The notes under the pieces are model-generated. The model was not told the origin of the DNA. It worked only from the letters and a program-made list of their open reading frames with translations, and made no database searches. 64,000 nucleotides of DNA, taken from Haliotis rubra (lineage: Eukaryota). The stretch lies in NCBI RefSeq assembly GCF_003918875.1, contig NW_025765603.1, positions 682,001-746,000 of the forward strand, written 5' to 3'. How positions within the stretch are numbered: the stretch's first letter is position 1; the number at the start of each line of letters is the position of its first letter. Below are positions 1-64,000 of the stretch, one piece after another. The translations under genes and the position numbers were made by a program.

Positions 1-3000
1 AACATACCGTGTTTGCTGCTGTAAGTCTCGGTTACCAAATCCAAGCAATATTACGACGGAATGTAAATACTCGCGTGTCGACCAGGTGAACCAGTGATTG
101 TGTTATAAGCCAGGTTCCAAGACGAAGTAAGACTACCTTTCCACGCAACCATCCAGGTCAACGAGACTTATGACCAATTCCATTCAGTCACCTCGTACAT
201 GAAAATCATCGAGTCTGGACTGAACAATCCAGTGATTGATGTTGTAAGCACGATACACGCCGTCGGGAGCCGTGGACGCCACCAACCAAAGTCACCGAGC
301 CTTGTCAGCCAATCAGTTACGAGCATCAATAGCCGGAATCTCCTTTGAGTCGGCCAGCCAGGTATAGCATATAGAGAAACGTCACCACTGAGGGCTGTCC
401 CTACTTCACTCGTCCTAAAAACTATTGCGAGAAAACAGCACAGTGGACGAAATAAAATGTTGAGATATAAATACAAGTGATAAAATACTGTTCTTTAGTC
501 GACCACCAAACAGAGGTTTACGAAATACTTTAAATGGAAGCACCAATGTCCAGGTAGATGCATGTTGATAACCTCAATGTAGGCAACGATTCAAGATGAT
601 GTCCTGGTGGAAGTTTTCTCGACAAAAATGGTCACAAAGTCTCAAACATTTTACGGAAGACATCTGGAGGCTATGAGCAGATTTTACACATCAATGCTGT
701 CCGATGCAATTCCCTATTTTGACCTTCACCATATGACCCCTATGTATTTTCGCAGCCAATTCGCAAACCAACTTTAACGAACTCCAAAGGAACCAAAAAC
801 AGTTTCTTACTATCCGAATAAGCACGAGGGTAACAACTCTTCAGTTATAACAAACTATACACCCGTGCTTTAATTAAGCACCACCCCATTTTGAAAATAA
901 GATGTGATGCTACAGAAACGTTTGGGTATAGCCATCAATTTAATCACCCTGTAGTTAAAGAGGCTTTATCCACTGACAGTTTTACAAATACCATAACCTA
1001 TTCTATTCTTTATGAAAGAATATGTTGATGAAAATGTGATGGGACTGAATTTGTACCCCAAATAACTATTCCTCTCCTGCTCAAACTACACAATTGAATT
1101 AAGTTTGGACTAAAATAACAATTCTGTTATATGCCAAGATGACATTTACACATCAAGTAAGCTTTAATTATGCATAATCAGGAAGAACCCGAATGTCGAA
1201 GATTCAGACCTTTTTCCAACAATTCAGACTGCTAATTGATAAAAACAGAAAAATGGGCAAATTAATAAGATTTTGGAATAATTTTTTTATGATTTTTTTC
1301 CGTCAGTATATTCAGGATGGATAACATTACAGATGACAAGAGTCTGAAGACTGACTGACTGAGTTAAGTTTTACGCCGCTTTTAGAAATATTCCAGCAAT
1401 ATCACGGCGGAGTGTCTGAAGAAGAAATACCAGCCTTCATAGTGGGATGTTGTATAAAATTATACTGGTGAAAAAAATCATTTTTGATTGAATGCACGCG
1501 AAATGCTGATGTAATTTATAAGATATGACTGTAAAACCTAAGTTTTTGCTGTGCAAAATATAAGTGTATATATTTACGTACTTTTGTATATAAGCATGAA
1601 TAATTATATATATTTTTTGCAAGCTATATATTTGTATTACACCCAGAAAGCGAAATAAAGAATGGTGATTCATACAAGACCAGATGTCTCGAGCTGCTTT
1701 ACGGCCGTCAACGCCGGATTAAGAACAAATAGGTTCGACTCCAAAATTCACTCAATTATAACTATTATGGTAATCTCCATAGGCCTTGGAGAATCACACA
1801 AGATTTGAATCGTAGGTTAACGTGCGAGGTATCCTCGTGGATGGCAGAAGGAACTGCTTCTACTGTTGGTCAGTGGTATTGGTCTGTATACAGGGAATCG
1901 AACCCTTAATCAGACCAATCTCAAAGGAGATTCCGGCTATTGGTCTGTATACAGGGAATCGAACCCTTAATCAAGACTCATTGAGTCTTTTAGCTAAACC
2001 TATACCCAAAGATAGAAATGTAACCCAACAGATGAAGTAGGTGGAATGTAAAATGTTTATTTCACGCATTATGCTGTATTTCTTCTGGAGAAAACCGAGA
2101 AAATACCTGTATACAAATACATACATACAAAAACAGGCCGGGGGTTGCCTAGTGGTTAAAGCGTTGGCTCGTCACGCCGAAGACCCGGGTTCGATTCCCC
2201 ACATGGGTACAATGTGTGAAACCCATTTCTGGTGTTCCCCGCCGCAATGTTGCTGGAATATTGCTTAAAACGGCATTAAACCATACTCACTCACTCAAAG
2301 CCAGGCCAAGTCCGTTGGCTTTTTGATACACGCATCTCTGTTGCAAACACAAAACACAAGCATCACCATATTGGGCCACCCATTGATATTCTGGGGAGAC
2401 TATGGAACTCCACCATACTGGGAAAAATATTTTACGTCATGTTTTACAAAAACATATTCTGAATATGCTGAACGTTTCGGAAAGAAGATTAAAAAAAACA
2501 GATAATGTTTGGCTTCGGCTTTCAGATACAATAACAAAACAATGATTATTTTGTATCATGTTTTAGAAAAATAATGTCTTAGAAATGACTGTTAAACAAA
2601 ATTACGAAAGAAATGAACGTTTTTGGCTTCTGATTTCCTGCGTAATTACAACATGCATTTTGTTTTCTACAAAACTGCAAGTGTAACTTGAAGGGTCGGT
2701 CACATGCATCCTCACAATCATGTTAACCCTTCGTATCGCTTCGTATGTATACATATTTTCATTGTCGAATTGCAAGTCTGCCAATTTCTGAAAATCGGCT
2801 CCTGTACGAATGATTCAAGACATGCGATCTTAGATTCTTCCCGTCGATCACTTACCTCCACATTCGCAGTCAAACGTCTACTCTCTCGGGACCGGGACAC
2901 AAATGGACAGATTTTTAAAAAAGATACATATCTCAAGACGTCGATTAATACTGACCAAAAAGTGATCTTCTTGCAGAATTGTCAGAAAATATAACTCGGA

Positions 3001-3261
3001 ATTTGTCTTCCAGAGAGATATATAAACATATATTGTCTGTACATGAGTGAGAGGAATGGATGGATCATAGCCACTAAACCTTCAAATATCAACCAATCAG
3101 TATTTTTATTCAAGCATGAAGGCAACTGAGTCCATATACATTAATATATACAACAAACGCAACAGAGGTATGAATATACATGTACGTCAACATATGTGTA
3201 CTATTTGTTTAAATAAGTTTCCTAAAGTTAAGTATATTTGCAGTTAGGTTTTCAGGTATAA

Positions 3262-3422
3262 GGGGCGGTGGGGTAGCCTAGTGGTTAAAGCGTTCGCTCA
3301 TCACGCCGAAGACCCGGGTTCGATTCCCCACATAGGTACAATGTGTGAAGCCAATTTCTGGTGTCCCCCGCCGTGATATTGCTGGAATATTGCTAAAAGC
3401 GGCGTAAAACCATACTCACTCA
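3262..3422 (+). mobile_element. tRNA-derived SINE family A (~165 bp), representative full copy
   Basis: A box TAGCCTAGTGG, B box GGTTCGATTCC, (CACT)n tail, TSD TTCAGGTATAA. Other approximate copies: 2136-2296+, 6030-6186-, 6548-6697-, 11753-11918-, 14421-14580-, 15470-15634-, 15638-15812-, 24980-25144+, 26611-26783+, 35719-35885-, 35900-36062-, 42420-42770+, 44340-44510+, 50912-51035+, 51608-51772-, 52274-52451+. Confidence 0.9.
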
Positions 3423-3439
3423 TTCAGGTATAATACATT

Positions 3440-4735
3440 TCCTTGTAATTTCATTACAAAGTGGGGAAAAAAGCCTGCTTGATTTTCTGATATTTTATAC
3501 ATTATATTTGCCCTATGTGTTAAACGTTTATTTAATATACTGGTATATAATTTACTTTAGATACTTAATAATGAATTGCCTCTGTAATTGTTTTGATTTG
3601 AACGCTCCTCTTTTTGTGTAAACTAATAAAAGTCGTTTTACTCCACGATTCTGGGGGACTGTCACTATCAAAATGATTATTGAATATAGCGAGAAGAAAA
3701 GGCATTACGATATTCTCCGATGATTTTATCATTTCTGTTAACACCAGGTGATTTTTCCATCCTTCAGGCCTTTTATAGCTTTCCGAATTTCGTCTTCCCT
3801 ACTATGACATTCTAGTATTTGTTTATCAACATTCTTATTCGATAGCTGTAGGCACCTTTAATTCCGTATCCTGTTCAGGAAAGTTAGGATAATGAATTGT
3901 TTTGAAAAGATAATACCAAGTTTCATCGAAAATATATTCAGATTAGGTAGTTTTTTCGACTCCTTCCAGAATAATTTAGATTTCTAATCTAATTAAGTAC
4001 ACCTTTCTAGATGTATTTTGTTCACATTTTTCCCAGTTTCTGCATACTTTTGAGTTGACAATATCTATTTTTATAAACTGTATTTCCGTCATTCGTAAGG
4101 GCTTAAGGCTTTTCCTTGTTTGTAACTTTGACCAGTGACATTCGCAACCATACACATATTTAAGTTTAATTTGGGAGATTCTTTTCTTTCTCATACATTT
4201 TGCGGCATCTGATATGTAGTCGAAATATGACAAATATATCTGAACAGTGTGTCTGTTAACATTCGTGATATGTTTCTGGTCCACTGAAGTGATGTTCATG
4301 AAAGACTTTACATTTAAGCCGCGATGTCAGTTTCCTCCATTCTATTACGTTCTTAATGTTAAGTTTAAAGCCGAGAATTATTAGTATATGTCTGCTTTAT
4401 CACATACCCTAAAGCTATCAAAGTATTTCAAGAAATTTTTGGGAGGAAATCTTATGATAATTAACACAACAGCTTTGTTCAGAAATGTGAAGTGACCTTT
4501 ATCATCGCCTTTCATGTTAACTATGAACAGATTGAAAAAGATGCAAAAATTTAAAAAGTAATCCCAAAATCTATTTAAAACACTATCTTGAGTAAATCGA
4601 ACACATAAAGGTACTGGCTCATCTTCAGGAAAGTAATTTTTGCATCCATCAGGTGGTATATTGCGACCTCCAACACGACCATTGAAATCTCCCAAAATAT
4701 ATACATCGCAATCAGTCACATAGTGCGGGTTATTA
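3440..4735 (-). mobile_element. Degenerate LINE ORF2 fragment (AP-endonuclease end to start of RT)
   Basis: VYILGDFNGRVG...LNFC...IVN...GHFTF endonuclease motifs in the C-terminal part of ORF 4381..5217; frameshifts and stops downstream. Confidence 0.75.
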
Positions 4736-5540
4736 AGCTGGTGATCCGAGAACATAAAGCTGGTGATCCGAGCACTTGAAGCTGGCGATCCGAGAACATG
4801 CAGCTGGTGATCCGAGAACATAAAGCTGGTGATCCGAGCACTTGAAGCTGGCGATCCGTGAACATGCAGCTGGTGATCCGAGAACTTGAGAAGCTGGTGA
4901 TCGCAGAAGGTGAAACTGGTGATACGAGAACACGAAGCTGGTGATCCGTGACATGACACTGGTTTTCCGAGAACATGAAGCAGGTGATCCGATAATATAA
5001 AGAAGATGATCCGAGAACATGAAACTGGTGATCCGAGAAGATGAAACTGGTGATCCGAGAACATGAAGCAGGTGATCCGATAACATGAAGCTGGTGATCC
5101 GGGAACTTGAAGATGGTGATCCAAGAACACGAAGCTGGTGATCCGAGAACATGAAGATGGTGATCCGAGAACATGAAGATGGTGATCAGGAACACGAAGC
5201 TGGCGATCCGAGAACATGAAGATGGTGATTCAAGAACACGAAGCTGGTGATGCGAGAACATGAAGATGGTGATCCGGGAACATGAAGCTGGTGATCCGAG
5301 AACACGAAGCTGGTGATCCGAGAACAGGAAGATGGTGATCCGGGAACACGAATCTGGTGATCCGAGAACATGAAGATGGTGTTTCAAGGACACGAAGCTG
5401 GTGATGCGAGAACATGAAGATGATGATCCGGGAACATGGAGCTGGTGATCCGAGAACACGAATCTGGTGATCCGAGAACATGATGATGGTGATCGGCGAA
5501 CATGAAGCTGGTGACCCCAGAATTTGAAGACGGTGATCCC
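4736..5540. repeat. 22-bp minisatellite (GAAGCTGGTGATCCGAGAACAT), ~36 copies, just 3' of the channel stop codon
   Basis: Visible periodicity; produces spurious repetitive ORFs. Confidence 0.95.
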
Positions 5541-5560
5541 AAAATGTGAAACTCTAAAGT

Positions 5561-5670
5561 TCAGCGTTTGTTTGAAAGCCTTATTGCTTGAAATATGATG
5601 AGGTCTAAGATTTCCACGATTGTGAGGACACTGGCTCCGATGAAGAGTCCCATAGATCCCCCGATGTCAC
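5561..5670 (-). CDS. DEG/ENaC exon 10 (TM2 with GAS selectivity belt, stop)
   Basis: taccag| CDIGGSMGLFIGASVLTIVEILDLIIFQAIRLSNKR*. Confidence 0.95.
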
Positions 5671-8600
5671 CTGGTACAAGAGTAAGTGTTTGAGTGAGTG
5701 AGTGGGTGAGTTTTAGCATTATAGCAATAGCACTTTTAGCAATTTTACAGCAATATCATGGCGGTGGGGGATGACAAGCGGAACAAATGATATACCAAGA
5801 CGGACAAGGTAAATTAGAGGTGAAAATAGTATGAATGGAACACTGAAAATTAGTGATGAAATATCTATAATATCTGCTTTTATTAGAAACCCAAACGCAG
5901 TAAACTACAAACCCAAAGGGACCAGTACGTTTACTTCCATATATCCTTCCGTCGTTCGTTAAACGCACTTCGGCTAAAATATACTACACGTTACCATGGA
6001 AACGTAGCTAATTGTACATCTAAACTGAATGAGGGAGGTTTTACACCGCTTTTAGCAATATTCCAGCAATATCATGGCGGGGGACACCAGAAATGGGCTT
6101 CACACTTTGAACTCATGTGGGGAATCGAACCAGGGTCTTCGGCGTGACGAGCCAACGCTTTAACCGATAGGCTACACCACCGCCTCTGAAGCTGGATACA
6201 GATAGTCACAGTCTGCTGGATGTAAGATTTGTATGTTGGCTGCTTGACGCTGTATCATAATGGCCGCCTGTAATTGATCGAATCTAGGTCGGACAGGCCA
6301 GTGATATTTTTAGCAACGTTCAGCACCGTTGAGATATGATCCTCGTAATCAACACAGTCACTGAGTAACCAACCGATCCACAGAGACAATCATGTCTTGA
6401 TGGGAACCTAATCCGAATACCCACAGGACAAGTACTCACAGAACAGCGCAAACACGTCATAGGCAATTTGTTGAGTGTGTTTCTCATAGCTGAGTTGGCG
6501 GAAATAAACGTCCAACTTCAAGAAGTTTTCCCTGAAAAGAAACAGTTGTGAGTGAGTGAGTATGGTTTTACGCCGCTTTTAGCTGTATTCCAGCAATATC
6601 ACGGCGGGGGACACCAGAAATGGACTTCACACATTTTATCCATGTAGGGAATCGAACCCGAGCCAACGCTGTAGCCACCAGGCTACAACACCGCCCTATA
6701 TAAAGAAAGTAAAATGCAGAGACAGCTTTATGTGTGTGCATATTGAATATATCAGATTTGAATATATGTAAGAGAATACAACAGGTGTTAAATGAATATT
6801 TGTTGTGTAACATTGAAATAATACAGATACCATTGTATACGAATGTTTCAAGACGTCAGAACAATAATCGTATATATAAGCATATTGTGTGGACTATTAG
6901 CTTCCAAGAAGCATGGTTTTCAACAGACGGTAATCTTTCTCCACGGCATGGCATTACAAAGTATGATCGACTAATCTTACACTCATTTAGTTTAGTTCAA
7001 AAATTATTATAAAGGTCATTTCTTGCTAGATCATTCCCCAGCGGAATATACAAACAATCCGTTATTTAGTGAAGCAAGGAACAGATAGACTGTACCTTAT
7101 ATCCTGATCTCTTGATGGCAATAAAAAAGACAAGCATATAGTTAGTTGGGAGATAGAGAGTGTTGTGCAGTGGAAAATAAAACGATTGTGCAGAGCTATG
7201 CAAATTAATCTGAAAACCTATCAACTAAAATTTTGATCTTACCTTTTGGCCTAAAACAAGGAACTAAACGTGACAACTATTATAAGTGAGAAAACTATAG
7301 ATTTTACAAAGAACTAAACGTGATTCTCTTAAGTAATTCTAAATGAACTTTGAAATGAAATGACCCGCTAAATACCACTAATTGCCTAACCCTTAAACAT
7401 ACTAATGCAAGTTCAACAATCTAACGCCACAATAGCCAATTGAACCTACACATCTAACATCTAAGTCATTCGTAGTCTAAATGCCTAAACACGAACTGGA
7501 ACGAATGGCAGAAAGGAGCGAATGCCTATTCGTTTTTTCCGTGCAACATCTCCAGGTGTGTTCAAGCGAGCAGTTTTAGTGATAAAAACCAAAATGCCTT
7601 CAGAACAGAGAGCTATATTTAATCTCTAAAAAAACCAAAAAAACATTTTCAATAGAAATGTGCAATGAACAAATGATCACTTATTCGTGTTTCCTTATTT
7701 GATGGAAAGTTATTTAAGGCCATTGTTGACATCGTTGAGAAAAGGTATTAATATCTGTTCCGTTATCGTCCGACACATTCGTATTGTTAATATTCATCTG
7801 TATTGCTCATTATACAAAACAACAGAGATCGCCCTGTTTAAAATAAACAGCACACCCTGAAACACTGTCATCAGAATGTTCCATGGCCTACACAATTATC
7901 TATCCGGTGCAAACATTCAGTCAGGTGAATCAGAGTGTCTAGTGCAATATGGTTCCTTCAACTCTCTCACCGTTTTTCCTCAATCTCACATGAACATAAG
8001 CTAAATTCATTATTGTAATAATATTGAACACATTAGAATATACGTAGTCGTGGTTCCCTACAATCTTTACAATCTGCAGGCCGGGTTCATAGCTAAGAAG
8101 GAGGCACTTGGTGTCATAGCATTCTGTTTTAGAGAGAGAAAGATAAAAAAGAGAGTGATAGAGAGAGCGAGAGTGTGAGAGAGAGAGGGAGAGAGAGTGA
8201 GGGGGTTAGAGTGTGTGTATGTGAGAGTGAGAGGGGGAGAGCGAGACTGAGGGGAAGAGTGTGTGAAGGAGGGAGGAGAGAGAGGGAGAGAGGTGTATAT
8301 GAGAGAGGAGTGGGGGAGAGCGAGAGTGAGGGAGAGAGTGTGTGTATGTGAGAGAGTGAGGGGAGAGCGAGAGAGGGAGAGTGTGTGTATGTGAGAGAGT
8401 GAGGGGGAGAGCGAGAGAGAGAGGGAGAGAGTGTGTGTATGTGAGAGAGTGAGGGGGAGAGCGAGAGTGAGGGGGAGAGAGTGTGTGTATGTGAGAGAGT
8501 GCAATATGGTTCCTTCAACTCTCTCACCGTTTTTCCTCAATCTCACATGAACATAAGCTAAATTCATTATTGTAATAATATTGAACACATTAGAATATAC

Positions 8601-11600
8601 GTAGTCGTGGTTCCCTACAATCTTTACAATCTGCAGGCCGGGTTCATAGCTAAGAAGGAGGCACTTGGTGTCATAGCATTCTGTTTTAGAGAGAGAAAGA
8701 TAAAAAAGAGAGTGATAGAGAGAGCGAGAGTGTGAGAGAGAGAGGGGGAGAGAGTGAGGGGGTTAGAGTGTGTGTATGTGAGAGTGAGAGGGGGAGAGCG
8801 AGACTGAGGGGAAGAGTGTGTGAAGGGAAGGGAGAGTGAGAGAGAGAGAGAGTGTGTATGTGAGAGAGTGAGGGGAGAGAGAGTGAGGGGGAGAGTGTGT
8901 GTGTATGTGAGAGTGAGGGAAGAGAGAGAGGAGAGAGGTGTGTGTATGTGAGAAGAGTGAGGGGAGGCGAGAGAGAGAGGAGAGTGTGTGTATGTGAGAG
9001 AGTGAGGGGAGAGAGAGAGGGAGGGGTGTGTGTGAAGGGAGGGAGAGCGAGTGAGAGAGAGCGAAAGAGAGAGTGAGAGGGGAGAGAGAGAGAGAGAGAG
9101 AGTATGGAGAGAGTGAGGGGGGAGAGCGAGAGTGAGGGGGAGAGTGTGTGAAGGGAGGGGAGAGCGAGTGAGAGACAGAGAGTGAGAGGGGGAGAGAGTG
9201 AGTTAGAGAGAGAGTGAGAAATATATCAAACATTATCCACTTACTTGACAAACGTTGAATCAACGTGACTACTGGCGTAGAACTCGTCCATATGATCGGT
9301 GAGACTCTCAAGACTCCGCAGCAACGTCTCATCTTTGTTATCGAACCCACACTGGACGTCAATCATGTCTCGATGGTCGAGAAAGCTGTCCTTGATCTCC
9401 CGAGTTACCTCCGAGCTGTTTCTCAAGTACCTGCTAATGTCCATGTACCTCCAGTAAGGCATAAGGTCCACCTGCTTCAAGGTGAAGTTCCACATCTCTT
9501 GACTAACCACTGAAAGCTTCTCCCAGCTGTCGTAAACATTCTGTCCTCTATTCCTGACAGTTGCGAAGAACACATTTAAACTGTTGACATTATTCTGAAA
9601 AGTTTTAGATCTGAAGAAGTGTGACGCAACCTCAAGGCTAATATTCCCATAGGTCAAATAGTCCTCACACAAACGTTTTCCTTTCTGAACATCCTCTAAG
9701 GACAATAGGATGCTTTCTATTGCATCTCCTACGATGCCCAGATACTTTAACGTAACGCCATGTGCCTTTTTAAAGTCCTTTTTAATGTGAGTGAAATCCT
9801 GCTCCCTCTTATCTAACTGTATAATCATCCATTGTATAAAATCATAAAAGAAGTGGCTTTTACTTTGCAAAAACTGTCTGCACTTGTCTAGAAAATGTAC
9901 GTTAGCAAAATGTAATAAAGTGGTATTTATGGTTCCATTCATAAACGCTGACGCAGCAAGATTTTCGTATTCTTCCATCCAGTAAATCATTTCCTTGATA
10001 TCAGTCTCAAGCTGATTTGTACGCCTTCTGACAATCTCGGACCTATGAAATGCCTGATGAATCAGCTCCTTCGGAATCAGAAGGTAGCTGTATTCCCGAC
10101 TGAACTTTCTGAACCTGTAGTTAAAAACTGGCGTTCCATTGAGGTAGCTTGATAACAGCTGGGTGTGGTTTTGTATTGTTCTTTTGGCCATGTCTATCCT
10201 TGCTTCAAGCTGGTTCTTGACCATGATGAAGAGCATCTTCCTCACTGAGGTATCGCTGATCTCTGGATCAGCCAGTTGCTCAATTTTCCTTTCAACACTG
10301 AAGGTGAACTCCTGAACTCCATGTGCTATCACAGAGTAGGTTCGCTCGTTCATGGCATCTCTTGCCCGAGCAAGGTCCTTCAGATGAATGTAGTTCTGGT
10401 ACTGGAAATACATATACGTCTCATTCCAGTTCCATAAGAAGTCCTCGGAGATATTCAACAGTTGCTTTCTCTGTTCGTTGATCTTGACCTTTAGTTGATC
10501 CAAAACCACGTGTCTTAACACCTTGAAGTTTTGGTCCAAGGTTTGTAAGAGTGTTCGAAGTTCTTCAGCTTTGTTGATTTGAAGACGATGGGTGATGTCT
10601 CTGGCGTTCTGGTATTTCATTTTCAGGGCTGATCTGTTTGTGTTGCTGAGGAAACGGTCGATGACGAAGGTGGAGGTCGTGGCGTATGATACGGTTGCAT
10701 CAAAGAGTGTGTAGTTGCATGGGACAGGACAGTGACAGTTCTGTTGCACAGACTCTCGGATCTCCACTGTCAAAAATCAATTGAACGATTCAGTTGTTAA
10801 CCAAATATACCCCGTATGTCTCCTTCGCTCAATATGATTTGTCCTAGTCAGAGGTTCTTTTATATGTATGTACGTGTGTGTGTGTGCGTGTGTGTGGGTG
10901 CGTGTGCGTGTGCATGTGCGTGCGTGTGTGTGCTTTACAGATGTGAAATAGGCAAAATGGGACAGTTTCTCAGCCTAAGTAAACTTAGGCTCAGTATCAT
11001 TCGTTACACTGGTATATACTGAGTTTAACAAACCCTAGTAGAAAGAAGAACACAGCTTACGAAATCGCGATAGTTTTACATTTGTACTCTAACGATTCTG
11101 AATGCCATTTTCAGCACGATCGCTCCCGAGTGATACACATCTGTGAAGCTGTGTTCTGATTGGTCAATTCAAAAGGTTAGCTGACGCAACCTCCTACTAG
11201 GGTTTGTTGGACTCGGTATAGCGGTGTAACGAATAATACTGAGCCTAAATTTACTTAGACTCGGCAGTTTCTTTTAGTAATTAATGCATTGATTTCTCAT
11301 AATCCACCACATCTGTATATATGCGCCACTGCTGAAGTACGAAAAGCTGTTTCTAACAGAACACAATGGAGCCTTACCCGCAAAAGGCTTGTAACAACCG
11401 TAGTAATCCCCTAGAGTGCAGAGTGGAATGTCATCTGAAATTACACGGTCATAATGAACATTAAAAACGTGTAATACATGTCCCCGAGAATGAGGGGAAG
11501 CTGGTTTACGCCTTCTTGTAGCAGAATTCCAACAACATCAGCGGAGAACACCCGAAATGGATTCGTCCCCTTGTACCAAGGTTGAATAAGAACCCTGGTA

Positions 11601-14600
11601 AGCTAACACCTTAACCCCTACGCTTCACCACAAGGTCCAAAGGGTCTAGATTTGTTTTTTTCCCATAAACATGTTTCTTAATATGAATAAACTGATTGAA
11701 ATTAAATCACATGCAAAACTTCAGAACGTAAGCCTGTGCTTACCTAATAGCTTGACTGACTTAGTTTGGTTTTACGCCGCTTTTAGCAATATTCCAATAA
11801 CATCACGGCGGGGGACACCAGAAATGGGCTTCACACATTGTACCTATGTGGGGATTCGAACCCGGGCCTTCGGCGTGACGAGCCAACGCTTTAACCATTA
11901 GGCTACCCCACCGCCCCCTAATAGCTTGACCATTTACAAATGATCTATAGATATCTGGCGGCTCAACCCTGGTCTCATATTGAAACAAGCTACACACCCT
12001 AGAATGAATATGGTATCGCCCCCCTACCTTCCGTTTCCGGCATGTAGAAGAGCCGACAGCCACACCTTTGGGAAATTTGCACCATGGAACATTCCACTTG
12101 ACATGTCTCGATTGAGTAGTGAGGGAAGTACTTCAGGCTAGGGCACTGACATTCTCCGTGTGGTTTAGGAAGATTATTAATCTACAACAAAAAATATTAG
12201 ATCATAAGGTGATTATAAAGAGCCGTAGGATTGTATTACGAACGTCCGGCACACTCCGTTTATGGCCTGTCCAGTCGTCCAGTCGTCCAGTCGTCCAGTG
12301 TGTCTCTATTTTTCGTGGGTTTGAATCTCAGATTCTGATGGTCGGTTTGCCTGGTCTTTACTTCATCATGGAAATGTTAGAAGTTTCAAGTTACTCGCGT
12401 CTAACACCTGCATGTCTTCCGGGTTTCCTTCGACAATATGGTGGTCCTGGATACGGAAGGTGAAGGGGTTATGTTGCTTGGCAACGATCCGAAATGGTCA
12501 CTTTGAATTGACACGTCGTGTTAGCGTGATAACAAGAGTGTGCTGAACACAAATTGTTTCATGTCTGATAGTTAGATTCGAACGCGCGATGAACTGATCT
12601 TGCATCGTCTGAATGGCGCAACTCTTGAGACTGATTTGCAACAAGCAACAGTTCACTACTCCGTGGTACGTTGCTAAGATACCGAGATGCTGACAGCTTA
12701 CCGAGATGAGCTGCATGCCGACGAATGAATGTGTCCCCGTGGGTAGGGCGATACCGAGCTCCTGCACCTTGGGGAACTGTCTGTGGTCATGGATGAGGAT
12801 CTTGACCCCTGCGGCGTCGTGGGGCCCGGGCATGTACTCGTACTGCTCCACATTGAGCGTCAGGGACAGCCCCGTTCTCAGCTCCTGGACACACAGATCA
12901 GGTCGAAATTAATGAATATGCATTGTTGGTGTGTGTATGTGCTTGTTTCTTTGTTTGCGTACCTATTATCATATAGTTGTATTCCGGCGACATGAAAATA
13001 ATCGCGCCTGTACAAGTGAGTGAGTTTAGTTTTACGCCGCACACAGCAATATCCCAGCTATATGGCGGCGGTCTGTAAATGATCGAATCTGAACCAGAGA
13101 ATCCAGCGATCAACAGCATGAGCAACTGGGATACGATGACGCGTCAACCAATTCATCGAGCTTGACCACCCGATCCCAGTAGTCTTAGCATGGGATACTG
13201 AAGATCAATCCTAGCCCGGATTTTAATCGGTATGTCTGGACAAGACAATTAAGAGGTGAGGTGAGGTGAAATTGGGTTTAACGTCGTGCTTGAGAATATT
13301 TCGCTCATATGACGACGTGCATGCGTGTGTATGTGTATGTGCGGTTGCTTGTACTAGCCCAGACAGCTGGTTTTATAGTGCTAGCCCACTGAGATACCAT
13401 GCCGCAGTGAAGCATGAATACCCCACTCAGACACATTATACTGACTCCGAGCCGACCAGTCCTTGTTGTACCCATTAATACCGAGCGCCAGGCAGGGACC
13501 AAGAAGTACCATATTTTAACGAACCCTCGACCTTCCGCTCTCCGGGCGGACGCTCTAACCACTACACCACGGAGGCGGTCAGATCTTGTTTGAAATGAGG
13601 CAGACAATTAAGAGATAGATATTGTCGGGGTGCACTGACTCCAAGAACCAAATCAACAATCTTGACCACTCGATCCATTCAATTAACTATAACATCCATT
13701 GCTCTGGACCAATTCGAACCGTTGTCCTCACGAGTTACATTAAATTATATTGAACTGCTTCATTGTGACTGACAAGACACAGCATGTTTGCAGCTTGTAA
13801 GTCAACGAGCATGGTTAGTGTGCCAACCAGTAAAACAGTCTAGCCTTGGAGCTGATCTAATTGTCTCCGGATCCTGCTCTTTCTTGGGGACGTAATTATG
13901 CAAATATAATTGCGGTGCCTTAGATGACTGAAACAGGTAGTGGCATGCCATCTGTTCATAAGGTACAAGCAATTTTCCTTTGAATTGAGTAACTGCTTTG
14001 TAAGTGGACATTGACCAACCTGCTTCTGTGACGTGAAGACGGTCTCGGTCAGATGTGTTTTGGTCAGGTAGGTTGAACGAGAAACAGACGCCGTGATCTG
14101 TCATTATCTCAGTGAAGTTGAAGATACCGCAGGGTTCCCCTCGCCACTGACAACTGTGGGAAGGGAATATATAACTATCATACAGGGAGCTATTGTCGGT
14201 GTGTGAGAGAGTATAAAAAGCAGTGAATGTCAACTAATACATCATTAATGTGAAGCTAATGTTCGCCTTTCAAAAGGTCAAAAAATTGTATTTGCTCAAG
14301 TTGCATTGTGAGTGGGTATTATATTCACTGTACACGTGGTATGTGTAGAATGTGAGGTAGAATGTGAGTATGTGTGCGTACGTGCGTGTGTGTGTAGCCT
14401 TAAGTCTTACTATATGATTAAGTGAGTACAATTTTACGCCGCTTTTAGCAATATTCCAGCAATATCACGGCGGGGGACACCAGAAAATGGGCTTTACACA
14501 TTGTACCCATGTGTGGAGTCGAACCCGGGTCTTCGGCGTGACGAGCGGACGCTAAAACCACTAGGCACCCCCACCGCCCGCTGACTATATGACGCCTGTT

Positions 14601-17600
14601 TGTAAATAAACAACTCTGGGCCTGATAATCCAGTGATTAACATCATGAATCTCGATCTACTCAATGGGGATACGATGACATGCATCCCCAAAGTCTCCTG
14701 ATCCATAATCTCGCCTCATAGACCAGCACAGGTTGCTGGGAGGCGTGTGCTTCCCACGGGGTCATGCAGATTGAAGGTCGCGGGTCGAAGGCAATCACCA
14801 CCCGCATAATCGACTCGATGGTATGCGTCTGAAAAATTAAAGATCCTAATCGCCCCAATCGTGTTCGAATCAGGTGCAAGTGTGCAAATGCGATTACCTG
14901 ACGATCATGTCCTCCATTGCATGAGCTGTGCTGGCGTACAGATGCCTCAAGGTCATGTTCGTGGCGTTTCTCCTCTCAAGGTCAAGGACAGACAATCTTC
15001 TGCCTCCAGTAAACATGGCGGTCAAAAATTCATAGTATCCAAGCTCTGCTGCCTTGCTGGCACTGTTTTAATAGAGACCGCTAAATGTTAGATACCGAAC
15101 GCGTTGGTGAGAATCGAGTATCACACATTGTCGTGATAGAATATATATTCAAGTGTCATTACGCGTTTGATTTACATCAGCAATTGCACACGTCATTCTT
15201 TTAAGGGAAGTACGGTACTGAAATAATAAAATAATTTTAAAAAGTAATAAAAGGCGTAACTATGGCACAAAACTCTTGCGCTATGTACCCACCGGAAAGT
15301 ATTCTGGTTGCAGATGCTGATCGTAGGAAATAAGAGAGTTTTGTTGTATTTGACGTTGAGGTTGACAGTGACAGGGTGGTTGTAGTAGTAGATGACGCGT
15401 TCGACAATCTGGTAGCTCATGACGGTAACACACGTCACTGTTAGAAGAAGCCATAGCAGTCTGGAAGAAGAGTGAATGAGTGAGTTTAGTTTTACGCCAC
15501 GTTTAGCAATACTCCAATAGTGTCACGGTGGGGGGACACCAGAAAATGGCTTTACACATTGTACCTATGTGGGGAATCGAACCGTGGTCTTTGGTGTGAA
15601 GAGCCAACGCCTTCACCACTAGACCACTGCCCCGGTCGACTGACTGACTGACTGACTGAGTTTGGTTTTACGCCGCTTTAAGCAATATTCCAGCAACATC
15701 ACGGCGGGGAACACCAGAAATGGGCTTCACACATTGTACCCATGTTGGGATTCGAACCCGGGTCTTCGGCTTGACAAGCTAACGCTTTAACCACTAGGCT
15801 ACCCCAACGCCCCGCCCCGGTCGAGAACCAGAAGAATTTACATGTTGAGCATACGTTACAACTAAGATTACAGACCCGTGAAGACCCGGGTTAGAATATT
15901 GATCTTCGGTAACCTTTGCTTGTCGTAAGAGGCGACTAACGGGATCGGGTGGTCAGACTCGCTGACTTGGTTGACACATGTCATCGGTTCCCAATTGCAC
16001 AGATCGATGCTCATGCTGTTGATCACTGGTCCAGGCTCGATTATTTACAGACCGCCACTATATAGCTGGAATATAGGGTACCGATTCTAGTATACTTTGT
16101 GGGGAATAGAATCTTATCCGCAAAGTCTGAGAGAAAGTACAATATATATTATATCCAAATAACACAATCCGCCATAGACTGGTGCCAGCAGCCAGCAATA
16201 ATAATATGCATATACATAAAAGTATAATTCTCAAGCTCAAGGGTCGAGGCGAGACCTTCCCACGAAGGTGGCTTTGTGAGGTGTTATGTGTTATGTGATA
16301 TGTGATATATGATGTGTGATATATGATATGTGATATGTGATAAATATGATAAAGAAAGAAAACGCTTGTCCACAAATAAGGTCCTATACCTTATTGAAAG
16401 TTGCATTCGATGCTATAACTAGTCAATCAGTTTTCTAGAAAGGTAAATCATTACACTGGCATTCCAGACAACGAACATTTGCTGAAACACAATGTTGAGA
16501 ACTTCTAAAGGATCTTAACAGAAACATAAACATGAGATTGTTTCAAGATGTTTGAAGGAAGTATCCCTTTGTAACATATATTTTAACTGCAAATTTAACA
16601 TAGGATATAAGCAATAACACCAGATATTACTTACGACTACTTGGGTTACCAGTCCCTATTTGAAGAAGTCATTATTCGACGATGCCGTATTGGCCATTGA
16701 AGATACATACATGAATATTTGTAGGAATGTTAGGGCCATCAATTGTGTCTTCCTAGTGATGAGAGAATNNNNNNNNNNNNNNNNNNNNNNNNNNNNNNNN
16801 NNNNNNNNNNNNNNNNNNNNNNNNNNNNNNNNNNNNNNNNNNNNNNNNNNNNNNNNNNNNNNNNNNNNNNNNNNNNNNNNNNNNNNNNNNNNNNNNNNNN
16901 NGGGAGGAGAGAGTGGGGGGAGGGAGACAGAGAGGAGGGAGAGAGAGAGGGGGAGCGCGAGACAGAGGGGAAGGAGAGCGAGAGGGAGAGAGAGAGACAG
17001 TGGGAGAGGGAGAGTTATCAGTCTATGCGCTAGTTACCCCATGACATCCTCCCTGACACTGACATGGTTGTGAGCTGTGGAATGTCATAACTTCATTCAT
17101 CGATGCAGTGTTTTCATTAAGAACGCTTCGCGAAAGCAACAAGAAAGCTGTCCTGTCAATTGTCACGATTTTGACATTTGTCAGGCGCCTTGCAGAAAAA
17201 GCCACACAAAATGCATACCAAGGATACGTTATGAACACTTCTCATAAAACCATACTTCCACCCTGATGTTGGGCGGGATATGTCCCCAATACATCCTTGT
17301 ACAATGGGTACCAGGTACTCGTGTTCAGCCATCGGACCCAACAGCCTGGGGAACCATTCAACCATTATTGATCCGGTCCATATTCATTATGTACAGCCCC
17401 CCCACGGTGACATTAGTGAATGGAAACCACTTTCACTCGCTCCATTTCTAAATGACACACTATGATACTGGCATCATGCAAGCTCATGTGCAACTGTAAA
17501 AATGGTATGAAAAATATAAAACAGATTTGGGGGGAACACTTTACTTGATACGGCGTAAAACAACATTCCCCACGCTAAACTGTTAGATATCTGTCAGCGC

Positions 17601-18444
17601 AAACGCCTATGAGTTGAATGAAGAAATGTTGAATGAGTTGAAAGAAAGATGAATCTCATCATAGAGAAACAAAAACACCGAGAAACGATATATAAGAGAT
17701 CGTAATCTCTCAAACAAACAAAGAACGCATGCATTAATATACACTATCTGAATCTAAACTGAAGTGCAAGAAATGCTTGTCGTCCTTTACAAAAACATTT
17801 TCAGTGAATGTACGAAATGCACATATCACTCATATTTCTGACTAACAAAACCAATGCTGTTAAACGTTAAATATTGCCAAGAATCTTTGAAGGAAAAATA
17901 TTTTTTTAGTTTAAGCTAATATTTATATCTAACACTAAGAAATATCCTTCCTACTAAACATGTTGCAGTAATCCTACTGGTCTACATAACAATCCGCCAT
18001 CAACTTAACCATTGTCATCAGTCACTTAATGTAAGTACTGTGATTAAACGGAAACAAAACGGTAAAGTTTCAAAAACACAATCGTCGATGCCAAAAATGT
18101 CCAACATCACAATTAAAAAGATCTTCTTTCTACAAAACTTCTACAAAGCCATTGCAACATACAGAACTTCTTCGTATTTTTATATGTCGGCCGTCCGAAA
18201 TGTTGCTACTAGGTATACTAGAGAATAAAGCCCACACTCCTCACCTCCTGATAGGGATCGTTTCTCGCATCCATATGTACCGCAGCCCTTGTAGGGATGT
18301 TGTCTGAGTGAAGTCCACCCAGGCGTCACTGCAACAACACTCAACTACATCCTGGTGGTTTGGGGGATGTTCCGTCCTATTAGAATTATTTTCAAAGGCT
18401 ACCTTGAACCTGCGACCCTTTATGTTGTGGAATAGTCCGGACAT
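5561..18444 (-). CDS. DEG/ENaC family (amiloride-sensitive, ASIC-like) sodium channel subunit, 10 coding exons, ~927 aa once one frameshift is corrected
   Basis: Exons assembled by hand, all GT-AG: 18245-18444, 15293-15460, 14898-15062, 14020-14153, 12702-12884, 12028-12181, 11378-11434, 9245-10766, 6440-6531, 5561-5670. Family motifs: pre-TM1 FTQTTSLQGL, TM1, FPTISICNQN, GVCFSFN, GL.LTLNVEQ, Cys-rich thumb (C..EC...CGC, CPVPC), ENFLKLDVYF, TM2 DIGGSMGLFIGASVLTIVE. Intron phases all match except at exon 5. Confidence 0.93.
6440..6531 (-). CDS. DEG/ENaC exon 9 (beta12, pre-TM2)
   Basis: tttcag| ENFLKLDVYFRQLSYEKHTQQIAYDVFALF |gtgagt. Confidence 0.92.
7941..9220. repeat. ~557-bp tandem duplication with GA/GT-rich low-complexity tracts
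   Basis: Unique segment starting AGTGCAATATGGTTCC at 7941 is repeated at 8498, each followed by a (GA)-rich tract. Confidence 0.9.
9245..10766 (-). CDS. DEG/ENaC exon 8 (end of thumb, beta11 and a giant helical insertion)
   Basis: 1522-nt stop-free exon, essentially ORF 9241..10773; starts VEIRESVQQNCHCPVPC..FDATVSYA; acceptor tgacag, donor AA|GTAAGT. Confidence 0.92.
10971..11262. mobile_element. MITE with ~70-bp terminal inverted repeats in channel intron 7
   Basis: CTAAGTAAACTTAGGCTCAGTATCATTCGTTACAC...AAACCCTAGTAG is mirrored by CTACTAGGGTTT...GTGTAACGAATAATACTGAGCCTAAATTTACTTAG. Confidence 0.75.
11378..11434 (-). CDS. DEG/ENaC exon 7 (thumb)
   Basis: tttcag| DDIPLCTLGDYYGCYKPFA |gtaagg; 57 nt, phase 1-1. 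Confidence 0.88.
11753..11918 (-). mobile_element. SINE family A copy
   Basis: Full length; TSD CCTAATAGCTTGAC. Confidence 0.9.
12028..12181 (-). CDS. DEG/ENaC exon 6 (thumb)
   Basis: ttgtag| INNLPKPHGECQCPSLKYFPHYSIETCQVECSMVQISQRCGCRLFYMPETE |gtaggg. Confidence 0.92.
12702..12884 (-). CDS. DEG/ENaC exon 5 (contains +1 frameshift at 12870-12873)
   Basis: gtccag| (G)AENG[extra G]LSLTLNVEQYEYMPGPHDAAGVKILIHD...GMQLIS |gtaagc. Confidence 0.88.
13255..13580 (-). mobile_element. SINE family C copy in channel intron 4
   Basis: Homologous to 46779-47096; direct repeat AGACAATTAAGAG at 13243 and 13602. Confidence 0.85.
14020..14153 (-). CDS. DEG/ENaC exon 4
   Basis: ccacag| CQWRGEPCGIFNFTEIMTDHGVCFSFN...HVTEAG |gttggt; phase 2-1. 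Confidence 0.92.
14898..15062 (-). CDS. DEG/ENaC exon 3 (short finger region)
   Basis: aaacag| ASKAAELGYYEFLTAMFTGGRRLSVLDLERRNATNMTLRHLYASTAHAMEDMIVS |gtaatc; phase 2-2; this frame is absent from the ORF track. Confidence 0.88.
15293..15460 (-). CDS. DEG/ENaC exon 2 (TM1 and start of palm)
   Basis: ttccag| LLWLLLTVTCVTVMSYQIVERVIYYYNHPVTVNLNVKYNKTLLFPTISICNQNTFR |gtgggt. Confidence 0.92.
16769..16901. other. Assembly gap (133 N) beside a GA-rich tract in channel intron 1
   Basis: N run. Confidence 1.
18245..18444 (-). CDS. DEG/ENaC exon 1 (cytoplasmic N-terminus)
   Basis: GCCATG start with an upstream in-frame TAA; MSGLFHN...DFTQTTSLQGLRYIWMRETIPIRR; donor AG|GTGAG, phase 2. Confidence 0.85.
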
Positions 18445-19149
18445 GGCGCTCCGACTGCACCGAGAGATTCGAGGGATGTTACAGGATGTTCCGAATTACC
18501 AGCAGAGCTGTCAGCTGATAATTACGTACACATGTTTAGGGCTCTTCAATCTCAGGTTACAGCCCCCCAACACAGTATTGATAAAGCGATGAGGGAGTAT
18601 CCAAATAAACCTCTTTATCTGTGTCTGTTTGAGTTGCAATATTTAATGTAAAGCCCGCAACGAGTATAATCTATAGGGTATACGAATCCATTTGATTAAA
18701 AACTTGTCACGGTCCAAGCTTTAAGGCATTAATGGGAAATGTAGGCATATAGACGATTATTCACCAATTATTCCCTGTGAGAGGACTGCCTGTGTTCATT
18801 ATCAACACATTACTACATCTATAGTCGGGCCTCTGATACAACAGTGATTCGCCAATTCAATCAACGATAATATAAACGTAAACTCAATTACCTTGTTCAA
18901 ACCACTCAAATAATGAAACTATACATATTGCATCAAGGAAAGCATGAACAAACACCTATTAAATTCACCATGACAAACATTACCTGGATTATTTCCTAAC
19001 AACAAACTATTATGGGTATTAACTTTGATGACAACGTTGTTTTACGACATCGTTTAGCTGCACGGTGGCCGACAGGAACTACAAATAATCTTTGAATCGA
19101 CAGCACCAGGTGTTACATAATCCCTTAATCATGGAAGCAGCTTATATTT

Positions 19150-20110
19150 TGGGGATCGGATTCATATTCTCCCTAATTTGGGGGGGTCATATTCACATTC
19201 TCCCAAATTATTGGGGTCGGATCCACACTCTTTCAAATTATTGGGGTCGGATTCACATTCTCCCAAATTATTGGGGTCGGATCCACACTCTTTCAAATTA
19301 TTGGGGTCGGATTCACATTCTCCCAAATTATTTGGGTCGGATCCACACTCTTTCAAATTATTGGGGTCGGATTCACATTCTCCCAAATTATTGGGGTCGG
19401 ATCCACACTCTTTCAAATTATTGGGGTCGGATTCACATTCTCCCAAATTATTTGGGTCGGATCCACACTCTTTCAAATTATTGGGGTCGGATTCACATTC
19501 TCCCAAATTATTTGGGTCGGATCCACACTCTTTCAAATTATTGGGGTCGGATTCAGAGTCTCCCTAAATGTTTTAAACAATATTTATTCAATATTAAATG
19601 AACGGATTGGTAAACAGGCTATAAGCCTATATAAATACCTCTCCGACTACAATGCGATGGGAAACATTTTACCTACATTCATCATTACAGACAAGAGAAC
19701 ACACCATTTGAAGAGTAAAAGACTTAATGAAAAAGACAGTAGTATAATTAATCAATTAGGTAAAAATCGTTTTGTTAAGGTAAAATAGTCATGTAGTCGT
19801 CTCCCTAAATACTAGTGTCGGATCCAGATTCTCCCTAATTATTGGGGTCAGATCCAGACTCTTTAAAAAAAATAGGTGTTAGATTCAGATTCTTTTAAAT
19901 TATTGAGGTCAGATCCAGATTCTTTCATATTATAGGGGTTAGATTCAGATTCTTTTAAATTATTTTGGTCAGATCCAGACTCTTTCAAATTATAGGGGTT
20001 AGATTCAGATTCTTTCAAATTATTGGGGTCGGATTCAGATTCTTCCTTATTATTGGGGTCGGATTCAAATTCTCCCTAATTACTGTTGTCGGATCCAGAT
20101 TCTCCCTAAT
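19150..20110. repeat. 30-bp minisatellite with 60-bp higher-order dimer (19185-19560) and a degenerate block (19815-20110)
   Basis: Alternating ATTCACATTCTCCCAAATTATTGGGGTCGG / ATCCACACTCTTTCAAATTATTGGGGTCGG. Confidence 0.95.
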
Positions 20111-20464
20111 TCCTCTGACTGGTTAGTCAGCACAATAATTATAGTTGATCATAGTTGTGACTTAAGTTGATCACATAAGTGAAAAACATCTTATGCACGC
20201 TGTCACTGCTTGTTTCCCTCCCTATTGAGCTAACACAGGGTATAACAGGCACACTGTTGTATTGCCTCCGATCTTATTTAGCCGCCCAACACGAGTTCAG
20301 CCCTGTCAAAAATGTATATATTCCAGGATAACCAAACCCTTCCATCGCGAAGAACGGACACACTACCCACAAAAACACGTAATTTCAAATGCGTTGGTAA
20401 TTCATGCATCACATCATATACATCAACTGTTAGTACTTTTTTATACTGACTTGAGTTTCATAAG

Positions 20465-20628
20465 TATACTGAGGGAAAAAAATAAGGGATCACATGAAAG
20501 CAAAAGTGTTCCTTTATTTTTTCCAGGTTTCTTCACAAGCTTTGTATCGCACAACATGTGAAGAAACCTGGAAAAAATAAAGGAACACTTGTGCTTTCTT
20601 GTGATCCCTTATGTTATCCCCCAGTATA
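20465..20628. mobile_element. Small hairpin MITE; homologous copy at 43400-43565, related termini at 25384-25512
   Basis: Near-perfect palindrome AAGGGATCACATGAAAGC.AAAGTGTTCCTTTATT...AATAAAGGAACACTTGTGCTTTC.TGTGATCCCTT; TATACT termini. Confidence 0.7.
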
Positions 20629-21589
20629 TATATTTATCAACGGCACACATCAAGGCAGTGTGTACTCACTGATAGCATATGTAACAACGCAAATATTACA
20701 TACTTACTGCCATACCTACACTATACAGAAAGTTTCCTTCCTCAAAGAACAGAATACATTTCCAGGTGTACCCGGACAAAATCAATGATTGGTTAATTTA
20801 ATGTAGGTGCTAAAGTTTGGTTATGTGACAAGTATCATGTAAATATAAGACCAGCAACCACTGGAGTTAGGCTGTATACCGAGTGCGTCAGTACAAACCG
20901 GCAGTACATTACCTCTTTAGGCTGTACATTGAATACACATTTACACGGCCACCCTATCAGCTGGGAGCGGAAATGTCCACATTGTGGAAGTATTGTTATG
21001 TAGAAATAACAAAGAGGGGCATGTCTGACTGTTCCATTCAGCAAGGATGACAGTGATCAAATGTTTTCCGAGTGCTCTACTCCTGCGTCTCCTATTAACA
21101 GTATGTACAATGGTAAATACAACATTAACTATGCCTTTGATGAGAATCTTGGATTTGAATTTGACTAGAACATTATCGGGGAAATACTGACAATATAGAA
21201 CAATGAGCAATCATTATATATATATACACACATAATTATTATTTAATCACTGCACAGGGGCCATGCTTATCTGCTCTGAATCGTTCCAATTTCAGTATAT
21301 GTACTGCGTTAGCAATATAGTGCAAATTCGTTAAGCTTTCCATATTTTTTCTGTCGCCGAAATACCTTAGTTTTGCGTGCGACGTTAAATACAACAACTA
21401 ACTAATTAACTTTGTATGTTCCTTTTCTCATACCTGTTATACATATCCTCTCACATATTTCTATGTGTCAAGCCCATTTCTGGTGTCCCCAGCCGTGATA
21501 TTGCTGAAATATTGCTATAAGCGGCGTAAAACTAACCTTGCTCACTTTTACATATTTTGTTCCTGACAGACAAATCGTTGAAACTTAAA

Positions 21590-23388
21590 TAACTGGAAGG
21601 TTCTATTGCCTGTTTGATGACCTTTCCAAGGCGTTCGACTCTATCACTCACAAAATACTTTTCGAAATTTTGATAGAAAAGGGTGTAAAGGGAAAATTTC
21701 GAAAGTTTATTATCAACATGTATTCTACACTGTGTGCGTGTGTAAGAACTGATTCAGGCTTTTCACCCTATTTCAAATGTAATATTGGTACCCGCCAAGG
21801 ATGCACTCTGAGTCTGCAGATTTATATTATATTCATAAACAAACTTGCTCAAATGTTGGAGGAAGAAGGTGGAAGAGGTGTCTTTATATCAACTCATATT
21901 CTGATGTATTTTCCCTATTATTTACTGATGATGTTTCAACTGTATCAGACACTGCTTCACAGCTTCAAAAGAAAATGCGGGATCGGGTGGTCAGGCTCGC
22001 TGACTTGGTTGACACATGTCATCGGTTCCCAATTGCGCAGATCGATGCTCATGCTGTTGATCACTGGATTGTCTGGTCCAGGCTCGATTATTTACAGACT
22101 GCCGCCATATAGCTGGAATATTGCTGAGTGCGGCGTAAAACTAAACTCACTCACTCACTCAAAAGAAAATGAATATTGTTGATAAGTTCTGTGCAGAGAC
22201 AGGAATGAATGTCAATCTGAACAAAACCAAATTATTGTTTTTAGAAATAGTGGTCCTCTCCGCTCTTATGAGAAAGTTTTTTTAAATGGTGAACAAATAG
22301 AATTTGTTAACATGGACAGATATCTTGGGATTGTGTTCACTCCTAAAATGTCCTAATAAATCATAGCAGCTGAAGCAAGTAAAGCTATATTCTCCATCTA
22401 TAATTACCAACAACATTTTGGATGTATTAATCAAAAGGACATTTTAAAGATATTTAACTCCATGATTACACCTATTCTGTGTTATGGATCAGAGACTTGG
22501 GGAACTACTTATTGCAAAGAAATTGAAACTGTGCATTTTAAGTTCTGTAAAACTTTTGTCAAAGTCAGCAAGTATTGTGCTTGGAGAGTGTGGCAGACTG
22601 TCACTGCAATATCATTATACCTCTAGATCAGTAAAGTACTGGCGCAGACTGATGCAGCTACAACACCATACACTTCCTTATCAAGCCTACCAAATGCTCA
22701 AATCTCTTGATGATAATAATAAATCTACCTAGACATCACACATAAGACTAATCCTTTTTCAATATGGTTTTGGATTTGTATAAATCGCGCATGAAATTGG
22801 CCGCATTAAAACATTTATATCTACTTCAAGCAGCGATTGTATGACTGCTTCCTTCAAATTGGCGCTCCTCACTTGACGCTTTATATAAATATTATTCATA
22901 ATTTAAATCTACTTGTCCAGTGATCTGCTACCATACCAACGGAAAGTTATAACCATGTTCCGCTGTAACAACTTTAGACTAGCAGTCGAAACCGGCCGCC
23001 ACACAAATACACCCTATGATCAACGTCTCTGCGTCTACTGCCACTCTGTTGGCCTTAACTATGTTGAAGACGAGCTCCATGTCCTATCTACCTGTGGTAA
23101 ATATTCTGAAATAACAAATACGTGTTTCACGACCCAACACACCTACCCTCCAACAATTGAAACCTTTGCGCGTATAATTACCAGCAACAACATAAGTTAT
23201 CTAAAACATTAAGTACAATCCTCTCTGCTGTATTAAAACTAAGAAATAAACCCACCATTACAAACAACTGACCTTGTATTTCAATCGTTGTCCTTCATCT
23301 AGCATGTATGTGTAATTTATACTTGCATTATTTTTGTATTATGGGCCAATGGCCTACATTACTGAAATAAAATGTCTGTCTGTCTGTC
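21590..23388 (+). mobile_element. 5'-truncated degenerate LINE (RT domain to 3' end), interrupted by a SINE
   Basis: D.SKAFDS, GTRQGCTLS, LLFTDD, YLGI, FRLAVETGR...C..C...VEDELH; ends AATAAA plus (TGTC)n; SINE at 21978-22159 flanked by TSD CAAAAGAAAATG. Confidence 0.85.
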
Positions 23389-23899
23389 AATCTTACAATA
23401 AGTCAGTAATCACATTTAGATTCTGTAAATGAAGTTTGGCAGATTTGACTGGTTTAGTTAAACACACCTTTTGAGGTTATGAGATACAAGTATGATTACT
23501 TGGCCGGTGACATCTAGAGAGAGCACATCTAGTTCAGGTGTTATCTACAAGCAGGTGATCAGCCTTATGTTTACTCGTGAGACCACTGGCCCACGTAGCA
23601 ACGTGCGAAGTTTAGCGAAGAAATATTACAGCCATGACGTATCCCACTGAGATATTTTACGGCCGCTTCTTCGGGCTGGGAGTACATTGCGAACCAAATT
23701 GATATATAATACATGTATTTGTGATTTGTTGGTTTATTGTCAGATAGGATCCGTCAGTTACCGAGACGCAAACCGCCAGAAACCATGACAGCAGCAAAGT
23801 CTGAAATTCACAGAGCTGTTTGTCATGTCTGTCAACCCTATTCCGAGAAGTACAATATCTGGCAAAACGCACACATTATGCCAGTACAGGGCCAGAGCA

Positions 23900-24750
23900 C
23901 AGTCAGGAGCCGGGCAGAAGCCAGATCAGAAGCCGTAAGGTGTCGTCTTAGGAGTTGGGTCAGAAGCCGATGCAGAAACCGACTGAGGAGTCGGGTCACA
24001 TTCAGAAGCCGAGTCAGGAGCCGGTGAGGAGCCTAGTCAGAGGTCAGAGAGTCGAGTCTGGAGCCCGTACAGAAGCCAGATCAGAAGCCGTTAATAGTCA
24101 AGTGAGGAGCCGAGTCTCATGCTGAGTTAGAGGTTGGATCAAACGCCGAGTCAGGAGTCGGGTCAGAAGCCGATCTTCCGGGACAGAAGCCAGGTCAGAA
24201 GCCGACTCAGAAGCCGGGACAGAAGCCGAGTTAAGGAGTCGGGTCAGAAGCCGAGTAAGGGGTCGGGCCAGGAGCCGGGACAGAAGCCGAGGAAGGAGCC
24301 GGGACAGAAGCCGAGTTAAGGAGCCGGGACAGAAGCCGAGTTAAGGAGTCGGGTCCGAGGCCGAGTAAGGAGTCGGGTCAGAGGCCGAGTAAGGAGTCGG
24401 GTCAGAAGCCGAGTAAGGAGTCGGGTCAGAGGCCGAGTAAGGAGTCGGGTCAGAGGCCGAGTAAGGAGTCGGGTCAGAAGCCGAGTAAGGAGTCGGGGTA
24501 GAAGCCGAGTCATGCGTCGTGTTAGAGGCCGAGTAAGGAGACGGGTCAGGAGTCGGGTCAGAAGCCGGGACAGAAACTGGATCAGAAGCCGTTAGGAGTC
24601 CAGTTAGGAGTCGATTCATACGCCGACTTAGGATCCCATTCAGAAGACGAGCCAGGAGCTGGGTCAGAAGCCGGGACAGAAGGTGTGTCAGAAGCCGGAT
24701 GAGGAGTCGAGTCAGAAACCGTCATGAGCCGTTAGGAGTCGAGTCAGGTA
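23900..24750. repeat. 12/24-bp minisatellite (AGAAGCCGAGTAAGGAGTCGGGTC)
   Basis: Visible periodicity, homogeneous core at ~24340-24500. Confidence 0.9.
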
Positions 24751-25996
24751 ATATTTCTTTTCTACTCTTTTGTGTTTTGTGATGTGTTTATACCGAGGGT
24801 AACCATTTGGAAAATTCAAATTCCGTCACAGTTTTCGATCCTGATCAATATAACCTGTGACTTTATACATTTAACTGACAGTATTGTGAATACCGAAAAC
24901 ATGGCAAAAATGCAGACTTCACTAATGAAACGTGTGTTTGACTACCCACTGTTGTCGGTTCATTGTTCTCGCCGCGGATGGGGGCGATGGCGTAGCCTAG
25001 TGGTTAAAGCGTTCGCTCGTCACGCCGAAGACCCGGGTTCGATTCCCAACATGGGTACATTGTGTGAAGCCCATATCAAGTGTCCCCCGCCGTGATATTG
25101 CTGGAATACTGCTAAAAGTGGCGTAAAACCAAGCTCACTCACTCGCCACGGTATGGCCGGGTTCACCACTGAGAACACAACTGTTCCAACCATCTAGCTA
25201 ATGATGCTGGGCTATGTTAAGTTTGATGTAGTGAATTTGCTGACTATGTATCATACCGTATTGCGTCATAAGGAAACCTACTAACTTGATGCTGTGCTAT
25301 TCCAGATTCCTCCTATGTTAATATGTTCACTCCAGGTTTTATTTGGTAGATTATGGTGAACATGTTAAGGATTTTAATTCAAAGTATACTCATGCCAATA
25401 ATGGTTGTCACCCCCTTAAAAAAATTTAATTGGAGAGGGTGTGGGTGGGGGTGTGAGGTGTTTGGGGGTTGGGAGGGAGGGGTTTGACAACCATTATTGG
25501 CATGAGTATACATTCGAAAGGATATAGGAAAGCAGGAAAATAGGAAAATGCAAATGACAGTATTTTCAAGTCAAGCTGTAATTATGATACTGCAAAACGA
25601 CGACCATGAAAGAAGCATGGCTATAGGGCCGTCGTCAACTTCTCACTATTTGGTATAATATTTGCGGCAACTTGGGAGATTTTACATCCAAACGTTGCAT
25701 TCTCGCGTTGGTGGCTTTACACAAACAGGGCTATAAAGCGCACGAGAATGCAAAAAGGCCAGGATGCGAGATTTATGGCTAATGAAATGTGTATACTGGA
25801 CAAAGGAGCGGAGGCATTATGGTGTACTGAAGACTCTGGTCAACCCGTTAGAAAGACCGCTCGCAGTTCATCAGTTATCTTCTTGTCCCAGATCTGAACA
25901 TGCCTTCTTGCTAGAATATTGTGTGGCGTTTAACGTCAAACATTCAACTGATCCATCAAAGCGCACGTAAAATGTTAATGTATGAGGAGATTTTAT

Positions 25997-26136
25997 TTAA
26001 TTTCCTGGAGGGTAACAGCAGAAGGTGAAGGTGCTGTCGCCGCACTGACTGGAGTCCCTGTTGCCGCCACAAGCCAGGGCCGACAGCAGAGATTGGCATC
26101 TGCCCCCCATTCTCTCACAGGCTTCCATAGGTGGAT
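25997..26136 (-). CDS. Triple-defensin-like gene exon 4 (domain 3, stop)
   Basis: ccctacag| ...C-X6-C-X8-C-X8-C-X7-CC YPPGN*; AATAAA at 25992-25997. Confidence 0.9.
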
Positions 26137-29100
26137 CTGTAGGGGGAATACAGGGGGAGTGAGTTATCAGTAGATGTAGCCACTCCTTCGAGAACCTATT
26201 GTATTACAGTCAACTCTCGTTAATCCGACACTCGTGGTTGCAGAGAAATATGTCGGATTAACGAAAATGTCGGATTAATGTATTTGTGTGAAAATATCAA
26301 TGTTTACTAAATGTCATGATCTTCATACTGTTGCATGCATATCAGAAATGGTAGATCTAGTTATCTTCATCGTATGTAAAAATATTCACAGAAATAAAAA
26401 ATAATATGTCTTCTGACGACTGAAATACCCTTGGCCAATTGGTGGCCGTAGCTGTAATTTGAACCCTTGGCGCTTGAAAACTCTTCCGTATTACAAAATA
26501 CTTTTATGAGCGACAGGAATATGTTTGGTACTGTTTAAAATTGATCTTCAGCATATTACGATTGTCGTAAGGAGCGAGTAACAACCCATCTCGCTGACCT
26601 CCTATGCCAGTGGGGCGGTGGGGTAGCCTAGTGGTTAAAGCGTTGGCTCGTCACTCTAAAGACCCGAGTTCGATTCCCCATATGGGTACAATGTGTGAAG
26701 CCCATTTATGATGTCCCCCCGCTGTGATGTTGCTGAACTATTGCTAAAAGCGGCGTAAAACCCAACTCACTCACTCACTCACTCCTATGCCAGTTGCTCA
26801 GATCGACGCTCATGCTATCAATCACTAGACTTTGGGTTCAAACATTTACAGACCCTGACTTATAGCTGGAATATTGCTGGCTGGTGTTAAACATGAGTCA
26901 AACAACTAAACAATAACGACAGACATTCAGTCCTAAGTTAGGAGGGTACCAATAGCGTTAGATTGTCCAAGTGCACAAGTATTTGTCTGTAAATTCAGTG
27001 CATGTGCACCTATGGCACGGGCTATAAGTTGATCTTTAACTCCTGTTACCTTCTGGTATCTGTTACCTTCTATCTGTTACCTTCTGGTATCTGTTACCTT
27101 CTATCTGTTACCTTCTAGTATCTGTCTCTGAAGTATGTTCTACGTTTATTCATGTTCATTGCATCAACTATTACATCACATTCAACAATGTTAACGTCAC
27201 TTTTCTCCGCCATTTTGATGAAAATACTCACCGGAAGAAGACAACGTTTAGGGGAGGTAACTCTAAAATATTTAATAAAGGGAGATACCAACATTTTTGG
27301 GAACGTCGAAAAGACAGTTAATAACTTAATACGGAGAGAGAGAGAGAGTTGGAAATGATGACGTCACGTCCGAACAAATAAAAGAAAACATGATGGAAAA
27401 CAGCTATTTAAACTATGAATGAAGACATAATACACTGGATGACTGGGCCCCGGATGGCGCCGTTAGATACTGGAAATCCGGGAGATTTCACTGCAGACAG
27501 TATAGTCTGGATTAACGGGGTTTCAACATTCATGGCGATATGGATCACAAATTTATCTTTAATTTCTAAAAGGTAATATAATGGTATATGCTTGTTTGAT
27601 GATAACTTTTGAGTCTTAAATGTTTTTGGAGACAGTCTCTTGTCGTTGATTACATTTAGGAACAGACTGAGCGTTAAAGCAACCATGCAGAATTTCAGCC
27701 ATTGAGGGTTTATGGATTTGCGATGTCGGCCCATTGTCACTGAAACTTAACCATTTTGTTTGTCAAAATGTGTGAGTGAAACAAGATAGTAATGACAATT
27801 CTATGTACACTGTTTCTTATGGAATACTCGAAGTGACATTCTCGCGATTTTAACCTTTCGAATGGAGTCAAATATGCCAACCTTGAGCGTCCTTGCGCAC
27901 ACAACAGTAGTTGCCCTGGGCTTGTTGACCGCAGTCCGGGGTCCCCTGAATCTCCTCCCCTCCACATACCAGGGCCGACTTGACATTAAGGCAGTGACCC
28001 CCGAGTGATGCGCAGGATTCTGTAACAGTGGGTGAGTGTCTAACAGGGCAAAGTGAGGGGGGTGAATGATTGACTGGGTGAGTGTCGAACTGGGCAGGAT
28101 GAGGGGGTGAATGATTGACTGGGTGAGTGTCTAACTGGGCAGGATGAGGGGGTGAATGATTGACTGGGTGAGTGTCTAACTGGGCAGGATGAGGGGTGAA
28201 TGATTGACTGGGTGAGTGTCTAACTGGGCAGGATGAGGGGTGAATGATTGACTGGGCTGAGTGTCTAACTGGGCAGGATGAGGGGTGAATGATTGACTGG
28301 GTGAGTCTAACTGGGCAGGATGAGGGGTGAATGATTGACTGGGCGAGTGTCTAACTGGGCAGGATGAGGGGGTGAATGATTGACTGGGCGAGTGTCTAAC
28401 TGGGCAGGATGAGGGGGTGAATGATTGACTGGGTGAGTGTCTAACTGGGCAGGATGAGGGGTGAATGATTGACTGGGCGAGTGTCTAACTGGGCAGGATG
28501 ATGGGGTGAATGATTGACTGGGCGAGTGTCTAACTGGGCAGGATGAGGGGGTGAATGATTGACTGGGTGAGAGTCTAACTGGGCAGGATGAGGGGTGAAT
28601 GATTGACTGGGTGAGAGTGTCTAACTGGGCAGGATGAGGGGTGAATGATTGACTGGCAGGATGAGGGTGTCTAACTGGGCAGGTCTAACTGGGAGGATGA
28701 GGTGAATGATTGACTGGGCGAGTGTCTAACTGGGCAGGATGAGGGGTGAATGATTGACTGGGCTGAGTGTCTAACTGGGCAGGATGAGGGGTGAATGATT
28801 GACTGGGTGAGTGTCTAACTGGGCAGGATGAGGGGTGAATGATTGACTGGGTGAGAGTGTCTAACTGGGCAGGATGAGGGGGTGAATGATTGACTGGGCG
28901 AGAGTGTCTAACTGGGCAGGAGGATGAGGGGTGAATGATTGACTGGGCGAGTGTCTAACTGGGCAGGATGATGGGGTGAATGATTGACTGGGCGAGTGTC
29001 TAACTGGGCAGGATGAGGGGTGAATGATTGACTGGGTGAGTGTCTAACTGGGCAGGATGAGGGGTGAATGATTGACTGGGTGAGTGTCTAACTGGGCAGG

Positions 29101-32100
29101 ATGGGGGTGAATGATTGACTGGGCGAGAGTGTCTAACTGGGCAGGATGATGACTGAGGGGTGAATGATTGACTGGGTGAGTGTCTAACTGGGCAGGATGA
29201 GGGGTGAATGATTGACTGGGCGAGTGTCTAACTGGGCAGGATGAGGGGTGAATGATTGACTGGGTGAGTGTCTAACTGGGCAGGATGAGGGGTGAATGAT
29301 TGACTGGGTGAGTGTCTAACTGGGCAGGATGAGAGGGGTGAATGATTGACTGGGTGAGTGTCTAACTGGGCAGGATGAGGGGGTGAATGATTGACTGGGT
29401 GAGTGTCTAACTGGGCAGGATGAGGGGTGAATGATTGACTGGGTGAGTGTCTAACTGGGCAGGATGATGAGGGGGTGAATGATTGACTGGGGGTGAGAGT
29501 CTAACTGGGCAGGATGAGGGGGTGAATGATTGACTGGGCGAGTGTCTAACTGGGCAGGATGAGGGGTGAATGATTGACTGGGTGAGTGTCTAACTGGGGC
29601 AGGATGAGGTGGGTGAATGATTGACTGGGTGAGTGTCTAACTGGCAGGCAGGATGAGGGGTGAATGATTGACTGGGTGAGAGTCTAACTGGGCAGGATGA
29701 GGGGTGAATGATTGACTGGGTGAGTGTCTAACTGGGCAGGATGAGGGGTGAATGATTGACTGGGCGAGTGTCTAACTGGGCAGGATGAGGGGTGAATGAT
29801 TGACTGGGGAGAGTGTCTAACTGGGCAGGATGAGGGGTGAATGATTGACTGGGTGAGTGTCTAACTGGGCAGGATGATGGGGTGAATGATTGACTGGGTG
29901 AGTGTCTAACTGGGCAGGATGAGGGGTGAATGATTGACTGGGCGAGAGTGTCTAACTGGGCAGGATGAGGGGGTGAATGATTGACTGGGTGAGTGTCTAA
30001 CTGGGCAGGATGAGGGGTGAATGATTGACTGGGTGAGTGTCTAACTGGGCAGGATGAGGGGGTGAATGATTGACTGGGCGAGTGTCTAACTGGGCAGGAT
30101 GAGGGGTGAATGATTGACTGGGTGAGTGTCTAACTGGGCAGGATGAGGGGGTGAATGATTGACTGGGTGAGAGTCTAACTGGGCAGGATGAGGGGTGAAT
30201 GATTGACTGGGCGAGTGTCTAACTGGGCAGGATGAGGGGTGAATGATTGACTGGGTGAGTGTCTAACTGGGCAGGATGATGAGGTGAATGATTTACTGGG
30301 CGAGTGTCTAACTGGGCAGGATGAGGGGGTGAATAATTGACTGGGTGAGTGTCTAACTGGGCAGGATGAGGGTGAATGATTGACTGGGCAGAGTGTCTAA
30401 CTGGGCAGGATGAGGGGGGAATGATTGACTGGGCAAGGAGTGTCTAACTGGGCAGGATGAGGGGTGAATGATTGACTGGGCGAGTGTCTAACTGGGCAGG
30501 ATGAGGGGGTGAATGATTGACTGGGTGAGTGTCTAACTGGGCAGGATGAGGGGGTGAATGATTGACTGGGTGAGTGTCTAACTGGGCAGGATGAGGGGTG
30601 AATGATTGACTGGGTGAGTGTCTAACTGGGCAGGATGAGGGGGTGATTGAATGATTGACTGGGTGAGAGGTGAATGAACTGGGGAGCAGGCACTGGGCAG
30701 GATGAGGGGTGAATGATTGACTGGGTGCGAGTGTCTAACTGGGCAGGATGAGGGGTGAATGATTGACTGGGCGAGTGTCTAACTGGGCAGGATGAGAGGG
30801 TGAAGGATTGACTGGGTGGATACTGAGTGTCTAACTGGGCAGGATGAGGAGTGAATGATTGACTGGGGTGAGTGTCTAACTGGGCAGGATGAGGGGGTGA
30901 ATGATTGACTGGGCGAGAGTGTCTAACTGGGCAGGATGATGAGGTGAATGATTGACTGGGTGAGTGTCTAACTGGGCAGGATGAGGGGGGGTGAATGATT
31001 GACTGGGCAGAGTGTCTAACTGGGCAGGATGAGGGGTGAATGATTGACTGGGCGAGTGTCTAACTGGGCAGGATGAGGGGTGAATGATTGACTGGGTGAG
31101 TGTCTAACTGGGCAGGATGAGGGGTGAATGATTGACTGGGCGAGTGTCTAACTGGGCAGGATGAGGGGGTGAATGATTGACTGGGTGAGTGTCTAACTGG
31201 GCAGGATGAGGGGGTGAATGATTGACTGGGCGAGTGTCTAACTGGGCAGGATGAGGGGGTGAATGATTGACTGGGCGAGTGTCTAACTGGGCAGGATGTG
31301 GGGGTGAATGATTGACTGGGTGAGTGTCTAACTGGGCAGGATGATGGGGGTGAATGATTGACTGGGCGAGTGTCTAACTGGGCAGGATGATGGGGGTGAA
31401 TGATTGACTGGGTGAGAGTCTAACTGGGCAGGATGAGGGGGTGAATGATTGACTGGGCGAGTGTCTAACTGGGCAGGATGAGGGGTGAATGATTGACTGG
31501 GCGAGTGTCTAACTGGGCAGGATGAGGGGTGAATGATTGACTGGGCGAGGGTCTAACTGGGCAGGATGATGAGGGTGAATGATTGACTGGGTGAGTGTCT
31601 AACTGGGCAGGATGTGGGGGTGAATGATTGACTGGGTGAGTGTCTAACTGGGCAGGATGAGGGGGTGAATGATTGACTGGGTGAGAGTCTAACTGGGCAG
31701 GATGAGGGGGTGAATGATTGACTGGGCGAGTGTCTAACTGGGCAGGATGAGGGGTGAATGATTGACTGGGTGAGTGTCTAACTGGGCAGGATGAGGGGTG
31801 AATGATTGACTGTGTGAGTCTAACTGGGCAGGATGAGGGGTGAATGATTGACTGGGTGAGAGTCTAACTGGGCAGGATGAGGGTGTGAATGATTGACTGG
31901 GCAGAGAGTGTCTAACTGGGCAGGATGAGGGGTGAATGATTGACTGGGTGAGGTGTCTAACTGGGCAGGATGATGAGGTGAATGATTTGACTGGGCGAGT
32001 GTCTAACTGGGCAGGAGGATGATTGGGGTGAGGATGATTGACTGGGCAGAGAGTGTCTAACTGGGCAGGATGAGGGGGTGAATGATTGACTGGGTGAGTG

Positions 32101-35100
32101 TCTAACTGGGCAGGATGAGGGGTGAATGATTGACTGGGTGAGTGTCTAACTGGGCAGGATGAGGGGGTGAATGATTGACTGGGCGAGAGTGTCTAACTGG
32201 GCAGGATGAGGGTGTGAATGATTGACTGGGTGAGGGTGTCTAACTGGGCAGGATGAGGGGTGAATGATTGACTGGGCAGAGTGTCTAACTGGGCAGGATG
32301 AGGGGTGTGAATGATTGACTGGGTGAGTGTCTAACTGGGCAGGATGAGGGTGAATGATTGACTGGGCGAGAGAGTCTAACTGGGCAGGATGAGGGGGTGA
32401 ATGATTGACTGGGCGAGAGAGTGTCTAACTGGGCAGGATGAGGGGTGAATGATTGACTGGGCGAGTGTCTAACTGGGCAGGATGATGAGGGTGAATGATT
32501 GACTGGGTGAGTGTCTAACTGGGCAGGATGAGGGTGAATGATTGACTGGGTGAGTGTCTAACTGGGCAGGATGATGGGGTGAATGATTGACTGGGTGAGA
32601 GTGTCTAACTGGGCAGGATGAGGGTGAATGATTGACTGGGTGAGTGTCTAACTGGGCAGGATGAGTGGGGTGAATGATTGACTGGGTGATGGAGAGTGTC
32701 TAACTGGGCAGGATGAGGGGGTGAATGATTGACTGGGTGAGTGTCTAACTGGGCAGGATGAGGGTGAATGATTGACTGGGTGAGTGTCTAACTAAAGGCA
32801 GGATGAGGGGTGAATGATTGACTGGGCGAGAGTGTCTAACTGGGCAGGATGAGGGGGTGAATGATTGACTGGGTGAGGGTCTAACTGGGCAGGATGAGGG
32901 GTGAATGGATTGACTGGGCAAAGTGTCTAACTGGGCAGGATGATGGGGGTGAATGATTGACTGGGCGAGGTCCTAACTGGGCAGGATGAGGGGTGAATGA
33001 TTGACTGGGCGAAGTGTCTAACTGGGCAGGATGATGAGGGGTGAATGATTGACTGACTGGAGAGTGTCTAACTGGGCAGGATGAGGGGGGTGAATGATTT
33101 ACTGGGCAGAGAGTGTCTAACTGGGCAAGATGAGGGTGTGAATGATTTACTGGGCGAAGTGTCTAACTGGGCAGGATGAGGGTGATGGAATGATTGACTG
33201 GGTGAGTGTCTAACTGGGCAGGATGAGGAGTGAATGATTGACTGGGTGAGTCTAACTGGGCAGGATGAGGGTGAATGATTGACTGGCTGGGTGAGTGTCT
33301 AACTGGGCAGGATGAGGGTGAATGATTGACTGGGTGAGTGTCTAACTGGGCAGGATGAGGGGTGAATGATTGACTGGGTGAGTGTCTAACTGGGGCAGGA
33401 TGAGGGGGTGAATGATTGACTGGGTGAGAGTGTCTAACTGGGCAGGATGAGGGGTGAATGATTGACTGGGTGAGTGTCTAACTACCCAAGGCAGGATGAG
33501 GGGTGAATGATTGACTGGGCGAGTGTCTAACTGGGCAGGATGAGGGTGAATGATTGACTGGGGGTAGGAGTGTCTAACTGGGCAGGATGAAGAGGTGAAT
33601 GATTGACTGGATGAGTGTCTAACTGGGCAGGATGAGGGAGTGAATGATTGACTGGGTGAGTGTCTAACTGGGCAGGATGAGGGGTGAATGATTGACTGGG
33701 TGAGTGTCTAACTGGGCAGGATGAGGGGTGATGAGGTGAATGATTGACTGGGTGAAGAGTGTCTAACTGGGCAGGATGAGGGGGGTGAATGATTGACTGG
33801 GTGGAGTGTCTAACTGGGCAGGATGAGGGGGTGAATGATTGACTGGGGCGAGGGTCTAACTGGGCAGGCATGAGGGGTGAATGATTGACTGGGCGAGGAG
33901 TCTAATGATTGGCAGGATGAGGAGGTGAATAACTGGACTGGATGAGTGTCTAACTGGGCAGGATGAGGGGGTGAATGATTGACTGGGCGAGTGTCTAACT
34001 GGGCAGGATGGATGGGGGTGAATGATTGATTGACTGGGCGAGTGTCTAACTGGGCAGGATGAGGGGGTGAATGATTGACTGGGTGAGAGTCTAACTGGGC
34101 AGGATGAGGGGTGAATGATTGACTGGGTGAGTGTCTAACTGGGCAGGATGTGGGGGTGAATGATTGACTGGGCGAGTGTCTAACTGGGCAGGATGAGGGG
34201 TGAGTGATTGACTGGGTGAGAGTCTAACTGGGCAGGATGAGGGTGTGAATGATTGACTGGGCGAGTGTCTAACTGGGCAGGATGTGGGGGTGAATGATTG
34301 ACTGGGTGAGCGTCTAACTGGGCAGGGTGAGGGGTGAATGATTGACTGGGCGAGAGTGTCTAACTGGACAGGATGTGGGGGTGAATGATTGACTGGGAGA
34401 GTGTCTAACTGGGCAGGATGAGGGGGTGAATGATTGACTGGGTGAGAGAGTCTAACTGGGCAGGATGAGGGGTGAATGATTGACTGGGTGAGTGTCTAAC
34501 TGGGCAGGATGATGAGGGTGAATGATTTGACTGGGCGAGTGTCTAACTGGGCAGGATGAGGGGTGAATAATTGACTGGGCGAGTGTATAACTGGGCAGGA
34601 TGAGGGTGTGAATGATTGACTGGGTGAGTGTCTAACTGGGCAGGATGAGGGGGTGAATGATTGACTGGGTGAGTGTCTAACTGGGCAGGATGAGGTGGTG
34701 AATAATTGACTGGGCGAGTGTCTAACTGGGCAGGATGAGGGTGTGAATGATTGACTGGGTGAGTGTCTAAGTGGGCAGGATGAGGTGGTGAATAATTGAC
34801 TGGGTGAGTGTCTAACTGGGCAGGGTGAGGGGGTGAATGATTGACTGGGTGAGTGTCTAACTGGGCAGGACGAGTGAGTGAATGAAACACGATCTGGAAT
34901 CTGGAATGTGTGGGGTAACAATACACGAATTGGTTTTCAGCAACCCACACTTATCGTTAGAAGCGACTAACGGAAAGAATCGGGTTGTCAGTCTCGCTGA
35001 CTTCGTCGACACATGTCCCGATACATGTCATCGTTTCCCAGTTACGTTGATCGATGTTCATGCTGTTGATCACAAAATTGTCTGGTCCAGACTCGATTGT

Positions 35101-37839
35101 TTACAGACCGCCGCAATATAGCTGGAATATTGCTGAGTGCGGGGTTAAACAACAAACAAACAAAATAAATGCAGTAGGCTGTCACACATTTATTCTCCAC
35201 GACAACACAGGACAGAAGGTGAGGTGAGGTGAGGTGAGGTGAGGTGAGGTGAGGTGAGGTGAGGTGAAATGGGGTTTAACTTCGTGCTTGAGAACATTTC
35301 GCTCATATGACGACATGCATGCGTGTGTATGTGTATGTGCGGCTGCTTGTACTAGCCCAGACTGAAGCTGGTTTTATAGTGCTAGCCCACTGAGATACCA
35401 TGCCGCAGTGAAGCATGAATACCCCACTCAGACACATTATACTGACTCCGAGCCGACCAGTCCTTGTTGTACCCATTAATGCCGAGCGCCAGGCAGGGAC
35501 CAACAAGTACCACATTTTAACGTCTTTTGGTATGACGCGGTCGGGGATCGAACCCGCGACCTTCCGCTCTCCGGGCGGAACACAGGACAAAAGACAACAC
35601 GAGACTGACGTGCATCATACTCAGGTCTGATTGGTTTACACTATATTACGTGTCACGTATTGTGTGATCTGCAGGTATTGCTGATTTTAAAGGGACCGTC
35701 TCATGTTTTCATCTAACAGTGAGTGAGTGAGTTTAGTTTTACGTTGCTATCAGCAATGTTCCAGCAATATCACGGCGGGTAACACCAGAATTGGGCTTCA
35801 CACATTGTGCCCATGGGGGGAATCAAACCCGGGTCTTCGGCGCGACGATGGAACGCCTTAACCACTAGGTTACCCCGCCGCGCCGTTTACATCTAACAAG
35901 AGTGAGTGAGTGAGTTTTAGATTTACGCCGCTTTTTGCAATATTCCAGCAATATCACAGCGGGGGACACCAGAAATGGGCTTCACACATTGTATACATAT
36001 GGGGAATCGAACCCGGGCCTTCGGCGTTACGAGCGAACGCTTTAACCACTAGGCTACCCCAAACCCAACAAGAGATAATCACTTACTAGTTTTGTGAGGT
36101 ACACAGCAATAGTCTTCTGAGGAACATCCTCGGTTGTCGTAGTCACGTGTGCCGTCACAGAGGATGTCTGAGGCGTTTGGGAGACATCTTCCCTTTAATT
36201 CTGAACATGACGCCGTCTGTGCATGCGCTAAAAATTAATGATATTGCATTTTCCGAAAATTGCACGACACGTGTCTATTTAACAGATTCAGTGATTCTTA
36301 TACGTGCTGTAAAGCGCCATAATTCTACATTGCCTCCCTTAGTGGGGGCAGGATCAGCTAGATCCTAATCAATAGTATTTCTCTGGATCCACATCTATAG
36401 AACAGACGGATGGTATGGGCAGACTAGTGGTTATCCATTTGATCTCCAGGACTAAAATCCGCTTGAGCAAAGTGAACATCGGGTTCCTGGTATTGCGGAT
36501 ATGATATCGCACGAATAATGATATACACAATGCCAAATAAATGCGATAGACCAGTTGACCAGGGTGTCCGCTGGCATCGGCAGTCGACCCAGGACGTCGG
36601 TTGAAGGATCAAATCCCCACCCACTCTGTCCGTGTTGTTATATTTATTTTATAAATAAACAACGACAATAGATATATCTTTCCAATTTTACTTGGAGTAA
36701 ACCTTAAGCCTAGAATCACTACAGAGTTTTGCTGTAACTGAAATTCTGTTTAAATTAGCGTCAAACCACATTCCCTCATGCACTTGACCAACGAAGAACC
36801 CACTAAGAGATTGTCGTCCAGTACCCATGCCCGTAACAGACAACTGGTAATGTAGGATTTGGTGTTTGGCACGTTGACTTGATTGAATCAGGTGATCGTA
36901 CTCCCGGGTACGTCATCGATGCTCATTGTGTCAACTGCTGAATTGTCTGGCCCAGACTCAATTACTTACAGAACGCCGTCACATGGGTGGAATATTGCTG
37001 AGCGAGACGTTAATCAACCAACCAGCAACGATAAACTTTCAAATATCGGTATGAGTATCTGCCCTCCTCTGACAACGGTGAGGTGAGGTGAAATTGGGTT
37101 TTACGTCGTGCTTGAGAACATTTCGCTCATATGACGACATGCATGCATGTGTATGTGTATGTGCGGCTGCTTGTACTAGCCCAGACTTAAGCTGGTTTTA
37201 TAGTGCTAGCCCACTGAGATACCATGCCGCAGTGAAGCATGAATACCCCACTCAGACACATTATACTGACTCCGAGCCGACCAGTCCTTGTTGTACCCCA
37301 TGTCTTTTGGTATGACGCGGTCGGGGATCGAACCCGCGACCTTCCGCTCTCCGGGCGGACCTCTGACAACAAGTTTATGATCAAATACACAGAAATTATT
37401 GCAAAAGGACGATTTTTCAAACTTGAAAATCTGACTTCACGGAAGTCCATCACCTGAGAACAGATTTTGCCATATGTCAACACAGTCCCTTATCAATGGT
37501 TTCACGAAACAATCAGATTGGGTCATATATTTGGCACAAATCAAATATACCAGAAGGTTCCTGAAAACATGTTGATAGGATTTTTGGACAAAGATTCGCA
37601 ATACTATACACAATAGAGTGTTGTTATAATTCCTCGGGTGTGGGAACTGATCACGGTCACGTGATATCAGTTTCCAAACAGTTTATCTCTTCTCAATCAT
37701 ATGCAGATCACGAGTGTTTAAATGTACCTCTTCATACTTTGTGCATTGAGGCCAATTTGGTTAGATAAATGTACTTACATATTTTCAAGCAACTGCAGCA
37801 ACAGACGCTGAGAACGACAATTACCGTGAATCCTGTCAT
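25997..37839 (-). CDS. Secreted cysteine-rich protein with three tandem beta-defensin-like (C-C-C-C-CC) domains, 159 aa, 4 exons
   Basis: Exons 37779-37839, 36087-36227, 27882-28019 and 25997-26136 with phase-1 GT-AG introns join to 480 nt: MTGFTVIVVLSVCCCSCLKISHA-QTASCSELKGRCLPNASDILCDGTRDYDNRGCSSEDYCCVPHKT-KSCASLGGHCLNVKSALVCGGEEIQGTPDCGQQAQGNYCCVRKDAQ-DPPMEACERMGGRCQSLLSALACGGNRDSSQCGDSTFTFCCYPPGN*. AATAAA overlaps the stop. Confidence 0.88.
26611..26783 (+). mobile_element. SINE family A copy nested in a family B SINE
   Basis: TSD CCTATGCCAGT; family B sequence continues on both sides. Confidence 0.85.
27882..28019 (-). CDS. Triple-defensin-like gene exon 3 (domain 2)
   Basis: ttacag| ...C-X6-C-X8-C-X10-C-X8-CC... 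|GTTGGC; 138 nt. Confidence 0.88.
28030..34870. repeat. ~44-bp G-rich satellite, about 150 copies, in intron 2 of the defensin-like gene
   Basis: Unit GGGTGAGTGTCTAACTGGGCAGGATGAGGGGTGAATGATTGACT. Confidence 0.98.
35217..35578 (-). mobile_element. SINE family C copy with long (GGTGA)n tail
   Basis: TSD ACACAGGACARAAG. Confidence 0.85.
36087..36227 (-). CDS. Triple-defensin-like gene exon 2 (domain 1)
   Basis: tttttag| ...C-X6-C-X8-C-X10-C-X5-CC... |GTAAGT; 141 nt. Confidence 0.88.
37779..37839 (-). CDS. Triple-defensin-like gene exon 1 (signal peptide)
   Basis: ATG...MTGFTVIVVLSVCCCSCLKI T|GTAAGT, a consensus donor; hydrophobic core. Confidence 0.78.
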
Positions 37840-38096
37840 ATCTACTGATACGGCGAGATAGTGGACCTACCAGCAAGGTGAAGGTCGGTAGATGTAGGAC
37901 ATGTACAGTTTGCGGGCGGATTAGGCTGGCGTTCTGAAGTATTTCCAAACAGAATATATCTTATGATAAGCTTCTAAACTGTACTTGTAATGAGCGCCTG
38001 TGTTAGCACCGTGCCAGTGTCTTGTCCCATTGTCGGGACTGCTGGTGTCTCTTCTGTGCGAGTGTGTGTTGAATATGCTTGGCTTATGTACATATC

Positions 38097-39240
38097 GAGA
38101 CTGTGTCTGTGTCGGGACTGTGTCTGTGTCGGGACTGTGTCTGTGTCGGGACTGTGTCTGTGTCGGGACTGTGTCTGTGTCGGGACTGTGTCTGTGTCGG
38201 GACTGTGTCTGTGTCGGGACTGTGTCTGTGACTGTGTCTGTGTCGGGACTGTGTCTGTGTCAGGACTGTGCCTGTGTCGGGACTGTGTCTGTGTCAGGAC
38301 TGTGCCTGTGTCGGGACTGTGTCTGTGTCAGGACTGTGTCTGTGTCAGGACTGTGTCTGTGTCAGGACTGTGTCTGTGTCGGGACTGTGTCTGTGTCGGG
38401 ACTGTGCCCTGTGTGTCGGGACTGTGTCTGTGTCAGGACTGTGTCTGTGTCGGGACTGTGTCTGTGTCGGGACTGTGCCTGTGTCGGGACTGTGTGTGTC
38501 TCAGGACTGTGTCTGTGTCAGGACTGTGTCTGTGTCGGGACTGTGTCTGTGTCGGGACTGTGTCTGTGTCAGGGACTGTGTCTGTGTCGGGACTGTGTCT
38601 GTGTCTGGAGTGTGCCTGTGTCGGGACGGTGCCTGTGTCGGGACTGTGTCTGTGTCGGGACGGTGCCTGTGTCTGTGTCGGGACTGTGTCTGTGTCGGGA
38701 CTGTGTCTGTGTCGGGACGGTGCCTGTGTCGGGACTGTGTACGTATCGGGACTGTGTCTGTGTCGGGACGGTGACTGTGTCGGGACTGTGTACGTATCGG
38801 GACTGTGTCTGTGTCGGGACTGTGTCTGTGTCGGGACTGTGCCTGTGTCGGGACTGTGTCTGTGTCGGGACGGTGCCTGTGTCTGTGTCAGGACTGTGTC
38901 TGTGTCGGGACTGTGACTGTGTCGGGACTGTGTCTGTGTCGGGACTGTGCCTGTGTCAGGAATGTGCCTGTGTCAGGACTGTGTCTGTGATGGGACTGTG
39001 TGTGTGTCTGGAGTGTGCCTGTGTCTGTGTCGGGACTGTGTCTGTGTCGGGACGGTGACTGTGTCGGGACTGTGTGTGTGTCGGGACTGTGCCTGTGTCG
39101 GGACTGTGTGTGTGTCTGGAGTGTGCCTGTGTCGGGACTGTGCCTGTGTCGGGACGGTGCCTGTGTCTGGACTGTGTGTGTGTCTGGACTGTGTGTGTGT
39201 CGGAACTGTGTGTCGGGACGGTTTCTGTGTCGAGACTGTA
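38097..39240. repeat. 17-bp minisatellite (GGGACTGTGTCTGTGTC) upstream of the defensin-like gene
   Basis: Visible periodicity; source of spurious Cys/Val-rich ORFs. Confidence 0.97.
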
Positions 39241-39873
39241 CCTGCATAGTGCCTATGTGGAGATATACTATTCACGCGTGGATACAGGTTTTTGGAACGG
39301 CCGTTGGGACTCACGTATTATTCAGCGTGAGAAATCCACTAATTGTGGATCCACTAATGAAATCTACAAACATCTCCTTGACCCACGCAAATAATACATC
39401 CTAGGTTCAGTGATACAAAGCTATTATTGTCAATTAATATGTGAAAAACTGTGAAAAACGATCTACGTTCATGAGAAATATTTAAACACATTGACGATCC
39501 TTTCAGTCAGGAAATTTATTATTATCTATAAATATAACCGATATTTCTCTTTAGTTGAAGCTACTTTCGGTCCAAAGCCTTATGCTTCAGCATGTTTCCA
39601 AATCTTTGCCAAATTAATGTATATTTTGCTCAGCTCATGACTTGCAATTTGCCATTTCACTCATGCCCCTGCATCTGAAACCTTGTACCAGTTAAGTGGT
39701 TAACGGATTATCAAAGCGGCGTAATAAATGCTGCCTTTATTTGTGATTAGATGCACTGGTCATAGGCTCGAATCCCAGATTCAATGGTCTTTCAGTGGTA
39801 AACGTTTCCCCAAGGTCTAAGACCTGCTGCTCACCCATGATGAATTTGTTTACAGTGAACGCACTTGCTGAAC

Positions 39874-40450
39874 ATTATTGTTTATCTTACCTCGCACATA
39901 AATGTCGTTTTCTGATTGACTGAGCGCTCTTCTATTATTTTCAATGTACCTCGCTTACAATCGAGTAATATTTTCTATGCTACCCGCTGGGAATGCCGAA
40001 CTGCGGGAATTCATTTGGTACTTCGTGTTAGTAATTCTTTATCTCGAATAATTGAGTCACGTATGATGTACGGACATTACCGATGTTTTGCGAATGCAAC
40101 TTGATGGAAGGGAGATAACTCTAAATTTGTTTTTCTTGTCTGCTAAATTCTATGTCATCTGAAAATCGAGTATTTGCTAATTGAGTAACTCTGGTACACC
40201 TTATTATGATCCGATACCCGTGCTTCAAACAGTTCAAAATTAACACTGAGGTGTTCGGTAAGATAAATACCTTGTTCACTGGTCATGTAGGGGACATGGG
40301 TTGATATATCCTCTATGTTTGTTTATGTTCCGAAGGGATCAGGGAACATAAAAAATGAAAATTTTGTAAGCTGGGTACAATGAAATTAACAGAAGAGCGT
40401 CCAACCAATCAGAAAACGACATTTATGTGTGAGGTAAGATAAAAAATAAT
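39874..40450. mobile_element. MITE with ~60-bp terminal inverted repeats
   Basis: TTTATCTTACCTCGCACATAAATGTCGTTTTCTGATTG... versus ...CAATCAGAAAACGACATTTATGTGTGAGGTAAGATAAA. Confidence 0.75.
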
Positions 40451-40974
40451 ATTACTGTGGACAGGGAAATAAGCTATATATTCTGTCAGAAGCATCGTTT
40501 TAATATAAAAGCAAATATGCAGCCTCGATTATCCGCCCAAACAGATTACACTGGACGTAAAAGGTATTAAAATAGCTGTAAACATATGAACTAGTTATAA
40601 TGGCAAGCGTATCCTACCCTGCCTGTAGCACCTGCACTCACACAACATGCACCCGGAAGTAAGTATTTATTTGGTACCTGACGCCACACAGACAAACATT
40701 GCATATCACAATAATAATAGCATGCTTGTAATGCGCTATTTTCCATGTACAACATGCTCAAAGCGCAAGACATAGAAGTATATACAAAACTGACACCAAG
40801 AGATAATGAAACACTAGAGATAAATGGAACACAATTCAATAGATTATGAAGTCAGTCAAAGCTAACAACGTATTACATTTGGTATTTTATGAGTACGGAC
40901 GGCCCAATAGTTAAGGGACCTTAATACACTGTGAAGAGTTGTATCCCTTATGCCTGACAGGATCCTATGAACGT

Positions 40975-42111
40975 TTACGTTGAAGTTACTGCTTGCTGTT
41001 TTTTATCCCCGTCTCCTGACCTGTTCTCGTTCTTGCTTTTCATTTTAGCCTCAGAGACATACAATCTACAAAACACACCCTCTGGCCAGAATCTGGCCAG
41101 TACTTTTTGGGAGTCGTCACGTGCTATATCCACCAGCATTGTGTACGTACATTGTCCGGCCTTACACCGCCATGTCCTCATGTGACGTACATGTATCAAC
41201 CGTACACCCCTGCTGGCGGCATATCTCGCCACAGCTGTACTTACAACGTCAAAGCTTGCTTGTCCTCCCACACGGGACAACACATACTGTTCCGTTTTTA
41301 TGTTCTCCTGTCCATCTCGATTTGGTTCTTTTATAGCCGGCTTACTTTCTTTTGCGTGAAAGTGGTGACTTTCTACGCTCCCAAATTGAAAAGCATGAGT
41401 ATCATTACGCGAAGGTATATCAGCAACTGGGAGCTTTTGTGTCCGTGAATGTCTACCATCATTTTGACGTGGACAATCTTGAGGACGGGTAATGTGAGTT
41501 ACACTTTGTCCGACAGATGTCGTTTCAGGAGTGAAACAGTTTTCACTGCCTTGTGCTCCCCCTGTTTTAGTTCCAATGTTGTTAAGGGAGACAACTGCAG
41601 AGGAGGAAGGTTTTGTTCTCTGGAGCACAAGGTCTACCTTGCCTGTCATGACGTCTAATTTGCGGAAATGTTCAGTCATGGCGGCGATTTCCGACTGATA
41701 TTTCATCACTTTTATCCCCAGTTCTTTGTTTTCATTCTTCTGCAGCTTAATTTCGTACCTCATCTTCTGTTCATTCACCCGGTATGCATACAACTGTTCG
41801 TTGAGGATTCGGTTGGTGTCCTCTCCTCGGCTTATCGTGTCCTTTAAAGCCTGTATTTCTGCATCTTTGCTCTTTACTAACATGTCAAGCTTGTCAGCGA
41901 GGAGTGGCATGTTTTCACTGAATTTATGTTTGATCTCCATAATGGCTTTCAACACCGAGACCTGGTCCATGTGGTCATTGTGGATCCTTGTCTTGGCGCA
42001 CACAATATCGTTAGGAATCTGGTAGCTGTTCCCATCGGCGCCACCGCAAGACTTGCTCAGCTCGTGGTTCCGCGGGGCAGTCATATTGCGATGAACAGGA
42101 ACCAGTAGCAT
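40975..42111 (-). CDS. Intronless 378-aa ORF resembling ORF1p of CR1/L2-group non-LTR retrotransposons (coiled coil plus C-terminal RRM-like domain)
   Basis: Long heptad region (LADKLDMLVKSKDAEIQALKD...FRKLD), low-complexity linker, C-terminal ...SQKVLARFWPEGVFCRLY motif typical of invertebrate LINE ORF1; no ORF2 follows. Confidence 0.65.
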   Translation of the reverse strand: MLLVPVHRNMTAPRNHELSKSCGGADGNSYQIPNDIVCAKTRIHNDHMDQVSVLKAIMEIKHKFSENMPLLADKLDMLVKSKDAEIQALKDTISRGEDTNRILNEQLYAYRVNEQKMRYEIKLQKNENKELGIKVMKYQSEIAAMTEHFRKLDVMTGKVDLVLQRTKPSSSAVVSLNNIGTKTGGAQGSENCFTPETTSVGQSVTHITRPQDCPRQNDGRHSRTQKLPVADIPSRNDTHAFQFGSVESHHFHAKESKPAIKEPNRDGQENIKTEQYVLSRVGGQASFDVVSTAVARYAASRGVRLIHVRHMRTWRCKAGQCTYTMLVDIARDDSQKVLARFWPEGVFCRLYVSEAKMKSKNENRSGDGDKKQQAVTST

Positions 42112-42419
42112 TTACCTGGAATGAACCAACCCAACCGTGATAACATGGATAGTTCTAGTGACGTACTTACACTACACCTCAAAAAGAAATTCCTTTCGAG
42201 AAGGTCACGGGAGGTGGTTGACTTCGTCCACAACGTTAACACAAACAACACGCGTGACAAAACGTCATGCACAGGTATCGACTTGGTTGTGTTATTGTGC
42301 GTACTCGTAATGCGCCCTTGGGGAACATAATTTTGAGTTGTAGAGTATCATCTGTGTGGTTTGGCTATATGCACAGATGCAAGGCACAATAACTCCAAAT
42401 GCCAAGTCGGATGTCGGTA

Positions 42420-42770
42420 GGGGCGGTGGGGTAGCCTAGTGGTTGAAGCTTCGCTCGTCACGCCGAAGCCCCGGGTTCGATTCCCCACATGGATACAGTG
42501 TGTTAAGCCCAATTTCTGGTGTCCCCGCCGTGATATTGCTGGAATAATGCTAAAAGCGGCGTTAAACAATACTCACTCTGGTGTCCCACGCCGTGATATT
42601 GCTGCAATATTGCTAAAAGCGACGTTAAACGATACTCACTCTGGTGTCCCCCGCCGTGATATTGCTGCAATATTGCTAAAAGCGGCGTTAAACGATACTC
42701 ACTCTGGTGTCCCCCGCCGTGATATTGCTGGAATATTGCTAAAAGCGGTGTAAAAGTAAACTCACTCACT
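42420..42770 (+). mobile_element. SINE family A copy with a quadruplicated 3' end
   Basis: Four tandem 62-63-bp 3' segments; TSD TCGGATGTCGGTA. Confidence 0.88.
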
Positions 42771-44339
42771 CGGATGTCGGTACCTGGAGGTCGTAAAAGA
42801 AACAGAGAAACCAATGTCCCAAGAAACCAAGACAAGGCTTCACATGCTGTATCAATAAATCAAGGATTTGTCCCCACCAGCGATCCACTGGCTGACTCTG
42901 GTGCCCCGTAGCATGCTGCTCATGCTGTTGATCACTGTATTGTCTGGTCCAGACTCTGTTATTTACAAACAACCGCCATATATTTGGAATATTGTGTACG
43001 GCTTTAAACAACAAACAAACGTAGGTTTACCAAAGATCAGTTGTCACCTGGATCTTCAAGGATGCATATTGTTTATAACGTTTAGAATGTCGACACAGAT
43101 TTGTGTCTTAAGCACATGTCAACGGCACTCACCCTAATCGTGCAGCTGAGAGTATCCACATATATAGAGACGCCATGCTCCTGCTACTCCGTGCCCTTGC
43201 ACTGTATGAGGCCGGAGTAACTCGAGGAGTATATATACAGCCTTATCTCAGTCCCGCTGACGTGATACTACACTTTCGCGAAAACCAGGGGTTAGTTCCA
43301 GGAACATGGAGATAACGTGTACTGTGTGTACACATCTTGGAGAAGGTCATCTTGGCTTGCAGATAAATGTGTGTATATGATATGATACATTTCAAAATAT
43401 ATACTCATGGAAACGAAAAAGGGAACACATGAAAGTACAAGTGTTCCTTTATTCTTTTCCAAAATTTCACCAACAGTCAATACAAAGCTTGTGAAGGAAC
43501 CTGGAAAAGAATAAAGGAACACTTGTGCTTTCATGTGTTCCCTTATTTGTTTCCATGAGTATACACGTTAGTGAGTGAGTGAGTGAGTTAAAATTTAACG
43601 TCACATCGGCAATATTTCAGCCATATCGTGACGAGTTAGTAAGTATCATTTAGCCCTAGTTAAAGTATTAACCGTGTGCGTGTATTTCATCATGGGTAGT
43701 CGACGTTTCTTTCAGATGCACGGATTACACCTCATCCTCTGAAACTATCAACAACATTTTTACATTTCACGTCTTTAAGTGACTTGCTTCGTGAGAACGT
43801 GAAGATCCGGGTCAGAATTGATCTTCAGCAACCCATGCTTGTCATAAGAGGCGACTAACGGGATCGGGTGGTCAGACTCATCGACTTGGTGCATGTGTTA
43901 TCGTATCCCAGTTATGTAGATCGATGCTCATGCTGTTGATCACTGGATTGTCTGGTCCAGACTCCATTATTTACAGATCGCCGCCATATAGCTGGAATAT
44001 TGGTAACAAACGTTAAGAAACAAACAAACCACACCATCATGAATCATACTTTGATTCTACTGACGCCATCTATTCCATGTCTATGTCTCCTTCTTCTGTC
44101 TCCAACTGTCTATCTCTCCCTATGATTTATTCTCTCACTCAAATACTCAGTCCAGTACTGACAGATACATGTACGGCTCAGTCCTCTGCACCCATCCAAC
44201 AAACTCAGCCCCGGAAACAGTCCGGCACAGTGACCATGACCATCTGTCAGCGTGCGATTACAATATAACGAATGTGTCTTGAAGAGATAGGTCAACTGGA
44301 ACGGTTCACTCAGTCAGATTTCCAATTTTTCATCCCTGA

Positions 44340-44510
44340 GGGGCGGTGAGGTAGCCTAGTGGTTAAAGCGTCTGCTCGTCACGCCGAATACCCGGGTTCG
44401 ATTCTCCACATGGGTACAAAGTGGTAATCCCATTTCTGGTGTACCCCGCCGTGATATTGCTGGAATATTCCTAAAAGCGGCGTAAACTTAAACTCAATCA
44501 CTCACTCACT
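44340..44510 (+). mobile_element. SINE family A copy
   Basis: TSD TTTTTCATCCCTGAG. Confidence 0.88.
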
Positions 44511-45480
44511 TTTTCATCCCTGAGAAACAGTTCACAGGACCGCATGCCTATCTAAACCTAGACTGCATCCAGTCTCTGTTTCAACTTAAACTAAAACGAA
44601 ATTGTAGATGCGGCGATAAGCAGTATTCACTCACGCCAAGGCCTATGTTATTGCTGTGACCTTATGCGTTTTTCTTCACATAATGGCAGATGTGTGAAGC
44701 CTTCACAATCACCCTTTCCCAGTAATTAATGAAAGTGAATAAATAGTGGTTTAACAACGATCGCCCTGAATGATCAATCAATAGTACATATTCATTATTA
44801 CCCTGGATAACCCCAGCTGTCTGTTAGGCGCTTGAAGGTCACATGCTTTATACCACCGGGTACGCATTTTCTGCTGAATCAACAGAGGCAATTTTGAACA
44901 AACTCACTTGCCTAAGGTGAGACCACATGTATCACATGTGCTCGTTGTGGGGCAGGACAGAAGTCCTAGAAACTCTCAGGAGTCAAGCTGCCAAACACGG
45001 TCACCCATTCAAGGACTCTCCGCGCCCAAAATTGCTGAACTACACCTGATTTGTGACCTGAGCTCTATGCACAGGATCACACACGACCATAAAGATTCAG
45101 GACCATCCTGGTCGGGTCTATATTAAATTGGTAGCGGAGATATGCCTCTCCTCTCTCCTCCCCCGATACGTGTACGTGTTTAGGTTGTATTGACAATATT
45201 GTTGTGTTGGTTGTTTAACCCCGAGCATGCCAATACTCAAGCTGAGAGATGGCGTCCTTCAATATTCATGTCAGTACCAATCTAACAAATGACTGATATC
45301 ATGAACATTCGTGTGGTTGGAACTTATGAAACAGTTCGTTACAGCCGTGTTCGGGGTAACCAATTGCAATTTCTACTGTAGTTGATAATACGCTACTTTA
45401 GACGTTGTTATAACGGGAATGGCTGCTCGTGTTTTTTCATGATCGTTTCAGCCTTAAGTTCACAGAGGTGGAATGCTTAA

Positions 45481-46550
45481 AGGTCACATGCAATGTAAAA
45501 CACAACTTTGCAGATTCTGATACCTTTCGGTATGGACTTACCGAAACAAATCATCAAAAATGCAAATTCAACTTATAAAGTTGAAAAATAACGCGATGAA
45601 GAAAAACCGCGCGAAATCGGAGTTCAAACGATTAACTAATTTTCCCCCGACTGTTCGGGGGAAAACTGGTTTCAACAGCTGGGCTGCGCTCATAGCACTT
45701 GCGCAGTGAAATAGGTTCGCGCAACTTGGAAGCGGGCTGTCCGGTGAATACTCGGTGAAGGCTTTGGTGTGAGCTATTTTTCTAATGTTTTGTTGATATC
45801 AGGCTCGAGCTTTTTTATATGTTATGACAGTAAATAAACTGTTTATATAATTTCATTTGTCTATTTCACCACACGTTCTTCTTACCGAGTCACTTTCTCA
45901 GTTCGATACTTAAAAGCAATGTCATTATTAAGCGTTGACAGAATTTCTAACTGTGATATAGATATGTCGTTGTCACAGACAAAACTCAATGTCTTGTTTT
46001 ATTGACAGCTGTGTGTCTGCCTGCCTGTCTGCTAATGACAATATTCAATACACAACTGCGATAACTGACCACATGCAATTTGAACTTAACACCAATCAGG
46101 CTATACACCATAAACAAAACGCATTGATTTATGGCCCGAGTTCGGTCTCTGTCACATTATGTAATTACACAGACAGGCAGGTGTGATACTTGAACACATG
46201 ACATGTTATGATGTCTGTTGATTGCAAAATGTTATACACAAAAAATGAGCATGTATTTACAAAACCCAACATCTCTATATATACACACACAATGAGCCGT
46301 GAGGCATACGCAAATGAACCAGCCGTTACACTTGAGTGCACACCCACCCGCTCTGACTGGGTTCGGTATCCCGGCTGCTTCGTTTCTTGGGAAGTAAACC
46401 CAAGTACACAATATTGCACTTTTGATTTGCGATTGTACGCTTATAATTTTGTTTATATGTTTTTTCATAACCAGCAATGTATATTATATGTCATGAATAA
46501 GTGATAATTGTGTTTTAATCATGTTTGATTTTTTTGGTTGAAGGTGACCT
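45481..46550. mobile_element. Non-autonomous Kolobok-like DNA transposon
   Basis: TTAA on both sides (45477-45480, 46551-46554); terminal inverted repeats AGGTCACATGCAA / TTGAAGGTGACCT; no long ORF. Confidence 0.7.
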
Positions 46551-46778
46551 TTAAAGTTCGCACTTGTGATACACATCCTGTTTAGGTTGGACCTTTATGA
46601 AATTGGTCTCATTTTTCAGCCAACCAGAATCAATCATGCCTTGAAGCTCATGGATTCTGCGTCGATACTTGCCACATCCACTGTGATTTCCACAAGCCAC
46701 TCTGTGGGCCCGAACCCATACAGTATGCTGTGTTGGTCAGGGTATAATTGGTAGAAATTAGACCGTTATTGGCTTTGA

Positions 46779-47096
46779 GGTGAGGTGAGGTGAAATTAGG
46801 TTTAACGTCGTGCTTGAGAATATTTCGCTCATATGACGACGTGCATGCGTGTGTATGTGCATGTGCGGTTGCTTGTACTAGCCCAGACTGAAGCTGGTTT
46901 TATAGTGCTAGCCCACTGAGATATGAATACCGAGCCGACCGACCAGTCCTTGTTGTACCCATTAATACCGAGCGCCAGGCAGGGACCAACAAGTACCATA
47001 TTTTAACGTCTTTTGGTATGACGCGGTGGGGGGATCGAACCCGCGACCTTCCGCTCTCCGTGCGGACGCTCTAGCCACTACACCACGGAGGCGGTC
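46779..47096 (-). mobile_element. V-domain (RUDI-like) tRNA SINE family C (~350 bp)
   Basis: tRNA head GGTGTAGTGG...GGTTCGATCC, V-domain-like GTCATACCAAAAGAC..AAAATATGGTACTTG..CCTGCCTGGCGCTCGG, (CACCT)n tail, TSD TTAYTGGCTTTGA. Other copies: 13255-13580-, 35217-35578-, 37077-37360-, 62500-62640+ (truncated). Confidence 0.82.
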
Positions 47097-47279
47097 TTAC
47101 TGGCTTTGAAGGAAAATGTAGGCTCATGAAGAAATATTAAAAAGTACAGGTCCTGTCTTTTCCCATTTATTGTAGTGCAGCATGTGCATGTGTGTACTGT
47201 ACATGCAGTCATATTTGTAATGTGTGTACATATATTTTAGTACAACATGTGTATATGGGTAATGTACGTGCATTTATTG

Positions 47280-48400
47280 TAGTAATGAAATCACTGTTGC
47301 TTGACCACAAAATGAGCAGCTGAAAAATTGTAATGACTTTGTGACACGTGTTGGGGAACGGATCGGGTTGCAATGGAACCTGCGAATGGCAGGCCTACAA
47401 TGACACCTGCACACAATTGTCTCATTCCATTAATTGCACTTCGCTTCTGCCCCGAGTCAAATGAGGTTTACGCACAGGAACAGGAGGGTGACTTTCAACA
47501 TCTACCTTTAATAATCGTCTATATGCAGCTTCCCTGAAACCAAGGCGTCCTGTGAATGAGGTGGCCCTAACAGCTTGCCATAGACGGCAAAAATCGGGTT
47601 GGGCTTGGCAACTCTAGAAATCTACTGCTCATCAATGGGATTATACCATTTTTTACAGGCGAATCAAGGATCTGTCGCCGATTTAAATATGCCAGAAAAC
47701 GTTTTTGGTATGCGAGGACACTTTTTAACCATTATCTGTTTGAGGGTAGTAGTGTCATTGCGTGGGTCGGTATCAGACATAACAGCTGATTCTTGTGAAT
47801 TGACATTGGACTAGCAAGCAATATTTTCAATATCGGCAGAAATCTTGAACTGCAAAATGACAATACCAGATCAAATCGTACCCAAATAGTCCTCGATTAT
47901 GTCCTTACCATGCCCATACAAGAACATCGGTGAACATCGGTGAACATCGGCTGGGTGTTCTGGAGCGAGGAGTGTACGCGGGAGACCCTACACCCCCAAA
48001 CATATATGACCATGGGGCTGCTCTTCAGGAGGAACGGAAGGTAACATCAATGGTATCTATACGCAAGTTCCTTCACAGAAGTACTGTGCTAATATCGTCA
48101 AACATGGTGGTCTCACCAGCTGTACTGTTCTACGCGCCCGAAATTACCGTTACAGACCTTTATGGCCTTACACCTTCACTATCATTTCAACAGTTCCATT
48201 TTGATCGATTGTATTGCTAATTCACTGTATATCATGCCTCACTCATGCTTATTTCTCCAGTAAACCAAAAAAATGTATTACGACATTTGCATGAAAGCAA
48301 ACTAGTCTTCATCGATTGTTTCCGGGAATTTAAAATGAAAAAACTCTGAAACATTCAGAAATTTACGAATGGTTACATATATTTTATATTGAGACAAATG
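47280..48400 (+). mobile_element. Degenerate Tc1/mariner transposase remnant
   Basis: RLYAASLKPRRP...LTACHRRQ..WA (Tc1 DNA-binding region) at ~47510-47610; EH.LGVLERGVYA..P.P.N.....ALQEE...IRK...GG.T (Tc1 C-terminus) at ~47940-48120. Confidence 0.7.
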
Positions 48401-48826
48401 TGTCATGTAAGGACATCTGGTGAATCACTGCATCTGACGCCGGTGAACGGGGGAATTAATGTCTTGGATACACGGATGGCCCTTCAGGAACCGCCGTCTC
48501 TCAACCATGTGTAATACGTGCGGGATATAGGTTTATGGTTGCCAGAATACAGTATTTAAACCATTTGCAACAAGCACGTGACATGGGTCTGACTGACAAC
48601 AGAATATGTCAACAAGATAAGTATGTATAGTTTATAAAATTGGCTGTTTCGGTTTCATCTTCAACAAATGTGACGGTGTGTGTATTGCCAGCTACGTACA
48701 TTTACTATATGCAATATACACGATATTAGTGTGTATATGTAAAACTATGTGAGTCAGACAACTTTCCTACGATATGAGCTTGTGTTAATCAATCACTATC
48801 AAATAGCAACGGTTCCAGGCGTTTGC

Positions 48827-49078
48827 TACCCGTGAAGGTCCGGGTTAGAATGAACCTTCAGTAACCCATGCTTGTCGTAAGAGGCGACTAACGGGTTCGG
48901 GTGGTCAGGCTCGCTGGCCCGGTTGACACATGTCATCAGTTTCCAATTGCGCAGGTCGATGCTCATGCTGTTGATCACTGGATTGTCTGGTCCAGACTCG
49001 ATTATATACAGACCGCCGCCATATAGCTGGAATATTACTGAGTGTGGCGTAAAACTAAACTCACTCACTCACTCACTC
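48827..49078 (+). mobile_element. SINE family B (~250 bp), representative full copy
   Basis: CCCGTGAAG.TCCGGGTTAGAAT...GTCGTAAGAGGCGACTAA...ATAGCTGGAATATT...(CACT)n; TSD TCCAGGCGTTTGC. Other approximate copies: 13015-13230-, 15873-16075+, 21978-22159+, 34900-35165+, 43795-44030+, 51835-52066-, 53030-53220+, plus older decayed ones. Confidence 0.85.
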
Positions 49079-50126
49079 CAGGCGTTTGCGAAAATGTGAG
49101 CGCATCCATCATAAACACATGCAAAGGCTGTGGCACAGACACACGTACAGGCAAGTGAGAACGGGAACATGGGGCCAGACCATGACGTTTTTATTGCCTT
49201 GTTAAGCGTCAAAGAGCTACACAAATGCAGAGTCATGCAAAATATCATACAAAAAATTGACTTGTTAAAACGTTTGGCAATATTCCAGTCAAGGGTTTGA
49301 AAGCGAACGATTTATCAGCTGAGACACCGTATCGTCTCCGAAGTTAAATCACTGAATTCCTAAAATACGATTTTGCCTGTAATTCCCCGTCATTCTGTAT
49401 TTTTCTCAAGACGCACCATGAATCTTGTGTTAAGTTTCCAGTGTACTCATTCGACTTATGGTTTCGTATTTTCCATTGAACACAAATGTTTACCACGCAC
49501 TGATTTGTACATCTAAATGAGAAACAAGGTATTAACTCAATGTACGTTTGTCGCCTCATCTGATCAAATTTGCCTCAGTGGTTTTACGCATTTTGTGTTC
49601 GTGACTCTATATCACGTGATGTTTAAAAACGCTTCTTTACATTCCAAACAAAAAAAATATTATCCCCAGAGATCTATAAGCTATATTTTACTACCACAGA
49701 CATATAATAACAACCTGTCCAATTTGTACATGAATACATTTCACTTTTCGTCTGTGGCTGCTGAACACATATTTAACCGGAAGTGATGTCGGCGCCATTA
49801 TAGGGCTCAACTTCCGGCGTGGCGCAGCAGTAATCTCCATATTGATATGATTTCCGGTTGATGTGGGACGAAAGTGCTCGGCGTTTACAGCGTTTCCGGT
49901 TGCAAGCAGAAAGCAAAGAATAACATAAAGCAGCCATCGCACTTCCTCTAAGGAATGACACTGTATGCGACATGAAAGCCTCAAGAACTGAGCGAAACAG
50001 AGGAGCCATATAAACAGACCAATTTGGCGAAATTTATGGTTACAGGGGATTTGGTCCTCATAAAAGAGGCGTACACTTTAAAGTCATTGTAATAGATATA
50101 TTAGGTGTGTGGACAAGTGCAGACAC

Positions 50127-50165
50127 TATATAAGTAGCTTGTTCTTTGACTCCGGAGACAGTTTG
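50127..50165 (+). promoter_or_regulatory. TATA-box core promoter of the neuropeptide gene
   Basis: TATATAA at 50127-50133, Inr-like ACAGTTT about 30 nt downstream, ATG at 50182. Confidence 0.65.
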
Positions 50166-50181
50166 AAGCGCTTTTGTAACC

Positions 50182-53100
50182 ATGACTGCCTTACCAATAA
50201 CCCTGGTTGTTTTATGCGGGACCGCGGTTTGTGTGTTCGGAAATTCGCAAATGGTAGGTGTACTTTTTCGTTTTCTAAAAAAATATGCAAATTATACACG
50301 ATCATCCTCTTGATGATATAAATTTGTGTTATATGAAAAAGCAAACGTTATAAAAGGTTCGACATCTCTCTCTTGAAGCAGTTTCTGATTTCTCTCCTGT
50401 TTCAAAGTTTGTGTTTCAAGTACATTTGTTTAAGTAGGTTTTAAAAGTTATTTTTCCCATTTTGATGTATGTATGTGGAAAGATCAATTCTACTTTATTT
50501 CAAATTAATATGGTCACGATATGGCAGAAATACTGCCGATGTGACTTAAAATCTTAACTCACTCACTTACTTATATTTAAATTATTACACGAACGTATGA
50601 AGCCAATGAATTAAAACCATAGTTTACAGATTATTTTAATGAAAACGAGTAACTGTCCAGTATTTTCAGGTCAAAACTAATAATAATAAAATATTTTCAT
50701 ATTACATTAGAATGTTGGAATAAAGTCTAAATAAGCAACAGTTCTTTGAAGGACATTTATACTTTTATATTAATTATGCAATATCATATATGGGAAAGTT
50801 AACTTCATTTCAGTTCAATACCTTGTTAACATGTATTCTACAAAACAAAATCGTTATAGGATTGTAAGAATGTGAGAGAAAGACGTAACGGTTACAATTC
50901 TTTAGAAATAAGCCACGCCGAAGACCCGGGTTCGAATCCCCACATGGGTACAATGTGTGAAGCCCATTTCTGGTGTCCGCCGCCGTGATATTGCTGGAAT
51001 ATTGCTAAAAGCGGCGTAAAACCAAAACCACTCACGTTTTAGGAATTAAGTATAAGGTGTTACCTTATTAACAAGTTATCGGGAAAGGTGTAGGAGTCAA
51101 ACGTATAAGGTATCGTTTTTACATGTTAGAATTCACGATCACTAATTTGTGTTGATTTACACGTTGCCAACGCATGTCATACGTACGAGTGATACATTGT
51201 AACGTCACTACTACATTTTAGCGCCATAATATGTTTCAGGCCGCTGTCTGTGGTTCCCTAATTCAGATCGACAATCCACTCAAAATACTTTTGCCTTTTC
51301 ACTTGGTATATTTGCTGCCACCCGAAGGTTCTCGTTTCCCATGTTAGAAGGTAGCCATGATAGAACAGAGTTAAACATATTGTCTATTCAGTGTCGAGCG
51401 AGGTCACCTATAGATGTAAGCGCGTCCAATTTAAGCGCATTCGATACCATATCCATAACCATAGCGCGGATTAATCTGTAACTTTAATTTGATAATGTAT
51501 TATATTAAGCAGTAAACGGTAACGACTGTAAATCTTGGAAACAAATAATGTTCATCGACATAGAAAATTGCTGTTGCAGTTGGTCCGAAATCTTTGAGGG
51601 GCATTTAGACTGACTGACTGAGTTTGGTTTTACGCCGCTTTTAGCAATATTCCAGCAACATCACGGCGGGGGACACCAGAAATGGGCCTCACACATTGTA
51701 CCCATTTGGGGATTCGAACCCGGATCTTCGGCGTGACGAGCCAACGCTTTAACCACTATGCTACCCCACCGCATATGACACATAAACTAGACATACACTA
51801 CGATGGATATCATAATCCATTTAAATACATTAAGTTGTTGGTTGGTTGGTTTGTTGTTTAACGCCGCACTTAACAATATTCCTGTTTATAATCGTGTCTA
51901 GACCAGACAATCCAGTGATCAACAGCATGAGCATCAATCTACGCATTTGGGATACGATGACATGTGTTAACCAAGTTAGCGAGCCTGACTGTACCTGATC
52001 CCGTTAGTCGCCTCTTACGACAAGCATGGGTTGCTGAAGGCCAATTCTAACCCTGATCTTCACGGATTAATGCATTAAGTACACAAGAAGGTGCTAAGAT
52101 GTAAGCTATAGACATTAAAACACTAAAAATAACAGTTGTATTTGAATAAAATTGGATAACAAGTGAGAGCTATATTAAAATAAGAAAACATTATTTTTAA
52201 GAAGTCATGTACAAGATTAACATTAGCGTGTTTTTGACAATGGTAGATTTGTCTAAAGGGGAGTTACCATTAAGGGGCGGTGGGGTAGCCTAGTGGTTAA
52301 AGCGTTGGCTCGTCACGCCGAAGATCCGGGTTCGAATCCCCACATGGGTACAATTTGTGAAGCCCATTTCTGGTGTCCCCCCGCCGTGATGTTGCTGGAA
52401 TATTGCTTAAAGCGGCGTAAAACCAAATTCAGTCAGTCAGTCAGTCAGTCAGCTACCATTAAAAGATGCGTTTAAGTGAAAATAAAGTAAAACATAGCAA
52501 GTGATTTCACAGAAAAACTCAGCAATATAATATATGTAGACGTATACTGGGGATTGCGTATTTATGATGTGTTATAAAGAAGATAATATTGTAATATAAG
52601 ATGTATGTAAGAGTGCCTTTAAAGGAAATGGAAACAAGTGATGTTAAGAAGTGCTTTGCAAAATAAACACATACATCTATACACCAATGATCTCCGTGCT
52701 TGGACACGGTGACGTCAACAATCACTTGTACCTTGTTTGCGACGTGGCCGTGAACCAGTATTGTTCTGACACTAATCCAGTCAGCACTGGATCAGACTGG
52801 ATTAGCCGTGCAGCGCTTTGTCCCATAGGCACGTCCGATTGTAACTAAACTATGGTAGTTTCGAATCCCATCACTAAAATTTGAATTAAAACAAACAGCT
52901 TTGGCTACGATACCCAATCATACATCGTTTGGCGCAATAAAACCACTCTGCCACCCCGAGTTCCATGCGGCAAGCATTTAGTACCTTTGACGCAGACTAG
53001 CGACATGTGTGACGATTCGTCACTCTTACCATAGAATTGGTCTTCAGTAACCCATGCTTGTCGTAAGAGGCGACTAACGGGATCGGGTGGTCAGGCTCGC

Positions 53101-55090
53101 TGACTTGGTTGACACACGTCATCGTATCCCATTTACGTAGATCGATGCTCATGATGTTGATCACTGGATTAATTACAGATTGCTGCTATATATCTGGAAT
53201 ATTGCCGAGAGCTGCGTTAAAAAACTTGTCACATTTTGCAGTGTCCATTTAAGATATTACATGTTTTTCATCTGTTTCCTTATTGAGGATTTTATGTAGG
53301 ACTAAATATGAAAGTTAACCATTTCATGACACGTTTAGTTAAATATTTAGACTTAGATAAACATGTCATTAAATGGATAACTTTCATTAAGAATATATCC
53401 AAATACGTGAAAACTATTTTCATTTGCATTTCCTTTCTGTCTCTTGTTTACGTTAGGTGTCAGAAGCGCTACAGAGGGCAAGGAATACAGATATATACTA
53501 CCCATCAAAAGTTTACACTCACTTAAAACACTCACTATATGTTATGTATATGTGACGACGTCGAAGATGAATTTCTCCACTAACTTGGGGGAACCAACTG
53601 CAAACCTTATGCAGATGAATTGCACGATGACCATGCATCAAATTGCTGAAAAGCATGTGCAAATATCGTGCATGTGCATGGGTTTAAAGTTTTGTTAAGA
53701 ATTCGCCAATTTTCACTGAGATTCATCATTTATTGAACTCATGACAATATTCTTTTCAACATTACGAATTTGTTTTACAATACGTCAGTTCATGTGTAAA
53801 CAGTACCTTTAAACAGTAAGGAATATTTTGCAAATTCTAGTTCAGAACAGTTGACTGAAGTACGTGGCTACATTTACACCAGTGAGTCTAAACTTTTGAT
53901 GGGTAGTATATATAGAACAGTTGTTGCGCACTTCATTGTCACAGCTGTAGGACCACATCTGTATATTGTGTAAAATATGTGCAACGACAGACATGCGGTA
54001 GGACAGTCTGTTCAAACGTCTCATTTGTTTACAAACACACCCGTGAAGATCCGGGTTTGAATGTGGTCTTCAGCTGACCTTTTCGCGAACACCCGGTATC
54101 GTCACTATTTCATAGTGATTCATAAACACATGCTCTGTCATAGTATCGCATGGTGACATTCAGTGGATTGTCTGGTCGATTTGTTTACAAACATCGTACA
54201 TCTGTAATACTGTTGAAACAAATATATACTCATGATATAGTCACCCTTGTACAATCGACTCTAGTACACTACTGCCTAAAAGTTAATTCTCCTTGAACGC
54301 GTTGGGAACGCGTGTAAGACGCATGTGACACGGGTGTGCAACGCGTTTGAGTCCCGTGTCACACGCGTGTGCGACGCGTTTGAGTCCCGTGTCACACGGG
54401 TGTGCAACGCGTTTGAGTCCCGTGTCACACGGTTGTGCAACGGGTGTGCAACGCGTTTGAGTCCCGTGTCACACTGGTGTGCAACGCGTTTGAGTCCCGT
54501 GTCACACACGTGTGCATCGAGACACGCACGCGTGTAACACGGGGCCAAGTTTCAGTTGAATTTGACGAAAAGCGTTAGGGTTGCATGCATAGATGATTTT
54601 TTAAATCGGAAATTTGCCAGAAGAGGTCGGGGATGAACTACAGGATGGTTTAGTTGGTTCTTGATTTGTATATATTTATGTTTTGTTTCTGTACGTTACT
54701 TTTGGGGTTGAGTCCCATCCGGGAGAATACTCCTGGAAGTGTAATGCCAAATATAACATATGTTATATACTGCAACACTTAGTTATAATTAAATTGTGTT
54801 TTGATCCACAGGGTGATAAAGCTTTATCACAGTCCCTCCTGTGGTCGCAACTAAAGCGGATGTCCACAGCACCGCTTGCACAGTCATCGGGAGGGATATC
54901 GTCTTTTGACAGGAACGGCGAGCCAGATGTCGGGAAAAGAGGATTTGATTCTATTGGACACAGCAACCATTTTGGAAGCTCGTCACGTGGTATGGGAAGA
55001 AACACTTCCGGTGATGGCGACAGCCTCGTTTACACCTTCGAGTCTCTATTTCCGGCTATTGCCAGGCAGTTGAGAAGCCGGGGGCAATGA
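50182..55090 (+). CDS. Pedal peptide/orcokinin-like (FDSIG-type) neuropeptide precursor, ~116 aa, 2 coding exons (50182-50253, 54812-55090)
   Basis: Exon 1: ACCATG, signal peptide MTALPITLVVLCGTAVCVFG-NSQM, donor |GTAGGT (phase 0). Exon 2: ccacag|GDKALSQSLLWSQLKR-MSTAPLAQSSGGISSFDR-NGEPDVGKR-GFDSIGHSNHFGSSSR...RGQ*. Dibasic KR sites and an xFDSIG..F motif; TATA box upstream, AATAAA downstream. Confidence 0.82.
52274..52451 (+). mobile_element. SINE family A copy ((CAGT)n tail variant)
   Basis: TSD TACCATTAA. Confidence 0.88.
54320..54540. repeat. 33-bp CpG-rich, self-complementary minisatellite (~5-6 copies)
   Basis: Unit GTGTGCAACGCGTTTGAGTCCCGTGTCACACGG. Confidence 0.9.
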
Positions 55091-55306
55091 AATGTGTGTA
55101 GTACTTTGAACTGATCGTCACGGAAACACTCTGGTCAAACAAGCTGGAAAGTTGACAAATGCAACGATTTCATATTAAAACGCTTAGTACACTTGCGTGT
55201 ATGACCGGACCTATCAACATACATAGTATTGAATCAGCGTATATAAAGCGTACGATATGTAACATATCTATGTCTACGAGGAAATGTGGTGTATTGTGAG
55301 AACTTG

Positions 55307-55312
55307 AATAAA
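55307..55312 (+). terminator. Polyadenylation signal of the neuropeptide gene
   Basis: AATAAA about 217 nt after the TGA. Confidence 0.55.
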
Positions 55313-55409
55313 TATTCTCGACCATTGCTGCCATGTTGGTGTTATTTTAGCCTGCAGTATGGAGCCAGTCTGTAGACACGACAGTTGTGTCTGCTGGGGA
55401 GGTGAGCGT

Positions 55410-55742
55410 CATTGTGTGAGTTTGTGTTTGTGAGATTGTGTGTTGGTGTGAGTGTTGATCTTAGTGTGTCTGTGTCTTGGTGTGAGTGTGAGAGTGTGTG
55501 TTAGTATGAATGTTTGCTGGCGTTTGTGTGTTGGTGAGGGTGTGTGTGTCGTGATCTGGGTGTATGTTATTATGAGCGTATGTTGGTCTTAATGAGCATG
55601 TGTGTTTGTGTGAATATGTGTGAGTGAGAGAAGAGAGAGAGAGAGAGTGTGTGTGTGTTTGTGATTTTGCGTCAACCTGGGCGTTGTGTTAATGTGGCTG
55701 TTGGACTTAATATGTGTGTGTGTGTGTGTGCGTGCGCGCGCG
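55410..55742. repeat. Degenerate (GT)/(GA) low-complexity tract
   Basis: Base composition. Confidence 0.8.
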
Positions 55743-57766
55743 CTTATATCATAGTGAATTATTAATGTGTGGTAACAATCACTGGATTGTCTGGTCCACA
55801 CGCGATCGTTTACAAACATCGTATAGGTGTCTTCACTCGTTAGATCTACACAGCTACTTCTGTGCTGTCAAGATATCTTTTACCAAACGTAGCCTCAAGT
55901 TGATGGCCACGAGTATGTTTGAGGCCACTAAACAATGTCATTGAAAATGGATACACTGTGCAGAGCTTTGTCAGCATATAGTACTCCGCCACAGGCTAGC
56001 GACAGGTGTTGCGATTTTTGACATCCTACACCGTTCATATAGTTCCATGTGTTTCACGTTTGAGGAGTCTAAATATTTAACTAAATATGTCATAGCATGT
56101 TTAACTTTCATTAAGACATTCCTACTGCGTATTTACCCTTTGTTTACATTGAGTGTCATCGAAGCCCTTCGGTGAGCAAGCGAAACAATACGTTTGATCG
56201 TCTGCACGTCATCTCTCCACTATGACGTCAGACCTCGTGTCATGTGACGACTCTGGTCATTATCGGTAGTTTCCGTAATACAAGTGGGATATAATATGTT
56301 AAGGCCACTAAAATTTACTAATAATTTTTTTTCTCCAAGATGGTGCTATGTTTTAATGTGCTTCATAAATGATTTAATCCATAAGTTATACAGTACATCT
56401 CCATTAACGTCTGAACGTCTGACTGAGTCAAGCGTGTCACCATTAGAAACAGGATCTCGTTTTGGTTCAGCGACTCAAAGCTATTTCCTGTCTGTGGTGT
56501 TCATCAGATTTGTTGACATTCGATGAAACAACCCCCTGAAGGCAATTTTCAACAGGACCTATGTGTAGTTTCAATATTGCAAGGATTATTTAAGAGCTAC
56601 TGCATTTTAAAAACTCAGACATGCATGGCAGTTTCGATAATTTAGAAGTAGCATTTGTTATTTTTTGCATAAGACCCAATTTCTTTGGGATCAAGGAATA
56701 TTAGGCACACATCATGTCGTAGCCAGAAACCTATAACTGAGGGTTCGAATCCCGGTCCTCCTGAATTGTGCATAATTTCTAGGTTTGTTAGTGTCATTAC
56801 TGTGCCCGTGTTTTGACCGATTGGTAAACATCTGTGGCTGCATCACTTCCGCCTAGACTAACAACTAGTCTCTAAAATGAACATATTTTACTGAAAAATA
56901 TTTCATAGTAAAAAAAATATATATATAATGAAAAGGAGCCCTGAGACTTTATTCATTTTCAGAAGCTGAGGATATCTAGACTTGCCACATTTTCTAGACT
57001 TGCGTGGGCTTTCTTGGATATGTTTGCTTCAGGGTGTGTATGACAGACTACACTTCCGCCGTAATATAACTGATATGCTGTTGACAATCAGTGTGAAACT
57101 CAATCCACTCGTTAATCAAAAACGAAATGCAACAAATCACAATGCTTGTCCTCGTTATAACAGAACAGTACGCACACGAGCAAAGATATTTGGTCCACTC
57201 AACATTTGAATTTACCCTGGAGGATAATTACTCTTTTTACTGTTAAAGTACAGCACGCCGAAGGGCATTTAAAGTCCCGAAGTATTATGTGCACTCAAAT
57301 CCCTCTATCTGCTGTAGGGAAAGAACTTAAAATACCTAGTTCACTTGACTGTCACGTGACTGACAATACATGTTGGAAACAGCCAAGTGATCAGCCTTAT
57401 CGTTGCTGGTGTCTCAAGCAGTGTAGAGTAACCAGGCCAGATCCACGAAGAATAACAAGTGTCACACTAGTGGGATAATATTACACACACAAGTTCGCCG
57501 TGACATGTCGGCATTGACGTGCTTGTTTAGCCTTGGGATACAATCACCGTGAGGCGGACACGTGGAGTTGGGATATTGAGGTTGTCCTTCTACTGGTATG
57601 TTTGATTAGATACACGTTAGTATTAGGTACACACAGAGATTATATTCTCTTCCAACGTTTTTGTTTTTTCAGGTGAACACTTGACATGACTTTTCATGTG
57701 TTTGTCACAGGTGCCATCATTGGGACAGGATAAGCTCACCTTTTGGTGAACACCTGGCATCATGGC

Positions 57767-57810
57767 TATAAATACAGGCTGATGATGACGTTGAACCCGG
57801 ACACACAGCT
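57767..57810 (+). promoter_or_regulatory. Candidate TATA promoter for the 60.6-kb secreted-protein gene
   Basis: GGCTATAAATAC with a TGACGT half-CRE shortly downstream; linking it to that gene is inference. Confidence 0.35.
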
Positions 57811-59629
57811 ATGGCTCGCTTGTTTCATAACACGACTAGTAGGCTCTGTGGTCTGTTTGTAATAGTTTTCTGATGGGTCGACAATTGTGAGAGGTTTAAG
57901 GCAGTAATGAGAGAGGGAGTTTACTCTGTACGTCCTCTGTATATTAAGCTGTGATCAGTATTGCTTATGGATTCAGAAACATTCTTTGAAAATAATCGCA
58001 GTGTTAAGTAAATGGGGAATATAAATAATATCTCAAAATGTTATATCTGGATTTGAATGGAACTTTGCGGTTATGTTAGATATGACACAAGGGCTATCTG
58101 CGTACGGTTTGCTGAAAGTACATTAAAGTACAAGTACACAGCAGTTCGTTAAAAATGTAATAGTGAACAGTGAATGGCGCAGGGATGTTCTCTAAGAGGG
58201 CCCTTCTAGTTTCCAAATTAAGATAAAAAAATATGCGTAAAATCCATGCTTGTGTTTGTACTTCCGAAGCTTGTATTTCAACAGCATGTTTTGTTCTTGC
58301 AGGTCAGTGACGGATTGATTGACAATGCAAGCTACTTAACAATGCTAAATCCTTGTGAAAGTCAAAATACATATACTAGTACACATTATATATTGCATTT
58401 GCATACCCCACTTGTAATTTGTAGTGATCCGTTCACTGTAATATAATTTGTCATTCTTGCATTCATACATTCAGTTTATATAGACTGCAGATTTTGCTTT
58501 ATGTTATTTGTCGTGTAATTACCCAGACACGAAGGTAAGTGTGCCAATTCTGGTTGTACAGGTAGACCTGATTTGAGTCTTGTGCACGGCTACTTGTTGG
58601 CCACATTAACCTTACCTGGGTACTATTATTACTACATAAGCATGTCATGGCAGCATATATTATGTCCAAATTGAAATTAGAAGCATATTATATGGTTATG
58701 TCTACATCATGCATCATAAGCTACCTTTTGATATGCTACATGACTATGTTGTGATAAGTTTATAAAAATAATTTTGTCTCGAATTGGTGTCGCAAGCATT
58801 TTTTGGAACTCATATTCAATCACCCAAAATAACATATATAGCAAACAGACAAAATGGAACCATGTTTTTTCTGAATCCATACACAACAGTGATTACAATT
58901 AGTAATGGTTCCAACAATTAACATGTAATACCCACGGAATTATACACAAGCCCCTGCGCTATTTACAGTCTATAAGGGAGGTAACTGCTCTGTAGTAAAC
59001 AAAAGGAAGGAGTGAGTGAGTGAGTATGGTTTTAGCAATATTCCAGCAGCATCACCGCGGGGCACAAAAGGAAGGACATATTGTAAATTCAATCATCCTT
59101 TAGGGACCGTTCATAATTTAAGCCTTGGGGGTGGGGGTGGGGTTTGATGATGGTTTAAGGGGAGTCACCCATTTTGTTCTGAGGAGGTCATCAATTTTGC
59201 ATATATGTACTGGTGGTCGGCAATTTTGTACTTATTTTTATGCTTAAGAAATATGGGAAAGGGAGGGAGGTCATTGATTTTGTGCATGACATGGAGGGGG
59301 TCACTTACTTTGTACATAAATTTTAGAGGGGGTGGGGGGAAGGGGCACTCACATTGTACATGCTTCTCCCTTAAAAATCATCATCACCATTCTGGGACAT
59401 TTTTCCTCACCCAAATCTTTGTTTTCCTCTTGTGGCTTTCATCCTACAATCTGGCACACGGCGGAAAACACCTTAATGATATTTTTCGAATTTGTTAAAA
59501 TGTTTCTTGAAATAATTGACAATAATATATAGCCTTATGTGATAATCAATCTTATCCTGAAAAATTCAAAACTGAATTCCGGGCATAATCCCCATAAACA
59601 AGCTGCGTTGTGGCATCTGTAGGCGTAAA

Positions 59630-59800
59630 TCTTGGACAGAATCAATAATATGTTGCAAGATGCGCAAAATGGTTTCCGGAGGAAAAGGTTCGCCACAGAT
59701 CATATTCAAATGTTTTCTTCCATAGCAGGAACTCGTAAAACTATGAAGAAATCAACATTCCTATTCGTTTCCTTTATTGATTTAAGAAGGCATAAACAGA
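59630..59800 (+). mobile_element. Short LINE RT fragment
   Basis: QNGFRRKR.ATDHI...FVSFIDL. Confidence 0.6.
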
Positions 59801-60151
59801 ACTATTTTACTGGACAGCGTGGCAACACTTGGTCTTCATGTCTCTCATAACTATATTGATGAATGGTTGTGTACTTTTGACATACAGCAGACTAGGTTTA
59901 CAGCAAACACGCTATAACGAAATGACGGATACAACGAATTGGTTTTAAGGTCCGTATCACTTCCGGATATTTTAGTCGAATACCGATAAGGAACTACGGG
60001 TATTACGATCTAAAGACGTGGATCCTACGAGTCTGTTATACCTGTTGTTTACTTAGATTTGTATGCATATGATCTATGCAGGTGAGACATAAATCAAACG
60101 TTGTCTGTAAGTCGCTTTGTCAATCATTTTTTTCTGTTAATATAATTTCTA

Positions 60152-60453
60152 TAAGGGACCGTTCATAATTTATGGCTAGCTGGTGATGATGATTTTATGG
60201 AGAAGCATGTACAATGTGAATGACCCTCCCCTAAAGTTTATGTACAAACTAAGTGACCCCCCCTGCATGCCATGTACAAAATCAATGACGCTCACCCCCT
60301 TCCCATAATTTCTAAGCATAATTTTAAACATTTTTCTTTGTACCAAATTGATGACCCCCCCTAGCTCCCGAGTTTAAAATGGGTGACCCCCACCCCCCAG
60401 GCATCTTAAAATCATCATCAGCGCCCTAGCCATAAATTATTAACTATCCCTAA
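60152..60453. mobile_element. MITE with AGGGACCGTTCATAATTTATGGC inverted ends; related partial copy at ~59101-59400
   Basis: Inverted termini; same left end at 59101; internal sequence of the two copies is reverse-complementary. Confidence 0.65.
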
Positions 60454-60582
60454 GGTTATCGGTTGTGCGAAAGGCTCTGGTTACTTACTTGCATACCTTT
60501 AGCTTTCTATGTACAGGTCTAGACGAGCCACAAAGTCTTGTGCGGCTATTCTATGTTATACATTAAAATTTCCAATTAGAAA

Positions 60583-61020
60583 ATGTTGGTTCAGAAATTT
60601 CAACGCCAAAAAGCTGGGATGTGGAGGAAATACTTACTTCCTGTGACCTTGACCCTGTGGGTCATTAGTGACGTCATCTCAGGGACGACCTCGAACTCGG
60701 GACCAAGAAGGGACGGACTGACGCAACTTGAATATTGGAGAGGTATGTTTACTGAAGATGGGAGCCATTCAGAATATCAGTGGGGACGAGTTACATTTGC
60801 TTACATTAAACCTTGTTTTTTGTGTTGTGAATTCTGTAAATTGTAATTGTGATAGTCTGGTGGGTTAAACATACATGAAACGAATTTTGTAAGTCTAACA
60901 TTAGTGGTCAAAACATTTTCTCGTCACTCCGAAGACTCGGGTTAGGTTCCCCAAATGTCGTAAAACTAATTTCACTCCCTTAATTCATTTCAGACTTCAA
61001 AATTGGACCTGATGAAACAG
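60583..61020 (+). CDS. 5' part of a secreted-protein (possibly neuropeptide precursor) gene: signal-peptide exon ending 60742 plus 27-nt micro-exon 60994-61020; continues beyond the window
   Basis: (MLVQKFQRQKAG)MWRKYLLPVTLTLWVISDVISG-TTSNSGPRRDGLTQLEYWR G|GTATGT; then tttcag|ACTTCAAAATTGGACCTGATGAAACAG|GTAATT in phase (DFKIGPDET). Start is 60583 or 60619. Confidence 0.62.
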
Positions 61021-61099
61021 GTAATTCCTTTTGTTTTGTTTGCTGATAGACAAGGGATTTATTCTCTTTAAGTCATTGAAGTTTCGGGCGGTATGGGGT

Positions 61100-63400
61100 C
61101 CCCACTCTCAATCAATCAATCACGTTTATTAAAAAAAACCACACTCACCGTGGTACATGGATGTAGACATTTTTGCGAATATGATGTGGCTGTACACATT
61201 CACAATGTCGTGTGACAGTAAATAACGTTTACCAGACAAAGGTTGATAGGTATGCATTTGATAATTTTTGATAGTTTACGGATATATGACATGCGGCGGT
61301 GTGACAGTTGCCCAAGTAGCAATTCAAGCTTATGAAAGTTGGGATTTACATAACTTTCTGAAAAATATTGGAATTCAAATAAGTAATGGAATTCATCACC
61401 AATATGTGGTGTATAACACAATTCACATAATCTGTTTTCAAAAGGGATATTTGACCATCGGCCTATAAATGATGATTACCGGTACGGAATTTAATGAGAG
61501 GATGGGACAGTTTTGATGAAAGAAATAACTTTAAAGTATTCCTCTAAAACAAAGGTTTTATACAGCAGTATAGGTAACCTTTAAGTGAAGTAGACAGATC
61601 AGCCTGCCATTTCTGTATGAACTGATCACCTAAAATATGCATAGTTGTCAACAATATCAAGCTCCTTGTCATCTAAACATGTTTAGTCTTTTTTGCTGGT
61701 CCTGATAAAAAATAATGACCTTCGTCTTGAAATATTTACATTCAATTTCCATTGCTTGCAATAATTATGAAAAACATTTATACAATGCTTTAAATTTTCA
61801 GGACTGTCGGACAGCAAAACTGTATCATCAGCATACTACAGCAATAATATCTTAATAATACCAATAGTTGTTTCATTGAGAATAAGACATGTGTGTTTCG
61901 ACATCATTTAAAAATAAAGAAAATAAAAGTGGTGAAAGATTTTCGACAACCCCCTTTTCACAGCGAAAATAACCGGAAATATTATTGTTGTATTTGATAT
62001 TATCGTACATATAAAATATTTTCCTGAAAAACCTTCCGTTGATACATTAGGATAGAAGTTTTTGCCACAAACCTATTCTCCAAATGTTTTTAAATGTCTT
62101 TTGAAAATCGATAAAAACACAATATAATTTTGTTTTAACCGATCTAAGCATATTCACCAGGTTGCTTAAGACACAAATATGATCCACAGTCGAATAACCT
62201 TTTCTGATCCCAGCCTGTATTTCAGAGAGAATGCTATTTCCCTCAACATACTTATTAAGTCTTGCATTAAGGACAGGTAAACAACTTTCCACCTTTCTTT
62301 TAGTAAATAGGCTTAATAATTCCGGTTAACCAGGGTTCTGGGATATATCTACTTTCTAAGACCAGGTTAAATAATTCAAATTAAAATGGAAGGAAGATGT
62401 CCTTTGTGGAAATAATATGTTCGTTTTCTATTTTGTCAACATCTACAGCTTTCTTATTCTTCAGATTATTAATAGACAAGAGTATTTCGTCTGTAGAAAT
62501 GTCTGGCTAGCACTATAAAACCAGCTTCAGTCTGGGCTAGTACAAGCAGCCGCACATACACATATACACGCATGCACGTCGTCATATGAGCGAAAAATTC
62601 TCAAGCACGACGTTAAACCCAATTTCACCTCATCTCACCTGTAGAAATGTCTCTATCAAGTTCTTCGTTTGATTCTGCAAGATCGTCAATTTTCAATTGA
62701 TATCTTGTCATCGTCAATATTTAGTGACCGAAAATAGTAATAAAGTTTTTCTAAAGAAATGTTTTCGTCTTTAGAAGGTTGAGATTTTAAATAATTCCAA
62801 AAAGCAGTCGGTTCGTTTTTAGCCATAAGTCCCACTCTGCTCGATCGCTGATTCCTTGCGCAAGTCCAGTGAACTTGATTGTGTTATTTCACCTTATGTT
62901 ACCGTATATACTCCTATGTAAGTTCTAAAGAAAGAGTTCGGAAGAAAGAAAGTTTTTGAGCGTTTGGAGAAAGCTTTCGACAAAGTATGTAGAGCATAAC
63001 CTTTTGTAATGTAAGGAGTAAACGGGAGATGTTTACGGATAAATTTTGTTTATGTACCAAGATACAAACGTACGGATTATTTTTTATATGTACCAAGATA
63101 CAAACTCAGGTGTTCGCTGTAACTCAGATATGTCGGAAGTATTTCAGTGTAGAATGAACTTAAAGCAGACGGAAAATTGTCTCAAAGTTTATTCAGTCTC
63201 TTTTTAAATCTGGAGATTTTCTTATGTTGAAAAATTGAACGTACGTTTGTTTTAGCGTTGTATTACTCAGATTATTACCAGATAGCCAGCAGTCGTAGTG
63301 ACGCGGGTGTGTTATGTGAAAATTGTTATACATGGGAACTTAGAATAAATCTGTCTCAGAGAAAGGTTTATTGCATTTTGCAACACAAAGGTATACGAAA
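61100..63400 (-). mobile_element. Degenerate LINE ORF2 fragment (RT)
   Basis: QAGIRKGYSTVDHI...YCVFIDFQKTF, YADDTV and C-terminal IGDEFHYLF; many stops; (ATTG)n tail near 61107-61121. Confidence 0.8.
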
Positions 63401-64000
63401 AATGGATTAGATTTTAATGACAAATACCCTAAAGAATATAGTCTTTTAAAATATTTTAATAAGCTCAATGAGTTGATTTACTCATGTCTCACGTGACTAA
63501 ACATTTGTTGTTTAAATATGACGTAAAGACAATAATTGAAATCTGTTTTACACAAAAATGGCATTGCGTAATTTTGGATTCACAAAAAAGGATAAAACTT
63601 CCAAAATATTTGAAACGGAAACTGCTGTTGAACCGTACAGAGCTCCTGTAACAATTGTATTTGGCACCGCTCAGCACTGTCCCTAAAAACCCATCTGAAT
63701 AAAAAGAACAAGCAGTCTTTGTCAGCGTAAATGTTTTTGTAATGAATTCTCACGTAATTTGTGCAAGAGCTAAGAATAACAGTATTTACTGTGTTAAGTT
63801 ATTCGTATGATTTTGTCCGTGTGTTATTGCGGATTCTGTGCATTTCACGGGTTAACACGAAAACGAAATATGTTATATCATTTATCATTCATCTATCCAT
63901 TTGTTAACATGGGCAATGTTTTATTTGGGTAAGACAAAGGATGAGAAGGAGAAAGCAAGACAGGAGTGAGAGAGAAGGAGAGACATGGATGAGAGAGAGA

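What the first reader, a model, noticed from the sequence alone, without database searches (positions are those of the whole stretch)
9245..10680. DEG/ENaC channel with a ~475-residue helical insertion replacing the knuckle domain
Seen: about 475 aa lie between the beta11-like segment (FDATVSYATTS) and the beta12-like segment (ENFLKLDVYF), all in one 1.5-kb stop-free exon. The insert has heptad-like amphipathic stretches (AEELRTLLQTLDQNFKVLRHVVLDQLKVKINEQRKQLLNI), only 3 Cys and at least 8 N-glycosylation sequons. Known: in ASIC1/ENaC the knuckle is only two short helices at the apex of the trimer. Inference: the insert nearly doubles the subunit and could form an extracellular helical bundle or stalk acting as a tether, mechanosensor or ligand-capture domain. 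Similar long channels may exist unannotated in other lophotrochozoans; I know of no functional characterisation.
Basis: partly seen in the sequence, partly recalled or inferred. Interest (0 to 1): 0.85.

Follow-up and report, generated by a model that had tools for sequence, protein, structure and literature searches.

The report
Sodium channel with giant helical insert
An abalone DEG/ENaC sodium-channel gene carries a conserved all-helical domain of about 470 residues at the top of its outer region; the same domain marks a large, unstudied channel subfamily in molluscs, annelids, ribbon worms and brachiopods, and it is already present in public gene models.

Summary
On the minus strand, coding exon 8 (9245-10766) of a ten-exon DEG/ENaC gene is one stop-free exon. 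It places 476 residues between the strand FDATVSYATTS and the strand ENFLKLDVYF, in frame and in splice phase.

The exon is 100% identical to residues 353-860 of the RefSeq model LOC124271849 of Haliotis rubra (931 aa), so the gene is already annotated.

An exhaustive HMMER search found 156 clusters of relatives. Every full-length protein whose name I looked up (850-1050 aa) was from a mollusc, nemertean, annelid or brachiopod, and each one tested has its Pfam ASC domain split at the same point. Insert length is nearly fixed, at 477-489 aa in 29 of 34 full-length members. A 3.8-kb assembled scallop contig, most simply a transcript, carries both channel halves and the insert in one ORF.

AlphaFold2 models the insert confidently (pLDDT 90.8) as an all-alpha rod. 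It looks like two stacked four-helix bundles with helices of 84 and 71 residues. No specific match exists in PDB, Pfam or the ESM Atlas. N-glycosylation sequons are enriched.

Function is untested; my guess is a partner- or matrix-binding stalk. I found no paper describing it.

The parts
9245..10766 (-). Coding exon 8 of the DEG/ENaC gene. It encodes the end of the thumb/beta10 part of the ASC domain plus the whole helical insert.
   Evidence: Splice sites and phase read from the sequence. 100% identical over 508 aa to H. rubra RefSeq LOC124271849 residues 353-860. 87% identical to the H. asinina ortholog.
10672..10704 (-). Palm strand FDATVSYATTS just before the insert.
   Evidence: Motif located. 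Pfam ASC profile positions 354-391 cover exon residues 6-48. AF2 strand 370-382 in the full-length model. Knuckle follows beta10 (PMC9052164).
9245..10671 (-). The 476-residue segment between the two palm strands: an all-alpha insert at the knuckle position.
   Evidence: AF2 with an 81-sequence alignment gives pLDDT 90.8 and pTM 0.80. Helices span 64-147, 173-210, 244-277, 282-352, 388-430 and 478-500. No Pfam family matches. 156 homologous clusters found.
9802..10407 (-). Exon residues about 121-322: inferred membrane-distal four-helix bundle tier of the rod.
   Evidence: VIA alignments to four-helix bundles cover 123-319, 125-322 and 124-322 (Z 11-14). Other alignments cover 69..500, i.e. 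the remaining helices. The assignment to tiers is my inference from these ranges and the helix list.
10339..10368 (-). RARDAMNERT, the best-conserved motif of the insert (family consensus R-x-R-x-A-M-E-E-R-T).
   Evidence: Invariant in the three-way alignment. Highest 20-residue conservation window of the insert, positions 121-140. Consensus.
10162..10170 (-). N-H-T glycosylation sequon at exon residue 200, the conserved one.
   Evidence: A sequon sits at this column in 69 of 81 family sequences.
7096..7110 (-). Candidate 15-nt microexon (adds DQDIR), used by the H. rubra RefSeq model between exon 8 and the next strand exon.
   Evidence: The only match to the back-translated pattern in the window, with AG before and GT after. 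DQDIR is present in P0163. It is absent at this junction from every other member in which the junction could be located (21 proteins).
6440..6531 (-). Exon encoding ENFLKLDVYFRQLSYEKHTQQIAYDVFALF: beta11, the beta11-beta12 linker and beta12.
   Evidence: Sequence and splice sites. Aligns to ASIC2 residues about 400-430. AF2 strand 868-883.
5561..5670 (-). Last coding exon: DIGGSMGLFIGASVLT... This is TM2 with the G-A-S filter, followed by the stop codon.
   Evidence: Pfam ASC profile positions 419-454. Sequence.
11379..18444 (-). Coding exons 1-7: N-terminus, TM1, finger, beta-ball, palm and thumb. Approximate blocks are 18244-18444, about 15290-15441, 14900-15061, 14018-14155, 12699-12875, 12026-12190 and 11379-11438.
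   Evidence: tblastn of the H. asinina ortholog P0003 against the window. Pfam ASC hits on the ORF pieces.

Best explanation
**What is shown.** This is an intact Haliotis rubra DEG/ENaC subunit of the ASIC-related branch. Its knuckle, the small helical cap that follows palm strand beta10 at the top of the trimer, has been expanded by a conserved, autonomously folding, N-glycosylated all-alpha domain of about 470 residues. The domain defines a subfamily found in molluscs, nemerteans, annelids and brachiopods, so it was probably already present in their common ancestor. AlphaFold2 models it with high confidence.

**Inferred from the model.** The domain looks like a rod of two stacked four-helix bundles joined by two very long helices of 84 and 71 residues. 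An 84-residue straight helix would be about 12-13 nm long. Chain entry and exit both lie in the tier next to the channel.

**Inferred mechanism.**
- Beta10 lies at the three-fold axis, so three rods would rise from the apex of the trimer as a stalk or crown.
- The best-conserved motifs lie in what I infer to be the distal tier. I therefore propose that the far end binds a conserved extracellular partner, either matrix or cell-surface material or a soluble ligand.
- Occupancy or pull would then be passed to the knuckle-finger interface and the upper palm. That region forms the peptide pocket in FaNaC and tunes Na+ self-inhibition in ENaC.

No step of this mechanism has been tested.
For: **Gene and exon.**

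**Identity to the H. rubra RefSeq model.**

**DEG/ENaC membership.**
- Pfam ASC E=3e-91, in two stretches broken at profile position about 393.
- phmmer to ASIC2 gives 4.5e-59, with the alignment broken between residues 382 and 852.
- Foldseek of the full model to ASIC1 gives E=2e-20.

**Conservation.**
- 156 clusters at E<=1e-3 and 45 at <=1e-30. Full-length hits of 850-1026 aa carry the match at about residues 360-870.
- Named members come from Haliotis, Patella, Babylonia, Elysia, Batillaria, Pecten, Argopecten, Mytilus, Ruditapes, Mya, Octopus, Argonauta, Lineus, Tubulanus, Capitella, Dimorphilus and Lingula.
- The ASC break point is the same in the mollusc, annelid and brachiopod members tested.
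- Insert length is 477-489 aa in 29 of 34 members, while insert identity falls to 15-30% against 35-50% for the channel core.
- From the differences listed for a 1.4%-diverged abalone contig, dN/dS is roughly 0.3.

**In mRNA.** The Logan contig L003 (3791 nt) has one 957-aa ORF containing both ASC halves and the insert.

**Fold.** pLDDT 90.8 and pTM 0.80, all helices. The same helices appear in the full-length model. Four-helix-bundle alignments cover 123-322 and 69..500 separately.

**Extracellular location.** The insert lies between TM1 and TM2, and sequons are enriched, 9 against 3.4 expected.

**Role of the knuckle in relatives.**
- Alpha6 of the adjacent subunit lines the FMRFamide pocket (PMC11026163).
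- Beta10 lies at the three-fold axis and links to the knuckle.
- Deleting the ENaC alpha-subunit knuckle reduces or abolishes Na+ self-inhibition (PMC9052164).
Against: **Function.** Nothing here bears on function directly.

**Expression in this genome.** No RNA run held this abalone gene. The runs I laid were DNA contigs that cover the introns. The one possible RNA run gave only a 216-nt contig inside the exon.

**Geometry.**
- The full-length model has pTM 0.53, so the orientation of the rod relative to the channel is not established.
- No trimer model could be run.
- I had no coordinates. The two-tier geometry and the distal placement of the conserved motifs rest on helix lists and alignment ranges.

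**The conserved residues** could be a buried salt-bridge network that only stabilises the bundle.

**The knuckle** is described as static during FaNaC gating, which argues against a simple pull-to-open coupling through it.
Confidence: 0.5

Rival explanations
1. The insert is a built-in ligand sensor. The distal four-helix bundle would bind a small molecule or peptide, as bacterial four-helix-bundle chemoreceptor and histidine-kinase sensor domains do. The long helices would relay binding to the channel, making these ligand-gated channels with a new receptor module.
For: VIA-align lists periplasmic four-helix-bundle sensor domains over residues about 117-330: PcaY_PP LBD Z 11.3, Adeh_2942 sensor Z 11.1, Vc1313 LBD Z 10.3, Tsr LBD Z 9.4 and 6db1 Z 9.2. 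The conserved charged motif R-x-R-D-A-M-x-E-R-T and conserved R176/R190 lie in that tier. DEG/ENaCs are often ligand-gated (PMC11026163).
Against: These Z-scores fall inside the range the tool itself says is common for any helical bundle. The top hits are designed bundles at Z 14.2. Foldseek finds nothing below E=0.03. The A2 profile found no real sensor-domain homolog in the PDB sequence search. Bacterial 4HB sensors work as dimers, whereas this channel is a trimer.
Confidence: 0.2
2. The insert has a structural or cell-biological role only. It could be a spacer or glycan-bearing shield, a trimer-assembly or subunit-selection domain, or a targeting/retention signal, with no part in gating.
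For: The domain is a self-contained, confidently folded bundle (pTM 0.80). It evolves faster than the channel core while keeping its length, which is typical of scaffolds. It is heavily sequon-decorated. The knuckle is static during FaNaC gating.
Against: Conserved motifs, some of them polar (RARDAMNERT, G-x-P-I-F-x-Y, and conserved W/Y positions), have persisted across four phyla. That points to more than a spacer. Knuckle changes do alter gating in ENaC.
Confidence: 0.2
3. Most of exon 8 is removed from the main transcript through an internal donor or exon skipping, so the functional channel is of ordinary size. The long form would be a minor isoform or a product of gene prediction.
For: No RNA reads for this abalone gene could be examined. 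RefSeq models are predictions. The H. rubra model also contains a doubtful 15-nt microexon.
Against: The reading frame has stayed open and length-conserved for hundreds of millions of years in 150+ clusters, with dN/dS of about 0.3 between close abalone sequences. A scallop contig, most simply a transcript, carries the insert between both ASC halves in one ORF. In another gastropod assembly the insert is split over about 10 exons that must all be spliced together in frame.
Confidence: 0.05
4. The ORF is a captured transposon or other foreign gene lying in an intron, and it only happens to be in frame.
For: It is a single large exon, no Pfam family covers it, and the surrounding introns are full of SINE-like repeats.
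Against: There are no transposon or PHROG-like hits. Every named homolog is a DEG/ENaC, with the insert at the same ASC profile position wherever that was tested. There is one copy in the window. Splice phase fits on both sides. Repeats laid at huge depth in the DNA runs, but the exon laid at single-copy depth.
Confidence: 0.01

Closest known systems
Vertebrate ASIC1/ASIC2 (PDB 2qts, 6l6p, 9e4a)
   Same: These are the closest solved relatives. phmmer gives E=4.5e-59 to ASIC2 and Foldseek gives E=2e-20, TM about 0.6 by target. They share two TM helices, palm/thumb/finger architecture, the conserved thumb cysteines and the G-A-S filter.
   Different: In ASICs about 25 residues (two short helices) lie between beta10 and beta11. 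Here there are 476 (481 with the microexon). In the three Haliotis orthologs the N-terminal gating motif reads Q-G instead of H-G, and the 'degenerin' position before DIGG is Cys. Proton gating was not tested.
C. elegans DEL-10 (UniProt Q10025)
   Same: NCBI names several family members 'degenerin-like protein del-10', so DEL-10 is their best Swiss-Prot match. Published trees place DEL-10 in the ASIC-related clade, and its activating stimulus is unknown (PMC9822975).
   Different: I could not fetch DEL-10, so whether it holds a homologous insert is untested. No ecdysozoan appeared among the 30 clusters whose names I looked up.
FaNaC (FMRFamide-gated channels of molluscs and annelids; PDB 8on7, 7yvb)
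   Same: These are lophotrochozoan DEG/ENaCs. Their knuckle helix alpha6 of the neighbouring subunit forms part of the ligand pocket, which shows that this corner of the trimer can be a receptor site.
   Different: FaNaC has a normal short knuckle and is a far weaker sequence match (E=1.7e-29 and 1.7e-12). Its specialisation is in the finger, not the knuckle.
Bacterial four-helix-bundle (4HB) and helical bimodular sensor domains of chemoreceptors and histidine kinases
   Same: They are extracytoplasmic, all-alpha, antiparallel bundles built on long helices that run on towards the membrane. VIA Z is 9-11 over residues about 117-330.
   Different: There is no sequence relationship. The scores are in the generic range for helical bundles. 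Those domains are dimeric and sit directly on TM helices, whereas this one is grafted into a beta-sheet domain of a trimer.
MEC-4/MEC-10 touch channel with extracellular matrix partners (from general knowledge)
   Same: It is a DEG/ENaC for which links between the ectodomain and extracellular matrix have been proposed to shape mechanical gating. This is the functional analogy behind the tether idea.
   Different: There the candidate tethers are separate proteins, and the degenerin-specific extra domains lie elsewhere in the ectodomain. No helical rod is known. The comparison was not tested here.
Another H. rubra DEG/ENaC with a Ser-Gly repeat insert in the finger (scan note s1-347339)
   Same: It comes from the same genome and is also a DEG/ENaC ectodomain enlarged by a lineage-specific insert.
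   Different: It is a different gene with a different insert site (finger). That insert is low-complexity and acidic, not a folded helical domain. I did not check it.

Membership tests
DEG/ENaC (Pfam ASC, PF00858) | Significant match to the ASC profile over the whole channel | tested here: met
   P0163, which is identical to the window exon, scores E=3e-91 and 307 bits against a cutoff of 23.6. The match is in two stretches broken at profile position about 393 of 455. The individual window exons also hit ASC.
DEG/ENaC (Pfam ASC, PF00858) | Two transmembrane helices flanking a large ectodomain with the ASIC-type fold | tested here: met
   The AF2 full-length model has helices 64-94 and 891-930. 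Foldseek to ASIC1 chains gives E=2e-20, probability 1.00 and TM about 0.6 by target.
DEG/ENaC (Pfam ASC, PF00858) | G/S-x-S selectivity filter in TM2 and the DIGG pre-TM2 motif | tested here: met
   The last exon reads DIGGSMGLFIGASVLT. GAS or GSS occurs in most family members.
DEG/ENaC (Pfam ASC, PF00858) | N-terminal H-G gating motif | tested here: inconclusive
   The family consensus is T-L-H-G-L. This gene and its two Haliotis orthologs read S-L-Q-G-L, so Gly is kept and His is replaced by Gln. The functional effect is unknown.
DEG/ENaC (Pfam ASC, PF00858) | Trimeric, amiloride-sensitive Na+-selective current | not testable with these tools
   Needs expression and recording.
ASIC proper (proton-gated subfamily) | Activation by extracellular protons, and orthology to deuterostome or spiralian ASICs | not tested
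   ASICs are the best PDB hits and amphioxus ASIC2 is the best short relative. The RefSeq names ('ASIC 4-B-like') rest on similarity only. On my tree the amphioxus ASIC2 outgroup joins by a very long branch.
Long-knuckle DEG/ENaC subfamily (defined here) | A homologous all-alpha insert of about 480 aa between beta10 and beta11, at ASC profile position about 393 | tested here: met
   The window exon hits 156 clusters. Pfam shows the same break point in five members from three phyla. Insert length is 477-489 aa in 29 of 34 members.
Bacterial 4HB / HBM sensor domains | Sequence or clearly above-background structural homology | tested here: not met
   No sequence hit. VIA Z of 9-11 is below the designed bundles at 14.2 and within the tool's stated background for helical proteins. 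Foldseek E>=0.03.
ClyA-type alpha-pore-forming toxins (AhlB, Hbl, Mak) | Elongated bundle with a hydrophobic head, and above-background structural match | tested here: not met
   VIA Z is 9.1-11.2 with rmsd 3.9-5.2 A over about 190-214 residues, which is generic. There is no sequence match.
Transposon-derived or foreign ORF | Match to transposase, RT or other mobile-element proteins, or multiple dispersed copies | tested here: not met
   No such Pfam hit. There is a single copy in the window and single-copy depth in the DNA runs. All named homologs are channels.
Internal tandem repeat domain | Detectable similarity between parts of the insert | tested here: not met
   hhalign between halves and quarters of the family alignment gives probabilities of 0.9-16%.

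The most novel reading that the evidence does not exclude
The rod is a new kind of receptor or tether module built into an ion channel. Three 12-13-nm glycosylated helical rods would form a stalk on the trimer apex. Its conserved distal tier would dock a matrix or cell-surface partner, or a ligand, and gate the pore. That would make it the first DEG/ENaC with an integral extracellular gating tether or sensor. It would be ancestral to Lophotrochozoa and possibly shared with nematode DEL-10, whose stimulus is unknown.
Probability: 0.2. Interest if true: 0.8.

Novelty: new variant of a known kind. Interest (0 to 1): 0.55.

Why it matters
DEG/ENaC channels are gated by very different stimuli (protons, peptides, force, proteases), and these act through the peripheral parts of one shared ectodomain. 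This subfamily adds a whole folded domain, as large as the channel itself, at the apex of the trimer. It has kept that domain's length and several motifs across at least four phyla, yet the domain has no Pfam family, no solved relative and, as far as six literature searches reached, no description.

It gives a concrete object for testing whether a DEG/ENaC can carry its own extracellular tether or sensor. The domain boundaries are clean, so deletion or swap experiments should be straightforward. If C. elegans DEL-10 shares the domain, a genetic model is already available.

For genome annotation, it argues for defining a new domain family. The proteins could then stop being labelled 'uncharacterized' or misleadingly 'ASIC4-like'.

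Tried and rejected
**RNA evidence in this genome.** The look-up of sequencing runs found no run on record as RNA. The four runs I laid were contigs. X2, X3 and X5 cover introns, so they are DNA. X1 ('RNA?' by guess) gave only a 216-nt contig at 9883-10098. There was therefore no splice-junction test for abalone.

**Fetching C. elegans DEL-10.** I wanted to test whether it shares the insert. Two word-indexed searches (alignment A3, full-length P0068) did not return it. The exhaustive search was already spent, so this remains untested.

**Specific fold relatives.** None of these gave a specific match:
- Foldseek against PDB: nothing below E=0.03.
- VIA wide search: generic bundles only.
- ESM Atlas by shape: TM<=0.29 by query.
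- ESM Atlas by features: no usable hit.
- PDB sequence profile search: only low-complexity and helical noise, plus the ASIC5 beta10 piece.

**Internal repeats.** None detected.

**Transposon origin and a second copy in the window.** Both rejected.

**Literature.** Six searches and seven papers read in part. None mentions a long knuckle insert.

**Tree.** The tree is not used to root or date anything. The outgroup branch is very long and several rows sit on long branches.

**Model coordinates.** These were not available to scripts, so I could make no distance or surface calculations.
Full report
**1. What is in the sequence**

The window's minus strand carries a ten-exon DEG/ENaC gene running from 18444 to 5561. 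tblastn with the Haliotis asinina protein XP_067658355.1 (P0003, 926 aa) gives ten colinear blocks at 68-94% identity, and the separate ORF pieces hit Pfam ASC.

Coding exon 8 is 9245-10766.
- It opens after ...ttgacAG and closes before GTAAGT.
- It begins with two bases that complete a Val codon and ends with AA.
- The next conserved exon (6440-6531) opens with G GAA AAC, giving K-E-N-F-L-K-L-D-V-Y-F.
- That exon ends with T, which joins GT of the last exon (5561-5670). The result is C-D-I-G-G-S-M-G-L-F-I-G-A-S-V-L-T followed by a stop.

Frame and splice phase are therefore consistent across the whole large exon. By my arithmetic, 508 stop-free codons at this base composition would occur by chance at about 4e-13.

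Between FDATVSYATTS (10672-10704) and ENFLKLDVYF (6501-6530) lie 476 residues.
- There are three Cys, none conserved in the family.
- There are ten N-x-S/T sequons from residue 44 on. Counting from residue 45 gives nine, against 3.4 expected from shuffles, and 0.45% of shuffles reach nine.
- The sequon at N200 is kept in 69 of 81 relatives.

**2. Whose gene it is**

The exon translation is 100% identical over all 508 residues to residues 353-860 of RefSeq 'uncharacterized protein LOC124271849 [Haliotis rubra]' (P0163, 931 aa). It is 87% identical to H. asinina and 79% to H. rufescens LOC124137693. So the window is blacklip abalone, or something indistinguishable from it here, and the long gene model is already public.

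A 57% paralog exists: H. rubra LOC124271872, whose longest recorded contig has the same length as that of LOC124271849, and a H. cracherodii protein. A third, older paralog is about 32% identical: LOC124253335. Only one copy lies in this window.

**3. A large, conserved subfamily**

I searched the exon with HMMER against 1.84 billion cluster representatives. It found 156 clusters at E<=1e-3, 97 at <=1e-10 and 45 at <=1e-30.

About two dozen hits are 850-1026 aa long with the match at roughly residues 320-890. These are full-length channels with the insert. Many others are single-exon ORFs of 440-560 aa called on unannotated contigs.

I looked up 30 clusters by name, and all are lophotrochozoan (one search adds more nemertean proteins):
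- Gastropods: Haliotis, Patella, Babylonia, Elysia, Batillaria.
- Bivalves: Pecten, Argopecten, Mytilus, Ruditapes, Mya.
- Cephalopods: Octopus, Argonauta.
- Nemerteans: Lineus, Tubulanus.
- Annelids: Capitella, Dimorphilus.
- A brachiopod: Lingula.

Pfam finds ASC in two stretches, with the first ending at profile position 391-394 of 455, in members from molluscs, annelids and a brachiopod. The insertion point is therefore shared.

The segment between the two strands is 477-489 aa in 29 of 34 full-length proteins and 418-541 aa in the rest. Insert identity to the abalone protein falls to 15-30%, against 35-50% for the channel core. The length is held while the sequence drifts.

An ML tree places one annelid, nemertean and brachiopod group (support 96/93) apart from a second nemertean group (97/99). 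This suggests old paralogy. The amphioxus outgroup joins by a very long branch, so I draw no rooting from the tree.

**4. Is the insert really translated?**

I could not test this with abalone RNA. No run is on record as RNA. The runs I laid cover the introns too, so they are DNA. The one possible RNA run gave only a 216-nt contig inside the exon. Four indirect lines agree that it is translated.

(a) The open frame and its length have been conserved across four phyla.

(b) A 1.4%-diverged abalone contig (X2/X3) has 22 listed differences in the exon. Ten are synonymous and twelve are not, over 299 synonymous and 1225 non-synonymous sites. That gives dN/dS of about 0.3. The estimate is rough, because the tool may not list every difference.

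(c) A Logan contig from SRR23580857 (L003, 3791 nt) has one uninterrupted 957-aa ORF. It contains both ASC stretches and the insert, with untranslated flanks on either side. It belongs to the Pecten/Argopecten cluster. This is most simply a spliced mRNA.

(d) In GenBank assembly GCA_019648995.1 the homologous insert is split over about ten exons. These only make sense if they are spliced together.

**5. Where exactly the insert sits**

ENaC work states that the distal end of beta10 links to the knuckle and that the beta10 strands lie at the three-fold axis (PMC9052164). The beta11-beta12 linker is a separate element closer to the membrane (PMC11026163).

The Pfam ASC match continues to exon residue 48, through T-F-V-I-D-R-F-L-S-N.... 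phmmer aligns the last residues of the insert with the ASIC2 helix just before E-N-I-L-V-L-D.

In the full-length model, short helices at 385-394 and 856-865 flank the big helices, between strands 370-382 and 868-883.

I read this as a knuckle expanded from within, not replaced.

**6. Predicted structure**

With an 81-sequence alignment (A2), AlphaFold2 gives mean pLDDT 90.8 and pTM 0.80. Of the 508 residues, 422 score 90 or above. Only the beta10 piece is poorly modelled when taken out of context.

The insert is entirely helical. The main helices are 64-147 (84 residues), 151-165, 173-210, 244-277, 282-352 (71 residues), 354-372, 388-430, 451-468 and 478-500. The same pattern recurs in the 931-residue model, which has pLDDT 82 and pTM 0.53, so the orientation between domains is unreliable. 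The channel part of that model matches ASIC1 (Foldseek E=2e-20).

VIA-align matches fall into two sets:
- Four-helix bundles aligned to residues about 123-322. Examples are 8gl3 (Z 14.2, 175 residues, 2.9 A) and PcaY_PP LBD (Z 11.3).
- Bundles aligned across 69..500. An example is 6z0c (Z 14.2, 198 residues, 3.2 A).

From these ranges and the helix list I infer two stacked four-helix bundles that share the two long helices. The chain's entry and exit lie in the proximal tier, and residues about 121-322 form the distal tier. An 84-residue straight helix is about 12.6 nm long. I had no coordinates, so this geometry is inference.

There is no specific structural or sequence relative:
- Foldseek E>=0.03.
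- Atlas TM<=0.29 by query.
- Atlas by features: none.
- PDB profile search: noise only.
- The VIA scores lie within the tool's stated background for helical proteins.
- No internal repeat.

**7. Conservation map**

Within the insert, the most conserved 20-residue windows are 121-140 (F-Q-Y-Q-N-Y...R-A-R-D-A-M-N) and 201-220. The second contains G211 and the P-V-F-N-Y stretch, and the conserved N200/T202 sequon lies immediately before it.

Other conserved positions are E141, R142, R176, L187, R190, Y208, P232, Y370, W426, Y438-W439 and the exit residues D503 and F506 (consensus). Most of these fall in what I infer to be the distal tier or at the junction between tiers.

**8. Mechanism**

Shown: the insert is a conserved, folded, extracellular domain at the knuckle of an otherwise canonical channel subunit. 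Extracellular placement follows from topology and from sequon enrichment.

Inferred: three rods rise from near the three-fold axis, and the conserved distal tier is a docking or sensing site. Its state would reach the pore machinery through the knuckle-finger interface and the upper palm.

The relevance of that interface comes from relatives. The neighbouring subunit's alpha6 lines the FMRFamide pocket in FaNaC. Knuckle deletion or a mutated hydrophobic patch alters Na+ self-inhibition in ENaC.

Against a simple pull-to-open model, the knuckle is static during FaNaC gating.

I put about 0.95 on the structural and evolutionary statement and about 0.35 on the partner- or tether-binding mechanism. 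The rivals are a ligand sensor (0.2) and a scaffold-only role (0.2). Neither is excluded.

**9. Comparison and novelty**

By every feature I could test, this is a DEG/ENaC. The exception is the H-G motif, which reads Q-G in the three Haliotis orthologs.

It is nearest to ASICs, but I do not file it as an ASIC because proton gating and orthology were not tested.

NCBI's label 'degenerin-like protein del-10' for several members hints that C. elegans DEL-10 may be the nearest named protein. DEL-10's stimulus is unknown, and it gave no currents above control in an acid screen. I could not retrieve DEL-10 to test this.

In six literature searches and seven papers read in part, I found no description of the insert. 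The proteins are public but unstudied, and the domain has no Pfam entry. I therefore class it as a new variant of a known kind, of moderate to good interest.

A scan note on another H. rubra DEG/ENaC with a Ser-Gly insert in the finger (s1-347339) suggests that ectodomain enlargement recurs in this genome. I did not check that note.

Noticed in passing
window 7096-7110 (-): A 15-nt candidate microexon (AG|AGATCAGGATATAAG|GT) would add D-Q-D-I-R between the insert and the ENFLKL strand. The H. rubra RefSeq model uses it. No other family member in which this junction could be located (21 proteins) has extra residues there, so it may be a prediction artefact or a species-specific alternative exon.
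   Followed up: partly
window 5661-5670 and 6440 (-); family alignment A4: The 'degenerin' position just before D-I-G-G is Cys in this gene and in most family members (A-L-L-C-D-I-G-G), where ASICs have Gly. This is a subfamily signature at a gating-critical site.
   Followed up: partly
window about 18290-18310 (-), exon 1: The N-terminal gating motif reads S-L-Q-G-L in the H. rubra, H. asinina and H. rufescens orthologs. It reads T-L-H-G-L in the paralogs and most other members, so the His of the H-G motif is lost in this orthogroup.
   Followed up: partly
L004 8949-22847 (GenBank assembly GCA_019648995.1): The homologous insert is split over about ten exons there. In Haliotis and in contig L001 it is a single exon. 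Either intron loss or intron gain has been extensive within the same domain.
   Followed up: partly
window 11753-11917: A tRNA-like SINE copy in intron 6, between exons 6 and 7, is absent from the otherwise colinear contigs of runs X2/X3, so it is an insertion polymorphism or a species difference. The same element recurs many times in the window (ORF translations containing ...ALARHAEDPGSIPHMG...), and it laid at depths in the millions.
   Followed up: no
window 8050-9240: The intron after exon 8 is CT-rich low-complexity sequence. It contains a duplication of about 557 bp: identical 42-aa ORFs occur at 8050-8178 and 8607-8735.
   Followed up: no
window 16769-16901: A run of 133 N lies in intron 1 of the channel gene. 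I left it untouched.
   Followed up: no
L001 (ENA ERZ25071447 ctg63371) 1520-8142: A metagenome-labelled contig carries a family member, 35% identical in the insert, with the same exon order as the abalone gene. It is evidently animal DNA in a metagenome assembly.
   Followed up: partly

Follow-up and report, generated by a model that had tools for sequence, protein, structure and literature searches.

Big defensins, which occur in molluscs, horseshoe crab and amphioxus, are to our knowledge the only trans-defensins described in molluscs. Their C2-C3 spacing is 3 residues and their C3-C4 spacing 13-14. Tandem beta-defensin domains, one per exon, are known from the helofensins, venom-gland proteins of Heloderma lizards. 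Precedents for enzyme inhibition by proteins with a beta-defensin fold are the two-domain tick carboxypeptidase inhibitor (TCI, MEROPS I68) and the sea-anemone alpha-amylase inhibitors helianthamide and magnificamide, none of which is cationic, while pelovaterin, a beta-defensin-like peptide of turtle eggshell, provides a precedent for a matrix role. A phase-1 intron just before the cysteine domain is a hallmark common to big and beta defensin genes (PMC7203481), and the accepted range of trans-defensins excludes bacteria and microbial eukaryotes (PMC11561630).

The gene LOC124271873 of the blacklip abalone Haliotis rubra lies on the minus strand at positions 25997-37839 of the 64-kb stretch of DNA analysed here (the window) and comprises four exons. 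Its product shares with vertebrate beta-defensins, including the double beta-defensin AvBD11 (gallinacin-11), six cysteines ending in CC, a C1-C2 spacing of 6 and a G-x-C2 motif. The predicted fold, a three-stranded sheet preceded by a helix at the N-terminus, is alike as well (Z 3.7 against both hBD-2 and CpoBD13), as is the gene layout, in which a signal-peptide exon is followed by a phase-1 intron and a domain exon (PMC7203481). AvBD11 also has its domains in tandem, as in the abalone protein. The abalone protein nevertheless departs from vertebrate beta-defensins in its C2-C3 spacing of 8 (about 4 in the latter) and a predicted extra short helix, and it is an acidic gastropod protein with three domains on their own exons whereas vertebrate beta-defensins are cationic. 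It also falls below the threshold of the Pfam Defensin_beta family. The divergence from big defensins is of another kind, as the abalone protein has neither a hydrophobic N-terminal domain nor a dibasic propeptide site, its cysteine spacing is different and its domains are tandemly repeated. The big defensin profile PF14862 has no match above its cut-off anywhere in the H. rubra genome. TCI, a secreted non-antimicrobial protein with two tandem beta-defensin-fold domains, was recovered among both fold and profile matches, but its similarity to the abalone protein is weak (Z 2.1-3.0, E 1.2) and it has two domains rather than three and stems from another lineage. By description, the helofensins follow the same building principle as the abalone protein, with several modules on separate exons.

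As a whole, the best explanation in our view, to which we give a probability of about 0.55, is that LOC124271873 encodes an acidic secreted protein with three modules of the beta-defensin fold that would serve as a binder in host defence.

Structure and conservation of LOC124271873

The exons of LOC124271873 total 480 nt, with 159 codons, and splice in frame into a product of 159 aa; all three introns are in phase 1 and have GT-AG borders. Exon 1 (37839-37779, minus strand like all features below, 61 nt) opens with the ATG start, encodes most of the signal peptide and ends in phase 1 at a GTAAGT donor. It is separated by intron 1 (37778-36228) from exon 2 (36227-36087, 141 nt), which lies between tttttag and GTAAGT and encodes the end of the signal peptide, with a likely cleavage site between SHA and Q, followed by module D1 (cysteine core 36207-36103, spacing 6/8/10/5). 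Intron 2 (36086-28020) is 8.1 kb long and filled with repeats. Exon 3 (28019-27882, 138 nt), preceded by ttacag and followed by GTTGGC, encodes module D2 (cysteine core 28014-27901, spacing 6/8/10/8), and a SINE-like repeat sits in intron 3 (27881-26137) at about 26611-26812. Exon 4 (26136-25997, 140 nt) follows ctacag and encodes module D3, whose cysteine core at 26119-26015 has the spacing 6/8/8/7. The exon ends in the TAA stop (25999-25997), which overlaps an AATAAA polyadenylation signal at 25997-25992. A run of N occupies 16769-16901 of the window, outside LOC124271873.

A preliminary description of this DNA had proposed four minus-strand exons joined in phase into 159 aa, and all of its coordinates proved exact. 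The spliced product is letter for letter RefSeq XP_046562985.1, "uncharacterized protein LOC124271873" of H. rubra, an identity that independently confirms the gene model and places the gene in the public annotation already. The gene is therefore not hidden, as it had been called, and its ortholog in Haliotis asinina is annotated too.

The three modules of about 45 residues, one per exon, conform to C-x6-C-x8-C-x8/10-C-x5/8-CC, and G-x-C at Cys2 is present in 3/3 of them, exactly as had been claimed; the C1-C2 spacing of 6 holds in all abalone modules. When the six-cysteine pattern was searched as a regular expression in all six frames of the 64-kb window, exons 2-4 of LOC124271873 were returned and no others, so that the pattern is not a product of chance. 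The N-terminus has a hydrophobic core at residues 4-18 and its hydrophobic stretch ends at the A/Q site, which is kept in H. asinina. These features agree with the signal peptide and cleavage site predicted earlier, and the product is probably secreted and cleaved between SHA and Q. The resulting mature chain of 136 residues begins directly with D1, which bears out the reported absence of the hydrophobic N-domain of big defensins, and is slightly acidic as described (16 D/E vs 12 K/R, pI 5.0). The NAS sequon also pointed out there is not conserved, H. asinina having HAS at the same place. The C-terminus reads YPPGN/YPPGQ.

Over its full length, the LOC124271873 product shares 86% identity with its H. 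asinina ortholog (XP_067658963.1), whose gene likewise lies between a 380-aa gene on the upstream side and an ASC channel on the downstream side. Exon borders coincide in the two species except at the exon 2 acceptor, which lies 3 nt further in in H. asinina and leaves one codon fewer. Exons 1 and 3 are respectively 90% and 87% identical to positions 10001-10061 and 12780-12917 of the H. asinina locus (L009), where intron 2 measures 1.2 kb vs 8.1 kb in H. rubra. The AATAAA signal overlaps the stop codon in H. asinina as well (exon end CAATAA, then ataaat). All mature cysteines (18/18) are kept. Between the two species dN/dS amounts to 0.21 overall, falling to 0.17 in the mature part, at dS values of 0.35-0.40. 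LOC124271873 is under purifying selection.

Predicted fold of the modules

AlphaFold models (pLDDT 77 for module D3, and 66) predict a three-stranded antiparallel sheet with an N-terminal helix, with a further short helix inserted between the first and second strands. When the domain model was compared with 48,161 PDB chains, 14 reached Z >= 2 and 13 of these 14 have a beta-defensin fold. CpoBD13 and hBD-2, both with Z 3.7, matched best together with AvBD11; the CpoBD13 superposition covers 36 residues with an rmsd of 1.7 A. Crotamine and TCI were also found at Z >= 2. With the full-length model, beta-defensin-fold structures accounted for 19 of the 21 chains with Z >= 2. The top scores of these predicted models are 3.5-3.9, the best being 3.7-3.9 at an rmsd of 1.7-2.4 A, and such low absolute values (Z < 4) are expected from the small size of the domains (45 residues). 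Foldseek returned nothing from the PDB at E <= 0.001, its top matches being TCI, hBD-2 and crotamine at E of about 6.

At the sequence level, a sequence profile matched best the C-domain of AvBD11 (E 0.013) among PDB entries. Eight of its nine weak matches have a beta-defensin fold with the six cysteines in register, among them AvBD11, mouse beta-defensin 8 and TCI. A profile made from the abalone domains alone gave chance-level matches only against PDB sequences, and the full-length product had no Pfam match at E <= 10. The family domains match Defensin_beta, Myotoxins and Inhibitor_I68 weakly, and no Pfam family at threshold: 3/36 domains match Defensin_beta (PF00711) below its gathering score (best E 0.091), and 1/36 matches the tick carboxypeptidase inhibitor family I68 (PF10468) weakly, at E 0.2. 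A phase-1 intron, in turn, lies directly upstream of the cysteine-domain exon in LOC124271873, in five single-domain paralogs and in a Lymnaea gene.

We assign the modules to the beta-defensin (trans-defensin-like) fold with moderate confidence. The fold proposed in the preliminary description thus gains from the structure comparison, in which almost only beta-defensin-fold structures were retrieved, from the weak PDB and Pfam profile matches, from the invariant G-x-C2 and from the phase-1 intron; it is tempered by the moderate quality of the model (pLDDT 77) and by Z scores of 3.5-3.9. The cysteine pattern itself may have steered AlphaFold. In such a fold the disulfides would be expected to pair C1-C5, C2-C4 and C3-C6.

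A gastropod family and its distant relatives

To look for relatives, the profile built from abalone domains alone was searched against 1.84 billion representative proteins, which gave 13 matches with E from 4e-48 to 7.6e-4. These include proteins with one to three domains from Lymnaea, Biomphalaria, Bulinus and Batillaria as well as further Haliotis proteins, all of them unnamed, and every named animal source is a shelled gastropod. Family members such as LOC124271873, LOC124271835 and LOC106056234 consist of a signal peptide and 1-3 modules of the form C-x3-GG-x-C-x8-C-x7/10-C-x5/8-CC. The six cysteines occur in the order C-C-C-C-CC in all three modules, in the H. asinina ortholog and in the 36 aligned family domains, in which C1, G-x-C2, C3, C4 and CC are invariant (Gly in 36/36). 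The pI of most gastropod relatives lies in the acidic to neutral range, at 4-6.4.

Besides LOC124271873, the H. rubra genome carries another, linked locus as well as an array (C247) of five two-exon single-domain genes, and a census of the genome gives nine domain exons. The five single-domain paralogs also have phase-1 introns, and the Lymnaea gene consists of a signal exon followed by one domain per exon with all introns in phase 1; the layout of one module per phase-1 exon was checked in LOC124271873, H. asinina, the C247 array and Lymnaea. The single-domain paralogs retain a conserved signal peptide while their mature part changes fast (omega 0.4-1.3), a combination typical of effector families. 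In the domain tree, which has too few columns to resolve much, all heterobranch domains fall weakly into one clade apart from abalone domains. This separation hints that the triple-module architecture may have arisen twice. A word-based protein search with a single-domain paralog yielded no candidate.

Literature searches by accession number and by subject retrieved no paper describing a gastropod family with this C6-CC pattern. The earlier suggestion of an undescribed molluscan multi-defensin family hence survives as to its novelty, but the evidence is gastropod-wide rather than mollusc-wide. What emerges from the sequences seems to be a family without a name or, apparently, a description, spread across gastropods and made up of secreted proteins with 1-3 domains.

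The same abalone-only profile also matches bacterial-type lipoproteins and a metagenomic, microbial-eukaryote-like protein, P0002 (E 7.5e-12), in which six such domains accompany an NlpC/P60 peptidoglycan hydrolase domain. P0016, a metagenomic protein found as a relative of P0002, has five repeats and a lysozyme-type domain recorded as PF18013, and matches by shape in the ESM Atlas lie in NlpC/P60, lysozyme and Amidase_2 proteins. The repeats of P0002 and P0016 have the GG-x-C and CC motifs in common with the abalone modules. However, these proteins are strongly cationic (pI 10) with K/N-rich linkers whereas the abalone protein is acidic, and C2-C3 spacing is 5 in many of their repeats vs 8 in abalone. 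One bacterial relative is encoded on a contig of 68% GC that carries carB; scans of 185,579 reference genomes with P0006 and P0013 as single queries confirmed no bacterial relatives. It is conceivable, albeit doubtful, that the abalone modules belong to an unrecognised cross-kingdom branch of the trans-defensin superfamily uniting the gastropod proteins, the hydrolase-attached repeats of microbial eukaryotes and the bacterial lipoproteins.

Proposed function and significance

Exon 1 provides the putative signal peptide and exons 2-4 one six-cysteine module each, and we propose that every module forms a rigid, disulfide-locked binding unit. Since all introns are in phase 1, such modules could be added by exon duplication with the reading frame unbroken. 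Three of them in tandem would make a multivalent extracellular binder in host defence, whose target may be the bacterial envelope or another microbial structure and which would not disrupt membranes in the manner of cationic peptides. The acidic-to-neutral pI of the protein and of most of its relatives argues against classical antimicrobial-peptide action. The notion of cell-wall binding comes from domain association in the distant relatives, and an acidic chain is no less to be expected of an enzyme inhibitor or of a matrix protein. A role as non-cationic, multivalent host-defence binder is accordingly offered as a tentative suggestion.

Four small sequencing runs from one study, each containing 5% of the sampled words, were mapped over 25500-28500. 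Their reads are confined to the SINE-like element of intron 3 (about 26611-26812) and a short stretch at 26246-26403, leaving exons 3 and 4 at a read depth of 0, a result uninformative on expression. A collection of 15 billion proteins contains no transcript-derived copy of the LOC124271873 protein. These observations are what an annotation artefact or an unexpressed relic would show, yet the open frame is intact, the splice sites and 18/18 cysteines are kept between two Haliotis species at a dN/dS of 0.17-0.21 (dS about 0.4), the polyadenylation signal is conserved and the gene models are independent in two RefSeq annotations, which makes a relic extremely improbable. In LOC124271873 abalones possess a genuine and conserved gene whose small, presumably secreted product has one module per exon; very probably it is a protein with three beta-defensin-like modules that belongs to a gastropod family. 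As to the modules themselves, C-C-C-C-CC and a small sheet could have arisen independently of beta and big defensins, the model being biased by the pattern. The C2-C3 spacing of 8, where big and beta defensins have 3-4, the additional short helix that the model places between its first two strands, the lack of a significant Pfam match, a best PDB sequence E-value of just 0.013 and the relatives in bacteria and microbial eukaryotes, beyond the accepted range of trans-defensins (PMC11561630), would all be compatible with such convergence. Sequence, fold and gene structure nevertheless agree with one another: G-x-C2 is invariant, the cysteines line up with those of AvBD11, mouse beta-defensin 8 and TCI, beta-defensin-fold structures make up 13/14 of the fold matches and the phase-1 intron occupies the hallmark position. 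We therefore regard convergence as quite unlikely.

Other functions would suit the same modules. Beta-defensin-like amylase inhibitors are documented (PMC6835510, PMC10604346), and the tandem modules could block a secreted or dietary enzyme. TCI is among the fold matches and aligns over D1 and D2 of the full-length model (71 residues, 35% identity, but with an rmsd of 8.9 A), its N-domain appears among the sequence profile matches, helianthamide matches D2 (Z 2.1), Inhibitor_I68 is a weak Pfam match and the acidic charge is consistent with an inhibitor. All of these matches are weak, no better than those to true defensins, and the link of the distant relatives with peptidoglycan hydrolases points elsewhere, so that we see inhibition as a fairly unlikely function. 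A component of matrix, mucus or egg coat, that is an acidic disulfide-rich secreted protein taking part in shell biomineralisation or mucus structure, would agree with the acidity of the mature chain and of most gastropod relatives, with the presence of pelovaterin (2jr3, Z 2.5) among the D1 fold matches and with the restriction of named animal sources to shelled gastropods. The literature search, however, turned up no proteomic or expression evidence for it, and biomineralisation is irrelevant to the relatives in bacteria and in microbial eukaryotes, the latter fused to cell-wall hydrolases; a structural role of this kind appears improbable. The acidic, three-module host-defence binder remains our preferred reading.

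If the cross-kingdom branch is true, the trans-defensin fold would not be confined to animals and would either be older than animals or have moved by gene transfer, its ancestral job being to target the bacterial cell wall. Should it hold, the link to hydrolase-fused repeats and bacterial lipoproteins also bears on the origin of beta-defensins. Few families of antimicrobial peptides are, as far as we know, on record from gastropods, and a conserved gastropod-wide group of non-cationic proteins carrying 1-3 beta-defensin-like domains would extend the range over which the fold is known in invertebrates. The mapped genes share the phase-1 plan of vertebrate beta-defensins and would illustrate cleanly how domains multiply when phase-1 exons are duplicated. 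The family extends to Biomphalaria and Bulinus, snail hosts of schistosomes, and to farmed abalone, and its members can be added to the candidates for a part in mucosal defence or in the inhibition of enzymes.

Structure, orthology and selection at LOC124271873

The window gene, LOC124271873 (minus strand, 25997-37839), comprises four exons. Exon 1 (37839-37779, 61 nt) starts with ATG and is directly followed by GTAAGT; exon 2 (36227-36087, 141 nt) lies between tttttag and GTAAGT, exon 3 (28019-27882, 138 nt) between ttacag and GTTGGC, and exon 4 (26136-25997, 140 nt) is preceded by ctacag and ends with TAA, which is overlapped by AATAAA. Spliced together they yield 480 nt, the 159 in-phase codons already read in the preliminary description, and their lengths place all introns in phase 1. 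In the product, a hydrophobic stretch at the N-terminus precedes three six-cysteine modules, D1 to D3, encoded by exons 2 to 4 respectively. As had been proposed, each module ends in CC, with cysteine spacings of 6/8/10/5 (D1), 6/8/10/8 (D2) and 6/8/8/7 (D3). Scanning the entire window in six frames for this pattern returned these three exons and no more, hence the cysteine pattern is not background.

The gene proves real. Contrary to the preliminary description, it is not a hidden one, since its exact product is public as XP_046562985.1, "uncharacterized protein LOC124271873 [Haliotis rubra]". The Haliotis asinina ortholog, XP_067658963.1 (P0001), is 158 aa long, 86% identical over its full length, and encoded by four exons with the same borders, except for an exon-2 acceptor lying 3 nt further in. 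Flanking genes also correspond, namely an ASC/DEG-ENaC channel downstream and, upstream, a 380-aa gene without Pfam record in H. asinina, whose syntenic counterpart in the window is an intact minus-strand ORF of 378 aa (40975-42111, 84% DNA identity). Between both species, exons are 87-90% identical and alignable intron 73-79%. With dS at 0.35-0.40, the dN/dS ratio is 0.21 for the whole sequence and 0.17 for its mature part, and none of the 18 mature cysteines is lost; the locus is thus under purifying selection as a protein-coding gene. Where H. rubra has the NAS sequon reported earlier, H. asinina has HAS, and a glycosylation site is therefore not conserved at this position.

Four sequencing runs matched the locus solely because of a SINE-like repeat in intron 3 (26611-26812), found on thousands of contigs in these small runs at 88-95% identity; depth was zero on exons 3 and 4. 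The loose ends at the repeat edges read GGGTTCGATTCCC, and GGGTTCGATTCCC at these positions suggests a tRNA-derived element. The window also holds two long minisatellites, both of which yield long spurious ORFs on both strands: one at 37990-39400, with a ACACAGACACAGTCCCG-like unit of ~17 nt, begins ~250 nt 5' of the start codon, and the other (33527-34950) lies within intron 2. A run of 133 N (16769-16901) falls outside the gene.

A gastropod family and its abalone paralogs

A profile built from Haliotis domains only matched 13 proteins among 1.84 billion representatives, and those that bear a name are all labelled uncharacterised or hypothetical; the 13 include the H. asinina ortholog and a 93-aa repetitive protein (P0005). 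Three domains are found in Lymnaea stagnalis (P0003) and Biomphalaria pfeifferi (P0004, clustering with P0014 of B. glabrata), two in Bulinus truncatus (P0010), one in Batillaria attramentaria (P0007), and more than one in products of further Haliotis loci (P0008, P0012). Across an alignment of 36 domains, C1, the Gly of G-x-C2, C2, C3, C4 and CC are invariant. Like the window gene, the Lymnaea gene consists of a signal exon followed by single-domain exons, with phase 1 at every intron. In a low-resolution tree of the domains, those of heterobranchs all fall in one clade separate from abalone domains, while abalone D3 groups with genes of another H. rubra contig, C247; this topology hints at more than one origin of the three-domain form.

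A profile census of the H. rubra genome (G000; 1.378 Gb, 2855 contigs) identified nine clear domain exons: five on C247, the three of the window gene, and one at position 833890 of C713, the contig bearing the window. The C247 exons belong to an array of five tandem two-exon genes (G000:C247:401501-425860; loci L010, L011, L012 and L014). Each domain exon has a phase-1 acceptor and encodes one domain followed by a stop, and 0.7-2 kb 5' of each lies a conserved 49-nt signal-peptide exon ending at GTAAGT. The precursors are 64-77 aa long, and four of the five genes encode an additional, seventh cysteine, placed seven residues ahead of C1. Two exact products were absent from the protein collection and a word-based protein search found nothing similar to a C247 product, so that the array looks unannotated. 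Across these paralogs, rapid change in the mature part (omega 0.4-1.3) contrasts with a conserved signal peptide.

The exon at C713:833890 is part of LOC124271835 (P0008; G000:C713:832563-835576, plus strand, loci L019-L022, exons 100% identical), ~115 kb from the window gene. Its H. asinina counterpart, P0012, is likewise linked, at a locus with duplicated exons for signal and domain. In H. rubra another related exon follows 7 kb past LOC124271835 (G000:C713:842518-842673, plus strand). Elsewhere, a minus-strand fragment resembling exon 4 (G000:C2745:1473008-1473166, locus L007) contains two in-frame TGA and is probably a decayed copy.

Fold class, distant relatives and family status

The AlphaFold model of D3 (36-row alignment, pLDDT 77) comprises, from the N-terminus, a helix, a strand, a second, short helix and two further strands. 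Upon exhaustive alignment against 48,161 PDB representatives, 14 chains reached Z >= 2, of which 13 have the beta-defensin fold: crocodile CpoBD13 (Z 3.7, rmsd 1.7 A, 36/38 residues) and hBD-2 (Z 3.7, 39/41 residues), with AvBD11, crotamine, AvBD3, hBD-1, hBD-6, platypus DLPs, an anemone SCRiP and the tick carboxypeptidase inhibitor (TCI) among the further matches. Although Z below 4 is low on the absolute scale, chains of 40 residues can score little higher; the weight of this model-based comparison lies in the near-exclusive list of beta-defensin folds rather than in absolute Z. For the weaker full-length model of the ortholog (pLDDT 66), 19 of 21 PDB matches at Z >= 2 share that fold, covering D1 and D3 well and D2 weakly. 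The fold proposed in the preliminary description also occupies the top Foldseek ranks (TCI, hBD-2, crotamine), though without reaching significance. Searched against PDB sequences, the 36-domain profile best matched the AvBD11 C-domain (E 0.013); eight of nine matches have the beta-defensin fold, with six cysteines all in register. Pfam matches below threshold were Defensin_beta, Myotoxins and Inhibitor_I68, and language-model neighbours, taken as a lead only, include Defensin_beta and I68 clusters (score 0.84). A phase-1 intron directly before the cysteine domain is a gene-structure hallmark common to big and beta defensins (PMC7203481), and such an intron precedes each of D1 to D3. Based on model comparison, sequence profile and intron phase taken together, we consider a beta-defensin-like fold, probably by homology, to be well favoured.

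Metagenomic matches include a three-domain TARA Oceans protein, P0009, on short marine contigs (L028:47-493, L029:98-544); it is intronless, whereas mapped gastropod genes have one exon per domain. So far, reports of defensins outside animals concern cis-defensins alone (PMC11561630). Bacterial-type lipoproteins (P0006, P0011, P0013) carry one or two domains. One such lipoprotein, encoded at L023:1516-1791 on a densely coded JGI metagenome contig of 68% GC that also bears carbamoyl-phosphate synthase, has a signal ending in LAAC, a low-complexity linker and one terminal six-cysteine family domain; P0011 and P0013 are two more of this type, and scans of reference genomes with P0006 and P0013 confirmed no match. 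In the microbial-eukaryote-like P0002 (E 7.5e-12 with the abalone-only profile), six domain copies, mixing C2-C3 spacings of 5 and 8-9, precede an NlpC/P60 peptidoglycan hydrolase domain. P0002 and its relatives P0015, P0016 and P0017 (metagenomic, including L024:190-2103) are AT-rich, K/N-rich secreted proteins with five to eight copies; for one domain of P0016 the record is PF18013, a family of lysozyme type, and P0015 and P0017 have an uncharacterised C-terminal domain in common. Judging by their sequences, the lipoproteins and repeat proteins are possible relatives outside animals.

Strictly, the window protein is neither a beta-defensin nor a big defensin. Between C2 and C3 it has 8 residues where beta-defensins have about 4, and neither it nor the family domains reach Pfam threshold. 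As stated previously, it lacks the hydrophobic big-defensin N-domain, the mature chain beginning with D1 and this genome yielding no PF14862 match above cut-off, and it is acidic, with a pI range of 4-6.4 (acidic to neutral) for the protein and most gastropod relatives. Consequently, we assign it to a new, separate family within the beta-defensin fold class. Multi-domain beta-defensin proteins such as AvBD11, TCI and helofensins are already known, as are the public gene model and the fold class; what appears new is the family, earlier suspected and undescribed in the searchable literature, which is gastropod-wide, non-cationic, with one to three domains, distinct spacing and, in mapped genes, a conserved phase-1 exon plan.

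Candidate roles of the modules

Several roles may be weighed against the host-defence reading given below. An enzyme-inhibiting role, as in TCI or helianthamide, is the foremost alternative, albeit improbable; TCI is among the D3 matches, and the I68 profile is below threshold. A role in matrix, mucus or egg, as for pelovaterin, is slightly less probable still, as is, next to it, a convergent scaffold of unknown role, to be set beside the register of the six cysteines and the intron phase. Given the selection acting on its coding sequence, a non-functional gene is very improbable.

Shape matches in the ESM Atlas comprise NlpC/P60, lysozyme, Amidase_2 and LECT2-like proteins, along with a chicken defensin cluster. 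Together with the hydrolase-type domains of P0002 and P0016, this recurrent association with cell-wall hydrolases in distant relatives suggests a module targeting the bacterial envelope. Each module would be a putative envelope-targeting unit, and three of them without an enzyme would form a multivalent binder. By such analogy, the window protein could be a secreted, multivalent host-defence binder, a tentative reading to which we give a probability of roughly 0.35; the diversifying single-domain C247 paralogs are compatible with an effector family.
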